Positions 1 through 64,000 of a stretch of DNA of 64,000 bases are shown piece after piece. The stretch's first letter is position 1. The number at the start of each line of letters is the position of its first letter. The notes under the pieces are model-generated. The model saw nothing but the letters and a program-made list of their open reading frames with translations, made no database searches and had not been told where the DNA came from. Position numbers and translations under genes: made by a program. Location: the NCBI GenBank assembly GCA_965645245.1, contig OZ287075.1, forward strand, positions 1,922,001-1,986,000, written 5' to 3'. This stretch comes from Massalongia carnosa (taxonomy: Eukaryota).

Positions 1-462
1 GAGGCATAAACTTTGAAGATATGAGACTATGGTATGTATGACTCGTAAGAATATTTTACAGGTGTATAGCTGAATGTGATATATCACAAGAACTTCTGCA
101 TTAATGTTAGGTGATTCAAACGAATGAAAGGCATTATATTAATTGCTAAGAAAATCCAGTCCGAGAAATCCCATCAAAGGGCACGATTCCTTTCGAATAA
201 CTGTCTGTCCAAAACGCTATCGTCTGCATGCCTAGGCAAATCTAGCGATCAACCTGGTGACTCATAATAAATGCACTGCAGTAAACAATATAAAAAGGAC
301 CTTGCACCATTCCTCTCCGAAACTGGGTTTTGGACTCCTTACTATCAGCATTCCCCAAATCCCCATTTCTCCCACCGGACCCCTATATTTGCCTACCACG
401 GCAGCGCCTCTATCAATTCCACAGATCATTACCAACCCCCACTCCTCCGGCCCAATCTGACA

Positions 463-687
463 ATGTGGTCCATTAGAATCTCCTTCCGTGGGCCTCCCAC
501 CGATGCCAACGTCCAAGATGTTGTTGCCGCGCTGCACGGCTTGAATATCGCTGTGCAGGAGAAAGGGCGGGGAAGCGATTGGGTGCGCTGGGAGACGGAG
601 GAGATTGTTGAAACGCCGGGTATGTGGGGGCAGTTTGTGATCAACCTCGAGGATATTGTGGATGGGTATCAGGTTATTCGGCTGTGA
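463..687 (+). CDS. small hypothetical protein (74 aa from ATG 463; frame open from 271)
   Basis: ORF MWSIRISFRGPP...YQVIRL with globular-looking composition, preceded by a C-rich leader; no family recognised. Confidence 0.35.
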   Translation: MWSIRISFRGPPTDANVQDVVAALHGLNIAVQEKGRGSDWVRWETEEIVETPGMWGQFVINLEDIVDGYQVIRL

Positions 688-1460
688 TTGTTTTGGCTGC
701 GGGTCTGCCGCGTTGTAGAAGTGGGGGGTTGGAGGGGCAGAGCAGCATTCGAGAGCGCTGAGCTCCTATCCCATTTGACCTTTTTGGGGTGACAATCTCA
801 GACGAGACGTCGGAGATTATGTCTGGGGATGAAATTCAAGCCGAAAGAAGTCTGCTCGCAAGAAATCTGGATGGTTGCTACGTCAACAAATGCCATAAAA
901 GAACGTGTGAAAAGGCTTGAGAGTTTGACATGACTTCCAAACCCTCAAAAGTATTCATCACGAGTGAGTAATAGGTAACAGCTCAGGCTTAAGCACTAGT
1001 CCTACTTGTTAATGGAATTTCTTTTCCGTGTCATTCGATCTGCTTGATGAAAATCTGACCCAAACGTCCTGCTCAGGTGGTGGAAAGAGCTTTAACATCT
1101 AGAAGCTAAACTACAATTATTGCGACCTTGGGTGTCTGGTAGATCAAGAGTGAATAAATGGGCCGTTCGAACTGACTCATGGAATCCTACGTCAAATGTC
1201 TTGAATGAGCCGGTGTGGGCGTTCGGAATAAAGGATCGAACGGCTGCTTGACGGAGTGCAGTCCCATTCGATAAATCGACATCAAACCCTATTGCTCTAA
1301 ACAGCAATCTTGACAGAATCTCGCCAAGTCGGATGCAGATGTTTTTAAGGTAGATGGGAGGAGTGTTGGCCCGCAGACACTCCCACAAAGAATATCAGCA
1401 AGATGACAAGGTTTTCAGAGCACTTGCTAGCTAAGTACGATGCGTCTGCGAGTCTCAAGG

Positions 1461-2577
1461 TTAAGCAAGAAGAGAATCTTGCAAAGGCTGCTCAGCGACA
1501 TTTTCGTATTCAATCTCCATCCTAGCATTTTTGGTCTTGCGGCCTGGCGGTTGTGTGTTCCCACGTCTCCGTTTCGAGCCGATCGTTGCTTTCTTTGTGG
1601 TCATGTCCTCTTCCTCGCTACGAGAATTGCTGGCGTCGCTATCGTCATCCTCATCATCGTCCATTGCAGCCTCATCTTCCCCGCTTTCCCCACCTAGCCA
1701 CTCCTCCAAATCTCCCAGATCCTCGTCTTCCTCATCTTCTAAATCGCTAACATATTCCACATTGCCAATTCCTTCGTCTTCGAGCTCTAACTCGTCCTCT
1801 AGCTCCTCTTCCTCTTCCACAATCCCTTCATCCAGGTCCTCGTCTCGTTGACCTTTGCCTTCTCGCTCCAAGCCTCTCAGCACTTTCTTCCAAACCCCTT
1901 CCTCTACATTCAGCGGCCTATCCCCATACGCCCCGCTCCTTAGCCGCTCAATCAGTTCGCGCTCGATCGCCCTCTCCACCTTCGCTGCAGCCTCGGCCTT
2001 CCTCTCCCTTGTCTCTTCCCGCCTTCTCACCTTGGGTGCCAACTTCGGCACAACTTTCTCCCCCAACCTCTCTTCTTCCTTGGCCAGCCGTCGAGTTCGG
2101 ATGGCAACTTGCGTAAGTCTTGTAAGCCTCTGCTTGCATTTGTGGATCAGGAATTTTGGCCAGTAAATTAGTCGCTCGTCGATTTGTTCGAGCGCTTTGG
2201 CATAATTCTGTGAGAGCTTAATGCGTTCCCACAATTTCGAGGGCATATGCTGCCGCTCGATGACTTTCATGTAGAGGTAGAGCGTGCCGGTCTCGGGGTT
2301 AGAGCGAATCCTATCAAGTGGATGTCAGTGCTAAAGCATTTTTTCGTGTCCCAAGCAGAATTACGTGGCATAGCGAGAATTAGCAAGGGGGCAGCTTTGG
2401 CGATTGCAGAGCCCGGTGACATTGTATTCGTTGCGGCAAAAGTTCTTTTCTTTGGTGGTTCTAGTGGAGCGTTAGCAGAGCAGAGTTTTAAGGGGAGATT
2501 TTCAGGTCTAGGCACTTGAGTTTAAAGGAGCAAAATTGCTGGTTAATAACCTGCCAGACAATCTCATCGGACGCCAT
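1461..2577 (-). CDS. MAK16: Mak16, 60S ribosome biogenesis protein (3 exons)
   Basis: Spliced N-terminus [57 protein letters not shown]...LYMKVIER, then [32 protein letters not shown], and an acidic tail with EIEYE. Confidence 0.96.
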
Positions 2578-2741
2578 AATTTTGCGCTTTAAACCCGACA
2601 ATTCGAATATCGATATGCAATGAGATTTGTGGTTATGGAGGAAAAACAGCCGAGATTTACGCTAGTGTAAAATACAGTTTAAGAGCTCTCAATTTGTTAT
2701 TTCTTCACTCCAAACTCCAGTCAGTTATTCCCAAGCATTGT

Positions 2742-4687
2742 ATGGTGCAATTAAGCTGGGGAATGCGACATTGGCGAAACAACTGCTGGAGGATCAGGGA
2801 ACGCCTACAAGTTCAACGCGGTCCGGAAATTTCAAGCTTCGCGCGTGCTCCGAGTTCTTTCTTGCAAGCCAAGCATGATGCTCTGACCTTAAGGCACCGG
2901 AGAACTTTAAAAGGTTTTCCGCGGTATTTCAGTCCGGGCGATCAATTTTTCAGCGTCCTGAAACAGCATGATAGCACTATCTACGCGTTGTCTACTGCCC
3001 CTGGCAGATCCGCCATTGCAATAATACGCGTCTCGGGCTCAGCTTGCTTAGAGGTGAGCACTCCTCTGGGTGTGTAAAAACCAGATGGTAATTCTAAGAA
3101 GGTATATCAAGGACTTTGTCCTGGGAAACCACCTCCAAAGCCGAGATATGCCACCCTCCGAACTCTGTACGATCCAGCAAGCCCACCGGCGAATACCCAA
3201 GTCCTAGACCCTAATGCGCTGGTCTTATTTTTTCCAGCGCCAAATACCGTCACGGGAGAAGACGTACTTGAGCTCCACCTTCATGGAGGGGCCGCAGTAG
3301 TGAAAGCCGTAATGCAGGCGATTCCCAAAACTCTTCCTCCTATTGTGGGCAATCTGCAAGTATTACGATATGCTGAGCCTGGGGAGTTTACGCGCCGAGC
3401 CTTTTACAATGGAAGACTTGATTTGACTCAGGTCGAGGCACTTGGAGACACCCTATCTGCCGAGACGGAACAGCAACGTCGGCTGGCGGTAAGAGGAGCT
3501 GCGAACGCGCTGTCCCAAGAGTACGACCGATGCCGACACATGTTGCTGCATGCCCGAGGTGAATTGGAGGCTCTCATAGATTTCTCGGAAGATCAACATT
3601 TTGACGAATCTCCCAAGCAACTTCTTCATGCTGTTGCGAATCGTATTGAGCATCTCCGCAAGCAGTTGCTGACAAATATTCGGAATGCGTTTCGCGGGGA
3701 GTTACTCCGCAATGGCATCAGTGTCGCTCTGATTGGCGCTCCAAACGCAGGGAAGAGCTCACTGCTTAATAGAATCGTGAAGAGAGAAGCCTCGATTGTG
3801 AGCAAGCAGGAAGGAACGACAAGGGATGTGGTCGAAGTGGGCGTCGATATTGGGGGATTCTATTGCAGATTTGGTGACCTTGCGGGCCTGCGGAAAAGCT
3901 CTATAGGGCGAGGAAATATTGGAGAGGTCGAAATGGAAGGGATACGACGAGCAAAGGCGCATGCACGAGACTCCGATCTCATCGTTCTTGTTCTCTCGAT
4001 GGAGGATATTCTGCATGGAAAGCACACATTTATCAATGCAGAGGTGGAGGAGTCTCTAAGATCTTATGATTCTGAAAGCCAAAGACTAGTCTGTGTGGTT
4101 AATAAGTCGGACCTCGACCGGAAGCCTACTGCTCCAATGCCTTTGATATCTAAGATTAAGCAGCATCCAGCTTTGGAAAGGTTGGGTGCAAAAGGTGCGT
4201 TACCGCTTTTTGTCATATCATGTAAAGAAGCAAAGGCCTCGCAACCCGACATCCAAGATCCTGGCGGTATCCAGTTCCTGCTGGATGGCCTGGTGCACGT
4301 CTTCCAGGGGATGACATCCCCGATCCATTCGGGTCTCGTCGACTCGTCAGTTTGGGAACAGTCTCTCGGAGCAACGGAGCGGCAGCGTCTGTTGCTGCAA
4401 GAATGCTCTCGGCACCTCGAGTCCTTTCTCGCAGAGGTGAGGTTTCCCGAGGACAGTTCCGGCTACGCTCAGGACAGGGAGAATGAGGAGGACATTGACG
4501 TTGTCCTTGCAGCCGAACACCTTCGGTCTGCTGCCGACTGTTTGGCACGGATTACAGGCAACGGCGAGGCTGGGGACGTGGAAGAAGTCTTGGGAGTGGT
4601 GTTTGAAAAGTATATAAAGATGCATTTAAGAAGATACTCTAAAGACATGCTGAACATATTGTTTACAGATTTTGTGTGGGAAAATAA
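2742..4687 (+). CDS. MSS1: mitochondrial tRNA modification GTPase MnmE/TrmE (3 exons; start ATG 2742 or 2763)
   Basis: TIYALSTAPGRSAIAIIRVSG, TVTGEDVLELHLHGG, AEPGEFTRRAF, G1 GAPNAGKSS, GTTRD, DLAGLR, NKSD; terminal exon FCVGK* after an intron at about 4610-4668. Confidence 0.95.
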
Positions 4688-4876
4688 ATCGCCGAAAAAC
4701 TCCGTCCATGCAACGCTACCAAACGCCTGGAATGCATGCATCTATTCGCCCTGAAGCATCAATCTATAAAGTTCGCGAGTCAACTCGAGCGATTTTCCTC
4801 CCTAAAGTTCACAGTCATGCTCTTCCTGAGAGCCAAAAATAATATACCCTTAGACCACCCATCGGCCAAAGGCTTT

Positions 4877-5869
4877 TCATGATAGGAAAGGTGATCGGTT
4901 TGGTGATCGACTGGGTGGGGTTCCGTTGTATCCACCTCGGCCGGTAAGCACCGGTGAATCCATTGCAGTAGCCGCTCCTAGTCTTGGTGATGAGTTGTAT
5001 CCGCCTCGGCCGGTTAACGACGCAGTTTCTGGGATTGCAGGGGACTTGCTTCTCGGCGATGCGTTGTATCCACCTCGTCCCATGGGCATTGGTGAATCGG
5101 GCGGGGTTGGAGTGCCAATTCTGGGTGATGCGGCGCGGCCTGACCGTCTTTCAGGCGACGGGTTGGATGAGGTGGCAGGAGAACCATTTCGAGGGGTGCC
5201 GTTGTATCCTCCCCTTCCCATTGCGACGAGCTGTTGGCCGATCGAAGCTGGAGAGTCGCTTCTGGGCGTAGCGTTATATCCTCCCCTTCCCATTGGGATG
5301 GGCTGTTGGCCTATCGAGGATGGAGAACCGTTCCTGGGAGAAGCATTGTATCCTCCGCGTCCCTGGGGCACCGGCTGCGCGATGGGCGCTGGGGATCTGC
5401 TTCTCGGGGAACCATTGTATCCTCCTCGGCCCATGGGCACAGGCTGCGCAGTCGGCACGGGGGCTCTACTTTGTGCCCTCATCTCAGCAAGCGACGCGCT
5501 CGGGGGCGACGCATTGTATCCCCCGCGACCCATGTTCAGCGCCTGCAACATGGCCGGAACCGGCGATCGGCTCCTCGCCCTGAAGTCCCCGGCGGTCGGG
5601 GACGGGCTACGACTCGCGGCGTTGTAGCCGCCTCGTCCCGTCAGGCCGGCTTCGGCGGTGAGGAGATGCTCTTGGGTGCGGCCGCGCGATACGGATCGCG
5701 AGCGTGACCGGCGCTCCTCCTGCCCGAGCGGGTGGTGATGGCATTTTGCGTTATAGCCGCCACGACCGCTGTTGGCGAGTTGGTGGGCGAAGGGAGCGTG
5801 TTGGGTGGCGATGGGGGTGGGAGGGGTTGTGGTGGTAGTAGGGGCGGGCGGGGAAATGACACGGACCAT
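4877..5869 (-). CDS. intronless low-complexity protein with 10 perfect GRGGYN repeats and SP/RS-rich linkers
   Basis: 330 aa ORF; the ten cores are identical in protein but use different synonymous codons; no signal peptide. Confidence 0.88.
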   Translation of the reverse strand: MVRVISPPAPTTTTTPPTPIATQHAPFAHQLANSGRGGYNAKCHHHPLGQEERRSRSRSVSRGRTQEHLLTAEAGLTGRGGYNAASRSPSPTAGDFRARSRSPVPAMLQALNMGRGGYNASPPSASLAEMRAQSRAPVPTAQPVPMGRGGYNGSPRSRSPAPIAQPVPQGRGGYNASPRNGSPSSIGQQPIPMGRGGYNATPRSDSPASIGQQLVAMGRGGYNGTPRNGSPATSSNPSPERRSGRAASPRIGTPTPPDSPMPMGRGGYNASPRSKSPAIPETASLTGRGGYNSSPRLGAATAMDSPVLTGRGGYNGTPPSRSPNRSPFLS

Positions 5870-6554
5870 GGCTTCTTTGGGGGAGGGAGGTTTTGAGTGT
5901 GTTGTTGGCAGGCGAAAAGTCAGACGGGTGGGTTTCGCGGTAGAGGAACGGCGCGTACAAGACGTTGTTGGGTGTTGGGGATGATTGATCGTAGGAGAGA
6001 AAACAGATGAACGGAAATCCCGAGTTAGCTATGTAATATATGCTAGTGGATGGTCGATTTGGGGGTTTTGGCGGTCAGGTGATTGATTGATTGATTCACG
6101 GGGGATCGACGGGATCGACTGATTGTTTGTTTTGTTTGTTAGACTCTGTCTTTTTCTGCTTGGTCCATGTTGGTTCCTCCCACGATATATATATTCTTAT
6201 TAATAACGCCCAACGGTGCTGCTTCTCCTGCTCCTCCTGCTCCATCCTATGCCTGCCTGCTTGCCTGCTTTCGTGCCTAGTTGATTTCTGCCTGCATTCC
6301 TCCATTCCCCCTCCCTAGTAAACCATCCCTGCTGCATACATGCAATGCGGGCATGTAACCCTTGCACCAAAAAAAGCCCCCTCCGAGAGTCCTTTGGGAG
6401 AAGGGCGGCGATTCATCATCCTCCACTCGTGGGCATCTCGCTGAATGTTCCCTATTCCAAAATAAAAAATAAAAAACACCCCATCACAATACCGCTAAGC
6501 CCATTCTTGGCATATTACAGAGTACGGAGTGACCTTCCTTACCTACCCGTACTG

Positions 6555-6591
6555 CATCGCATCGCATCGCAGCGCAGCGCAGCGCAGCGCA
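6555..6591. repeat. compound pentanucleotide microsatellite (GCATC)3(GCAGC)4
   Basis: gcatcgcatcgcatcgcagcgcagcgcagcgcagcgc read directly. Confidence 0.85.
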
Positions 6592-7391
6592 ATCTTACCT
6601 CATTCCAATCTCATCTCATCCTCTGTTCGTTCGTTCGTGCAGATTTGCCAGCCCCCACAGCCCTACAGTCCCTTTGTTAGATACATGCTTGCATGGTCAA
6701 AGTATTATTACATGGCTCATACAGCGTGCAGCGTGTAGCGTATCAAGATCCCCGGGTCCCGGGGAAGGATACAGAGATAGCAAGAAGCTAGCCAACCAAA
6801 GAGGAGGTTTAGTTCAGAGAGTATTCTGTACAGAGTAAGGACCGCCCGACCGACCGAGCGGTCGGGTCAGATTCGTTACGCTAAGTTGGTTGTACCTGCG
6901 TCTTCATGGACTTGGGTGGTGTGGGAAACCACGTGGTTCTCGCCCAAGGGATGGAAATAGAACTTCGCGGTGGGATGGAGATAAGGAATAGTAATTAGTC
7001 ACGAGGGGAAAGTAAGGCCTGAGGATCGAGTTTGGGGTTTTGTGTTTCCGAATTTTAGCTTTACGAATGGTGCTTTAGGACCTTTTACCTCTGTACAAAG
7101 TGCATACACCTCGGCAGTTACAGAGTAGCAATGTTGGCATCAACCCCAAGTTGGCTCTACTCCAAGTTGGTTCTACTCCTCGCTGCTTGCTGCGGTGTGA
7201 AAACGTGTGTGGGGTGTGTGGGTGCGCCCTACACGTGCCATGTGCGGTGTGTAACAAGTTCTACGAAACCTACCCATCGGTGTGGGTAGGATCAGAAGGA
7301 TTGGTACCTGAATAACCCGTAGCCAATGAGAATAAGAGAGATGATACCTTTTCCCTCTTGGGGTTAGGAAACTGCATTCCTACTACCCAGC

Positions 7392-7632
7392 CACGCGAGT
7401 GACGGAATTAAATTTACACCGAACCTTTTTCCTCACCAAAATCACCGGATTTTCTATCATAAACCGTAGCGTTTTTTTAGTTAATTTCATGGTTTTTTGA
7501 ACTTCAATAATCAAATCAATAATCTGCCATTCTGTCTTCATCATCAATCACTGCTTGCAAACTTTTAGGCATTAAATCACGATGATTTTGGTGGGGGAAT
7601 TTTGGTGTAAATTTAATTTTGTCACCTGCGTG
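7392..7632. mobile_element. 241 bp non-autonomous TIR element, CAC...GTG termini, 5 bp TSD (Transib-like signature)
   Basis: Left cacgcgagtgacggaattaaatttacaccg...caccaaaatca matches the reverse complement of the right end (cacgcaggtgacaaaattaaatttacacca...caccaaaatca); CCAGC at 7387-7391 and 7633-7637. Confidence 0.85.
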
Positions 7633-9199
7633 CCAGCCAAGGCGAGGCTAGTTAGGTGGTTACGTGACGGAATTCTGGTTTGACAGATACCTAGTGAAAA
7701 TCACGGTGAGCGCATGCTTTGGACATACCTATCAAGGAGAGTTCGTGATAACGATGATGAGTTTGGATGGATGGAATCATTACATGGGTGACTCCACCGT
7801 GTTCCTTAGGCTACCGAGCCACAGAACTAAGTCCTAGAGAAACGATGCAGGAACCAATCCGATGAAAGGGAGGATTGGGAAACACCACGTCTTCCCAACC
7901 ATCAAACTCCCTCAGGAGTGCAGGGATCCCGAAACCATGGGATTTTCTGGAAGCAGAAGAAGGCAGAAAAGAACATGGAACACTATTTTCTTCCAAGCCA
8001 CCGAATGAACTAGGTAGTTCAACCAATCACGACCTCACTCCGGAAGCCTGGGACAAGCGAACATGCGATGATGATGAACCATGATGATAATTATCAAAAT
8101 AGAAAAACCCCATGATTATAATTGCCGTTGCCGTATCACCGTTTCGATGTCAAGAACCGACTCCCAAGGAAAAAGCGAATAGGAAGGGTGAAGGGCCTGC
8201 CTGAGTGAGTAAGCGGTGTGGTACGCTATGCAGATTGTAAGCGAGAGAAAGAGGGCACGGAGGGGGCACGGGGGTAATGGGTCGCGCTTAGCCTGTGTAA
8301 GGTGTGGTATAGAGTTCACAGTCAGATATAGTACAATAAGTATGAAAGGTGCATGGAGGCTGAAGGGGGAGTTTGGCCGTGACGGTGCATGATTCATGAT
8401 TGGATGGATTTAGAAACGTATTTTTAGCAATTCTTGGAAGCAAGCAGGGGTAGGAATTTGACTCATTGGACGTGCGAAAGAGACGATGATTGCTCGCTGT
8501 AAGGTCCCTGGGAGTGGGCCTGCCTGACTAACTGATGAATGATGCTGAGTGGATCCACCATGCTGGATGACTCAATATTCATCAGGAATAAGTCGAGTCG
8601 AACAGTGACAGGATTCGTAGAACGGAGCGACTGAATTACATATCAATTCCACTCGGTTCTCTCTGGAGACGGGCGATGAGGAGCAAAAAAAGGATCGTAG
8701 CTATAATTACCTCCTGTTCATATGTCAGATATGCAAGCGTTATTTGGTCGTCGGTTGGAAATCTTTGGAAAGTAGGAATGATTCGTGGTGACGACCACCT
8801 TACCCGCCTACGAAACGTCGCTAGGAAATCTAAGATCTATTCCTGGGGCCATCCGTCGAAGAGAACCTGAATGCTATCTCGGATGATTTGTGCCTACGTT
8901 TCGTCGCGTCACCCTGCTACAACCCAAAGATGCAAGCCTCGGGTATCACTCGTCAGGCGGGCACAGAGTCGTAGTGGCTCGGATCTGCTTCCCCTAGGGC
9001 TCCGTCGTGCTGGTATGGAAACGGCAATTCGATCTCTAAACCAGATCCTGCCTTTGGCTCCATAGATACGTTGAGAGTCATTCTTTCTAGGTGTTGCTTA
9101 TGGTGTCAGTGAAGGATGATTCATTCTGGTAGTGTTCATAATCGTAAATCTTCGGGAGCGGGACAGCGTTTTAAGCTTAGCTTAGAGATTGTTATGACT

Positions 9200-10020
9200 G
9201 GTAATTGGTGGCAAGGTAACTTGTAGCAAGTATTCCCCTTTCTAGGTATCCTTCACGGCCACAAGAGTGGGGACGTTATTCGCCCTCTGAGTCAGATCCT
9301 CTGGTTAGCGAACAACCCTAGCGGCGCTGGGATCACAGCTGTGACGGAGAAAGAGCACAAGGGTAAACGGTAGCGAAAGCCAATCCGGCAAGAATAGGGC
9401 CGCTGCTAGTTACGGAGGAGACCTCGAAGCAGGATCAACGGTATTTTTCCGAAAGCCATATTGAGTAGCCAGAGCATAATCAGTCCATTGTCATCTCCGT
9501 CAAAGGGCTCATGATACAATGCCGCGGCCTTGGTGTAGCACGTCATCTAGCAAGTATTGTCAACAAGGACCCAAAAGCAGTCATCGCAATGCAGTAAATG
9601 CTTTATGTTCAAAGTTCCAAAGATCGAGGATTCCTCCAAGATTGCTCCCCCTCATTCATATTCCCTAGCAGCTTGACCTGCTTCCGTCCCAAGACAGGTT
9701 TGATAACAGGATAGGCCTGGCGAACGATCGTACCTCTTTGTAACTTTTTCTCGGCTTGCTATCGCGAACTATTCGCCTTCTATTAGATTATTGGCGCCTC
9801 GACCTAGTGGTTTGTCAACTCCGTTGGTAACCAGCGGAAACATCAGTTGTCGAAAAACCCTGGTGCGTTCCTCGCGCTCTTGAACATTAGGGGGAACTGC
9901 GCTGTATAGGAGGAGCTCGATGATCATCTTGTGCCCACAATACACCCTTATGACGTTCAAAGTGGCTAATGAGAGAGCACGTCTAACGAGACATCGCTGG
10001 ATTACGAACATAAAACCCAA
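9200..10020 (-). pseudogene. possible decayed ankyrin-repeat gene fragment
   Basis: GHKMIIELLLYSAVPPNVQEREERT resembles an ankyrin helix-2/loop consensus; surrounding frames are broken; boundaries approximate. Confidence 0.3.
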
Positions 10021-11429
10021 AGTGCCCGTTATGCCATAGCTCCTTATATCGTTGGCGAGCCACCTCGGCGAACAGGCTATTTTCCAGCAACGATCCTCTT
10101 ACAAGCATGTCCAATGCTCTACGAGACTCCAGGATAAATTATATTTAATGATAAACCACCAAACCTTGGACCCAGCCAAATCAACCGTTTTTATTGAACA
10201 CTGCTAGCCTCTTGTGTCACCGGCAGTCGATCTACAGCTCTGATGTTGCCATTAGTCTTCAATGAAGTATTCTGTTAGAATACAACGTGGAAACACGTGG
10301 CATCGGAGGCTTTTCTCTGAAAGCGGTGGTAAGGTGCGATCACCCGGAAAATATGCTGCGTGTGATCGGGTTCGAAGAAATTGTTGGCTGATATAGGTTT
10401 CGTCGACTCATCCAAGGATTTTCAGTCGCAATAGCAGGACCGATATAGACGAGATTTTTGTCCTCGCTTTTTACAACCACGCAAGAGCTTTTGTATATGA
10501 ACGAAAGAGAAAACAGCTAGGTACCACAGAGAACGACCTCAAAACGCATCCTAAGGATCTCTTATCAAGAGACGGACGGACTAGATGGATGTTTCTTTCA
10601 ATATATACTTATTGATAGCATAACTATGGTAAGAGTTCCATGGAGGCCAGCCTTAACCTTGGGGCACATTGAAGTTTGGCTTATCGTCACCATTACCAGA
10701 ATATAACCCTTTATTGGCGATCGCGGTTACAAAATAATCGTTCTATTTTGACATTTCAGCTCTTCCTGATTAACTTAGTGCAAAATTTGGAACATCGTAG
10801 GAGTAATAAGATTTATGAAAATGCTTATAAGAAAAACATTTCCCACGTCAGATATAGGAGCATCAAAGCTAAGCCTTAGATTTTTGAATTGCGTCATGCC
10901 TCGCTCAACCTTCAAGGGGGGATTCTTTGAAGTTCATTGAGAACATTTTTATAATGTTTCAACGGGTTTTCACAAAGTATTTGCAAGCCAATCTCTTGAA
11001 CCGTGTTCCATGATTGCAGAACATCAAAATAGGCCATGCGGTTGTGATATAGAAAGAAATTTTATTTCAATAGTTGAGGAAAACTAACGAATGCTAACCT
11101 CTCTTGATGACTGTCGACGCTCAGCCGTACATGTTTTGGATTTGAGAGCACCACAGAAATGATGCGACATGATGGGAGGTTTTCGAAGTCCAAACTTTTA
11201 ATGCCATATTGTCACGCTTCGTCGATAGTAGTCCCTTCAGAAATGCCGCCGCTCTACTGCATCGATACCAATGCATTTTACACTGACCTACCAGGAATCA
11301 TGTCAAGACATTTGCTTTCGTTGGGAAGCTATATATGAAATTTGCCGTAACCACGACGTATTAAGGGCTAGGTGAGAAGCACGTTAAATTTCAATGAAGA
11401 TTGGCTATTGTCCCTGACTCAAGGAACCT

Positions 11430-12176
11430 TCAAACGGGACTTAGTTTGTTCGTGCAGGACTTAGACCGCTCAACTGGGGGAGTGGAGAATTGGTCTTCCA
11501 AGCTCATGATACTCCGTAGCTGATCATTCAAAGTGCATAGAGTCGTACCGCGACTGTCAACCCAATGGATGTCAACTATTACATTCTTTATGCCCCGAAC
11601 CTGACGAAGCGGCATCAGCCATGATGCGCCAAGATTTACTTGGTCTCGCAAACCGGAAAATTCGAAGTGTAGCTCCAAAGAAAGTAACTTCATCTCTATA
11701 GCAATCCCATTCCAGATTTGCCCCCAGGTCCGATCAGTGGAATCGGGGCTAGCCGAATAAACCCACTGAACATCCAGGTGCCGAATCAGGTAAACGCGCT
11801 GCGTTCGTAGGTAATAACAGTGAACATTTTCGAATTTGGCCCGGCCTTGTAGATTAAATATGTTAGACCTAAACGCAATGTCCAAGCCTTCCATATAGGC
11901 CTGTCGAAAAGTTCGTAGCAGGGCTAATCCTGAATGATTCGCAAAGGGATAGGAAGTCAACTCAAGCGAGTCAACATAGAAACTAACAGCCTTCTTGCGA
12001 AGGAAAAAAAGGGTCTTAGGGCCGTGATAAACGTGCTCGTATATGAGGAACCGCATCTCAATTAGGAGTCGCTGCAAAAAAATTGAACGGGCGTTGTCGT
12101 TTCCTGGAGTATGAAAGGACTTGTGGGCACCCCTAGAGACAAAGTCATCTAACCCTTTTCCCCGGGTTCTTGGAAA
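11430..12176 (-). CDS. F-box-like/DUF7730-type fungal hypothetical protein, 5' end disrupted or unresolved
   Basis: FLQRLLIEMRFLIYEHV, LALLRTFRQAYMEG...SNIF and WLMPLRQVRG motifs typical of this family; in-frame TAG at 12177-12179 upstream. Confidence 0.55.
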   Translation of the reverse strand, partial: FPRTRGKGLDDFVSRGAHKSFHTPGNDNARSIFLQRLLIEMRFLIYEHVYHGPKTLFFLRKKAVSFYVDSLELTSYPFANHSGLALLRTFRQAYMEGLDIAFRSNIFNLQGRAKFENVHCYYLRTQRVYLIRHLDVQWVYSASPDSTDRTWGQIWNGIAIEMKLLSLELHFEFSGLRDQVNLGASWLMPLRQVRGIKNVIVDIHWVDSRGTTLCTLNDQLRSIMSLEDQFSTPPVERSKSCTNKLSPV

Positions 12177-12526
12177 CTAGGCGTAGGAATGGTGCTTTTG
12201 CGAGCTTTGCTAGGGCGCCGGCGATGATGCTAGGGGGGAAATATATTCGAAAATTCTGCATACCCATGGCTTTGAATTTCAAATGATACTGCTTGGACGA
12301 ATATTCTAAGCAGGTTGATTAAACTGGTTTCGGGTCTTCTCTAAAGCTATTCGCCAGCGCAGACGGGGTAGAATTGAATAGCACACCTTAACAACTCCAA
12401 AGAACAGAATTATAACAGAAATGAATTGGATTTCTCTGAGGTAATGATTACTCGAGATTATCAAACCAAGTTGCCAAAGTTTTTTGCCTTAACTAGTTGC
12501 TACTGAATCGTGATGACGTTTCATCT

Positions 12527-12991
12527 CGAGAAGCTCGGGACAGCCCCCCACCGTCCCCCCAGCGAAAATCATTACAAATTAGGACTAGCTACAAGCCACC
12601 TCCCCATACTAAATATGTGCACGTCCACCATCTCGCAAGCTTCCTCTAGCTGATTTAGCTTAGCCTCGCATTCTGAAAAATCCTCATTGATATTTCGTAG
12701 TCAACCTGAACCCTTTGCACTGTTTCGCATATTTTCCGCACCGAGTCTTTAATAGGTGTATGTTTATTTGTCACATTCTTTACCAACGGATGCAAACCTT
12801 CCACTTTTTGTGTGCTATGTGCACCTAAATTAGGGAACTTTTTGGTGTATGCGGAAACAAACTGATAATTTGTCAGCTAGAGGAAGAAACGGTAAACGAG
12901 GTATATGCACCTAATTATTTAGTATGGGGAGGTGGCTTGTAGCTAGTTAGTCCTAATTTGGAATGATTTTCGCTGGGGGGAAGTCTTCTCG
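12527..12991. mobile_element. 465 bp non-autonomous Mutator-like element (MULE)
   Basis: Long TIRs (cgagaag...ccccccagcgaaaatcatt.caaattaggactagctacaagccacctccccatactaaata and its reverse complement); 9 bp TSD GTTTCATCT at 12518-12526 and 12992-13000. Confidence 0.9.
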
Positions 12992-13556
12992 GTTTCATCT
13001 TGCATCAAACTTTCTAACTATTAATAGTTCCTCTATATGGAGCGTACAGCTTTCAGGCAAATCTACAAAATGGGGCATTCATGATAGGTGAGATTTGACA
13101 AGAGACATCTTAACCTCAGCTCAATTCTTTTTAAACGCGACAGCTTCACAAAATGTACGACGATCTTAGATATTTATTTAACCTTACCCAGCGGCAGGCG
13201 TATTTCTTCTCTTCCTATCCCACGCCTTTTTCTTCTAGTATTTTTAAAACACAGATTACTTGTAGATGACTCTGGTGCTCAGACTCCCTGGCGCAAAATC
13301 AGGTATGGAGGTTTGATCCTTTCACCTTACTTCAGGGTAACGGTAGCTATGCTAGTAGGCAGCTAACTAGGTTGTGTACCCTCCCTCAGCGACCGCAGCA
13401 AACTCGTTTTGAAAGGTTTCAGCGATGAAAGCATGTTCCCATTTAAACGTTTCGGCCGAATAGTTAATAGAAGGTGGCGATGGAATAGCATAGGTGATGA
13501 TAATAACCGAAAGCCAAGAAGTATATCTAGGGCTAAATCAATGATAATAAAGAATA

Positions 13557-13780
13557 ATCGTGTTCATCCCCTTTTGCACCAGCGCTAAAACTAAAAAGAT
13601 AAGCGAAAAAAGCAAATCTTCTTCAGTATCGTCACTTCACATGGTTATAAATTTAACTTCATACTATCTTGAAAATGATAAACTTTCTTCAATATAATCA
13701 TTATCGCAGTTGATTGTTGATTTTGTGATCATTAAATCAGGAAGCTAATTTAGCGGCCGCGTTCAGCGCGTGAGCATGAG
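13557..13780 (+). mobile_element. decayed MITE, copy 1 (TIR about CTCGTGTTCA, TA flanks; Tc1/mariner-type)
   Basis: Ends atcgtgttca / tgagcatgag, both flanked by TA; internal blocks match the reverse complement of 15909-16175. Confidence 0.6.
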
Positions 13781-15908
13781 TAACATTAGCATCATGGCTC
13801 GACTGTAAACAGTTTCTGCCTTGAATTACATTCGACCGCAACTATCTGATCTAAGAAATACTGCAATCAAACGCAAATCCGAAGAAAAAAACTAGACTTG
13901 CACATTAGCCTTATACTAATTCTAATCGCTTCAGCAATTCTCAATCCTCGGACCAGCTCCAATGGTAGAGACTATGTGTTGAAGCCTGTCTCTCTAGCTA
14001 ATTGGGAGTAGGCACAAGGATTAGCCACGACTTACGGAGCAGTCAATTTTTCCGCCTGCCAGTAGACTCCATCACAGACGAACTAATTCTCATCTATTCA
14101 TGTTTCATTGACCATCTCATAAGCTTGTGGAGAGTTATGAAATCTTGATAGCTTAAACGAAATGCATTCTACTCAATACTCTAAAGGGTCTGAGGAATCT
14201 ATCAACAATGAAAATAAGCCCACCTAAGCACTAGGTTGTGCAACCACTTAGCTTTATAGACGTGAAATCTAACAACGTTGTGATCGAGTATAGATTGGAC
14301 ATAGAAGGCTAACCTTACATCCAAAGGGTCAACTCGGCTGACCCAGAAAGCGCCGCCAAAGTCGAAGAATGAGCACGCATCACTGGGATACAGTTTTGCA
14401 ACTTTATGTGGCGCAGTCCTGAAACACAAGTGGAATTCGCATCGGCAAGGAATTGGATGTGTTCTCTTTTAGAATCGTAGTAACTAGGTGCTCCCTAGCA
14501 AGTCTGCAAATCTAGATTCGAGGATTATATTTGACTGAACGCTAGTTTGCAGAGTATCCACGCCGTACTGGGAATCTATATCATTAGTTTCGAGAGAGAG
14601 AAGCTGGAAGAGGGAGTTTTGCCAGAGGTAGAGGTGATTTTGTATGTCGGACTAACGCCAGAAGGACTCTTGGAACATATTAACCATGACCAGTGGTGCG
14701 CAAATTTGACTTAGATGAGAAGAAGCTTCAACAAAAACAACCCTGCAAAGATTTTGTCTCTTTGAAACTACCAAGGCTTCCCCAACGTCGACTTGGACTC
14801 CAAGAGACTTTTCGGTAAGGCGATGGACCTTGATCCAGCCAAGAGGGCAACAATGGACGAGCTCTAAATGATGCTTGGCGATATACCTAAGGAAATTATT
14901 ATGCATATAGACTATTTTCATCTCCTCTGGCTTGAGTCGTGCAAACTCCATTCAGCGGGCTCGACTAGCACAAAGCAAAAAGGTCAAGCAGAAGAGCACA
15001 TCAGCGTTTTCTGACTGAGATTAGGTAATTTTACTTTCGCCGAACTATGGGGTAACCTGCTTGAATACTTCTTATTGCAGGATATGCTGCATGCATGGCT
15101 TACAAATGTTATTGTAAGGACGTTCTCCCCTACCGATACTTCTCAAAAGCGGAGCGAGTCTTAGTTAAAGTGCTAACATAGGCTCCGGTGCAATCGTAAG
15201 GGTGGATTGATACATAGATTAGCCATTGGAGTGAGTCCTAAAAGGATGATTTGATAAGGTCGAGGAGCTACCTAGGTGTTTGATTGATAGCCCTAAAAGA
15301 TTTGAAATAGCTACCAAATAACCGTCCCACGGGGGATTGGTAGCTATCCGGGAGTTCGTCGGCATTCAAGGGCCATTATAATGTGAGAATATGGCGAAAC
15401 TTTTGTAAAGGTAAATATGCGATCTGTCTTTAAGTGTAAATAAGGAGATGTAGGCAGTAAACTTTATTTTTGAAATAGGACCTTTGGGGCTTGCGCCTAA
15501 CTATTAAGGAGATTCGGAATTCCCAAAGACTTTGCGAACACGTCGGTAATCGCGGATGTTGATAATCAATGTGTTATAGTCCAAGTGCTGCAATTGTTTC
15601 AAGATGGACATGTCAAACTTAGACTTATGCCACGGTTCGTGGGAAGCGCTATCTGCGCTGGAAAAGAGGGACGTAAAGAATAATGAAGCCGCTATCTAAC
15701 GTGACTGATTTTCTCTCGCCGTCGCCAAACACTTATCGTTTGACGTAGTAGCCAAAGGAAGCTTGGCAATATTACTTAATACACAATTATGATGACGGCT
15801 TTCAATGAAATGCTGAGGAAGGCAGAAGTAAACGAGGCTGGTGCTGGACAATACTACGAAATCGAATCTCTGGGTCTAAAAGTGGATTCTCAATATGGTG
15901 TTGGCAAG

Positions 15909-16175
15909 CTCGTGTTCAAACCCCTTTTACAGCAACGTTAAACGCGATCGCTAAATTAGCTTAATAATCTCAAAGTCAAAGATTAGTTGCCACAATGATA
16001 ATGATAACGAAGCAAAACCTTCATTTTAAAGAGAGTATGGTGTTGAGGTTATAGTTATATGAATTGATGACACTGATAATCTGAAATAGTTACATAAAGA
16101 TTTGAGTTTCTTTTGATCTTTTTAGTCTTAGTGCTGATGCAAAAGGAGGTGTGGTGCAAATGGGGTGAACACTAG
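15909..16175 (-). mobile_element. decayed MITE, copy 2 (inverted relative to copy 1)
   Basis: Ends ctcgtgttca / tgaacactag; aacgcgatcgctaaattagctt and gatctttttagtcttagtgctgatgcaaaagg are inverted matches to 13742-13763 and about 13570-13600. Confidence 0.6.
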
Positions 16176-18308
16176 TAGTTGTTAATGGATAGATATAGAC
16201 ACGCCCATGTTGATAAAAGATCTTCTGAGGCTGGATTTTGATCATGGACGCGAAGAACCATTTTAAGATACAGTAATGACTGTCAAAGCCAAGTTTAATA
16301 GGAATCAAGATACTCCGTACTCATTCCCATGTATTGAGGTCGTGTTCCTCGACAAGGTCAAGGTGAATCTCAAGCAATGGGTCGTGAAACCATGCCAGCC
16401 TCCACATTTCTCTGTGATAACTGCCCAAAGAGTCCGCAATAGATCGTTGCTGGGCCCACAGAGCTCTTGGAAACCTGTACCCTCATAAATGGAGGACATG
16501 GGTCTTCTGCCATTAGCTTTGAAATGGAAGCAGTCAATTGGCCGGGAGACGTTAAGTCTTTGAAAACCTGCCTCAACCACCCATTATGCCTAAGACTGGG
16601 AATTTGAAAGATTACAAACTCTCTTCGAGGCTAATCCATTCAGTAACGCGTCTGCCAGAAGGCTAGACATCACATCCATCTCCAAGGTGTCTAGCTTATT
16701 TTTTTTACTTGTGCTTGTACAGTACACGACAATGTTTGACAACGGTGATTAGCCTTCTGTTTGTTGAGTTGTTCGTCCAAAAATCTATCTAGATGGTGAA
16801 ACATCGATGATGAAGAATTTGGGGACCAGAAGATTGTTTGTCGTTAGGAAAGTGGACATTGGCTCAATCGGTAAAGGGTTCATTGGCTGGAGAATAAAAG
16901 TTACGCGTCAATGGATCTGTTTGGTCAGGTTTCAAACGTATTGTCCCTATGACGTAAAGGAAAAATCTAAGCTTGACCCTACATAGTACTCCGTACACTC
17001 GCCAATCTTGGGAAAAGTATGAGAGGGGACAGGTTTTGGGGCGGGATCACAGTAGTTGTACAGAGTACAGCGTCACAGTACAGACTACCTCGTACAAATA
17101 TGTTCAACGCAATTTCAACGCAAAGCTGTATTGAGATAAGTCCTGAATCACTTCAATCACTTCAATTTGCCACGGAGTGAAGATCAGTGGGTGATTCAAA
17201 AGCTTGATTAGTTAGGCAAGCTTTGAACCGAGGTTCTCCCTGCCTTGATTATTTGTTTTATCGTCCTTTGCGCCGGCCCGCTGCTTGTTCGCCGCCAATC
17301 AAATGTTTCAGCACAGCCACACGCGAATAGGGTTCTGACACGCTTTTCCGCAACTTGTTTTTTGCGACCACGTTATTTTCCAGTCCGTCCTGCGAGTAAT
17401 TGCAGCCAGATGTGTCGGGGAGTAAAGATGGTATACAGAGTCATTGCCGCTGTGATGACTGCGAGTAGTGGTACTGACAATTTCATATTGAATTATTTGG
17501 TCCATTGTACGATCAATATACATGTAGGAGTCGTACAATTAGCCAGTTCGCGAAATTGCCAAATTAGTCCCGCGTTTTTCATGAACCCTCGCGAGCTCTG
17601 ATTGGCTCAATGGTACAAAACAAACCCTAAGACGAAGCTAAAGCGAAGACCCCGCCCATCTCCTGCTCTGACTCCTGTACCTGACTTGCAAGAATCCCGG
17701 TCCGTTCGCACTGGAAGAAAAGCCAATGCGCTACAAGACCTCAAAAAGGGCAGGGACGTCTGTGCCCAAGGAAACCTGATTTGCCCTGTTTTCGTGCTTT
17801 GCATCGCGGCGACGGGGATTGATTGGTGGAGGATATACAGACCTGTATATGACGAAGCTGGCGTGAGTAATATGATGCTTCCTGCCAGCTGATTTGAGAC
17901 ACTGGAAAATGCAGGAGCGGCGAGTCTGGAATCGCAGTTGGTAACCCCAAAGGTGACTAGCGCGAGGAAGCTGTTGATCCCAAAACGCTGGCGATGAATT
18001 AGCTCTGGAAAGTGGGTGAACTAGTGCTGGTGATGACAATAGTGCGGTTGCTCATCGTGGTTACCTTCATTTTTGTTTTCCCGCTTTCCCCCCAACCCCT
18101 TCTCATATCACTTGGCAAACAAAACCCTCTTGTTGTTCCCTCTTCGTTCCGTTCACTTCTTCCTACCTTACCACACACACCTACATACTCACCTACATAC
18201 TCTGTACCCCTTCAATATTGCCTTGCCCGTTCCTCTATAACCTCAACCGTCACCCTATACAACTTATTTAATAGCACTTTTACTCCACATCATACCATCC
18301 TTCTCATC

Positions 18309-19381
18309 ATGAAGTACGCAGCATTAACCGTTGTGCTGTTCGCCGGTATCAGTGTGGCTCTGGACCTTTCCTTGCTCTCAGGTCTTCCTCAATGTGGTGT
18401 ATGTAAACTTCGCATACTGGCATCTGCGGGTCAATAAATTGACTTTTCATTAGCAAGACTGCATCAAGTCCATGTTGGGGAAAGCATCAGAGTTAGGATG
18501 CGGCTCTAGCGACATCATCTGCCTGTGCAATAACAAGGCTTTTGGCAATGGCATTCACGATTGTACCTACGAGTCTTGCCCCGCAGACGCAGATAAACCC
18601 AAAGTGGTGAATGCTGGCAGCCAATTTTGTGCCCGTATGTCAAATACTTTTATCTTAACAATCATCATCTAATACCTTTACTAGAAGCTGAAGCTGCCGT
18701 ATCTTCCGTTGTGTCTTCGGTTGTGTCAGCCGCCACTGTCACTACTTCTGGCTCCAGCCCAAAATCCGGTACTTTGACAGCCACCATCACTTCAACTGCT
18801 GCTCCTTCGGGTACGAGTACTGTTTTGGTTGCTACTGGAACGGACGCGTCTGGTAGCAATGTCACTTCAGTAGTCGGTGGACTTGTGTCAGGAGGCGTAG
18901 TGATTACTACGACAGACAGCCAAGGATCAACGTTCATCACCACTGTTACGTCTATCCCTACTGGCACGGGTAATTCAAGCGCCAGCGATACGTCAAGTGG
19001 CAGCGATACTTCGAGCGGTAGTGATACCTCGAGTGGTAGTGATACGTCAAGCACCAGTGATACCGGCAGTGGAGCTGGGATCGTTAAGGTTACTACAACT
19101 AACAGCGAAGGCTCCACGGTCGTATCAACAGTAAGTCAAATACTCTCATGTGCAAGTCAACGGTGGGCTTGAGTTTCTAATTGTGTTCCCTATAGTCAAC
19201 ATCTGCGAAGGAAACAGTTACCACTGGCACCACAAAGACAACAGGCGGATCCGGTGGATCCGGTGGAGCCGCTACAACATCTTCACCATCATCATCCTCA
19301 AAAGGAGCTGCAGCTGCTACGCGTGTGGCTGTAGCTGGCTTTGCGGGCGCGGCCGGTTTTGCAGCTCTTGCTCTCCTATAG
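18309..19381 (+). CDS. CFEM-domain GPI-anchored cell-surface protein (4 exons)
   Basis: Signal peptide MKYAALTVVLFAGISVA; 8-Cys CFEM LPQCGQDCIK...GCGSSDIICLCNN...IHDCTYESC...QFC; Ser/Thr stalk with SSGSDT repeats; hydrophobic C-terminus ...GLAGAAGFAALALL*. Confidence 0.92.
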
Positions 19382-20134
19382 AACGTCTCTTCGCGTATGC
19401 AAGAGGAGTATTTTTTGAATACCCCGCTCTATCTGAGCAACACGGGGATTTGGAGGAGAATCGGTACTTTTTCCTCGGGTCGAAGGGTGATGTGCAAAGA
19501 TTAGCGCTTTGTTTGATACCCTTCTTTGTCGATAGTTATGCCGCTTATGCTTCCTTACGCTACACATACTCCCGTTGCTGGTAATTACCTTGAGATAGAT
19601 GGTGGAAAAGGGGAGGAGGGTTGGTGAATTGAGAATTGAGTGGACAGTGGCTATGGGCTGTTTAAAAGACCTAAGCTGTTGGCGCATCTTAATAATTCGA
19701 TTCTTTGTATATTTCACATCGACATTCTACTTAATATAAATAAAAGTAGAATTGTAATTCAATTGTCAGCTTTGTTCTAGAAATGATCTTATTGCATATG
19801 GCTATTCAACTCATTTAGTCTAGATTTCATATGCGAGACATCATCCGCTAACTCCATCTGATGTAAGGTAGACATTATTACTATAATCTTTGCCTCTGTG
19901 TGAAATTTGGCTTTTTTAGGAACCCTATTAAAAGGAAGAAAGGGAGAGAAGGGTAGGGGAAAGGGCAGAAGGTTAAGTTGCGGTAGGGTAGATGGCCGAG
20001 GTTAGAAGGGGACACCTACCCAGGAGGCTGTGGGGGTGCGATGTACGGTGCGGGGGAGTGAAAGGAATTTAGGGGTGGGATGTGGGGGAGACGTTAAGGG
20101 TAGGAAAGAAGTATGGAGAAGGAGGGATAGGCGG

Positions 20135-20245
20135 CAAGCGCGGGTACAAAATAAGTGGCAGTTAGGCTAATCAATCAGACCACCCTGCCAAAATCTTCCT
20201 CTAATCGAAAAGATGGACAGCTACTTTATTTTGTAACCGCGCTTG
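20135..20245. mobile_element. 111 bp MITE, CAAG...CTTG termini, 4 bp TSD GCGG
   Basis: caagcgcgggtacaaaataagtggc versus the reverse complement of the right end, caagcgcggttacaaaataaagtagc; GCGG at 20131-20134 and 20246-20249. Confidence 0.75.
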
Positions 20246-21822
20246 GCGGGTGAATTAGGGGGTGGATATCCGAACGCGTTGAAGAAGGATAACTGGGTGG
20301 TGTGCGTCTATTAATCTATCTATGATACTGTCACTGAGCCATCATAAGAAAAGAAAAGAAACGAATGGTCAGGTCATCGCCGTCGTCATGTAGCTATATA
20401 TGTATGTACTGACTAGCTGACTAGATGAAACGAAGAAATGAATAGAAGAAGTGGGCGAGTACTGCCGGCTCAAGGGGGCCGATTATGTGACTGCCGGCAG
20501 TGGTGTTCGGTAGCACTGGCCCTCGCGTGCAGTCATCACACCTGTCGCCTGAGCATCTGGTGGAGGTCTACCCCACCCCTCCACAGCGTCAGAATGGTGA
20601 GTTGGCGGAAATGCAAGGATTAGGAAGAGGAAAATGTATGTTTGATTGATTTGATGGGTTCGGTTTGGGCGTTGCGGGGAGGGAATAAAAGGGAAGAAGG
20701 GAAGGGAGGGACGGAGGGTTGATTCGGGGTTGATTCGATCAGTCGGGTTTGGAGGATGACAGTAAGATAAGGTAGAGAGATAAGATGAAGGATAAGTTAC
20801 AGACGAACAGACATGCATGAATCGGATTCGGGTTTGTTACCCGATATCTATACTAGTCTCCAAATAGGAGGCGCTCATGATTAGGATGATGAGGAGAGTC
20901 TCTATGCGCTTGGATAGAGACACGCACTATACACAGGATTGGAGCGAGGGAACAGAGAACAGCAGACGCAGAGGAGAATATGTCTTGAAGACTTCATGAT
21001 GCGGGCCATGTCAGTATGAATAGGTAAGTAAAGGAGATTTCTTAATGTAGATTGAAAGGTCGAGTTTATATACCGAGTTAGATAGTCTTGGCCCGACTAT
21101 AGGAACTGGACGCTGTTGGGCTGTAGATGACGATGGAGGATGCGAGGATTGATAAGTACTGAGTGAGATTTGGGTGGGAGCTGCGGCCGAGGGCTGGGTC
21201 GCTGGCATGGGCGCTGGAGGGTGTGGGTTGGCCGGCTGAGGACGAGGCAGGGTCGAGAAGGACGGAGAGCGGCATGCTGGGGGAGGGTGGGAACGGCGGA
21301 GGAGCCCACGGTGGCAGGGTGGGATGGCTCTTTGAGGTTTTTTGAGAGAGACTTAGTGGTAAACCTGTATCTCTCTATAATTCCTAGCTGAGGTCCCGTC
21401 CATTCATCCTTGGCAGCACCAGAGCTGCAACTCGGAGCAAGAAGGCTCGGTGGATCAATGTGGAGCTGCTCTTGCAGAGACATGGTCTAGTCTCGAAGTT
21501 TCTGCTTGTCTTTGGTTATTGGACGACAGCAGTAAAATATCGGGTTTGGCAACGTGTGAAGGGAAAGAGGGGAAGCTAGGAGGTGACTTTGCGGTTCTGA
21601 TTTTTGTGTGTTTCAGCTGGATTGGTAGCTCGGTATCTTCAGTCCTTAAGTGTTTCCCCGAGCTAATTTGGCTGGTAGGTCCATGGGCTTGGGTGCAAAG
21701 TATTGCTCCCGAGTCCGCGTCTGTCGTAGCCGTCCATCGAAAGGTGGGCGTCCGGTTCCTTCGTCAGCCTCCACTCATCTCTCCATGCAAAAGCTCCTGA
21801 GCTTTGCATTCCATCCTAAATT

Positions 21823-22266
21823 TTACCTCCTTCCCCTACTTCCCAATCTCACCTCCTCCGCGTCCTCCTGATCACTCTCATCGCGGAACCCTACCTCTAA
21901 TTCCCGACTCAACCTTCCTTGCCCCTCCCCCTCCCCCCCCTCCCTCCCGCTAATCCCCACATTGTCTAAGAGCCCCTCTTCTAACTCCTCATCCCCGAGC
22001 AAGCTTTCTCCGCTTGCGGCGCTATTACGACGCGAGAGCTGGTTCACAGCAGGGAGAGAGAGCCAGGAAGGGAGACGGGACCTGAAAGAGGGAGGGTGAC
22101 GGGATCTTAGCCGGCGGTGGAGAGGAAGGATGAGATAAATTATTATAATGTAGAGGAGGAGAGCCAGACAAGGCGGAAGGAGGATTGTCTTGGAGTATGT
22201 AAGTTAGTGAATAATGAGACTTTCAAGAATGCGCACCTTCCAAAGACCGGAGCTACCAGCGCTCAT
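21823..22266 (-). CDS. small single-pass membrane protein, fungal hypothetical (2 exons)
   Basis: MSAGSSGLWK|TILLPPCLALLLYIIIIYLILPLHRRLRSR...RLSRELEVGFRDESDQE; GTGCGC...ACTAAC...AAG intron. Confidence 0.75.
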
Positions 22267-22936
22267 CGTGAAGGTAGTGTAGGAACGTGACGTTGTGGAA
22301 GGAGCTATTGAAGGTTCTTAGTCCTGAAAGTTGACGTGTTCTTAGGGTCAGTGCGTAGGAGGGTGGAAGAATTTTTCGGAAGGAGCGGGATAATAGCGGA
22401 GACGTCAGTGCATAGAAACTCAAAAGATTGCGTTGAGGCCAAAGAAACTCTTCGATATTTCGCTGTCCGAACACTAGCCCTGTCTAGTGCATTCACCCTG
22501 TCCTCAGTTTGTGATTAGGTAATGTACGCCGCAGGGGATGCGATACTTTGTTCATCCGTGAAAGGGACAACCCCCATTCTCTACTCAACACTCCACTCGT
22601 CACTCACCACCAGTGACGTCTTTACAGTCTTTTTTCCAGAATCTCATGCGTTCAAAGCCTGTGCGTCTGTGACAGCATCTTGATGTGAGGTTTAAATTCT
22701 CGTTTTTCTTACATTTAGGCCATTATTTCCTACTCCGACGTTACAACCGGGCTCCGAGACCAATGTTCCAACGGGCTGATGATCAGAACCCATGGCCTTT
22801 TAATCTTAACTCTACACGCGATACGACTTGAATAGGTGTCTTTTACACCTAGCACATTGCATGAGTGATAAGAAACGGGAAAAGATTCACGGGTGCGACT
22901 GTCAGAAAGAAAAAAAGAGCCCGTTCTGTGGGAAGG

Positions 22937-25900
22937 ATGCCGGCAACAACTCCGCCCGCTGATGGTAGCAGCAACAAGCCAAGACAGTCATCCGGTGGGA
23001 GATTTTTTTTTGGGCGGAAACTACACAAGGAACGTCCGTCAGAGTATCGTGGACAGGAAGACGGGACCTCGGTTCTGGAAGTTCCTAGCGCTTCCAGCAG
23101 CACCACTGGATCACGTTCCTCCCGATACTCGCACAAGCCCTCAAGATCATCTTTAGATCTCGCAAATTGTGAAGACACTGTAGGGGTTTCAATGACTGCT
23201 GGAGTAATCACATCGATACCATACGACAGCGTTGCGTCTGATGGCAGAACACCCATCTCCGTGGAGTATCTACCGAAAAACGAGAAGGCTCCTGGTCGAA
23301 AGGATCCCTTACCACATCATCTGAACAAGGGCGGGGGAGACTATCACCAGTATCCTTCATGGGATCCTCAAAATCCAATGCCGTCCAACGGAACCTCGCA
23401 CCCGACAGGTCCAAGACCTCCACCTCATTCGTCGCTCAAACCAATTTCCTTCCTGTCACGCGAGCAGACCAGGAAGCCTGTGCAATATGCCACCTCTGGG
23501 GACGCCACCTTAACAGCCAATGGCTCTAATGGCACCTTTAATTCAGTCTCTACAGGCGACACGTCCTCTAATCACAGAAACTCTCTCGACCACGCTAGCC
23601 TTGTGTCTTCCGTTTCTTCTGCTACTCGTGGTTCCAGTATATTCTCTTCAGATAACTCATCGCGAACAGCCATACCATCCTACAACTCAGACTATAGACC
23701 TGCAACTTCATCACGCCAATCCCATTATCATGCGGGGTGGCAACCGCAACAACCTGGCGGACTCTCTTCTCCTACAACATTCAATCCAGACGGGTTTAAT
23801 CTCCCTCGCCCCTCCGATGATCGAGTTATCGAGGCGCAGTTCCTCGACCTGATGCATAAGCGTGGCTGGCAGAATCTTCCCGAGCAGGCAAGACGGCAAA
23901 TGATGGCATATCCAGCCGCAAAGAAATGGACGCTGGTACATCAGGACAAGCTGACGGAATATCAAGGAGAGCAAAAGAGAAGGCAAAATGCTCGGCAAAC
24001 TATAATGAGCATGGATGGGTCACCGGGAATTGTCGCCAGGTCTGAAGAGGAAGGAAGTCCGGAGTGGTATGTAAGGAAGGTCATGGGTGATTCAATTACG
24101 GCGAAGCAATTGGGAAGTCTCAGCGTCAGCTTAAGAACACAACCGATAAGGTATGTTTTATCTACACGACTTGTTATTCATCGTTAAAAATGTTGCTCCA
24201 ATCTTGAGGGGTCTTTATTAAGAGTAGCCCCAATAATTTCTCTTTCTTCTTTCCTTCCTAATTTTGGATCTTTACGTATTTCTTGATGTATAATGTTGGG
24301 CTCAGACGCTGTCGTTATATGATTGTTTAACCGATGGCAAAGTTATTTCTGATCTGTTACCTATCTCAAGCGTAGCTGACTGGTTGCAGCTGGGTTAGGT
24401 CGTTCGTGGAAGCACAGGGCCAAGTGGCTTTGACTAATGTCCTTGCAAAAATAAATCGACGGCAGGGCCAAGGTCCAGCCCCTGCAGCGGGCACCACCAG
24501 TGATAAAGACCTGGATCGGGAGTACGACATTGTGAAATGTCTTAAAGCACTGATGAACAACAAGTATGGCGCTGACGATGCCTTGCTTCATCAGCAAGTT
24601 ATCGTTTCCTTAGCTACCTCCTTGATTTCCCCACGCCTTACTACAAGGAAGCTCGTGAGCGAAGTTCTGACGTTTCTATGTCACTGGGCCGATGGCGAAG
24701 GTCATCTCAAGGTTATTCAGGCCCTGGACCATGTCAAAAATCAACATGGCGAGAATGGACGTTTCGATGCTTGGATGCGAATTGTTGAAGTCACCATTGA
24801 TGGGCGAGGCAAAATGGGAAGTCTTGTAGGAGCCAGTGAGGAGGTCAGGAGTGGGGGGATTGGCATGGAAAACCTACTAATGGAGTATGCTGTTGCTTCG
24901 CTCTTCCTGCTCAATATGATCATTGATGCCCCGGAGCATGATTTGCAGCTACGTTGTCATATTAGAGCTCAGTTTACGTCCTGTGGTATTAAGAGGATCA
25001 TGACGAAGATGGAAGGCTTTCAGTACGAGGTCATCGACAAACAAGTGGAGCGATACCGCGAGAACGAAGCAATCGATTATGAAGACCTTCTGCAACGTGA
25101 GAATAACAGCATGAGGGATAGCATTGGAGGAGAGGTTGCAGATATGCACGATCCCGCTCAGATTGTTGATGCAATCATGTCAAAGGTACAAGGGAGTCGT
25201 TCGCAAGACTACTTCCTCTCCGCAATGCAACATATGCTCTTGATCCGAGACAATGAAGGCGAAGATCGACTTCGAATGTTTCAACTTGTCGATGCTATGC
25301 TTAGTTACGTTGCTATGGATCGAAGGCTGCCGGATATGGATCTCAAGCAAAGCCTTAATTTCTCAGTACAGAGTCTTTTAGACAGGCTCCACACAGACTC
25401 TGAGGCACGTCAAGCCCTCGACGAAACGGTTGAAGCTAGGCAGATCGCGGAATCTGCGATGTCCGAACGTGACGAAATGAGGCTTAGAATTGACATGGGT
25501 GCCGATGGGCTCGTGGCAAAGTTGCAGAAACAGCTCGAGGAGCAAACTGCCATCATAGAGCTTCAAGGACGACAGAGTGAAGCTTTGAAGGCTGAACTTG
25601 CCGATCTACAGCAAATACGTGCTCAAGAACTTCAAAGGAACGAGTTAGAGACCAGGGAACTCTATCTTATGCTTCGCGATGCGCAAGATTTTGCTGCTTC
25701 GATTGCTAAAAAGGGAGTACCGGAGACTCTCGCGACTGCAGATCCTAAAAAAATGCAAGGCATCTTGGACCGCGAAACACTCATGAACCGGTTAGAGGTG
25801 CAACTTGAAAGAGCAAAAACACAATGCAAACTTGAAGGCAAGGTTTGGCAACAAACAGGCCCATCCGATAGGCTACGTGAATTACGTGAACAGATGGATG

Positions 25901-28660
25901 GCCAAGCCGGCCAAGGAATAGACCTTCCCCTGAGGAGTTTTAGCGGAACTCTTGGTAGCACAGCGCGAAGTAAAATACTGAAAGGTCCCCGAAGGGCAGC
26001 GGCCGACGCACTGGCTGCTAGTGAGTTGTTGAGCTATGACGTTGAAGGAGGAGGAGATGCCCTAATGTACGAAAAACCCCGACTTATTGAGATGAAGCGA
26101 CCTCAACCGCACGCTCGCCAAGCAAGCGGGATTTTAGGAGAAATCGCAGCAAAAGTACGACGGTACGACGCAAGTGACGACGACGACGACGCTGGTGATG
26201 GTGTCACGACTGGGCCGTCGCATCCAAGCCTTGAATCCAATTCGCCAAAAACCCCCCTTGACGAAGCCCCTCCCAAGATCGGCTCTAAACCTGACGAAGA
26301 GCTTCCAGCTCCGATTCCTCCTCCGCCTCCGCCTTTGCCTTCTGCGCCTTCTATCTCTCAAGGATCTAGCATCATGCCAGGATTTGAAAATGGGCCACTG
26401 CCTCCCCCTCCACCACCTCAACCTCTAGCTGCGTCCATCATGGCTCCTCCTATGCCTGGGTTTTCTAATGGCCCCTCTCCCCCGCCTCCCCCTCCCCCTC
26501 CACCCCCTCCGCCAATGCCAGGTACCTTAAAGGCGCCTGGGTTTCCTGGAACTTTATTAATGGGTCCTCCACCGCCACCTCCCGCACCCGGTCCACCCCC
26601 AATCCCAGGAGCCCTGAAAGGAGGGTTTCTACAACAGCCTCAGTATGGCCCTATTCCTACAATCGGCTTACCTTTTATTCGTCCTAAGAAGAAGCTTAAA
26701 GCACTTCATTGGGAAAAGGTTGATGCTCCTCAAGTTACGGTATGGGCGGCACATACTCCCACTCATGCCTCGAAAGAGGAGAAGTACTTGGAACTTTCTA
26801 GAAAGGGGGTTTTGGATGAAGTCGAAAAACTCTTTCTCGCAAAGGAAATAAAGAAAATTGGCGTCAGTAGTGGCAAAAAGTCTGACAAGAAACAGATTAT
26901 ATCCAGTGATCTCATGAGGACGTTCCAGATTTCATTAGCAAAGTTCTCTCAGACGCCAGTAGAGGAAGTCGTACGCATGATTATTCACTGCGACAAAGAA
27001 GTACTTGATAATAATGTTGTGATGGATTTTCTACAGAAAGATGATATCTGTGTCGTCTCGGACAATACTGCTAAACTCATGGCACCTTACAGCAAAGATT
27101 GGACAGGTCCTGACGCCCTCAAAACTGCGAGGGAACAAGATCCATTAGAACTTACTCGAGAAGACCAGATATACCTGCAGACCGCATTCGAGCTTCGTCA
27201 TTACTGGAAGTCAAGAATCAGAGCATTGGTCCTTACGCGAACCTTTGAGCAGGATTATGACGATATATCTGACCATCTAAGAGAAGTCGTTAGAGTTTCC
27301 GAATCTCTTAGAAACTCTGTAGCTTTGATGAACATTCTCGGCTTAATTCTAGACATTGGAAACTACATGAATGACTCGAACAAGCAGGCGACAGGCTTTA
27401 AGTTGAGCTCTTTGGGACGCTTAGGAATGGTAAAGGACGATAAGAATGAATCCACCTTTGCAGATCTTGTTGAAAGGATTGTTCGAAACCAGTATCCTGA
27501 GTGGGAAGGCTTCATTGATGATATTGGGGGCGTTGTTTCCGCGCAAAAACTTAATGTTGAGCAGCTAGGAGCGGATGCTAGGAAGTACATCGAAAATATC
27601 AAGAACGTACAATCATCGATAGACTCGGGTAACCTTAGCGACTCTAAGAAATTTCATCCGCAAGATCGGGTTAGCCAGGTTGTGCAAAGGTCAATGAAAG
27701 ATGCTCGAAGGAAAGCAGAGCAGATGCAGCTCTACCTCGAGGAAATGACCCGAACTTACGACGATATTATGACATTCTACGGAGAGGATAGTAAGGATGA
27801 AAATGCCCGCCGTGAGTTCTTCTCGAAGCTGGCTTTGTTTGTCACCGAATGGAAGGTAAGCTTATTAATTTGTCTCGCTTTGAATTACCACGGGATTTTA
27901 CTAATGGTTACAGAAATCTAAAGAGAAGAATATAATCATGGAAGAGACCCGTCGTCGTAATGAGGCTTCCATGGCACGAAAACGCCTCAATACCAAGGGT
28001 ATCAACCCCGCTGCAATTTCAGCCGGCAGCTCTGCCGATAGCGTAATCACACCTTCTTCCACCGGGGCTATGGACTCGCTCCTCGAGAAGCTTCGAGCTG
28101 CAGCGCCACAAGCACGAGATCAGCGTGATCGGAGGCGGCGAGCTAGACTCAAGGACAGGCATCAGATTCGGGTTGCCAGTGGCCAAACGATTCCTGATTT
28201 AGGGGATCTAACAAAAGGAAATGAAGATGAGGATGGGGAAAAGGGTATTCTCAGCCCTGAGAGAATCATCAGTGGAGAGTTCGCCGGAGATCGTGGCGGC
28301 GAAATGGCCCCTATCAGCGAAGGAGAGGATGTAGCTGAAAGGGCTGCCACGATGCTGCAGGGGCTTCGTAGCGATGCCGACGCGGATGGAAGGCCAGGCG
28401 GCGGAGAAGGCAGTTTGAGGGTCCGTAGGAGAAGAGAAAGCGCAGACGATGAGAAACGCACTAGAAGAAGAAGGAGAAATGTAGGCCCTTCGAGTGTGAG
28501 TGGAGGCTCGGAGGAACGAGATTCGCCCATATCTCCTACTACTTACCAGGACCCCGACTCCATTCCCGAGGAGACCACAATTGTAGCAACGCCTACCACC
28601 GTCATCAGTCCACCGAGCCCGGACGGCACGCAGAAGAAGCCGGTGGAGATATCCCCCTGA
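22937..28660 (+). CDS. sepA: formin (SepA/Bni1 family; 3 exons)
   Basis: GBD/FH3 (SPEWYV, LSVSLRTQPI|WVRSFV), coiled coil, poly-Pro FH1, FH2 (KKLKALHWEKVD, ILDIGNYMND, GFKLSSL), DAD MDSLLEKL; introns 24151-24389 and 27856-27913. Confidence 0.97.
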
Positions 28661-28899
28661 TACTGCATGTATACATCATCTTTTTCTTCACACCTCTCTC
28701 ATCACCCCGAAGTATCATTCTCACCTTGTATATTCATCCTCTTTTTTTGTAATACCCCCGTTGATATGGGGCGCAGTTCTAACGCGGCGTGTGGGATATC
28801 CAATTTCTGCTGTTTTTAGAATCTTCTTTTATTATGCATAGCGTTGCGTTCTAGGAGGGCTGGTTATCCTCAAGCAGCGCGGGAGTGGGGTTTTTTTTT

Positions 28900-29592
28900 C
28901 TTTTCTTGAGCCATGAAGGCTGTCGGGGACCTAGAGTCAGCCATGAAGCAAGGAGAAAGGTGGTTCGTGTGTTGGATTTGTGGGGCACGCCTATTCTTGA
29001 CTTAGCGGCAGAGTATCTAAGTTTGCACGGAAGAAAAGGCGAAAACGTATTTGAATTCCCGACCATTTCTTCTTATATCACATCAGCGCCTTCATGACGT
29101 TTTCCTTGTGCTACTACAACTGGCCAAAGTCTCCGTCTTAGTGCCGATCGGAGGCTGCAGCCGCTTTCCATGTCGCCGCATCTCTTTGCCTAAGTATCTG
29201 GTTGTACGAAGTATAACACTTGGTACACCATTCCTCAAAGGTATACTTTGCATTTGTGGGATCGGTGTGTGTCATTTTCAGCGCGACTTCGGTCATGTGA
29301 TTGAATAATCCAGCCGGCGGAAGCAAAAGACATAAACGGGATTGATAGGCAGTGATTCCATTGCGAATGCTGGTTTTTAGTGAGTAAATCGTTCTCCTTA
29401 CGTCCACGATGCATGCTTCTGTTCCCCCCGATAACGATTTCTCCAAAGTACGCGTATTGAAACAGAAGAGTTGTGGTTTGTAGTATGACCTGAAACGACC
29501 AAGCCCTAAACGGCACTTCTTAATTTATCGTGATTTCAGCGCAGATTTCGGTGACTTTTTGACAGCAGATCCCCCATTCGAATACTCGCATC
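28900..29592 (-). pseudogene. possible decayed gene of unknown family
   Basis: Overlapping 93-102 aa protein-like frames broken by a frameshift and stops; boundaries approximate. Confidence 0.25.
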
Positions 29593-30004
29593 TCAATACA
29601 AGCTCATATGCTCAGAAGATGCATTTTGCAATTTACCTTGCTTCCATTCTGCTCTTGAGGAAAATTTTCCCTGCTCTTTGCATGCCTCTTAGGCCTAGTT
29701 TTCGTTAGCTTGGTTAGGCTATATATTCCGCTGGCTATCTAGATTCCACTTCTCGACATAAATTCGACTTTGACGCGTTGGATACCTTATTTCCGTGTTA
29801 GATTTGGATAGCGCGGCTCTCTTACCTTTATTTTACTAAATCTCAGGCAGGAAACCCGGAACTATTCGCTCTTCCTTCGCCACGTCAACCTCTCAAATAT
29901 CTTACTTAAAGTAGGGACATTTTATCTCATTAAGCTGAAGGACATTATTTAGTCGCTACTTCGGTCCGCTTTTCTCATCCACCTGCTCTGCTCTAAACCC
30001 CAAC

Positions 30005-31600
30005 ATGGCTGTTCTAAAGGATCTCGAAGTCCGCGTTGTAGCGTCTTCCAATCAAGATGCGCTTCAAGAATATGATGACCCCAAGGCTGTATCACCTGGA
30101 GATGATTTGTCTATCAAAAAATTCATTGAAGCCACAATAGGGCTGGAATATTAGATAACTGTCTATGTGAAGCCGGGCTTCAAGATGTGGGCCGCTAATG
30201 GAATACTAATTAGAATAAACATCGATGGTGGAGTAGTCAATTTTCGCCAATTCAAGACCAATTCAAACCAAGCAGCAGGTGGTGGAGCAGCCAAACAACG
30301 GTTTACCTTTCATTATGTCGACTGTTAAATATCATGAGGAGTCGGTATGGCGGGCGGGCGGGTACTCCTTTGGGTCCCTTGACAATGGTGAGTTGCTCCA
30401 AAATCTTCAGCTACACATGTTCTAAGAAATTTAGAAAGATGAGGACCTTGAAATGGATAGTGAAAAGCTAGACAAACAAGCTGCTACTCTTGGTTGCATT
30501 CATGTCTACGTGTAGAGAGTCACTCGAATGACGCGTGCGATCCACAGTCCACGGGGAAGCATGTATTAGCCGGCGGCATCGTTGGAAGTTCCGAAGGAGT
30601 TGTTCAAAGAAAGGCATACCACTCACGTAACGAAGGGAGCACCTAAAGCTAGCAATACTTAAGCTTTCTTTTACACCCACCGACAAAAAGTTTTAGGCTG
30701 GGAAAAAAAAAAGGCTGTAGCAGATCTTGGTTTTAAAAGATATTCGTACCAAAGTCATGAGAGCCAAAATTGCGATCGCCCTAACTTCTGCTTCCGTTAT
30801 CGATTTCATAGTAAGGCCTGGATATCCAGTCGGCAAATCTGATTTCTTTGCCAGTGCACTCGTAGCTCCTTGGATGCATTCCGGGCGACCTAATACCACC
30901 AACGTCAATAGTGCAGCAAACAACTAAAGCGCGTACCGCGTCTCTAATTGCCCAGGAGATCGCAAGATCTCCAGTATGCTTCAGAAGCCTAATCAGGGTT
31001 TTTGTAGAAAGTCTTGCTGACTGTGAAGTAGGCTGACATAGAGCGCATTCAGAAACTGGAGAATGAGATTGAAAAGCTCTCTCGGCTGAACCAGCGAATG
31101 ATTCACGGGACTATTGACCTAGCGCGCGTCCAAGGTTAAGAGAATGAAAATAGAGAGCTAATCCACCGCGTTGGACAGCTGACGGCAGAGATGGCTGATA
31201 TAAAAGAAACCAGAGATCGATGGCGGCGCTATTACAAACTCTTATAGGTAGTACGACTACAATTGCGGCGGCAACGGCTCCGATAGTACCTTTACAGCTG
31301 TCCTCAATTTCTGTAGCACTACCATTATCATTAGGCCGCACAACGATTACGAAGGGCGAGCAAAGCAGAAGAAGCCTCCCTCAATCCTGCAAGCAGTTCT
31401 CTAACCTCAAATACCCGGCACCCAAAACGTCCTAAACTCGTCGATTTAACATTAGAGTAAATTCCCATTCCTTGCCACTGTTACAGAGTTCTAAACAAGG
31501 GAACAGGAATATAAACCAAGAAATATCACGACAGTATCATCAAACACCAAACGACGTGCACGCACAAGTGAAGCATAACTTGGATGTACAATGATGAGTA
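30005..31600 (+). pseudogene. pseudogene of a DUF7918-like fungal protein
   Basis: MAVLKDLEVRVV...ALQEYDDP...KFIEATIGLEY*ITVYV...INIDGG...YSFGSL; premature TAG at 30152, later frameshifts, GTGAGT intron; 3' limit approximate. Confidence 0.6.
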
Positions 31601-32444
31601 TTGTGAGCAGAATCTCCGAATACAGGGCTTGAGGGTGGTAGATCAAGAGTTTGCATCTATGATTTTCAAGCCTTTCCACAAACATACTCTACAGTCAGTT
31701 TTCATAACTGGTACATACCCCGCCATATTAATGCTGACAAATGGTATTAAATCGTTCTACCAAAAGATTTAGGAAGCCAGCTTCCTTGGGCAATTACAAG
31801 CTAAGGTATAATATTTTCTGTCCCATTTAGCCCCGTATGCCCCTTTATTCCCCTCCTTCCTTCTCTCTTCTCTTCTTTCTCCCCCCCCGCCCCCCCCTTT
31901 TTATTTTTCTACCAATTCTTATAGGGACTTTTTTTAGAGCTGCTTTGAATTCCAATTTATAGTTTCTTAGTTTGTCGCCTTGTTCTTTGTGACCTCCACT
32001 ACTACGCCCAGCCAACATCAAGACCCGGGTACCTCAAAGCAGAAGCCTATAGAATACACATCTCCCCCAACCCCTGGACTCACCATCCTACCACACTCTT
32101 CACCTTGAGGCCTCTCCCACCCCCCAAATCCCTCCCAACCTCCCTAAACACCTCTGCATCCTCCGCCCCAACCCTCAAAACCTCCCACCCTCCTTCCCGT
32201 CCCACCAACCGAAGTCCTCCATATTCTTCTTTCCCCCGCGATCCGCCCAGTTATTCTATTCGCCTTCAGTATTGAAAGCTTTTTCGTATATGCAGTTCTC
32301 TGCCGTTGTATTCGTTTTCGTGGACTTCAGTCTTCCCGGACACTCGCAATCATAATACGGAATTTGCAGAGGCTGAAAACAGCTGTTCTTGATCAGTTTC
32401 CTCCTTCATTCTTTTACATTCTCTACTTGACTATACCTTTGAGA

Positions 32445-33658
32445 ATGAATAGTAACAAATATCTGCCTGCTAAGGAGGAAGGCAGTTTCGATGTCTCGGG
32501 GTGTGCTTCAAGTCACGAAAGCAACTCTTTCTTAGACGACACACGGAAAGAATACCATCAGGGAAATAAGATTCGGATCTTAGTCTGGCTTTCAATATCT
32601 TTTTTCATTGCCTTAGTTATGAATGTTTTTTATACGCTTCACCGACAAGCGAACATATTGAGTGATGAGCGTTGCGCCAAACAACTTTCTCTACCAGGTG
32701 AGCAAGACAGTTCTGAATAAGCCTTCTAGCGTCCAAAGGGTTCTGAATTTACGCTGCTCTGTGAAACGATTATTGATGAGGTTATAGGACCTGCACTTCA
32801 GGCCGTTCAGTATGAGACGCATATGTTCCGTGGTGCTCAGGCTGATGTCAATCCGTACAAAGGCCATCCAAGCCCCGAGCTCGATGCAGCCTGGGGAAAG
32901 CTCGCTGAGGGTATATTCCCTTTATTGCTGCATTTAATTTTCTAATAGGCCTTCCTTGAGTTCACTAAGTGAAACCATTAGTTCGCCACGTCTCAATCAG
33001 CCCCGAAGTCATGGTCGCCATCAACAAATCCCAAGTCCATGCTGTCAAGCTGCGCGATGGTAATTATCTTGGGGCCACGGAAGTGTTCCATCAGCTGCAC
33101 TGCCTGAATCTGATCCGCCAACACTCCTACAAAGAGTATTATGACGTTGACGGACGGCGTCCGCCAGGACTTACGGATAGCCCAGCTACGCTGCGGAATC
33201 ATATTGGTAAACATTTAAACAGCCCAGTATCCGATTGAAAGAAACACGCTTACTTTTCTCTCCGCGATAAGACCACTGCATTGATATCTTAAGACAAGAT
33301 ATCATGTGCTATGGTGATACGAGCGTGATCACGCACAATTGGGTGAAAGGATACAAATCCCCGTATCCAGACTTTAGTAAGCCCTCGACAAATATCTCTC
33401 TGACCAACCTAAAGAACAGATCTGCGCTTACGCTTAAGCATTTCTTGTAGGTACTGCTTAAGCATTTCTTGTAGGTACCACGCATCGATGTAGAAACTTC
33501 GATGCGATTGTCGAATGGGAAAAGAAGGCCCAGGTACGCAATGCACCGCTTCTATTTAAACATCTCCTGCTGCATAGAATACCGCTGACTTTTCTATCCC
33601 GCAGGGCATGGATCCGATGATGCCGCCAGATGCCGTGGTGCTGACAATTCCACCTTGA
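32445..33658 (+). CDS. UstYa/DUF3328-family oxidase (6 exons), type II membrane anchor
   Basis: N-terminal TM helix; YKGHPSPELDAAW; two HxxHC motifs (VFHQLHCLNLIR and NHI|DHCIDILRQDIMC); HRCRNFDAI near the C-terminus. Confidence 0.92.
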
Positions 33659-34271
33659 GCGTCATCCATCTGGATGTTAAATGTTGGAGATGGATGAGCT
33701 TATTGAAAGTCCTTATGAACGGGCTCTGCTTTAGTGGAGCAACATGCATATAGACTTTGATTTATATACATGATGTCTATATAAACCAACAAAAAGGATG
33801 GGAGTACCTGTATTTCTAAAGGATATTAATAGCATCATTGAACCAGACATGCAGTGCACTGAAGATTGGGATTACTTGTCACGGTAGCAAATGCCAGGAT
33901 TAGTGTTCGTACCCCGCACATTCTCCGCCGTTGATGTAATCAATGCCCGGATCACGATTGACCAAAAAGGTAAAAGGAACGAGGCCATGACAGCTTGTGC
34001 GTGCGGAACCTGCGGTTATACCATGGGGGCCATATATATAGGAAGAGGGCCAGAATCTGCTGCTTCTAGTTGAACAGCAAAGGAGCCCCCAAATCCCTCT
34101 TCTCCCTTACATCACTTCTGTTAGCACGGCTAGAAGCCCTCGCAGAACCCCGCCTTGTACCTCTCCTCCCCCCTTTCCCAACTTCCCAAATCGATCTCCA
34201 TCAAGTTTAGCAACCGGAAGCCAGGAAGCAAAGTGTAATCGCAGTCAATTGGTATTAAAAATATATCAATC

Positions 34272-35788
34272 ATGGTGTTTTTTCGTTCGTTCGCACGCCT
34301 GTTGCGTCCTACCTCCTCCTCGCTAGCAGCCCCATTAGTTAACTGCGGGGGTCTTGGCGGCATCCGTACACTAACTGCGACTCCGTCAATGCAGGTTCTC
34401 ATTTACCTTTCCAAAACATTTACATCTACGTCCTCCACTAACCAAGGCTGAATTATAGTCTAAGGTTCTCCTCGTACTATATGATGTGAGTGTGTTCGAC
34501 GACTCGAGGCTTGAACCCAAAGGTCCTGAAGCATAAGTATTGCGGAGCATGCCCTAAATGTTGCGTAGGGACATGAGCACGCCAAGCAAGTCCCAGGGCT
34601 TCTCGGCACAACGGAGAATGAACTTGGTATTCGAAAGTGGCTTGAGGATCAGGGTCATACTTTGGTGACAACATCGGACAAAGATCGATCTGGATCGAAA
34701 TTTGACAAGGAATTGGAGGATGCAGAGGTCATCATCACTACACCGTGAGCAGCCTTTCTCTACGAAGGAAATGATACGCTTGAAAGCACCGACTTCCAAA
34801 AGCCTTTCCGCTAATCAGATGTGCGATCATGTAGCTTTCACCCAGGATATCTCACCGCTGAGCGTCTTGCAAAGGCAAAGAAGCTCAAGCTTGCAGTGAC
34901 GGCTGGCATCGGATCGGACCACGTTGATCTGGACGCTGCCAATAAGACCAATGGAGGCATTACTGTTGCTGAGGTGACAGGCTCCAATGTGGGTTCTGTT
35001 GCCGAACACGTTATTATGACCATTCTGGTACTCGTCCGCAACTTCGTCCCAGCCCATGAACAAATTCAAGCGGGTGAATGGAATGTCGCTGCAGCCGCAA
35101 AAGATGAGTTTGATCTTGAAAATAAGGTTGTTGGTACAGTTGCTGTAGGAAGAATTGGGGAGCGGGTTCTGCGCAGACTTAAAGCTTTCGATTGCAGAGA
35201 ACTGCTCTACTTTGATTATCAGCCTCTCAAGCCCGAAGCTGAAAAAGAAATCGGGTGCAGGCGTGTGGAGAACTTGGAGGAAATGCTGAGTCAGTGCGAT
35301 ATTGTGACTATTAACTGTCCCTTACATGAAAAGACTCGAGGACTGTTCAACAAGGAATTGATCTCAAAAATGAAGAAGGGTATTCGTAAAGCCCACACTG
35401 TATCCTGGATTCTTACTAAAATATCACAGGCTCATGGCTTGTTAACACTGCTCGTGGTGCCATCGTCGTGAAAGAAGATGTCGCCGACGCCTTGAAATCA
35501 GGCCATCTTCGAGGCTACGGCGGTGATGTTTGGTATCCCCAGCCAGCACCCGAAGACCATCCTCTACGATATGCTAAGAATCCTTTCGGTGGAGGCAACG
35601 CCATGGTGCCGCATATGTCGGGAACGTCACTTGACGCGCAGAAACGTTACGCCGAGGGTACCAAGTCGATCCTCAACTCCTACTTCACCAGGAAGTTTGA
35701 TTACAAGCCAGAGGATTTGATTGTAAAGGATGGCGAGTATGCGACCAAGGCTTATGGTCAAAGAGCTGCAGGCAAGTCGGGAAATTAA
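34272..35788 (+). CDS. fdh: NAD-dependent formate dehydrogenase (AciA/Fdh) with a putative mitochondrial presequence
   Basis: [82 protein letters not shown]. Confidence 0.97.
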
Positions 35789-36055
35789 CAGGAATAGGGC
35801 AACGAAATCGATAAGGTGGATCATTTTGCTCCAAGTCTATTAGCTAGACCTAACTCCCTGGTTTTGGAGCTCTCAATTGCGTAAGAGTGGATTAGGGGTC
35901 AGAGTCTGTTGAAATCAAACCATCGTGCCTGTGACTGAGTGACTAGCCCTAATAAATCATTAAGCGAATCGCATGAGGGTTCGCCAAGCATGACTGATGG
36001 TTTAAACCGTAACTTCGTAATTTTACCAACACTATTTCCCCAGCCTTTCTATTAA

Positions 36056-36928
36056 ATGTCCTACTTCACCACTCTTCTCACTTCCACCACCTCCCGCTAC
36101 GCATCTTTCCGTCGAACTCTTCTCTCCTCCTCATCCGAAGATGATTCCTCTGTCGATGATCCGGAGGCGTCCCATGTCAGCCGCGTCCTTCGTGCCTATT
36201 ATAAGGAGAAAAACCGCCCCTTCCCCACTTGGCTTGGCACCGATCCTCGAGCTGTGGCTCAAGCCCAGCAACCACAGCAGAGCTTCGTAGGCAGCGCGCA
36301 GGGAAGCTTACGCGGGCAAAGCTACAACACCCCAGGAAGCGGCAACGCCGGAGGAGGACTAGGCGATATCTGGGCTGATAGCCCTACTGGAGAACAATCG
36401 CAAGAGGAGCCAGGGAGTCTAAGGAGAGGAATTAGGCAGAGGCCTGGAATACGAGGATCGGAGGTAGGGACGCAACAGCAGCATCAGCGCTCGCAGAGCG
36501 GGGAGCCATTGAATGTGAGGCAGCTGCCTAGTCAGCGCGATGGGAGCTATCAGTCACAAAACCAAGGATATAATCAGCAGCAGCAGGGACCGGGGCGGAA
36601 TATGAGTCCTGTGCCGCCTAGCTCTGCGAGTTCGGGGGGAAGTGTACAGGAAAGATTGAAGGCAAGGTTAGGGGGAAGGTCAGCCGCAACACCAAGTCCG
36701 CCACTCAGAGACCTTGGAGGGAGTGGTAGTGAAGGAGGGGGATCTGGTGCTCACAACGATAGGGGTGCGAGAGGAAGGCCTTATGTTGGAGCGGGAAGTC
36801 CTTGGAGCGGAGGGGACGAAGGGTATAATGGTGGTGTAGGGGTGGGACATGGATACGATGGGTCCGGGAGGAGAAGAGATTTGCCGGGATATGGGATGGG
36901 GCCACCTGTCGGGCAGAGACCTAGATGA
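36056..36928 (+). CDS. MSO1: Mso1-like Sec1-binding protein
   Basis: N-terminal SHVSRVLRAYYKEKNRPFPTWL matches the Mso1 Sec1-binding motif; disordered G/Q/S-rich remainder. Confidence 0.75.
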   Translation: MSYFTTLLTSTTSRYASFRRTLLSSSSEDDSSVDDPEASHVSRVLRAYYKEKNRPFPTWLGTDPRAVAQAQQPQQSFVGSAQGSLRGQSYNTPGSGNAGGGLGDIWADSPTGEQSQEEPGSLRRGIRQRPGIRGSEVGTQQQHQRSQSGEPLNVRQLPSQRDGSYQSQNQGYNQQQQGPGRNMSPVPPSSASSGGSVQERLKARLGGRSAATPSPPLRDLGGSGSEGGGSGAHNDRGARGRPYVGAGSPWSGGDEGYNGGVGVGHGYDGSGRRRDLPGYGMGPPVGQRPR

Positions 36929-37367
36929 CCTGTTCTTCGAGATGCAGCTTCCCACTACGGAGATGTGGTAACCATGGTAGTTCAAGAAGCTCGCATGTTT
37001 TTCATACCTCATGAACTTTGAAAGAATATCATCAGAGACACGGAAATAGTTTTCCTGCTACAGGAGTGCCCGCAACAACTTCGTTGTGCATAGTAAGCTC
37101 TATGACGGTTCGACCGGACGAACGTGAACCTAACGCAAACCACTAGTTACAGTAGAATAGAGATTAGTCTGCGGACTGCCTTTTGCCCGGTAGGGCTAGG
37201 GGCCCGCTTCACTTTGCGGCGGAGGAGTGAGCCCGCTATTAACACGCTAAACCTATTTGGGTTTGTGCGTCGTGTTCTATTTTGTACGCAGTTTCAATTA
37301 TTTCCTTTGAAAGATACCCTACTGACCCATTAGGGTCTCTCTTTCGTTTCTTTACCACTTACTAGTC

Positions 37368-40218
37368 ATGATACGCATAAAGCGCTCTTGGGTCCTTGCC
37401 GTAGTCCTTCTTTCTCTTCTTTCTAGCTGGGTTGACGCTTTAGATGCTCTTACAGAAAACGCGAAGCTCTCGAACGAGTCGCTTCTATGGGGACCTTATA
37501 GACCTAATCTGTACTTCGGGGTCAGGCCACGGATACCCAAGAGCTTGACTACTGGGCTGCTATGGGCGAAGGTGGACAGTTTTGATTCGGTTCAGCATAG
37601 TATGTTTTCGTGGTGAAGCCATCCAGTCTGATTTCTCGAGAGTATTGGAGAGAACCCTAGGCTGATACCGGGCGACCAGACTTTCGGCACACATGCGAAC
37701 AACATGAGGGAATGGATGGCTATGGCTGGGACGAATATGATGTTCGACACGGCGGGCGCCAAACTATTCATGATGCAGGCAACATGATCGATATCATCAC
37801 CGAGTTCGTCAAGATCCCTGGGGGACAACATGGTGGAAGCTGGGGCGTGCGAATAAAGGGTAAACCTAGAGATGATGCCCAAGAGCGACTGGTAACGACT
37901 ATGATTTTCTACGCTGCGATGGAAGGGTTTGGGAGCTTGAGCGTTAAGAACGAGGCTGAAGCGCTGGGAATCGAAGGGACTGTAACCTTGGAAGGGTCGA
38001 CTAGTGAACTAGGCAGCTTTACACTTGAGGTCACAAATGGTCCGGATTCGAATAAACATCCTCCGCCAAGTCATCAGAGTTATGCGTCAAAACCGCTGGA
38101 TCGGACAATGGTGACAAGCTTACAGGTGCCGGATGATCGGATTTGGCAGGCAAAATGTACGTGTAACCACTCCTAATTAGCTATTTCTAGCTTTCTTAAA
38201 AGCTCTAGCTGATTTTACCATTCTTCGAGCGAAGCACTCCTATTTGCTCATTTGAAAAAGGAAATCGATGAAATGATCGCCGAGTATGGTGCTGAGAATG
38301 CTCCTCCACCGTGGCAGACTTTTACCATTGCAAATAACATACAAGAAGGGAACATGCATTACGTGCAGAAAGTATTTGAAGGAGCCTTCGAGGTGAGTGG
38401 AGAGGAGGAGGAGATTTTCAAGATTGACAAATGTCGCAGTTTGATATAATATACTCGTCGGCCTCAGCAAAGGCGCCAATTTCTTGTAAGCATGAGTTTC
38501 GCTTTCCTTGGTGTCTTTTGGCTCATCTGCTCTAGCAAAGGATCTGACGAAAGCAATAAAGACGTCAATGAAGTCCTTTTCGGATCGGTTCTCGAAGCTG
38601 GTCGTGCCAAAGGCTCCATTTGATAATACAAAGTACCAGCAATTTGCTAGATCCATGCTCTCCAATCTGCTCGGTGGTATTGGCTATTTCTACGGAGATG
38701 CGGTGGTGGATAGGTCCTATGCGCCTGAGTATGAGGAAGAGAACGAGGGCTTTTGGGAGGAGACTGCCGAAGCTCGAGGACGACCCGGCGTTCATAAGCT
38801 TGAAGGCCCTTCAGAACTTTACACCAGTATCCCCTCGAGGCCGTTCTTTCCCCGAGGATTTTTATGGGATGAGGGTTTCCACCTGCTGCCGGTAGTAGAC
38901 TGGGACATGGACCTGACGTGAGGATCTTAGCCAAAGATCGAAACTTTGCTAACCGCTGCCTAGGCTTGAGATTGTGCGAAGCTGGTTCAATCTCATGGAC
39001 GAGGATGGATGGATCGGGCGGGAGCAGATCCTCGGCCCGGAAGCTCGAAGCAAAGTCCCCGTAGAGTTCCAAGTCCAATACCCTCACTACGCAAACCCGC
39101 CAACCCTATTCCTAATCCTCGAAACCCTCGTCGACAAGCTCCAGGACAAAGCCTTGTATAAACCCACCACTGACCCACTTGAACATATCCGCAGCGCGCA
39201 CCTGCAAAATCATGAGATCGCCATCAGTTATCTACGCGAGCTGTATCCAAAATTTAAACGCCACTACTTTTGGTTCCGCAAAACCCAGCAGGGTGACATC
39301 AAATCCTACGACCGCAACGCCTATTCTCAAAAGGAGGCCTACCGTTGGCGTGGCCGCACCCCGCAGCACATACTCACTTCTGGCCTCGACGACTACCCCC
39401 GCGCCCAACCCCCGCACCCCGGGGAGCTGCATACGGATTTGATCAGCTGGATGGGGCTGATGACGCGCTCCATGAAACGCATCGCCGATGTCATCGGTGA
39501 GAGAGATGAGGCGAAAGAGTTTAAAGGGTACGAAACCGCCATTATAAGAAACATTGACGATCTGCATTGGAGCGAGAAGCACCAGACGTACTGCGATTCC
39601 ACCGTCGATGACTACGAGGAAAGCGTGCACGTGTGCCACAAGGGCTATATTTCCATATTTCCCTTCCTAACGGGCTTGATTCGTCCGGACAGTCCGCGCC
39701 TGGGCGCGATTCTAGACTTAATTGCCGACCCGGAGGAGATTTGGAGCGAGTATGGGCTCCGGAGTTTGAGCCTGAAAGACGAATTCTATGGCACTGAGGA
39801 GAATTACTGGCGGAGTCCCGTGTGGTTGAATATTAATTACCTCGCCGTCAAAAGCTTGCTGGTTCGTTTCTCTTTCTCACCCTCCATCCCCTCAGCTTAC
39901 TTCCGCTCCACCTCCTTGCTTTAAGTACTCAACCCCTCCTAACCCGCAAATCCTATACAGGATCTCGCCACCACAACCGCCCACCCCTCCCCCCACTCAC
40001 CGCGCGCGATGCGCCTCTATAACCAGCTCCGCCGCAACCTCGTGCTGACCGTCTTTGCCGAGTGGGAGCGCACGGGATTTGCGTGGGAGCAGTACAATCC
40101 TGAGACTGGACGGGGGCAGCGCACGCAGCATTTTACCGGCTGGACGAGTCTGGTGGTGAAAATTATGGAGATGCCGGAGTTGGAGGAGGGAATGAGGGAG
40201 GGGCATGAAGAGTTGTGA
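37368..40218 (+). CDS. CWH41: ER mannosyl-oligosaccharide glucosidase I (GH63), multi-exon
   Basis: Signal/anchor; [70 protein letters not shown]-terminal HEEL. Confidence 0.97.
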
Positions 40219-41555
40219 ATTTTTGGGGGGAAAGGGGAGAAGGGTTAAGGCGGGAAAAAGCAAAGCGGGAAAGGTGAGTGTTTCTAGCGAGTGTTTTTGA
40301 AAGCACTTGACTACATCGCTACGGCTTGTGTACAAGTAAATCTTAGCAATGTCCTACTTCCTTACTACCAAATCTCTAATCAGTACCCGAGTTCCGCGCT
40401 TGGTAACTCCCACTAATCCTCTCCCCTGTTTCATATTTTAACCTTTCTGCTGATACCAACCTTCTTACTTCCCTTCCCTATCTTTCCATTGCGCTACCTG
40501 CCTACTTATCTTTCTAATCCATGCCTCTGTTTATCCAACTACCCATCTATCTCGTCATCTTCATACCTGTCAGTCTTTCTTCGCAGTGCTTCACTAAAGA
40601 CAATAAACAAAATGAATAATGAACCAGAACCAGGAATATTGAGAGATTTGATAATGCTAGACACATTCTGTATAATAGAGAATATAAATCACGATTTGTA
40701 GCTTAAGAGGGAAAACGGCAGATTGAAAAAGATAAAATGAAAAAAACATCGAGAGCTTGGAAAGCGGATTTTAGAAGTCGATCAGGCGAACATAGTTTTG
40801 CTTAGCACCCAAAGAAACGCCTCCCCACAGCAGCAGTTCCGTTCCGTGTATGGGCTTTCCCGGATTTCAAAACACCATCAGATTTCAGTTGTATCGTCTT
40901 TTGGGGATTTCCCTTTGCCGTTGGATAGTTTCTGATCCGCATTATGAGGGAACAGGAGGGAGGGAAGGCCGAAGCGGCTGATGCAATAAGGAATGATAAA
41001 ATCGATTCTGGCTATTGATCGATTAAGAATTCGCGAACCGTTTGGTGCGATGAGCAATATTTTCCCGAAACCCATACATTTGTGACTCATGTGACTCCCA
41101 TCCGTGTCAAATGCTCTCCCGCTCACTAAGATCGATAGTTCCCGCGCAGAACGGCCGTTTTTGTTTTTCCCTGTACGGGTTTGAGTCTTTTCCAAAAAAC
41201 TTGAGCTCCAAACCCATTGAAAAACAGCTTGCATCATCAATAATTTCACCAGGACTATCTAGCAAGAGGTCCTCTGATTGTTGGATTCTGGAAAGCTGCC
41301 CGATTTGAATGGCACCTTACTTCTAACGAGATTTAAAAGGTTACTTAGGCACAGCGATATCTTAAAGTTCACCAAAGTTATCATGCTATGACGCTCAATG
41401 TTGAAGCTGCACAACGACTAGGACTATCCGACTTTTGTAGCTTCGAAACGCGTGTTGCGTTGCACATGGTTTCTATTCCTACTCTATCTTCTTTTGGACT
41501 TGCTGCGCTGACAATCTTTCTTTCTGTATACTCATCGTCCTTGTTTTTCCTCATC

Positions 41556-42382
41556 ATGCGTTTGATCTTGACAGTCTTCTTTGCGGCTCTTCCCATCGTG
41601 GTTGCCAAACCAATTCTAGACCAGTCCTCCGATTCCCAACTGTTCGCTTCACCATTAAGCAATTTAGGAGACTTGGGTTACTCTGAGATACCTGCTTTGA
41701 GCCCAGATGATACAGTTAACTCGGATTTTAATTCTATTAACCAAGTCAACCCTACTCAGGCTAGTTCTGACCTTCCGTTACCTCTGCTGAACGACCCGAC
41801 CACATTAGTGAGCTCGAATGCCCAGGAAAGCCCATGCCGTGATCACGGCAAGCGAACAATTGGTAAACTGCGAGCACGCAACCAAGACATCTGCATTCCT
41901 CGAGGACAAGATGGTTCCATTGAAGAGGAAGCGCCCGATCCAGAAAACGAGTCCGAAAACCTACAAGCACCAAGCAACAATAGAGGAAGCACACAGCGAC
42001 AAAAGCATCCATGGATAATCACAAACACAGAGGAAGAAAGAGGAAGGATGTGTCCCAGAGCTCTCCCTTACCGAGTCTGTTGCAATGGACCTGGGTATAC
42101 TTTCTTCAACGACGTCTGGGTCGTCATGGCTACATGTATATTTTGTATGCCCCTCTTGCTGGCCTCGACTGCAATTTCTCTTAATCAAGGTATAGATAAC
42201 CCTGCATTGGACCAGTGTAAACCTATGTACAAGAACTATTGCTGTCACAACTGGTCGGTAAGTTTTCACCTATCCATCCAGTGTTCTTTGGAATATCTAA
42301 AGCTCTGACACGGAGCTATCTTCAGTCTAAAGATGGTCGAGGACACGTTTGCATGACGGCTGGCATAGCCATGTTTCGATGA
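41556..42382 (+). CDS. secreted Cys-rich protein with a C-terminal hydrophobin-like C-CC-C-C-CC-C domain (3 exons)
   Basis: Signal MRLILTVFFAALPIVVAKP; acidic pro-region; introns 42145-42195 and 42258-42325 give an 8-Cys C-terminal domain. Confidence 0.75.
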
Positions 42383-42935
42383 TAGGTATAAAATTCAGGC
42401 TACTCAGGCTATAGTGTTTAGAGCAACTAGAAGCAGACGGAAGCCTTCGTCAATCAGGAACTATGCAATACGTTAATCGAGTGCTGAAGAAGTGACTTAC
42501 ACCCTACGGGCCGACGATAGCGTCCAGGATGAAATTAGTCAGGGCAAGATCTCGACCTGAAGTGACATTATGTCAAGATTTTCTTTGATTTCGAGCGGAC
42601 AGAAGCCTTTTATTGTTGCAGTCCTGGCAACTTGTGTAGAGCAAAAAGGAATATAAAGAATTATTTAGGAAAGTTGGATATAGTGTGATAAGCCATCGAT
42701 GACCCAGTTTTTCGGATCATTCTTGTCGAACCCCACAGTGCAGAGTATTCGTACTTAACCCCACCACCCCACCAAGATCTTTCTTTCTAGTTGACGTCAG
42801 AGTCCTTACGTATCTTGACCATATCCTGATTTCCTCGCCTTCAGCAAGCTACATTATTTACCCTCTCTGCCCACTGATCATAGCTTGAATTTCTAAAACC
42901 AACATAATATCACTCAAGCTCGCGGGCACCCAAAA

Positions 42936-43864
42936 ATGTCTTACAATGATGCCTACGGCTCTCAACAAGGCAACGAAGGTCGCCGAGGGTTCAACCAACG
43001 AGGATACAACCAGGAAGAGAACATAGGTCACCAACGAAATACTGAAGACGACAATGATGGTCGCCGAGGATTCAACCAACAAGACCAATCCGAGTATGGC
43101 GGCGGAGGCCGTGGGTCTGACAACTACTACAACAAACAAAGCTCTTATAATGATGAACCTTCCGGTCGCCAAGGTGGTTCTCACACCCAGCAACACGGTG
43201 ACAATGAATACCAAGGCGCCTTGTCCCACGCCCAGCAGCACTCAACATACGGCGGTGATGCGCCGGAGGAGTCATCGCTTTTCTCTAACGCCCTGGGGTT
43301 TCTAAGTGGCAATAAGCAAAAGATTGTCGATGATGATGATATCGATGAGTCGCAAGCGATCCGTGCCCATAAAGCCTTGTATGGCGGAGGAAACAGCCAG
43401 CAGCAGCATAGCAGTGAAACTGTAGGTGCAGGCGCGGCAATGCAGGCGCTGAAACTATTTACTGGCGGTGGAGCAGGTGGTGGAGGAACGGGAAGCCACG
43501 GAGGTGGAAACAGCCAGAACCAGTTTATCGGAATGGCGATGGCACAAGCAAGTAGTCTCTTCGACCAACAAAGCAGCCAAGGCAAAGTGGTAAGCAAGAC
43601 TTTTTATTCTCTTCTCCCTTGTATGTTCTCAAATCCCTATCCCGTCTTGCCCATTCTCTATTCTCTCCCCATAGGTTGCCTTACCATCCATCATTCATGT
43701 CATTCCGCTGATTTTTTTGTTGGTACCAGGACCCTTCAGCATCCAAGCAAAGCGCCATAAATAGTGCTGCGAAAATGGCATTGAAAATGTATCTCAAGAG
43801 TCAAGGTGGAGGCGGAGGTGGTGGCTCGGGAGGACTGCTGGGTTTAGCAGGTAAATTTCTTTGA
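42936..43864 (+). CDS. Gly/Gln/Asn-rich conserved fungal protein (DUF7721/beta-flanking-like; 2 exons)
   Basis: GAGAAMQALKLF, FIGMAMAQASSLFDQQ, intron 43590-43729, AKMALKMYLKS...GLLGLAGKFL*. Confidence 0.85.
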
Positions 43865-44299
43865 AAACGAGCATGAGAGGTAGCATGTAGTAAAGCAGGC
43901 ATTAAAGATGAAAAATTTTAGGCCTGTTTGTTAGAAATTCTTTGAGTTCCGTTTTTCATTCAGAACGATATAGCGATAACCTTTCATCCTCAAGATCATT
44001 ATTCGGTGGCGAATACATACGATAGGGACTGTAGGAGCTATTGGACTCTACAGCATTTTTGTCTTTATCCTAGTGTCTTCCGTATGTTTTTTAGTTGTCT
44101 TGAAACAAATTCATGTCGAATATCGCGCGAAGACTGTTTGAGATATAATTTACCTTTTTGGCTTTCTTTTCCCAGCCCGTTTTTCTGAATATTCGAAGTC
44201 ATACCGGAGTTTTGAGAATATTTTCGAAAACGAAGTAGGTGGTGTTTAATTCTTACTAGAAATACTATCCTAATCCCTTCTTCTTGCTCTGTACCTCCT

Positions 44300-45061
44300 A
44301 CTCATAGCTAGCACTCACGCTTGGCCATCGAAACACCTTCAACCTCGCCATTTCGCTAGCACTTTACATACTCCCCCGACAATACGTGGGGCTGAGTCAA
44401 CGAAGGCGGCAAGGGCTTAAGTTGCAATCCTAATCTCCTTGATGGTGGAAGATGTTATGCTGGAGATGAAACTTGTAGTTCGCCATTTGACCGAGCCCCT
44501 AATTCAAAAACCACTCTAGCCAAGCTTCCGAAGAAACATCCACTTAGCCCGCTGAAACACAGGATCCTCATTCGAACATTGCGGCGTGGGCTGCTAAGAG
44601 GCAATCGGGATCTACAAAACCGAAGGGCGAGGAAATGGACGGGGGTTGCGGCTTAGTCCACATCAGTGCGCGGTGTGAAGCTAGTCTTCGCTGTTCCAAG
44701 AATGGGTGAGAAACCCTTCTTCTTTCTTCAAGGGGATGGAGAAACCGTTCACGTGGGTACTTTGAATTGATATGTGCTAGGTTTTGTGGTGGGGATGATC
44801 AAGCCTGCCGGTGTGGGCCAACTTAATTCTGGGAAGTGTTATTCGAGAATCATTTTGGTGGGTGCGATTTCGTGCGGGCAGGAGGCTGGAGGGGGGTTAG
44901 ATGAAATTGAGGTTAGTGGAAGGGGGGTTACTGAAGGTGGGACCGCTGGCGATGGATTTAAAGTCACAGATCCGGCCAACGTCGTCAATACGGTGAATGA
45001 TGCTAGCCTGAACATTTACGACAGCGGATATAGGGGGCGAAAACATATCAGTGAATTTTAG
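44300..45061 (+). pseudogene. possible heavily decayed AA9 lytic polysaccharide monooxygenase remnant
   Basis: SCGQ...IEVSGRG...TDP...NIY echoes the AA9 C-terminal consensus (CAQIxVTGGG...TDPG...NIY); upstream frames broken; boundaries approximate. Confidence 0.3.
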
Positions 45062-45326
45062 ACTCCAAATCATCCATACAAGATAGTGCTTTTTCAAGAA
45101 GAAAGAATGCTAGTCCTCCCTGTGCACGAGTCTTTTTGCAGATGATTGAGCAGGATATGACTAGATTATGGACAAGATGAAGATGAAGCATAAGATTTTA
45201 GGGCTAACTGTGCCCTGGGGATTCAGTTGGAGCTAGCCTTTTTAAGTTAGCTATTTAACTAGACTAAATAAGCCATATCCAGAGTGGAAACAATTTATGC
45301 TTGCTGCCTTCACTGTATCATAGCCA

Positions 45327-48300
45327 ATGACTTCAGCGTTGGTTCGAGATGCGGCAACCTTACTGCGTACATCGTGTAAATCATTTCATCTCCATATCTT
45401 CAGCGCTTCGAAACGTTCCGCTTCGACAAGTTGTCCTACAACACTTGACCTCCAATCCATTGATGCAAAATGGCGCTTAAGATGGGCCGAGACGACCACA
45501 AAGTCTGGCAGTCCAAGCAAGAGCGGGAAGCCCAAGCTATACGTACTTTCTATGACCCCTTATCCATCAGGAAACCTACATATGGGTCATTTTCGAGTTT
45601 ACACCATTTCCGATGTCTTGGCACGCTTCAACCGCATGCGAGGTTATGATGTTTTGCACCCCATGGCATGGGACGCTTTTGGATTGCCGGCTGAGAATGC
45701 TGCAATCGAAAGAGGGGTGGATCCAGCAGTGTGGACGGCACATAACATTGGCAAAATGAAGGAAGGGCTCCAGGAGATGAACACAAGCTTTGATTGGAGT
45801 CGAGTATGTCAGTAATCGAGTAGGAACTCGTTTGCTAAGCACGAGTAGATTACACATTTCCTCGATATAGACTGATATATATCTACCTATTCGTTAGGAA
45901 TGTACGACAAGCGATCCAAAATACTACAAGCATACCCAGCGCCTATTCCTTATGCTCTATGAGCGTGGTTTAGCATACCAGGCCGAGTCTCTTGTCAACT
46001 ATGACCCTATCGATAAGACGGTGCTGGCGAATGAGCAGGTACTCACTAACGTATACCATTCCATTAAAGTGTACTAACTACCCCCAGGTTGATGGGAACG
46101 GGTTCTCGTGGAGGTCTGGCGCAAAGGTGGAGCTGCTGAATCTTAAGCAATGGTTCCTTCGTATCACAAACTTTAAGGAATCTTTACTCGCCGACCTTGA
46201 TTCTCTGGCTCAAGATAATCACTGGCCAGAACGAGTTCTTTCGATGCAACGAAACTGGCTTGGGAGATCCCAGGGAGCGAACATTCGATTTGGGGTCGTG
46301 AATGAAGCTAGTGCTGAAGAATCTATTCTGGTTGAAGTATTCACCACGAGGCCTGACACTTTATATGGGGTTCAGTATCTTGCACTTTCAGTAACTCATC
46401 CATTGGTTGTGTCTCTCTGTCAGACGAATCTAGACCTCAAATGCTTTGTCGATCGCGTGCCTTCTCTTTCCATTGACTCGAAGGAAGGGTTTCTATTGTC
46501 AGGGTTCCATGCGAGAAATCCCCTTTCGGTTCTTGAAGATTCACCTGCGACAATGCGGAAAGGGCTGCCTGTTTATGTCGCACCATATGTTCTAGGAAAC
46601 TATGGCCAGGGTGCAGTAATGGGTGTACCTGGCCACGATGCTCGAGATTATGCCTTTTGGAATCAGAACCGTGGTGATGAAAACGTTCTTCGGGTTATTG
46701 TACCCGCTGATTTTAGAGGTAACCCGAAACCCTTGAAGTCCGCTCCTTCCAAGGGAATTGAACCATTTGTTGGCAAGCTAAGCTCAGCATGTGAGGGTTT
46801 GGCAGGTTTCAGTTGTGCCGATGCTTCGTTGAAGATCATGCAAGACCTTGGAAAGGCTGGGAAGCTCGCGGAGAAGGTAGAGACATGGCGATTACGAGAT
46901 TGGCTGATCAGCAGGCAAAGATATTGGGGGACTCCAATTCCAATTATTCACTGTCAAAAATGCGGAACTGTTCCTGTACCTGAGGATGAACTGCCTGTTG
47001 TGTTACCGAAACTCAATGGAGACCGGTTTAGAGGCAAGGGGGGAAACCCCATTGAAGCTTTAGATGAATGGGTAAATAAGAGCTGTCCCAAATGCAATGG
47101 TAAAGCAAGGCGCGAAACAGATACTATGGACACTTTTATGGATTCGTCCTGGTATTTCATGCGTCTTGCAGACCCTCATAACGCTGCCGCACCGTTCTCC
47201 GCTGAAGCAGCCGAAGCTTCCCTGCCGGTTGACATATACATTGGTGGTGTGGAGCATGCGATTTTACATCTTCTCTACGCTCGCTTTGTTTCCAAATTCT
47301 TTGCCTCGACGTCATTTTGGCCATCTGGGGGCGGTAAGAAAAATGCAGGCGAACCATTTCGACGGCTTGTTAGTCAAGGCATGGTCCACGGCAAGACATA
47401 CTCCAACCCTGAGACTGGACGTTTCCTAAAGCTAGATGAGATTGATTTAAGCGATCCATCAAAACCTAGGATGGTCGCAAACGGCCAGACACCCATTGTT
47501 AGTTGGGAGAAAATGAGCAAAAGCAAGTATAACGGCGTTGACCCAAGCGGATGCATAAAAAAATACGGCGCTGATGCAACGCGAGCGCACGTGCTTTTCC
47601 AAGCTCCTGTCAGCGAAGTTCTCGAGTGGGACGAAACCCGCATCGTTGGTATCCAGCGCTGGCTGGGTCGCGTCTGGCGCCTAGTTTTAGATACCCGACG
47701 AGTATTGGAGAAGTCTCAACTTCCGGTGAATAGCTTTTCATCTCCAATGTTAGCTACTCCTCTCAACCCACCTCTACCCAATCCGGCCACTCTCACCGAG
47801 AAGGAAACCCATCAATGGGGTCAACTCCAACGCACCATCCTTTCAATCACAACTAACCTTTCGGAAACATTCACACTCAATACCATCATCTCTGACCTCA
47901 TGGAACTAACAAATACTCTCCACCATCCCAATCAGTATTCCAATCAGCCCGTAAACACAGCACTGCAATATCACACCACAAATACATTGCTGCGCATGCT
48001 CGCGCCTGTTGCACCAGCTTTTGCGGAGGAATGCTGGGAACGCCTTCACTCAAGTCTTAATAGTGGATGTGACCCTCCTTCGATCCCAAGTATTTTCGAA
48101 TCGCCGTTCCCACAAATCGATAGCTCAGTGGCTGCGCTTCAGACGCAAGTTCAGACGTGCATCGTTCAAGAAAACGGCCGATGGCGTCTTGCCGTTGAGA
48201 TTCCGAAACCTAGCCCTGAATTGATGGAACGCGTAAATGAAGCTGACTTAAAGGGGTGGGTTGTGGAGCAGATTGAGAAGACTGTGGAGGGCAAAGCATG

Positions 48301-48385
48301 GTCGAAGAGGTCAAAGGATAGAGGGTTTGATTGGAAGAGGGTAATTGTTGTCAAAGGGGGACGGGTCGTTAATTTTGTCGATTGA
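45327..48385 (+). CDS. NAM2: mitochondrial leucyl-tRNA synthetase (3 exons)
   Basis: Basic presequence; [67 protein letters not shown]. Confidence 0.97.
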
Positions 48386-48929
48386 AAGTCGATGAGAGTC
48401 TGGTCGATATACTAATACCGATGTTGGAGCAGATTTCGGCTAAGATAGAAGATCGAGGAAGTGGTTTATGGTGAAATATCTATTTTTATGTCTACATCAA
48501 TGGAGGAATGAGGAGAAAGGTTGCTGCATTTAGGTTGTATCCGACATCATACGCTTGCTGGAGCAAACCTTCGCTCACGTCCAGTCACGTGAAGTCGCGT
48601 CACGATTTTGAAGAGATAAGGTTTAAACCTTATCGTGAACCGCAAGATCCATGCGATAACCGACGTCACGATTCAATCCAGCCAATCTGAGGCGTAAAAC
48701 AAGCAATATGGTGGGGGGCAAATGCTTCTTCTGTCAACCGTGATGGATGGCCTCCACGTCGTTCGTTGCTGCTATCAAGTATCCGGACCAAATTGCGCGT
48801 TTACTCATAAAGTAGTCCAGATCAGTTGTTAAATTAATATCATTTGAGTATCTCGTTTTTCTCCTTTAACTCTCCAAAACAGTTGTCGGGAAACTACGGC
48901 TCATAATTCGGTTTCCTGCTTATCTTAAT

Positions 48930-50754
48930 ATGTCTTCGAAAACACTCCTCAATAATGATAAGAAGAACGTTGTTATCATTGGCGCCGGTGCAGCTGGAAT
49001 GGTATATAATATTATACTCCACCGTTCAAAGCGAGAACTGATTTCAATACAGTCATGTGCAGCTACACTGGCCCAACATCCGGACAAGTTCAAAGTGACC
49101 ATCATCGAGCGCTCTTCGGTATGCGGTGGACAAGCCACATCAATCCCCCTCGACAAGGAGAAATACGGCACCTCGTGGCTCAACAATGGGGTTCAAGGAG
49201 GCTCACCAATCTTCAAACATACGTTCAACTTTTTCCGGAGATACGGACATGAGCCGCAGGAAGTCAAGCTTCAGGTTTCGTTCGGGCAAGGCAAGGACAG
49301 CTTCTGGACCAATGTCTTTCCAAGCCAGATGGTTGATCAATATTCTGCCGATATCAAGAAGTTTGGCAATGTGTTGAAACTCATCAAATGGACCATGCCT
49401 GTTTTAGGACTTGTCCCGATTAAAGTTATGCTGCGAATGTTCTTTTTCAGTAAAGACTTTGGCGATAAGATGGTTTTTCCCCTTATCGCATTGTTCCTTG
49501 GAACGGGTAATTATCATCCAGTTGGTATCATTGAGCGTTTCACTCATTCTATTCCACACTAGGGAACCAAACTGCAAATGTTTCTTGTGCAATCCTTGAG
49601 AGGCTATTTGATGACCCAAACATGAAGCTCTGGGATTATGATTCAGAAACCCTCTTGCCAAACCTACCAACCATGGTTACGTTCCCTCATTGCCATAACT
49701 TCTACGCAGATTGGGCAGCAGATCTCCGCTCCAAAGGCGTCACCATCCGTACCAACACCAATGTCACTAGCATCTTGAGCCGGAGCAAAAACGGCGTAGT
49801 CCTCCAAACAATCCCTTCTAACGCTGAGAATCGTGATCACACCGGCAAACGCGCTGGCGAGCACACCGGGCCCACTTCGCAACCCGAAACCTTCGACGAG
49901 TTGGTCATGGCCGTTCTTGCTGACGACGCCAAAAAGATTCTTGGGAAAACAGCCACCTGGAAAGAAAATTTCGTTCTAGGGGGCGCCAGATTCTTCGACG
50001 ACATTACTGTCACCCATTCGGACGCCAAGTACTTTGAAAAGAACTACGAAACGCGCTTCAAGCCCGAGCTATGCGCGGAGCCAAAGTCCAAGGAGCAAGA
50101 AGGCCAAATTAAATTCGCCAAGAACGAGATCGAGGGTCAGGAAGGGGAACCGAGCGGCTACAGGCCAATGTATTACACGCACTCATATGCAGATGATCCG
50201 CAGAAGATTGAGATGTCGTTTGATTGCACTAACTATCAGCATCAGTTTCGGCAGGATCATGACGCCGACGCCCCGCCCATTCCCTTTGAGCGGCACGTCT
50301 TCCAATCTATTTTCCTCGACAAGAAAAACAGCCATATGTGGACAATCGACCAGATCGAGGAGAGTAAGGTCATTGAGCGTAAATGGTGGCATCAACTGGG
50401 CCATCGGTGGCAGCATTATGTCAGAGTGGTGCCAGGCATGATGTTTATCAATGGAAAGAACCATACTTGGTTTGCCGGCTCTTGGACTTTGGTAGTATGT
50501 ACTGGTTCTCACCCTTTCACTCACCTCCGGCTCGATTCACCCACGCCCTTTCGTTCAATCCTCCTTGTCTTCTAACCATATACCACCCCAAACAGAACAT
50601 GCACGAGCTGGCCTGCGTTTCTGGCATAGCTGCGGCCTACCGTCTTGGCGCTGAGTACGAGCGGTTCGACGATTTCGCCGAGGATTTTTTCAAGAAGTAC
50701 CTCCTCATTTCGCATGGCGTGTGGTATAAAAGGGGGAAGAAGAAGGCGCTGTAG
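48930..50754 (+). CDS. FAD-dependent oxidoreductase (amine oxidase-like; 4 exons)
   Basis: Rossmann VVIIGAGAAGM|SCA...IIERSSVCGG; C-terminal WFAGSWTLV|NMHELACVSG. Confidence 0.88.
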
Positions 50755-51333
50755 GTGAGTTTGGTGGAGACTAGAATGGGGAGAGAGCTAGGTAATGAGC
50801 GTGGAAGCGGGTTTTGGGGATAAGTTGGAATACGATCACGGTAGCTGCCAACGGGCCGCTGTTCACGGGAATCTCAAGAGGGGTTGAGAGTTATGCATTC
50901 TGGACCCCAACGACTGGCGCGGGAGTATACAATGCGCATGTAAATTTTATCTAGTTATTCTAACCAACTTCTTATGAACGTCCGCTGCACTGATCCTATG
51001 ATATCAGGGTTTACTTTGTCGATAGATAGGAGGTAGTCGTAGTATAGGTAATTGAACTGATCGTGATTTCGATCCTTGCTCATTACTCGTACGAGTACCC
51101 AGACGAGGTGCAGAAAAGCTGCATAGTCAAGTAGTATATTACCTACACCATCGCCTACTCTAGAAGATCATTGTTCTCATCATCTTCTTCTCCTTAGGAA
51201 ACGATGATTCGCATTATAGGTATAACGTAACCCACCACTCCTTTAAACACCAGTATTGCTTCATTTACCTTGCTGTCGCCAGCTGCAACGTCGTCGATAT
51301 GAATAACTTCATGAATCTAACTAAAGGCGCCTC

Positions 51334-51984
51334 TTATTCAGCCATTAATCTAACCCCGGACCGAAGGAATTGCTTCAATTGGTCGCCCAGAGCCTAAACC
51401 AACCACCCTTTTTTATCCGACTTCCCCATGCCTTCCGAGTCTCTCCAGGCGAAAAATCTCTTCGTAATAGCTTCATGATCGACAGTATTAATTATAGTGA
51501 AACGACGAGTGTGATTTTGAATGAAAGTAGTTCGATTAGCTACAAACAAGATCTAAATCAAAGGGTTTGGAATTATCAGAGGCCCAGTAGAAATCATCAG
51601 AGGCCCAAATGAACATAAAAGCTCTTTTTTCATCGGATATTTCACCCAATCTTCGTTGTCTTTTGTATGTAAAATAGTCGTATAATTGTCGAATTCCTGG
51701 ACAATCTTCCATCTTTTTCCTGCCTCTTCAAAGACCTTTCGACATGGCCAGTTCAATTGAAAAATTCCCATCCGGCGCGCGCCCTTCCATCTCTTCCAAT
51801 CAGAAGAACGTACAGGTTCCATGCTCTGATCTTGTCGAAGTCTCCGAGACTCCCGATACCAGTCATCATCCATTGTTTTATTCTTCCCCTCCCCTCCCGC
51901 AACGTTCAATCAATCCGGTGTTTCAGGCCGTCGCATCCGACGACAGTTCGAAGAGCTTTTCGAAGAACCTTTTGTAGATGGCAT
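51334..51984 (-). pseudogene. second, divergent ORF inside the pogo element (217 codons, 3 internal stops)
   Basis: One frame from ATG 51984 (MPSTKGSSKS...) to TAA 51334 is interrupted only by TGA, TAG and TAG. Confidence 0.5.
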
Positions 51985-52242
51985 ATCTGGAAAGGAGTGG
52001 AGAGAGCGAGTGCATCGACAATAGAACACGAAGCTCGAGGCCGCTTTGAAGGATAATGATCTCGACAAGAAGCTTGATCTACTGCGTCAACTGGCATATT
52101 GTCAGGTCTTAGAACGGGAGGGCTATTGGACAGGTCTCGCACGCGTACCGGACATGACCATGGACCATGTGCGCAAAGAAATTCGCGGAGAAGTGAAAGA
52201 ATAGTTGGAGGCTTTTTATGCATCATCGCCCTCTCCACCTCG

Positions 52243-54364
52243 CATGAACTCGGTATGTTCTTCCCTGTCTTCCTCGCCCATGTCATCGCCTTTGGCCAGG
52301 CGGGTGATTGCGCCGCTTTCCAGGAGAGATCGTGTAGGTTTAGCTGTCATAGCTGCAAAGAGCAAAAGAAAAACAGCGAACGAAGTCGCTCTTATTTACG
52401 GGGTCAACAGGGGAACTGTGGCCCGTCAAATAAAAGGAAGTCGAAATGCCGCGGAGTATGGTCTGACTCGTCGCCTTTTGGATGACAGCGAGGAGCAATC
52501 CATTCTTAATTACATTGATTCGAGCACTGCTGTGGGTTTTCCCGCTCGCTTTGATATGATTCGTGAAAAGGTCATGAAGTTGTTGAGACTTCGCGTTGAA
52601 TCTTCTGCATCTTTGGGAATTAATTGGACGAAGCGCTTTCTTGATCGATATTCGGACTATCGTTCTCGATTTCCTCGTCACTTGGATCAGGAACGACATT
52701 GGAACACTGATCGCAAGTGTTCGAGGATTGGTTCTCGCTTGTTCGAAGAACAATGGACAAGTATGGCATTGCGACAGGTGATGTTTATAACATGGATGAA
52801 AAGGGACATCTGATGGGGAGTTGCGGGAAATATTCGGTAAGTGATCATATTTTCAGCTAAGTCACTTTCGGTTAGAAAATATCTGAGAACGGTTAATAAG
52901 CTTGAGCGGGGCTACATTTCAGATCATCGATTGGTTGAAAATTTAATCTTGATTTAAAGTTTTAAGCCTCATCGTTTAAGGTTTGATGTTTACGCTAAAA
53001 TGTTTATTATTTTGTAGAAAGGTCATCGTGCGACGATGCGACAAAAACGCCTTTTCCGTTCATTCTGGAGACAGGAAATGGAGCACCTGCATAGCGTTCG
53101 TTTCTACTCGAGGATGCGTGTTCAAGCTCATGATTATCTTCGAAGGTATACGAATAGTAAAACCCTGAATGGAGGAATTTCTCGAGGCAACCTTTGCCGT
53201 TAGCAAGAATGGCTAGACTGACAACAGTCATGGACTGACCTGGGTGAGAGAGTATTTCAATCCTCAGACAGTTCATTTGAAAGGCCGACGACTTCTTCTG
53301 ATTGACAGGCATGCGTCTCATGTCTCTGTTGATTTTATCGAGTACTGCTGGTCAGTGGATATAATTCCGCTCTGTCTTCCACCTCATACTACTCATTTTC
53401 TTCAGCCTTTGAACGTAGAATGTTTCCGACCTCTGGACAAAGCATAAAAAAAAAGCTGAAGGAGTGAAATAAATTCGGAGAGGTGTACGTGAATAAATTG
53501 AATTATCTGAAGTTTCTAAAGAGGGCAAGGGAAACGGTCATGACTTTCGATGTAATCATGTCAGCTTGGGTTGCAACTGGTGAATAAAAGTAACATTCTT
53601 TTCTTAATGTTTTGCTATCAAGTTCAGGTATTTATTCTTTTGACCCGCAGCGAGTAATTGAGAAATTACCTCAATTTCTTCAATCGGTTCCTTCGGCCCC
53701 TTCGAGTTCAATCGTATTTCCCTTGACCTCCACCTCCACCTCCACCTCCACCTTCATCAACAGTTCATTTTCGAATAATTCTTTCGATAGAACTCCTTCT
53801 AACAAGCGCGATTACTCTGCTATGTTGAATTCATTGGAAATTTTCATACCCAAATCACATCAAGACCGGCTTCAGCGTCTCAAAAGAGCAACTGCTATCG
53901 CCTTCGCAGATCGAACACTTCTTCAAGACTCTACTCAGTCATTATTCAAAGCGAATCTGGCCAAGGAGAAGAGAAAGAAAAAGAGAAATGAGGCAGGGAA
54001 AAGGGCTACTTATGATAGCGCTTTCGGACGTTTTCTCACCGAGGCTCAGGCCGAGGCATATCGCATAAAAGAGAAGGATAAAGCAGAGATCACTCGTCTG
54101 AGAAAGGAGGCCGTTGAGACTAGAAAGATGAACGCTGCTGAAAAGAAGAAGGAGGCTGAAAGAAAGAAAGATGAAAGAATCAAACGATTGGCCGCTCAGG
54201 CTGAGAAGAAAAAGAAAGAGGATGAACTGAAGACTGAACGTAAGCGTGAACGAATGACAAAGGCCATGCAGAAGGAGAAGGAAAAGATGTTGAAGATGTC
54301 AAATCAAGGACCATCGAAAAGAAGACGAGATAACTTGCCTACAAATGCTCCATTTACCTCTTAA
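52243..54364 (+). pseudogene. inactivated intron-containing pogo transposase
   Basis: HTH YGVNRGTV, CENP-B HTH LGINWTKRFL, YNMDEKG, LLLIDRHASH, LPPHTTHFLQPLN; frameshift near 52715, Trp-to-stop changes, introns from about 52837 and 53580; K/E/R coiled-coil tail. Confidence 0.9.
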
Positions 54365-55739
54365 AGTTAGATGAAGTTTACCTGAAATTCCACCTAAACA
54401 CAATTGAATTTTGTATGAAACTCGCCTACCCCGCAAGCTCGTTCTTTGAAAGCATCTCCGAGTCTTTACAGGTCGAGTTTGAACGCGCCTTATTTTATCA
54501 GGCCGGTGGTGAGGTAGGGAAGTCCTAATTTATGAAGACATAAATCTTGAGAGTTGAAGTTCGACGACGAGGTTTTTCGGATGGTAATGGAAGGGGGTTG
54601 GGGGATGTAATTACTCTCGGGTGATAATCAGACTGTTTTCGAGCGACGAGGCTATTCAGATTTATATAATTCATCATTATTGTCGCTCTCATTGATGATG
54701 ACGATGAGGGTATTTAGATATTCTGGTGTTTAAAGTAGTGGTGGGTGACGAACTAGTGGTGGGTTACGTTAGTAGCACGATTGCCATTGAATGTAATGAT
54801 CTATGTGGACTATACGCAATTGCCCATTAGGCACCCGCGGGACTTTAGATGAATGCCTATAATGATGATAGCCTAACCATCCAATGAGTGGTAGTCTTCA
54901 TCATCTAACACTTCCAGGCAGGAGAGCGGTAGAGAGCTAACTATCTACCTACCTAAGAAGACTTGCGCGCTTTGCTTGCTTACTTCTTCGTGTGTTTACT
55001 TACCTACCTGGCTGATGTTGGCTTATTCGTTCGGAACCTTTCTTGTTGTGTCCACGCTTGTATTATCTCGCCTTATATATGACAGAAACAGCGTCTGAAG
55101 TGTTGGTATATTTAATTCCTGGGTCGTCAAATTGGTTCCTTGACATTAAATTCCCTGACCTCCTTAGAGAAAGGATTGCCTATCTTAACTATTTGCTCTT
55201 GATCTCTTCCGATGTTTCTTATAGTTATATCTTTGATCGTACAAATAGCTTGAGTTGTCGATTGATTGAATGTTGCTCATTCGTGATCCAACGTTCGAGG
55301 CTGACTTGCTTCCAAGCGGCGATGTGAAAGTCAATCGGACATGCAACTGTTACCGCATCATAAAAGGAATATTTCAGCAGTTAAGGCACAAACGACGCGT
55401 TTATGTTCGCCATTCTGGGGGGAGCCTTCAACCTCGATAACGGCCTTATTTAAAAGGGCTACTCTGCATCTCTCGTTTCATACATACGGTTGGCTCAGCA
55501 TGGCTCAGCTTTTCACTAATATTCTTCCTGTTCAAGTACACTGAACATGCATGGCATTAGGACAAACAAAAATTAACACCATAAAATAAACCGACATCGA
55601 GAGCTTCAAACTGTTAAGATGAGTTTACAAAATTCTACACTTTTCACTCTGTTCATCCACAGCCCTTTCAAATCAGTTGGTCTTACCATTGTTTCTTCAA
55701 TTTATTAAGGCGGATAATGCAACTATGCTTAACAGAGCC

Positions 55740-56277
55740 TTCCACGGGGTTGTTTACGTGTAGCGCTTGTCCCTAGGGGTCTTTGCGTACCCACTCTAGC
55801 ACCCTTAGAAGATGTTTCTCGTGGCACGTTGAGTGAGAGTGACATACATACCCGAGACACACCTCCACTTCCTGATGGTGAAGAGATCAAGAAGCACCTT
55901 GATGGGGCCTGAAACATATCGCTTTTCTATTCCGGTCCCGGTGGCTACGCAAAGAAGGCGCTATAACGATCGACAAAACCCAGCTATAGTCCTGTTAGAT
56001 ATTCTGCTGGGCCGGACGGCTGTCCGGAGGGTATCAATACCCTCTGGCTTTCTATCAGCCTCGTTGATGATCCTGGCTGTGACGCAGGCTTCAAGGTGAA
56101 CAAAGCAACATGAGAGAACATTTTTGGTGTCGCTCTCGACGGATGTAACACGGGCGCCACGGATAAAAAGTACGGCGGCTCCACGACATACAAGTGCGGT
56201 GTCTATGATATCCAGCTTAAGCCAGGGCACGATGAAAGCCCCCCCGGAAGAATTTGCTGCAGAGCATGGTGGCTAAA
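55740..56277 (+). pseudogene. pseudogene of a secreted Cys-containing fungal protein
   Basis: One frame with 3 stops: ...LPDGEEIKKHL..*NISLFYSGPGGY..*...KAT*ENIFGVALDGCNTGATDKKYGGSTTYKCGVYDI. Confidence 0.5.
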
Positions 56278-58807
56278 AACCGCATCAGCCTAGGCGACTT
56301 CGGTTTGTGGTACGGGATTTAGGCAGAACAGGGGAAATGGAAATGATGTTCGATAAAGGGAATTGTGGAGGGGGGGGGGTTGGTGGGCGTTTTTGATCTG
56401 GATTTTATCCAGTTCGGCCAATATCTGAATCCATGTAGTTATGCAATCACTTCGGCTAGGAGTCCACCAAAAATTTCAGAACAGCACAAATATATATATA
56501 GTCAGCGAACATACTCCCGTAGCAACACGGTGGAGAATCCTCCTATATATAACAAGACAACATAAGTTGATCATATCTCCACGGCTCCCCGCTGGGTTTT
56601 TTGCTTTCCGGTAGGCGATTCGTTTTGATAACCACGCCGCCTTCAACTTGTAAACCTTGCGATCAGCAAACAGGGTACACATACTTGCTTATATATCTCC
56701 AACCATCAAAGGGCGTTTGACAATGAAGCAACGAATGCAATGCAGGCTTAGCCCCTGCAGCGCAACCCCTCCTCGGGGCCCAATTTAGGTCAAGCTCAGG
56801 TTACGGAAGGCTCACCTTGGGCTTATGTTGTAGGTTACATCAGTGATTTGATAAGTCACCTCCAGGACCAGAAAGGGAAGGGAGGGGGGGAGAGAGGAGT
56901 AGGAGCACGAAACCTTCCGAACTTCGAGGAGTGTGTATACCTCCCCCCATCATTTCATCCACCCCGTGCAACCAATGAAAAACCACTGATCGCGCGACCG
57001 CGAGATGCCGCGAATCCCCACATTGCCCCGGGAGCCGGACGGAAGGCCCATGCCCCAGCTCGAACGGGGGCATTCCTTTAAGCGAGCGAAGAAGATGCCT
57101 CTCTCCCACTCAACATCTCCACCCGAATCTGCGTGGGAAGGAGCGGAATCTCACTTGCCGTTGGGACAATGCATGAGGGTTCGACATGCTCTTCTCCCCA
57201 GGGTTTACTGGTTTCCCATGGCTCTTTCCCCCTTTCCTTCCTTCCCCATGTTCTCGGCTTTTTCCGGCTTTCGCCACGTCCCGGGGTGTTCAGAGGTGGT
57301 CACGATGAGTCCTTAACTAGGTGCTTTAGGATAAGAGAAGTTTTAAAGATGGTTGCGTTTGGATAAGGGTTGCTTGGTTGGGGTGCTGGGAAAGGGGGCG
57401 GTGGAGAGAGATTGGGTGATATATGTTTAAAAGGCAAAGGACAAGGACAAACCTCGCATAGCTGCCCCTCGGATTTTGGTGGAATGGATGGGTAACAGCA
57501 TTACCCGATTGGTTATTGGCTTCATGGTTTCCTTCAGCAATCCGGTCCATATCGTCAAGCGTCTGGATGTCAGCTCGTCGACATCATGAACCATTAAAAG
57601 ACCCAAATGGCCAACAAACGCTCGCATCTTAGCTTGATGTAAACGATTCCGTTCCCGAACCCATTACGCTATTCTGCATCCGTTCACGTAGCCATAATGC
57701 CAAATTCATTGCGTAAAAGAACCACTTTGGATGGACAATCGCTCATAGGTGGATGGATTTATCGAGGTCAGGACGTCAGATCTGTTCTCGAGTCTTGCAA
57801 TCTCGAGCCATAACTTACACGCGTGAATGAATGATTGGCATCCACGTATACTCAGACAGCGACGTATTAGAGTATAGTAGACATCCATCGAACAATCCAA
57901 CTCTTCATCCAAAATAGTCTATCGCATCAAGTCTTTGCTGTTCCGAGTACAGCCATAGATTCTATCAAGTTCTTCTAAACAAGCTAGGGATGTTTGCTGG
58001 CCTTACTTCAGAGAATCCGGGCCCTTCAGCCGAGTTTGTGGGTACTCGTGTTTACCAGAGATAATCCTGCAAGGTCTGTTTCCCGTACCAGCAGTCAACA
58101 GAACGAAAGTCAAGATTCGCCGAGTTTTTAAATGACCAAGTAAGATGTGGCTACATCGACATCGAGCAAAGAAGGATGTCGTGTCGATCTGGACAAGGCA
58201 AATAATAAAACCATCGGGCCTGTAATGTATTGCCTCAACAGCCGCCGCTGCCATGAAGATATAGAGTGCTAAACAAACCCGGCGCAGCGCCCACCACAAT
58301 GATAAGTCTCAAGAAGGTGGAGCCGAACGTAAAGGTCAACCAGACCATTCGACATCATCAAAATTCAACCGCGCCTCTTTAACAATCATTTACGCTCCAC
58401 TTGTTGAACATTCCACGGATCCAGTCTCTTGGGTTTGCTGCGAGTGCCGATTCAAGGTTCGGCGCGCTTGGGTGTGTTCCAGCTGCTACCATCACAATTG
58501 CAATCAATGCAAGATGAAGTAGCTCAATCTAGGCGAGTGGTGTGAGCTATACATGCTCAAACGGGCAACGAAGGAGTCAACAGCACACCCTGTGTACCGG
58601 CAAGAGTTGAAGGCCGTGACAAGGGCTGCTGAAGGCCTTCTGCATGGGAGACTCGATTTGTTTTGCAATGGTTGTTTAGAGGTTTACGGGATGCGGTCTA
58701 GATTTTCTTGGAAAACGTTTACGGAGATGTTTAGTTGGGTTCACCTTTTTCCTGTTGTGTTTGCGTGAAAAGGCCAAGTCCTACTCGGTTTAGCTAGCGG
58801 TGGAGGA

Positions 58808-59988
58808 TCAATTTGAAGAAGTCATTAGATCTCCGTCAGCTTCATCCTTGTCATCGTCAAGTTCCTTTTCCTCTTTGATTTCTATGTCATCGCCATCACC
58901 TATATCCTTGCCTTCGCTGTCGTCAACGGGAGCGAAACTTAAATGCTTCCAATCTTCAATTTCCTCGATGATGCTTCTCAATCGATCTCTAACGCTCTCG
59001 ACGGCATAGCTTCCCAACAGTAATCTTAAGGGAGGAAAACTGCAATGCCCTAGCTGCCATACAAGCTCCGCAGCTTTGATTGCGCTAGTGGGCTGTCTGT
59101 CTCCCAACCACTGTATCATTCTTTGCGCATGTCCCGCCGGCGCCGTTGGCCCAGCATATGGCTCGCTTGCTGGTTTGATGAAAAAATGGCCAAACGTAGG
59201 TAAGGGGTTGGATCTGCATTCCGGTTCATCCCGCCTGACATGACCAGGCTCCACAAGCGTAGCCTTAATGTTGAATGCGTCCACCTCGTAGAGCATACTT
59301 TCAATCAGGCCTTCAACGGCATACTTTGTTGCGCAGTAAGGTCCTAATCCTGGAACTCCGAGTGCTCCGCTCGTGCTGCTGAATATGAGATATCTACCTC
59401 CCTCACCCTCCTCTCGTCCCCTGAAGTACGGCAGGCTCAACTGAATGATGTTCAAGGTACCCCAAAAATTCGTTTCAAATTGGTTCCGAATCTCATATTC
59501 ATCGTGGTCTTCGCAAGCCCCAATAATGCCATAGCCAGAGCAATTTGCAATGATGTCTATGCGACCCCAGTGGGCAATACTCTTCTGAATGACTGCCTCA
59601 ACCGTGTCGCGGATCCGAACATCACAGAGAAGACCGAGGAAGTTGGATGAGGTCGGGGAAGTGGAATCTTGTTGCCAATCTTTCATGCTGACAAGAGAAT
59701 TTTCAAAGGTTCGGCCGACCGCCGTGACAAGATCATGATGCGTCAAGGCGGCTTTGACGACCGAGCGACCCATATGTCCTGTAGCTCCAAAGACCTAGCA
59801 GTTTGATTCGTCAGTGAGAGTTTAGGAATCGGCTCCGGCATAACCAAGCACAGCCGACTTACCACCCACACATTTTGCTTGGGGGGGTTTTGTGGTCCTG
59901 GTGGATCGCAGCTCGAAGGTAGTTGGAGCCTTGGAATACGCGATGCCGAAGCTGGGGAGAGAGTGCGTTCCTTTGTCTTATCCTCCAT
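58808..59988 (-). CDS. short-chain dehydrogenase/reductase (2 exons)
   Basis: QNVWV|VFGATGHMGRS, WGRIDIIANCSG, ETNFWG, catalytic YCATK, VEPG. Confidence 0.93.
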
Positions 59989-60925
59989 ATTCCAAAATTC
60001 GGAGTGCCTTCTTATAGGTGTAATAAGCTAAGTTTCAAGGAGGCTGAGCGTTGAACTGAAGGGCCCATGACCACAGGATACCTAGCAAGCCGATTGAGTT
60101 CCGGTTCACGAGCATGGAAACTGAACCGGCTTGTTAGCTGTGGTACATGTTGTCCGATTGTTTGACCGATTAGGTGGAATTCGGTTGTTTGGGATAAGTA
60201 GAGGTTACATTGAGGCCCGATGGCAACTACTATAGGTCGGAACGTGAGGTATGGAAAGCGGTCGCAATCCGACAAAGACCTCTCTGGCTCCTGTTGGCGC
60301 CTCAAACCATTTACGAAAGTACAGAGTACCTACATACAAACTCCACTCGTGGATGTTTATATTCGCCTACAATAAAAGTTCGTAGACGTCAAAATAATGC
60401 TTGTGGGTCCGTTAACATATATATCAGCTATTCTATCCATCTATTCCTATCACATCATGAACTCAGTCATAGCCATCCGAAAAAGGGAGTTTGTAAAATA
60501 AGATAACAAGGTCCCACGGGCTGCCGATGCCTGTCCTTTCTGCTCCTTGCTCGCGCCCAAACAGCACAGCAGCCGAGTCGACGACCCAGAAGAACCCTGT
60601 CTGAACCGTAAAATTTCCTCCGTAAAAATGTATCGTGGTATCTAAAAGGGCCCAAATAGCTCAAGTGCGAAAGAAGCGTAGGAATACATGTCCGTCTTAA
60701 CAGATACTAGCCAAAGCCCTCCATCGAATTTCCCACAAGAACGGGGACGCAGTATGTAAGTCGTAGAGACATCCAAATCAGAATGGAAAAGGAACTTTTT
60801 CAGCATATTGAAGATTTTAGAAACCATGATTGGTAAGAATCCAGAAGATAAAGGGTACTTGGAATGTCCGTTGCTGCGGGATCCCAAAAAAGGTTCCCGT
60901 TTGCATCTGCCATATTTTATGTACG

Positions 60926-63916
60926 TCATGTGGAAGCCAGTGTCATGACCTCCAGGGTGTTACTTGCGCTCGATTTACGTGAGCCAACCAAGCCATCGGT
61001 GCAGCTGGCGTTGGTGCTCGGAAGAGAGATGCTCTGCGGTGACTGTGCATCGCTGATTAAAGGAGGTGGTGTAGGAGCTGCGGATGTGTCGATGGGGGGT
61101 GGAGGTGAAGGATTGTTATGGGCTTGTGGAAGAAGAACTGGGCTGTTGTACACAATCTTCTCAATCGCAGCGATTTGCTTTCCATATGAGAATCGTTTGA
61201 GAAGAGCTAGTTGCGGTTTGATCAGCTCGATAAACCGGTCAGATTCGGAATCTTTGAGCTGGGTGAGAAGCTTTTCTATGCGATGATCAGCAAGCGCCAT
61301 GATCATGGATGGAACAGAACGTACGAATCACATAGTTGCCGTATTGGTCGCGTATCAACGACAGCAGGGGACTCTCGCCCTTGTCGTTGAGGACGGCCAG
61401 CGTGCTGATGATTTTGGCTCTCTGGTCGGCCGTGCCAAACTCAATACTCTTCTCCACGACATTGCTCGCAAATTTGTGTTTAGAGAAGCTGACAAGGTTT
61501 CCTGCGACAAGGGAGATGACCTTGGCACGATCCTCGTCCCTGCCATGCTCAATAACGTGCTGGGTGACATAGTTGCCATATTGGTCGGTGATCAAGGCCG
61601 AAGCACATGCATGCAACTCCTGGAGAACGGTTGATCTGGTAGGCTCCTTGCAATGCTCGAGCATACGTTGGATGACGCGACAACCATATGCATGAGTCGC
61701 CAAGCCATGCACTTGCCCTGTGAATGCGTTGATGATGAATTGAATATGTTCGGCTGGGACTCTTTCGATCGCCTTTTGGATAACGTGGTTGCCATTCTGG
61801 TCCTTGACGCATTTAAGCACATGGTGTTCGAGCTCTTTCACTAACAGCGCTTGTTGATCGGTAAGAATATGTTCCAAAGCCTACCAGGTCAGCAACCGTC
61901 TCACAAAAACATGATTCAAGTCCAATGCACCTTTTGGACAACCCGACAGCCATACATCTGCAGCGAGAGCGTCAAAATATGATTCTTCATCTGGCTCGCC
62001 AAAATCTTCTTTTGCCCCTGATTGCCATGCTCGAAGAATTTCTGAATAACATAATTGCCAAATACGTCGGTCGTCAACTGTAAGGCGTTTGGATGAATTT
62101 CACGAAAAACTTGCTCTTTTTCGTCGCTATTGGCCGTCTCCAGTTTTTGTTGAATAAATCTTGAGCCGTGCTGGTCGCCACTAAACTCCACAACGTAATT
62201 GTAAATATCCTGTGAGGATTTAGTCAGGGATCCAGAACTGTTGCTTCCTCGTGTTTTACCTTCAACTCATACCGCTTGTTTGTTTTGCCGCTGGTTCTGA
62301 ATTCTTCCAGGAGAGCGCTTCTTACATGACCAACTTCGTTCTCCCTGGCTGGTCCTCTGGGGACATGTGAAGGGATCATGGGGCTTGAGGCTGCGGGCAT
62401 GTGGTAAAAGTGAGCATGAGGATTCATCCGCAGACTATTTGTCGGGCGGAAGTCGTAGGTGGGAGTGAAAGAGGGTCGGAACTGCATAGGATTCGGCTGC
62501 GATGGATACCCTTGCTGCTCTTGCTGCAAGCCTCGCAATTTTCGATCCAAGAGAGCCGCTTGCCCGCTTGGCACATCATTAACATGAATACCAACTTTAG
62601 GCACTCGAGACTGCATGCTCGCAGGGGAGGCTGCACCGGTGGAGTAGAAAGGGCTTTGTTGACTGCGTCGCGCGTCGCTATTGCTTGGAGAGGGCGAATA
62701 TGGCGCGCCAAACGGTATTGCCCGATACTGGCTGGGATATGGAAGGAGTGCGGTGGTCAAACCACCATCTTGGCTGAAGCCATTCAGGTTCGCCTGGTAT
62801 GCGTTATCTTCGGACCAGGCATCGCCAGTTTCATGGACAGCAAGTTGATGGGAGTACTCGTGCGTAAAGTTGTTATTGTGCCCATTGCTGGCCTCCTTTG
62901 TTGGGATAGAGTAAAAACCTCCAATCTCCCTGCCGACGTTCATCTTGCTGAAATCTGCCACGAACGCACCTAGTTGGATTGGATTCGTCTGGCTGTCAAA
63001 CCTCTGTCCGTAAGATTCCGTTCGTGGCGCGTGCGAAGGGGCATGTGCTGATAGGTTTGGACGATGTGAAGGGGTTGATGCCGATTGACCCAGGTGTTGG
63101 AACTGAGTGTTGACAGGGTCGTCGCTGTAGCGAGATGGCTCCGCACCGTTGTGCGACGGCGGTAGGCTGCCACTACCGGACGCTGCACTGCTGGTATACC
63201 CCGACAGAGTACTCTGAGGAGCATGCCGCGTCGGTTGCATCTTGTAGCCTATTTCATTACAGCTGAGATTTACCGCTTTCGCAGTATACCGATTATCCTC
63301 ATCGCTGTTCTGTCGCGATGAACGACTCAATTGACTTTGATCGAAAGGGCCGGGAACAATGAAACTTCCCGACGGCGGATCTGGAAAAGGTTTCCGCGAG
63401 GGTTTGGTTGAGAGCCCTTGAGATATGGTAGCCCCTGGGTTAATGGCAAAATACGATGGATTCCCCGAGCTGGATTCGGCAATGGATTGAGGAAGAAACT
63501 GATTGCTGCTCTGACGACGCATGGGAGAAGAATTCGAATGATTGGTATGCGAGCTCGAGGCGGTTGGAGAGGTGCTATCAACAGTCTTCCACTGAGGATG
63601 GTGACTACCCCAGCTATCAGATTCTGACGACGGCAAGAGCGATCCAGATCCCGTGATAGTTTCCGTGTTGCATGGAGAAGTCGATAGATCGTCTTTGCTT
63701 CTGGAGTTAGCACGTTTCGATCAACGTGATTCGACGACGGCGGCGGCAGCACCAACCTTGAACTCGACCGGAATCGACAGAACCGTTTTTCAGCCCACTT
63801 CCGATGGCGGTGTTCCCCCAGATGCCACCGTTGATATTCCAGCCGCTTTGTCCACTCCCGAAGCCTGTCCGAAAAGCCGATCCATGCAACGGCCGTGCTT
63901 GCTCCCCGTTCGCCAT
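60926..63916 (-). CDS. PUF3: Pumilio/PUF RNA-binding protein (Puf3-like); a further 5' exon may lie beyond the window
   Basis: PUF repeats [79 protein letters not shown]; long disordered N-terminus. Confidence 0.93.
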
Positions 63917-64000
63917 GTTTGACCCGGAGCCGACGTTGCCGAACCTATTCCTTGCCTATTCCAACATTGGCTTAGCATAGTTCAATTGCTTGCCAAGAGG

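Follow-up and report, generated by a model that had tools for sequence, protein, structure and literature searches.

A disordered ascomycete protein with ten exact GRGGYN motifs, a candidate phospho-tuned docking array

A single-exon gene of Massalongia carnosa, located at 4877..5869 on the minus strand of the window (the whole 64,000-nucleotide stretch of contig OZ287075.1 analysed here), encodes a 330-aa protein that contains ten exact copies of the hexapeptide GRGGYN, a motif held under much tighter constraint than the sequence around it. By analogy with the logic of the fungal protein Amu1/Par32, we lean, with slightly better than even confidence, towards reading the GRGGYN-repeat protein as a phospho-tuned docking array of G-R-x-G-Y-N motifs, and when set against a peptide precursor a docking protein is the most likely alternative. 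In such an array, a disordered and strongly basic chain would display one short linear motif ten times, each copy would act as a docking site for one common folded partner, and Ser/Pro-rich spacers carrying conserved [ST]P and RxxSP sites would, once phosphorylated, switch or tune docking, localisation, or both. We infer here both the binding of a partner by the motif and, from the sequence of the linkers, the phosphorylation of SP sites.

Three genomic contigs match the window, all with identical sequence and free of variants and joints. The open reading frame extends from an ATG at 5867-5869 to a TGA at 4877-4879 (330 codons plus stop), and its start column, M-x-R, is common to its orthologues in the alignment. 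A MnmE/Mss1-type tRNA-modification GTPase gene on the plus strand (2580..4754; Pfam TrmE_N, MnmE_helical and MMR_HSR1), which serves as synteny anchor, converges on it with stop codons 122 bp apart, and the same tail-to-tail pairing is found in nine of the 12 metagenome loci retrieved (L001-L009). The initial annotation had made its case depend on homologues, and the gene has them, namely these nine MnmE-paired loci and 21 database proteins. Identity to the orthologues is 56% for MnmE, and 34-39% for the GRGGYN-repeat protein. The repeat genes of L001 and L002 show a dN/dS of 0.094, with 42, 21 and 145 substitutions at codon positions 1, 2 and 3, respectively, a value for which only one comparison is independent, that of L001 with the L002-L009 group (whose members are near-identical), at a dS of about 1.1, near saturation.

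Could this frame be open by chance in a GC-rich, low-complexity repeat, or could the true gene lie on the plus strand? A plus-strand ORF of 181 aa with LYPP[RL]P repeats (5082..5627) does overlap the minus-strand CDS, and the GRGGYN-repeat protein has no match in Pfam, PDB or the Atlas. As third codon positions of this shadow ORF and of the minus-strand frame coincide, codon wobble alone is insufficient to fix the strand. The minus strand is nevertheless identified as coding by the arginine codons, since CGN/AGG switches are silent on that strand only and read as Arg to Leu in the plus frame, and by the orthologues: all six distinct orthologue sequences keep an open sense frame, and the antisense frames equivalent to the shadow ORF are broken in every case, each by 2-12 stops. 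Together with the synteny kept in orthologous loci, and a dN/dS of 0.09 (145 of the 208 substitutions fall on third codon positions), this makes the absence of a minus-strand gene extremely improbable. The plus-strand ORF is not a gene, and the GRGGYN-repeat ORF is a genuine, old protein-coding gene of a filamentous ascomycete.

The ten cores, all on the minus strand, are located at 5750..5767 (core 1, residues 35-40, GGT CGT GGC GGC TAT AAC), 5621..5638 (core 2, residues 78-83), 5513..5530 (core 3, residues 114-119), 5414..5431 (core 4, residues 147-152), 5345..5362 (core 5, residues 170-175), 5273..5290 (core 6, residues 194-199), 5201..5218 (core 7, residues 218-223), 5063..5080 (core 8, residues 264-269), 4994..5011 (core 9, residues 287-292) and 4925..4942 (core 10, residues 310-315). 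In alignment A1, a core is aligned at core 3 in seven of seven sequences, core 4 forms an invariant column block, core 5 stands opposite a degenerate GSGGYH of the orthologue group, and cores 6 to 9 are likewise included; core 7 follows a conserved SPASxGQ..V.M stretch, and cores 6 and 7 both use AGG for their arginine. Successive cores are spaced by 43, 36, 33, 23, 24, 24, 46, 23 and 23 residues, leaving linkers of 17-40 aa, the range initially annotated. They are followed by Ala (six), Gly (three) or Ser (one) at position +1, by Ser (five), Thr (three), Lys (one) or Ala (one) at +2, and by Pro at +3 in eight of ten cases, and are preceded by Met (five), Thr (three), Ser (one) or Gln (one), which agrees with the earlier description of [AGS][ST]P after, and M or T before, most copies. 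Eight of the ten cores fit the N-glycosylation sequon N-x-S/T, a candidate that was rejected given the lack of a signal peptide and the Pro that follows; N-myristoylation of an exposed Gly was also rejected, as Arg at position 2 is disfavoured for this modification.

The codons of the cores vary at all six positions (GGT/GGA/GGC for Gly1, CGT/CGA/CGC/AGG for Arg, GGC/GGG/GGA/GGT for Gly3, GGC/GGA for Gly4, TAT/TAC for Tyr and AAC/AAT for Asn). Comparison of the 45 pairs of copies within the window gene gives a core pS of 0.755 and no amino-acid difference (the NG86 "nd 6.0" returned for the core being a path-averaging artefact of CGY<->AGG), against a pN of 0.45-0.53 in the six codons on each side, so that the invariant residues and variable codons reported initially are confirmed. 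Between L001 and L002, the same single and nearly saturated pair, dN/dS reaches 0.031 in cores and 0.103 in linkers: both are low and cores are lower, in line with the purifying selection on the hexapeptide that had been proposed, and for which this comparison had been suggested. The composition of the protein predicts 0.00012 copies of GRGGYN for the 10 observed, and none of 2000 protein shuffles contains more than two copies of any hexapeptide; chance is therefore not the cause of this accumulation.

What lies between the cores is also under constraint. The protein is predicted to be fully disordered, AlphaFold2 returning a mean pLDDT of 45.4, a pTM of 0.15 and no secondary structure, and it contains 27 [ST]P sites. 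Linker conservation in A1 amounts to 0.50 for S/T-before-P columns, 0.64 for the following P and 0.28-0.32 for other residues, and four SP pairs (residues 182-183, 206-207, 276-277 and 326-327) are invariant in seven of seven sequences, bearing in mind that alignment of low-complexity sequence may inflate column conservation, as it may hhalign probabilities. Taken with the linker dN/dS of 0.10, these conserved [ST]P columns and invariant SP pairs indicate that linkers matter. One of the two readings initially offered, that of a multivalent, phospho-regulated disordered protein, fits all the tests (predicted disorder, 27 [ST]P sites that exceed other linker residues in conservation, purifying selection on linkers as well as on cores, and the occurrence of the motif in a calpain tail). 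The docking model is less comfortable with two observations: the strictness of the hexapeptide would also be expected if it were released as a peptide or served as a site of modification, and single motif copies do decay in orthologues or relatives (GSGGYH, GRGGCN, GRRGYN).

No characterized family was matched in Pfam, PDB or the literature, in keeping with the novelty claimed at the outset. The Pfam-A hmmscan returned no family for the protein at E<=10, and none for its 21 relatives at E<=1 save one sub-threshold GRP, the PDB profile search yielded nothing beyond two coat-protein rows at chance level (E 0.5-0.6), and the ESM Atlas search produced no usable match. The 21 relatives bear 2-9 motif copies, and profile E-values range from 1e-120 to 1e-9 for 16 proteins, among them the nine behind the profile; the relatives that are named are all from fungi, mostly lichen-forming Lecanoromycetes. 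A GRxGYN-repeat family can be provisionally defined by at least two G-R-x-G-Y-[NH] motifs in a disordered fungal protein, with a convergent MnmE gene in addition for the orthologue group, and the window protein combines ten copies, predicted disorder and convergent MnmE. Full-text searches for GRxGYN sequences retrieved only one instance in the Hrp1 NLS, a synthetic peptide, and noise, and the family appears to be undescribed.

Within 125 motif instances from 22 proteins, N6 is found in 122 and position 3 varies freely (G in 68, K in 54, S in three), G1, R2, G4 and Y5 being present in 125 of 125 because the search pattern itself fixes them. Sister proteins carry GRKGYN, GRSGYN or GRRGYN, and a sister group with seven to nine GRKGYN is linked by hhalign at a probability of 98.2%, a figure that low-complexity alignment may inflate. 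The motif is portable, too, and turns up in proteins of different architecture. Five GRGGYN occupy the C-terminal part, a disordered tail, of a Peptidase_C2 calpain (L011/L012), and small proteins of 61-97 aa (L010 and P0023-P0025) contain two or three motifs, the 61-aa ORF of L010 ending on GRGGYN directly before its stop. P0013 (111 aa) has a signal peptide-like N-terminus and three GRGGYN copies each followed by KR, its cores being preceded by RR plus EAEA, EVEA or EPEP. Three further hits (P0009, P0010 and P0014) were set aside as unrelated, the motif being absent from these low-complexity or other-repeat sequences.

A hexapeptide that is constant over ten copies, and across proteins otherwise 30-40% identical, points strongly to a specific recognition event, seemingly one without prior description. 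A broader and more speculative reading, which we consider unlikely, would make G-R-x-G-Y-N the portable ligand of one dedicated reader protein, conserved among filamentous ascomycetes, and presented in scaffold, calpain-tail, microprotein and secreted-precursor formats. If so, the window gene would be the high-valency and regulated component of a peptide-reader signalling system so far undescribed, at least one secreted precursor of Kex2/Ste13 type would release the bare hexapeptide, and the latter may act as a fungal signalling molecule.

Does the repeat amount to an RGG protein? GRGG is a classical context for arginine methylation and RNA binding, and an RGG box is defined by closely spaced RGG/RG repeats, two or three RGGs being only a few residues apart. 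Here, ten single RGGs are found, 23-46 residues apart from core to core. A possible but rather doubtful explanation considers the motif Arg and Tyr as stickers and the Ser/Pro linkers as spacers of a condensate or RNA-binding scaffold, in which cation-pi and pi-pi contacts would form as in FUS-type RGG/prion-like domains, and RNA binding or condensate formation would be tuned by SP phosphorylation and Arg methylation. It agrees with the predicted full disorder of the protein, its net charge of +27, its 13 RS dipeptides, its RSRSRS stretch and the fact that all ten tyrosines lie within motifs, each motif contributing one Arg and one Tyr at fairly regular spacing; a polyproline II conformation and cation-pi contacts are moreover described, in the available part of a preprint, for an RGG-Tyr peptide (bioRxiv 10.1101/2020.07.30.229062). 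Such domains usually conserve composition, however, whereas here G1, G4 and N6 are fixed like R and Y, and the exact motif is kept across proteins with linker identities of only 30-40%. The RGGs are 17-40 residues apart, unlike clustered di- or tri-RGG boxes, the RGG triplet itself is replaced by RKG, RSG or RRG in relatives, and some of the latter are acidic or neutral (-5 for P0008, -9 for P0021, and an Asp/Glu-rich L010).

The constant unit is thus G-R-x-G-Y-N rather than an RGG box, and the RGG label of the initial annotation holds insofar as RGG is present, but is too narrow for a family that includes GRKGYN, GRSGYN and GRRGYN. A table in PMC8140498 places a single GRGGYN in the RGG-containing PY-NLS of yeast Hrp1, and the window protein resembles RGG/RG proteins of this kind by its G-R-G-G-Y context in a disordered basic region, making Arg methylation, or binding to RNA or a karyopherin, plausible. 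Unlike in such proteins, its RGGs are isolated, with neither a PY element nor an RNA-binding domain; a PY-NLS was rejected for lack of the PY element.

The resemblance to Amu1/Par32, whose family we take to be the one named DUF3602 in Pfam, had also been pointed out, and stands as a likeness in kind that family searches do not extend to homology. Both proteins belong to fungal-only groups, and are disordered and low in complexity, with a repeated Gly-Arg-Gly-Gly...Asn motif and Ser-rich spacers that are phosphorylated or phosphorylatable. According to the sections available of two studies of Amu1/Par32, the protein no longer binds or inhibits Mep1 after a 4R-to-A mutation in its GRGGAGN motifs (PMC4501750), both nuclear accumulation and reactivation of TORC1 are lost with a fourfold motif mutation, the authors suggesting that some partner, as yet unidentified, is recruited by the motifs (PMC6249832), and the activity of the protein, which links nutrient transporters to TORC1, is controlled by phosphorylation (PMC4501750, PMC6249832). 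These properties are the ones on which the docking model is patterned, Amu1/Par32 being the sole comparable case, and a reader of GRxGYN could reveal a comparable regulatory module, specific to filamentous or lichen-forming fungi.

One may go further and suppose a divergent Amu1/Par32 orthologue, regulating ammonium transporters and TORC1, in which GRGGYN would be a shortened GRGGAGN. The overall design is the same (fungal origin, disorder, a repeated motif and Ser-rich spacers), and in the part of their article available, Boeckstaens et al. (2015) report that members of this family escape BLAST and are recognised as orthologues by their repeated motif, with the pattern G-R-G-G-X-[AG]-N in 3-6 copies (PMC4501750). 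A regex scan finds this pattern in none of the six reading frames, either of the window or of L001-L012, and Pfam-A gave no DUF3602 match for the protein (E<=10) or its 21 relatives (E<=1), in a scan run without a DUF3602 positive control. The window motif is one residue shorter, with Tyr in place of Ala-Gly, it occurs ten times rather than 3-6, and neither the Lys stretch nor the C-terminal membrane-association region described for Par32 is present, so that orthology is quite improbable.

Returning to the docking protein, its main competitor in the initial annotation was a cytosolic multicore RiPP precursor. More generally, GRGGYN peptides might be cleaved from the protein, be it a leaderless cytosolic RiPP or the source of a bioactive hexapeptide. 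An exact hexapeptide amid variable surroundings is indeed what multicore precursors display, and many short Tyr-containing cores with variable linkers are shared with KEPs and dikaritin precursors (ustiloxin, asperipin-2a and phomopsin) as presented in the accessible text of PMC7329392. To this may be added Met before five of the ten cores, the stop directly after GRGGYN in L010, the layout of P0013, which is the Kex2/Ste13 arrangement described for alpha-pheromone-type KEPs (PMC7329392, same portion), and a survey of lichen RiPPs, which reports, in its available part, UstY-type clusters without a recognisable repeat precursor inside (PMC12048977). P0013, of unrelated length, joins GRGGYN to the KEP layout in a way that the window protein does not. 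A KEP is recognised by its ER signal peptide and by Kex2 sites between its repeats, and the precursors on which UstY-type enzymes act are secreted (PMC7329392, in excerpt), whereas the window protein has no signal peptide-like segment, no Kex2 sites and no DUF3328/UstY neighbour. Its N-terminus, MVRVISPPAPTTTTTPP, has no hydrophobic core, and a signal peptide-like segment is absent (Kyte-Doolittle 9-mer means peak at 1.18 for the full chain, and at 0.90 within its first 40 residues); scanning for Kex2 sites gave 0 KR, 0 KK and two RR (residues 53 and 241), neither of them flanking a core. The absence of both signal peptide and KR had been correctly noted from the start.

Selection on linkers (0.10) is as strong as in typical proteins and several of their SP sites are invariant, which would be unexpected of disposable spacers, and the motif is found within a calpain too. 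With no processing signal and no tailoring enzyme to support it, the RiPP claim found no support, and a precursor of either type is very improbable. The search for recurrent tailoring enzymes or peptidases that had been advised gave none, since DUF3328/UstY, tyrosinase, P450, methyltransferase and prolyl oligopeptidase were all absent by Pfam from the window (80 ORFs over 64 kb, selected among the 149 stop-to-stop ORFs that reach 90 aa or more, a scan that intron-split genes may escape) and from the 30 flanking ORFs of L001, L002 and L007. The neighbours are instead housekeeping genes, encoding Mak16, MnmE, formin, GH63, LeuRS and Pumilio.

An unbroken ORF of 330 codons, running from ATG to TGA on the minus strand (4877-5869), encodes a protein in which the hexapeptide GRGGYN occurs as ten exact matches (cores 1-10, minus strand, at 5750-5767, 5621-5638, 5513-5530, 5414-5431, 5345-5362, 5273-5290, 5201-5218, 5063-5080, 4994-5011 and 4925-4942), where 0.00012 copies would be expected from composition and where 2000 shuffles of the protein yield at most two copies of any hexapeptide. 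Each codon of the motif is found in at least two synonymous forms (CGT, CGA, CGC and AGG for arginine), and over the 45 copy pairs the synonymous-site difference within the core is 0.755, effectively saturated, with 0 residue differences, as against a nonsynonymous proportion of 0.45-0.53 in the six codons on each side. The initial annotation, which had reported ten copies without amino-acid change and with freely varying codons, is confirmed on this point, and its description of the surroundings agrees with the flank tally: linkers of 17-40 residues separate the cores, A, G or S follows directly, then S/T (+2) and P (+3) in eight of ten copies each, and the preceding residue is M in five copies and T in three. 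Cores 4-7 and 8-10 are the best-kept repeats, 23-24 residues apart, with an extended unit close to Q-P-V-P-M-GRGGYN-[AG]-[ST]-P-R-x-x-S-P-A.

On which strand is this array encoded? A plus-strand shadow ORF of 181 aa with LYPP[RL]P repeats (5082-5627) overlaps it, and because its third codon positions are those of the minus-strand repeat frame, wobble variation alone cannot pick the strand. The choice is settled as minus by the switches from CGN to AGG arginine codons, silent on the minus strand only and Arg to Leu in the plus frame, and by the orthologue frames: all six distinct orthologous sequences keep the sense frame open for 301-312 codons, and each antisense frame holds 2-12 stops. The ORF represents a genuine coding gene, on which purifying selection acts. 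Of 12 loci obtained by scanning JGI metagenome contigs, nine (L001-L009, comprising six distinct sequences) code for a protein of 301-312 aa that has seven or eight intact GRGGYN as well as degenerate copies; in all nine, as in the window, the gene is convergent, tail-to-tail, with an MnmE/Mss1-type GTPase gene (window end coordinates: 4754 for MnmE, 4877 for the repeat gene). Identity between the window and these loci is 56% for MnmE and 34-39% for the repeat protein, and a formin gene lies nearby in the window and in L002. Between L001 and L002, dN/dS of the repeat gene is 0.094 at a dS of 1.14, which is close to saturation and amounts to one independent comparison, L002-L009 being nearly identical to each other; third positions account for 145 of 208 substitutions.

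Within the same pair, dN/dS is 0.031 in the cores and 0.103 in the linkers, which upholds the constraint initially claimed for the hexapeptide. In a seven-sequence alignment, conservation is 0.50 for S/T columns before proline and 0.64 for the following proline, against 0.32 for other Ser/Thr columns and 0.28 for other linker residues; four SP pairs are invariant in all seven sequences, and an SPASxGQ stretch ahead of core 7 is nearly so. Judged from these values, the linkers are functional rather than disposable, with proline-directed sites as their best-kept feature.

Sequence and profile searches find 21 other proteins carrying two to nine G-R-x-G-Y-[NH] motifs; matches P0009, P0010 and P0014, without the motif, are set aside as unrelated repeat proteins. 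The close relatives are P0002 and the syntenic group P0003-P0007, and a sister group (P0011, P0012, P0015-P0020), one protein of which is named from Diploschistes diacapsis, carries GRKGYN, in seven to nine copies in most members, and aligns with the GRGGYN group at an hhalign probability of 98.2%, a figure inflated by repeats and composition. A second element (GLGI then R/T/F), just ahead of the last GRKGYN copy, is invariant in the eight-sequence alignment of this group and occurs at the C-terminal end of P0025; it is not found in the window protein. Further members are P0021 (Xylographa bjoerkii), short proteins from Lasallia pustulata and Aspergillus homomorphus, and two small proteins with a signal-peptide-like N-terminus, P0013 and P0022 (Curvularia kusanoi, 109 aa), the latter with a single GRGGYN plus three GRSGYNGAP repeats, each of which comes after a lone Arg and an X-Pro dipeptide. 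Since Diploschistes, Xylographa and Lasallia are all Lecanoromycetes, the long form of the protein looks centred on lichen-forming fungi.

Over the 125 motif instances of the 22 proteins, in which G1, R2, G4 and Y5 are set by the search pattern itself, position 3 is G in 68, K in 54 and S in 3, while 122 instances retain N6. Natural variants include GRGGCN in L001 and, at a copy that reads GRGGYN in L002-L005, GRRGYN in L006-L009; a degenerate GSGGYH copy is stably retained across the whole orthologue group. Because position 3 varies while N6 holds, the conserved unit is G-R-x-G-Y-N, and not the RGG box. GRGGYN is also present in a calpain (L011:646-3048 and L012:4309-6483; Peptidase_C2, E 1e-42), with five copies in a disordered C-terminal stretch past the protease domain, three of them in tandem units GRGGYNQNM[IP]G[DE]L[HQ], and in an acidic microprotein (L010:1154-1342, 61 codons) containing GRGGYN, GRGGYS and a last GRGGYN directly followed by TAA.

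Could the protein be the precursor of a GRGGYN-containing peptide, as proposed initially under the heading of a multicore RiPP? The RiPP reading is unsupported, and the probability of a peptide precursor is low. The stop of the L010 microprotein right after its motif would suit such a precursor, as would the finding that lichen UstY clusters have no recognisable repeat precursor (PMC12048977), and the layout of P0013 (111 aa, outside the window), whose N-terminus is followed by RR-EPEP-GRGGYN and then twice by RR-E[VA]EA-GRGGYN-KR, alternating with DD[GD]FINGWG. This corresponds to the Kex2 and Ste13 (X-Ala/X-Pro) pattern of alpha-pheromone-type KEPs (Kex2-processed repeat proteins) described in PMC7329392, and the bare hexapeptide would be released from P0013. 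It is only a lead, as the Atlas clusters closest to P0013 are Ascomycota hypotheticals and an MF_alpha cluster at 0.81, under the 0.9 bar. The window protein, however, has none of the three tested defining features of KEP/dikaritin precursors. As already noted initially, it has neither a signal peptide (no hydrophobic N-terminal segment is found) nor KR sites (0 KR and 2 RR in the whole protein), and no dibasic site lies at its cores; no tailoring enzymes were found in 80 window ORFs or 30 ORFs flanking orthologues, and the linkers are themselves constrained.

RGG boxes are defined by clustered di- or tri-RGG, whereas the RGGs of the repeat protein are single. With Par32/DUF3602 proteins, the likeness lies in the way of working and not in membership, and the family link first suggested is not sustained: the Par32 pattern G-R-G-G-X-[AG]-N has no match in six frames of the window and of L001-L012, and Pfam families have none in the repeat protein or its 21 relatives, the DUF3602 content of the library copy being taken as given. 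Yeast Hrp1 has one GRGGYN within a PY-NLS (PMC8140498), unlike the repeat protein, which has no PY element. In the openly accessible full-text literature, the matches listed for GRGGYN include this NLS and a synthetic peptide ending in Y-NH2, those for RGGYN are noise and the same items, GRKGYN and RKGYN have no occurrence among the matches listed, and no paper was found for DUF3602. The protein appears to be a disordered regulator with repeated motifs, of the same kind as Par32, and its family seems not to have been described before.

The function that we infer, and the best-supported one, is that of a multivalent short-linear-motif array docking one folded partner: each G-R-x-G-Y-N copy would bind the same partner, and phosphorylated spacers would modulate docking. 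This reading is favoured because the motif is exact in diverged surroundings and portable into unrelated architectures, because disorder is predicted (AlphaFold2 on the seven-sequence alignment: mean pLDDT 45.4, pTM 0.15, no secondary structure) and SP sites are conserved, and because Amu1/Par32 provides an experimental precedent. In Amu1/Par32, mutating the Arg in four GRGGAGN motifs abolished Mep1 binding and inhibition (PMC4501750), motif mutation abolished nuclear accumulation and TORC1 reactivation (PMC6249832), and the motifs were proposed to recruit an unidentified partner (PMC6249832). The protein is rich in P (48), G (44), S (43), R (36) and A (35), with a net charge of +27, 27 [ST]P sites, 10 Rxx[ST]P and 13 RS dipeptides. 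All ten of its tyrosines lie within the motifs, which also supply one Arg each, as would suit the main rival, a FUS-like sticker-and-spacer scaffold acting in RNA binding or condensate formation; yet that scaffold leaves unexplained the equal fixation of G1, G4 and N6, the change of RGG to RKG or RSG in relatives, and the acidic character of some motif carriers. The initial alternative of a multivalent, phospho-regulated disordered protein thus stands in outline, with the motif redefined as G-R-x-G-Y-N in place of RGG.

The window interval that separates the repeat gene from formin (6300-22800, about 16 kb) has few long ORFs, a GC content lowered to 0.39-0.45 at 10-17 kb, and a DUF7730 ORF (11433-12176) as sole Pfam match. 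Since the formin of L002 lies about 1.5 kb beyond MnmE, unlike in the window, this region has been rearranged or expanded. Short tandem GATT/GATTGATT and GTTT runs occur at 5990-6110, about 200 bp upstream of the minus-strand start codon.
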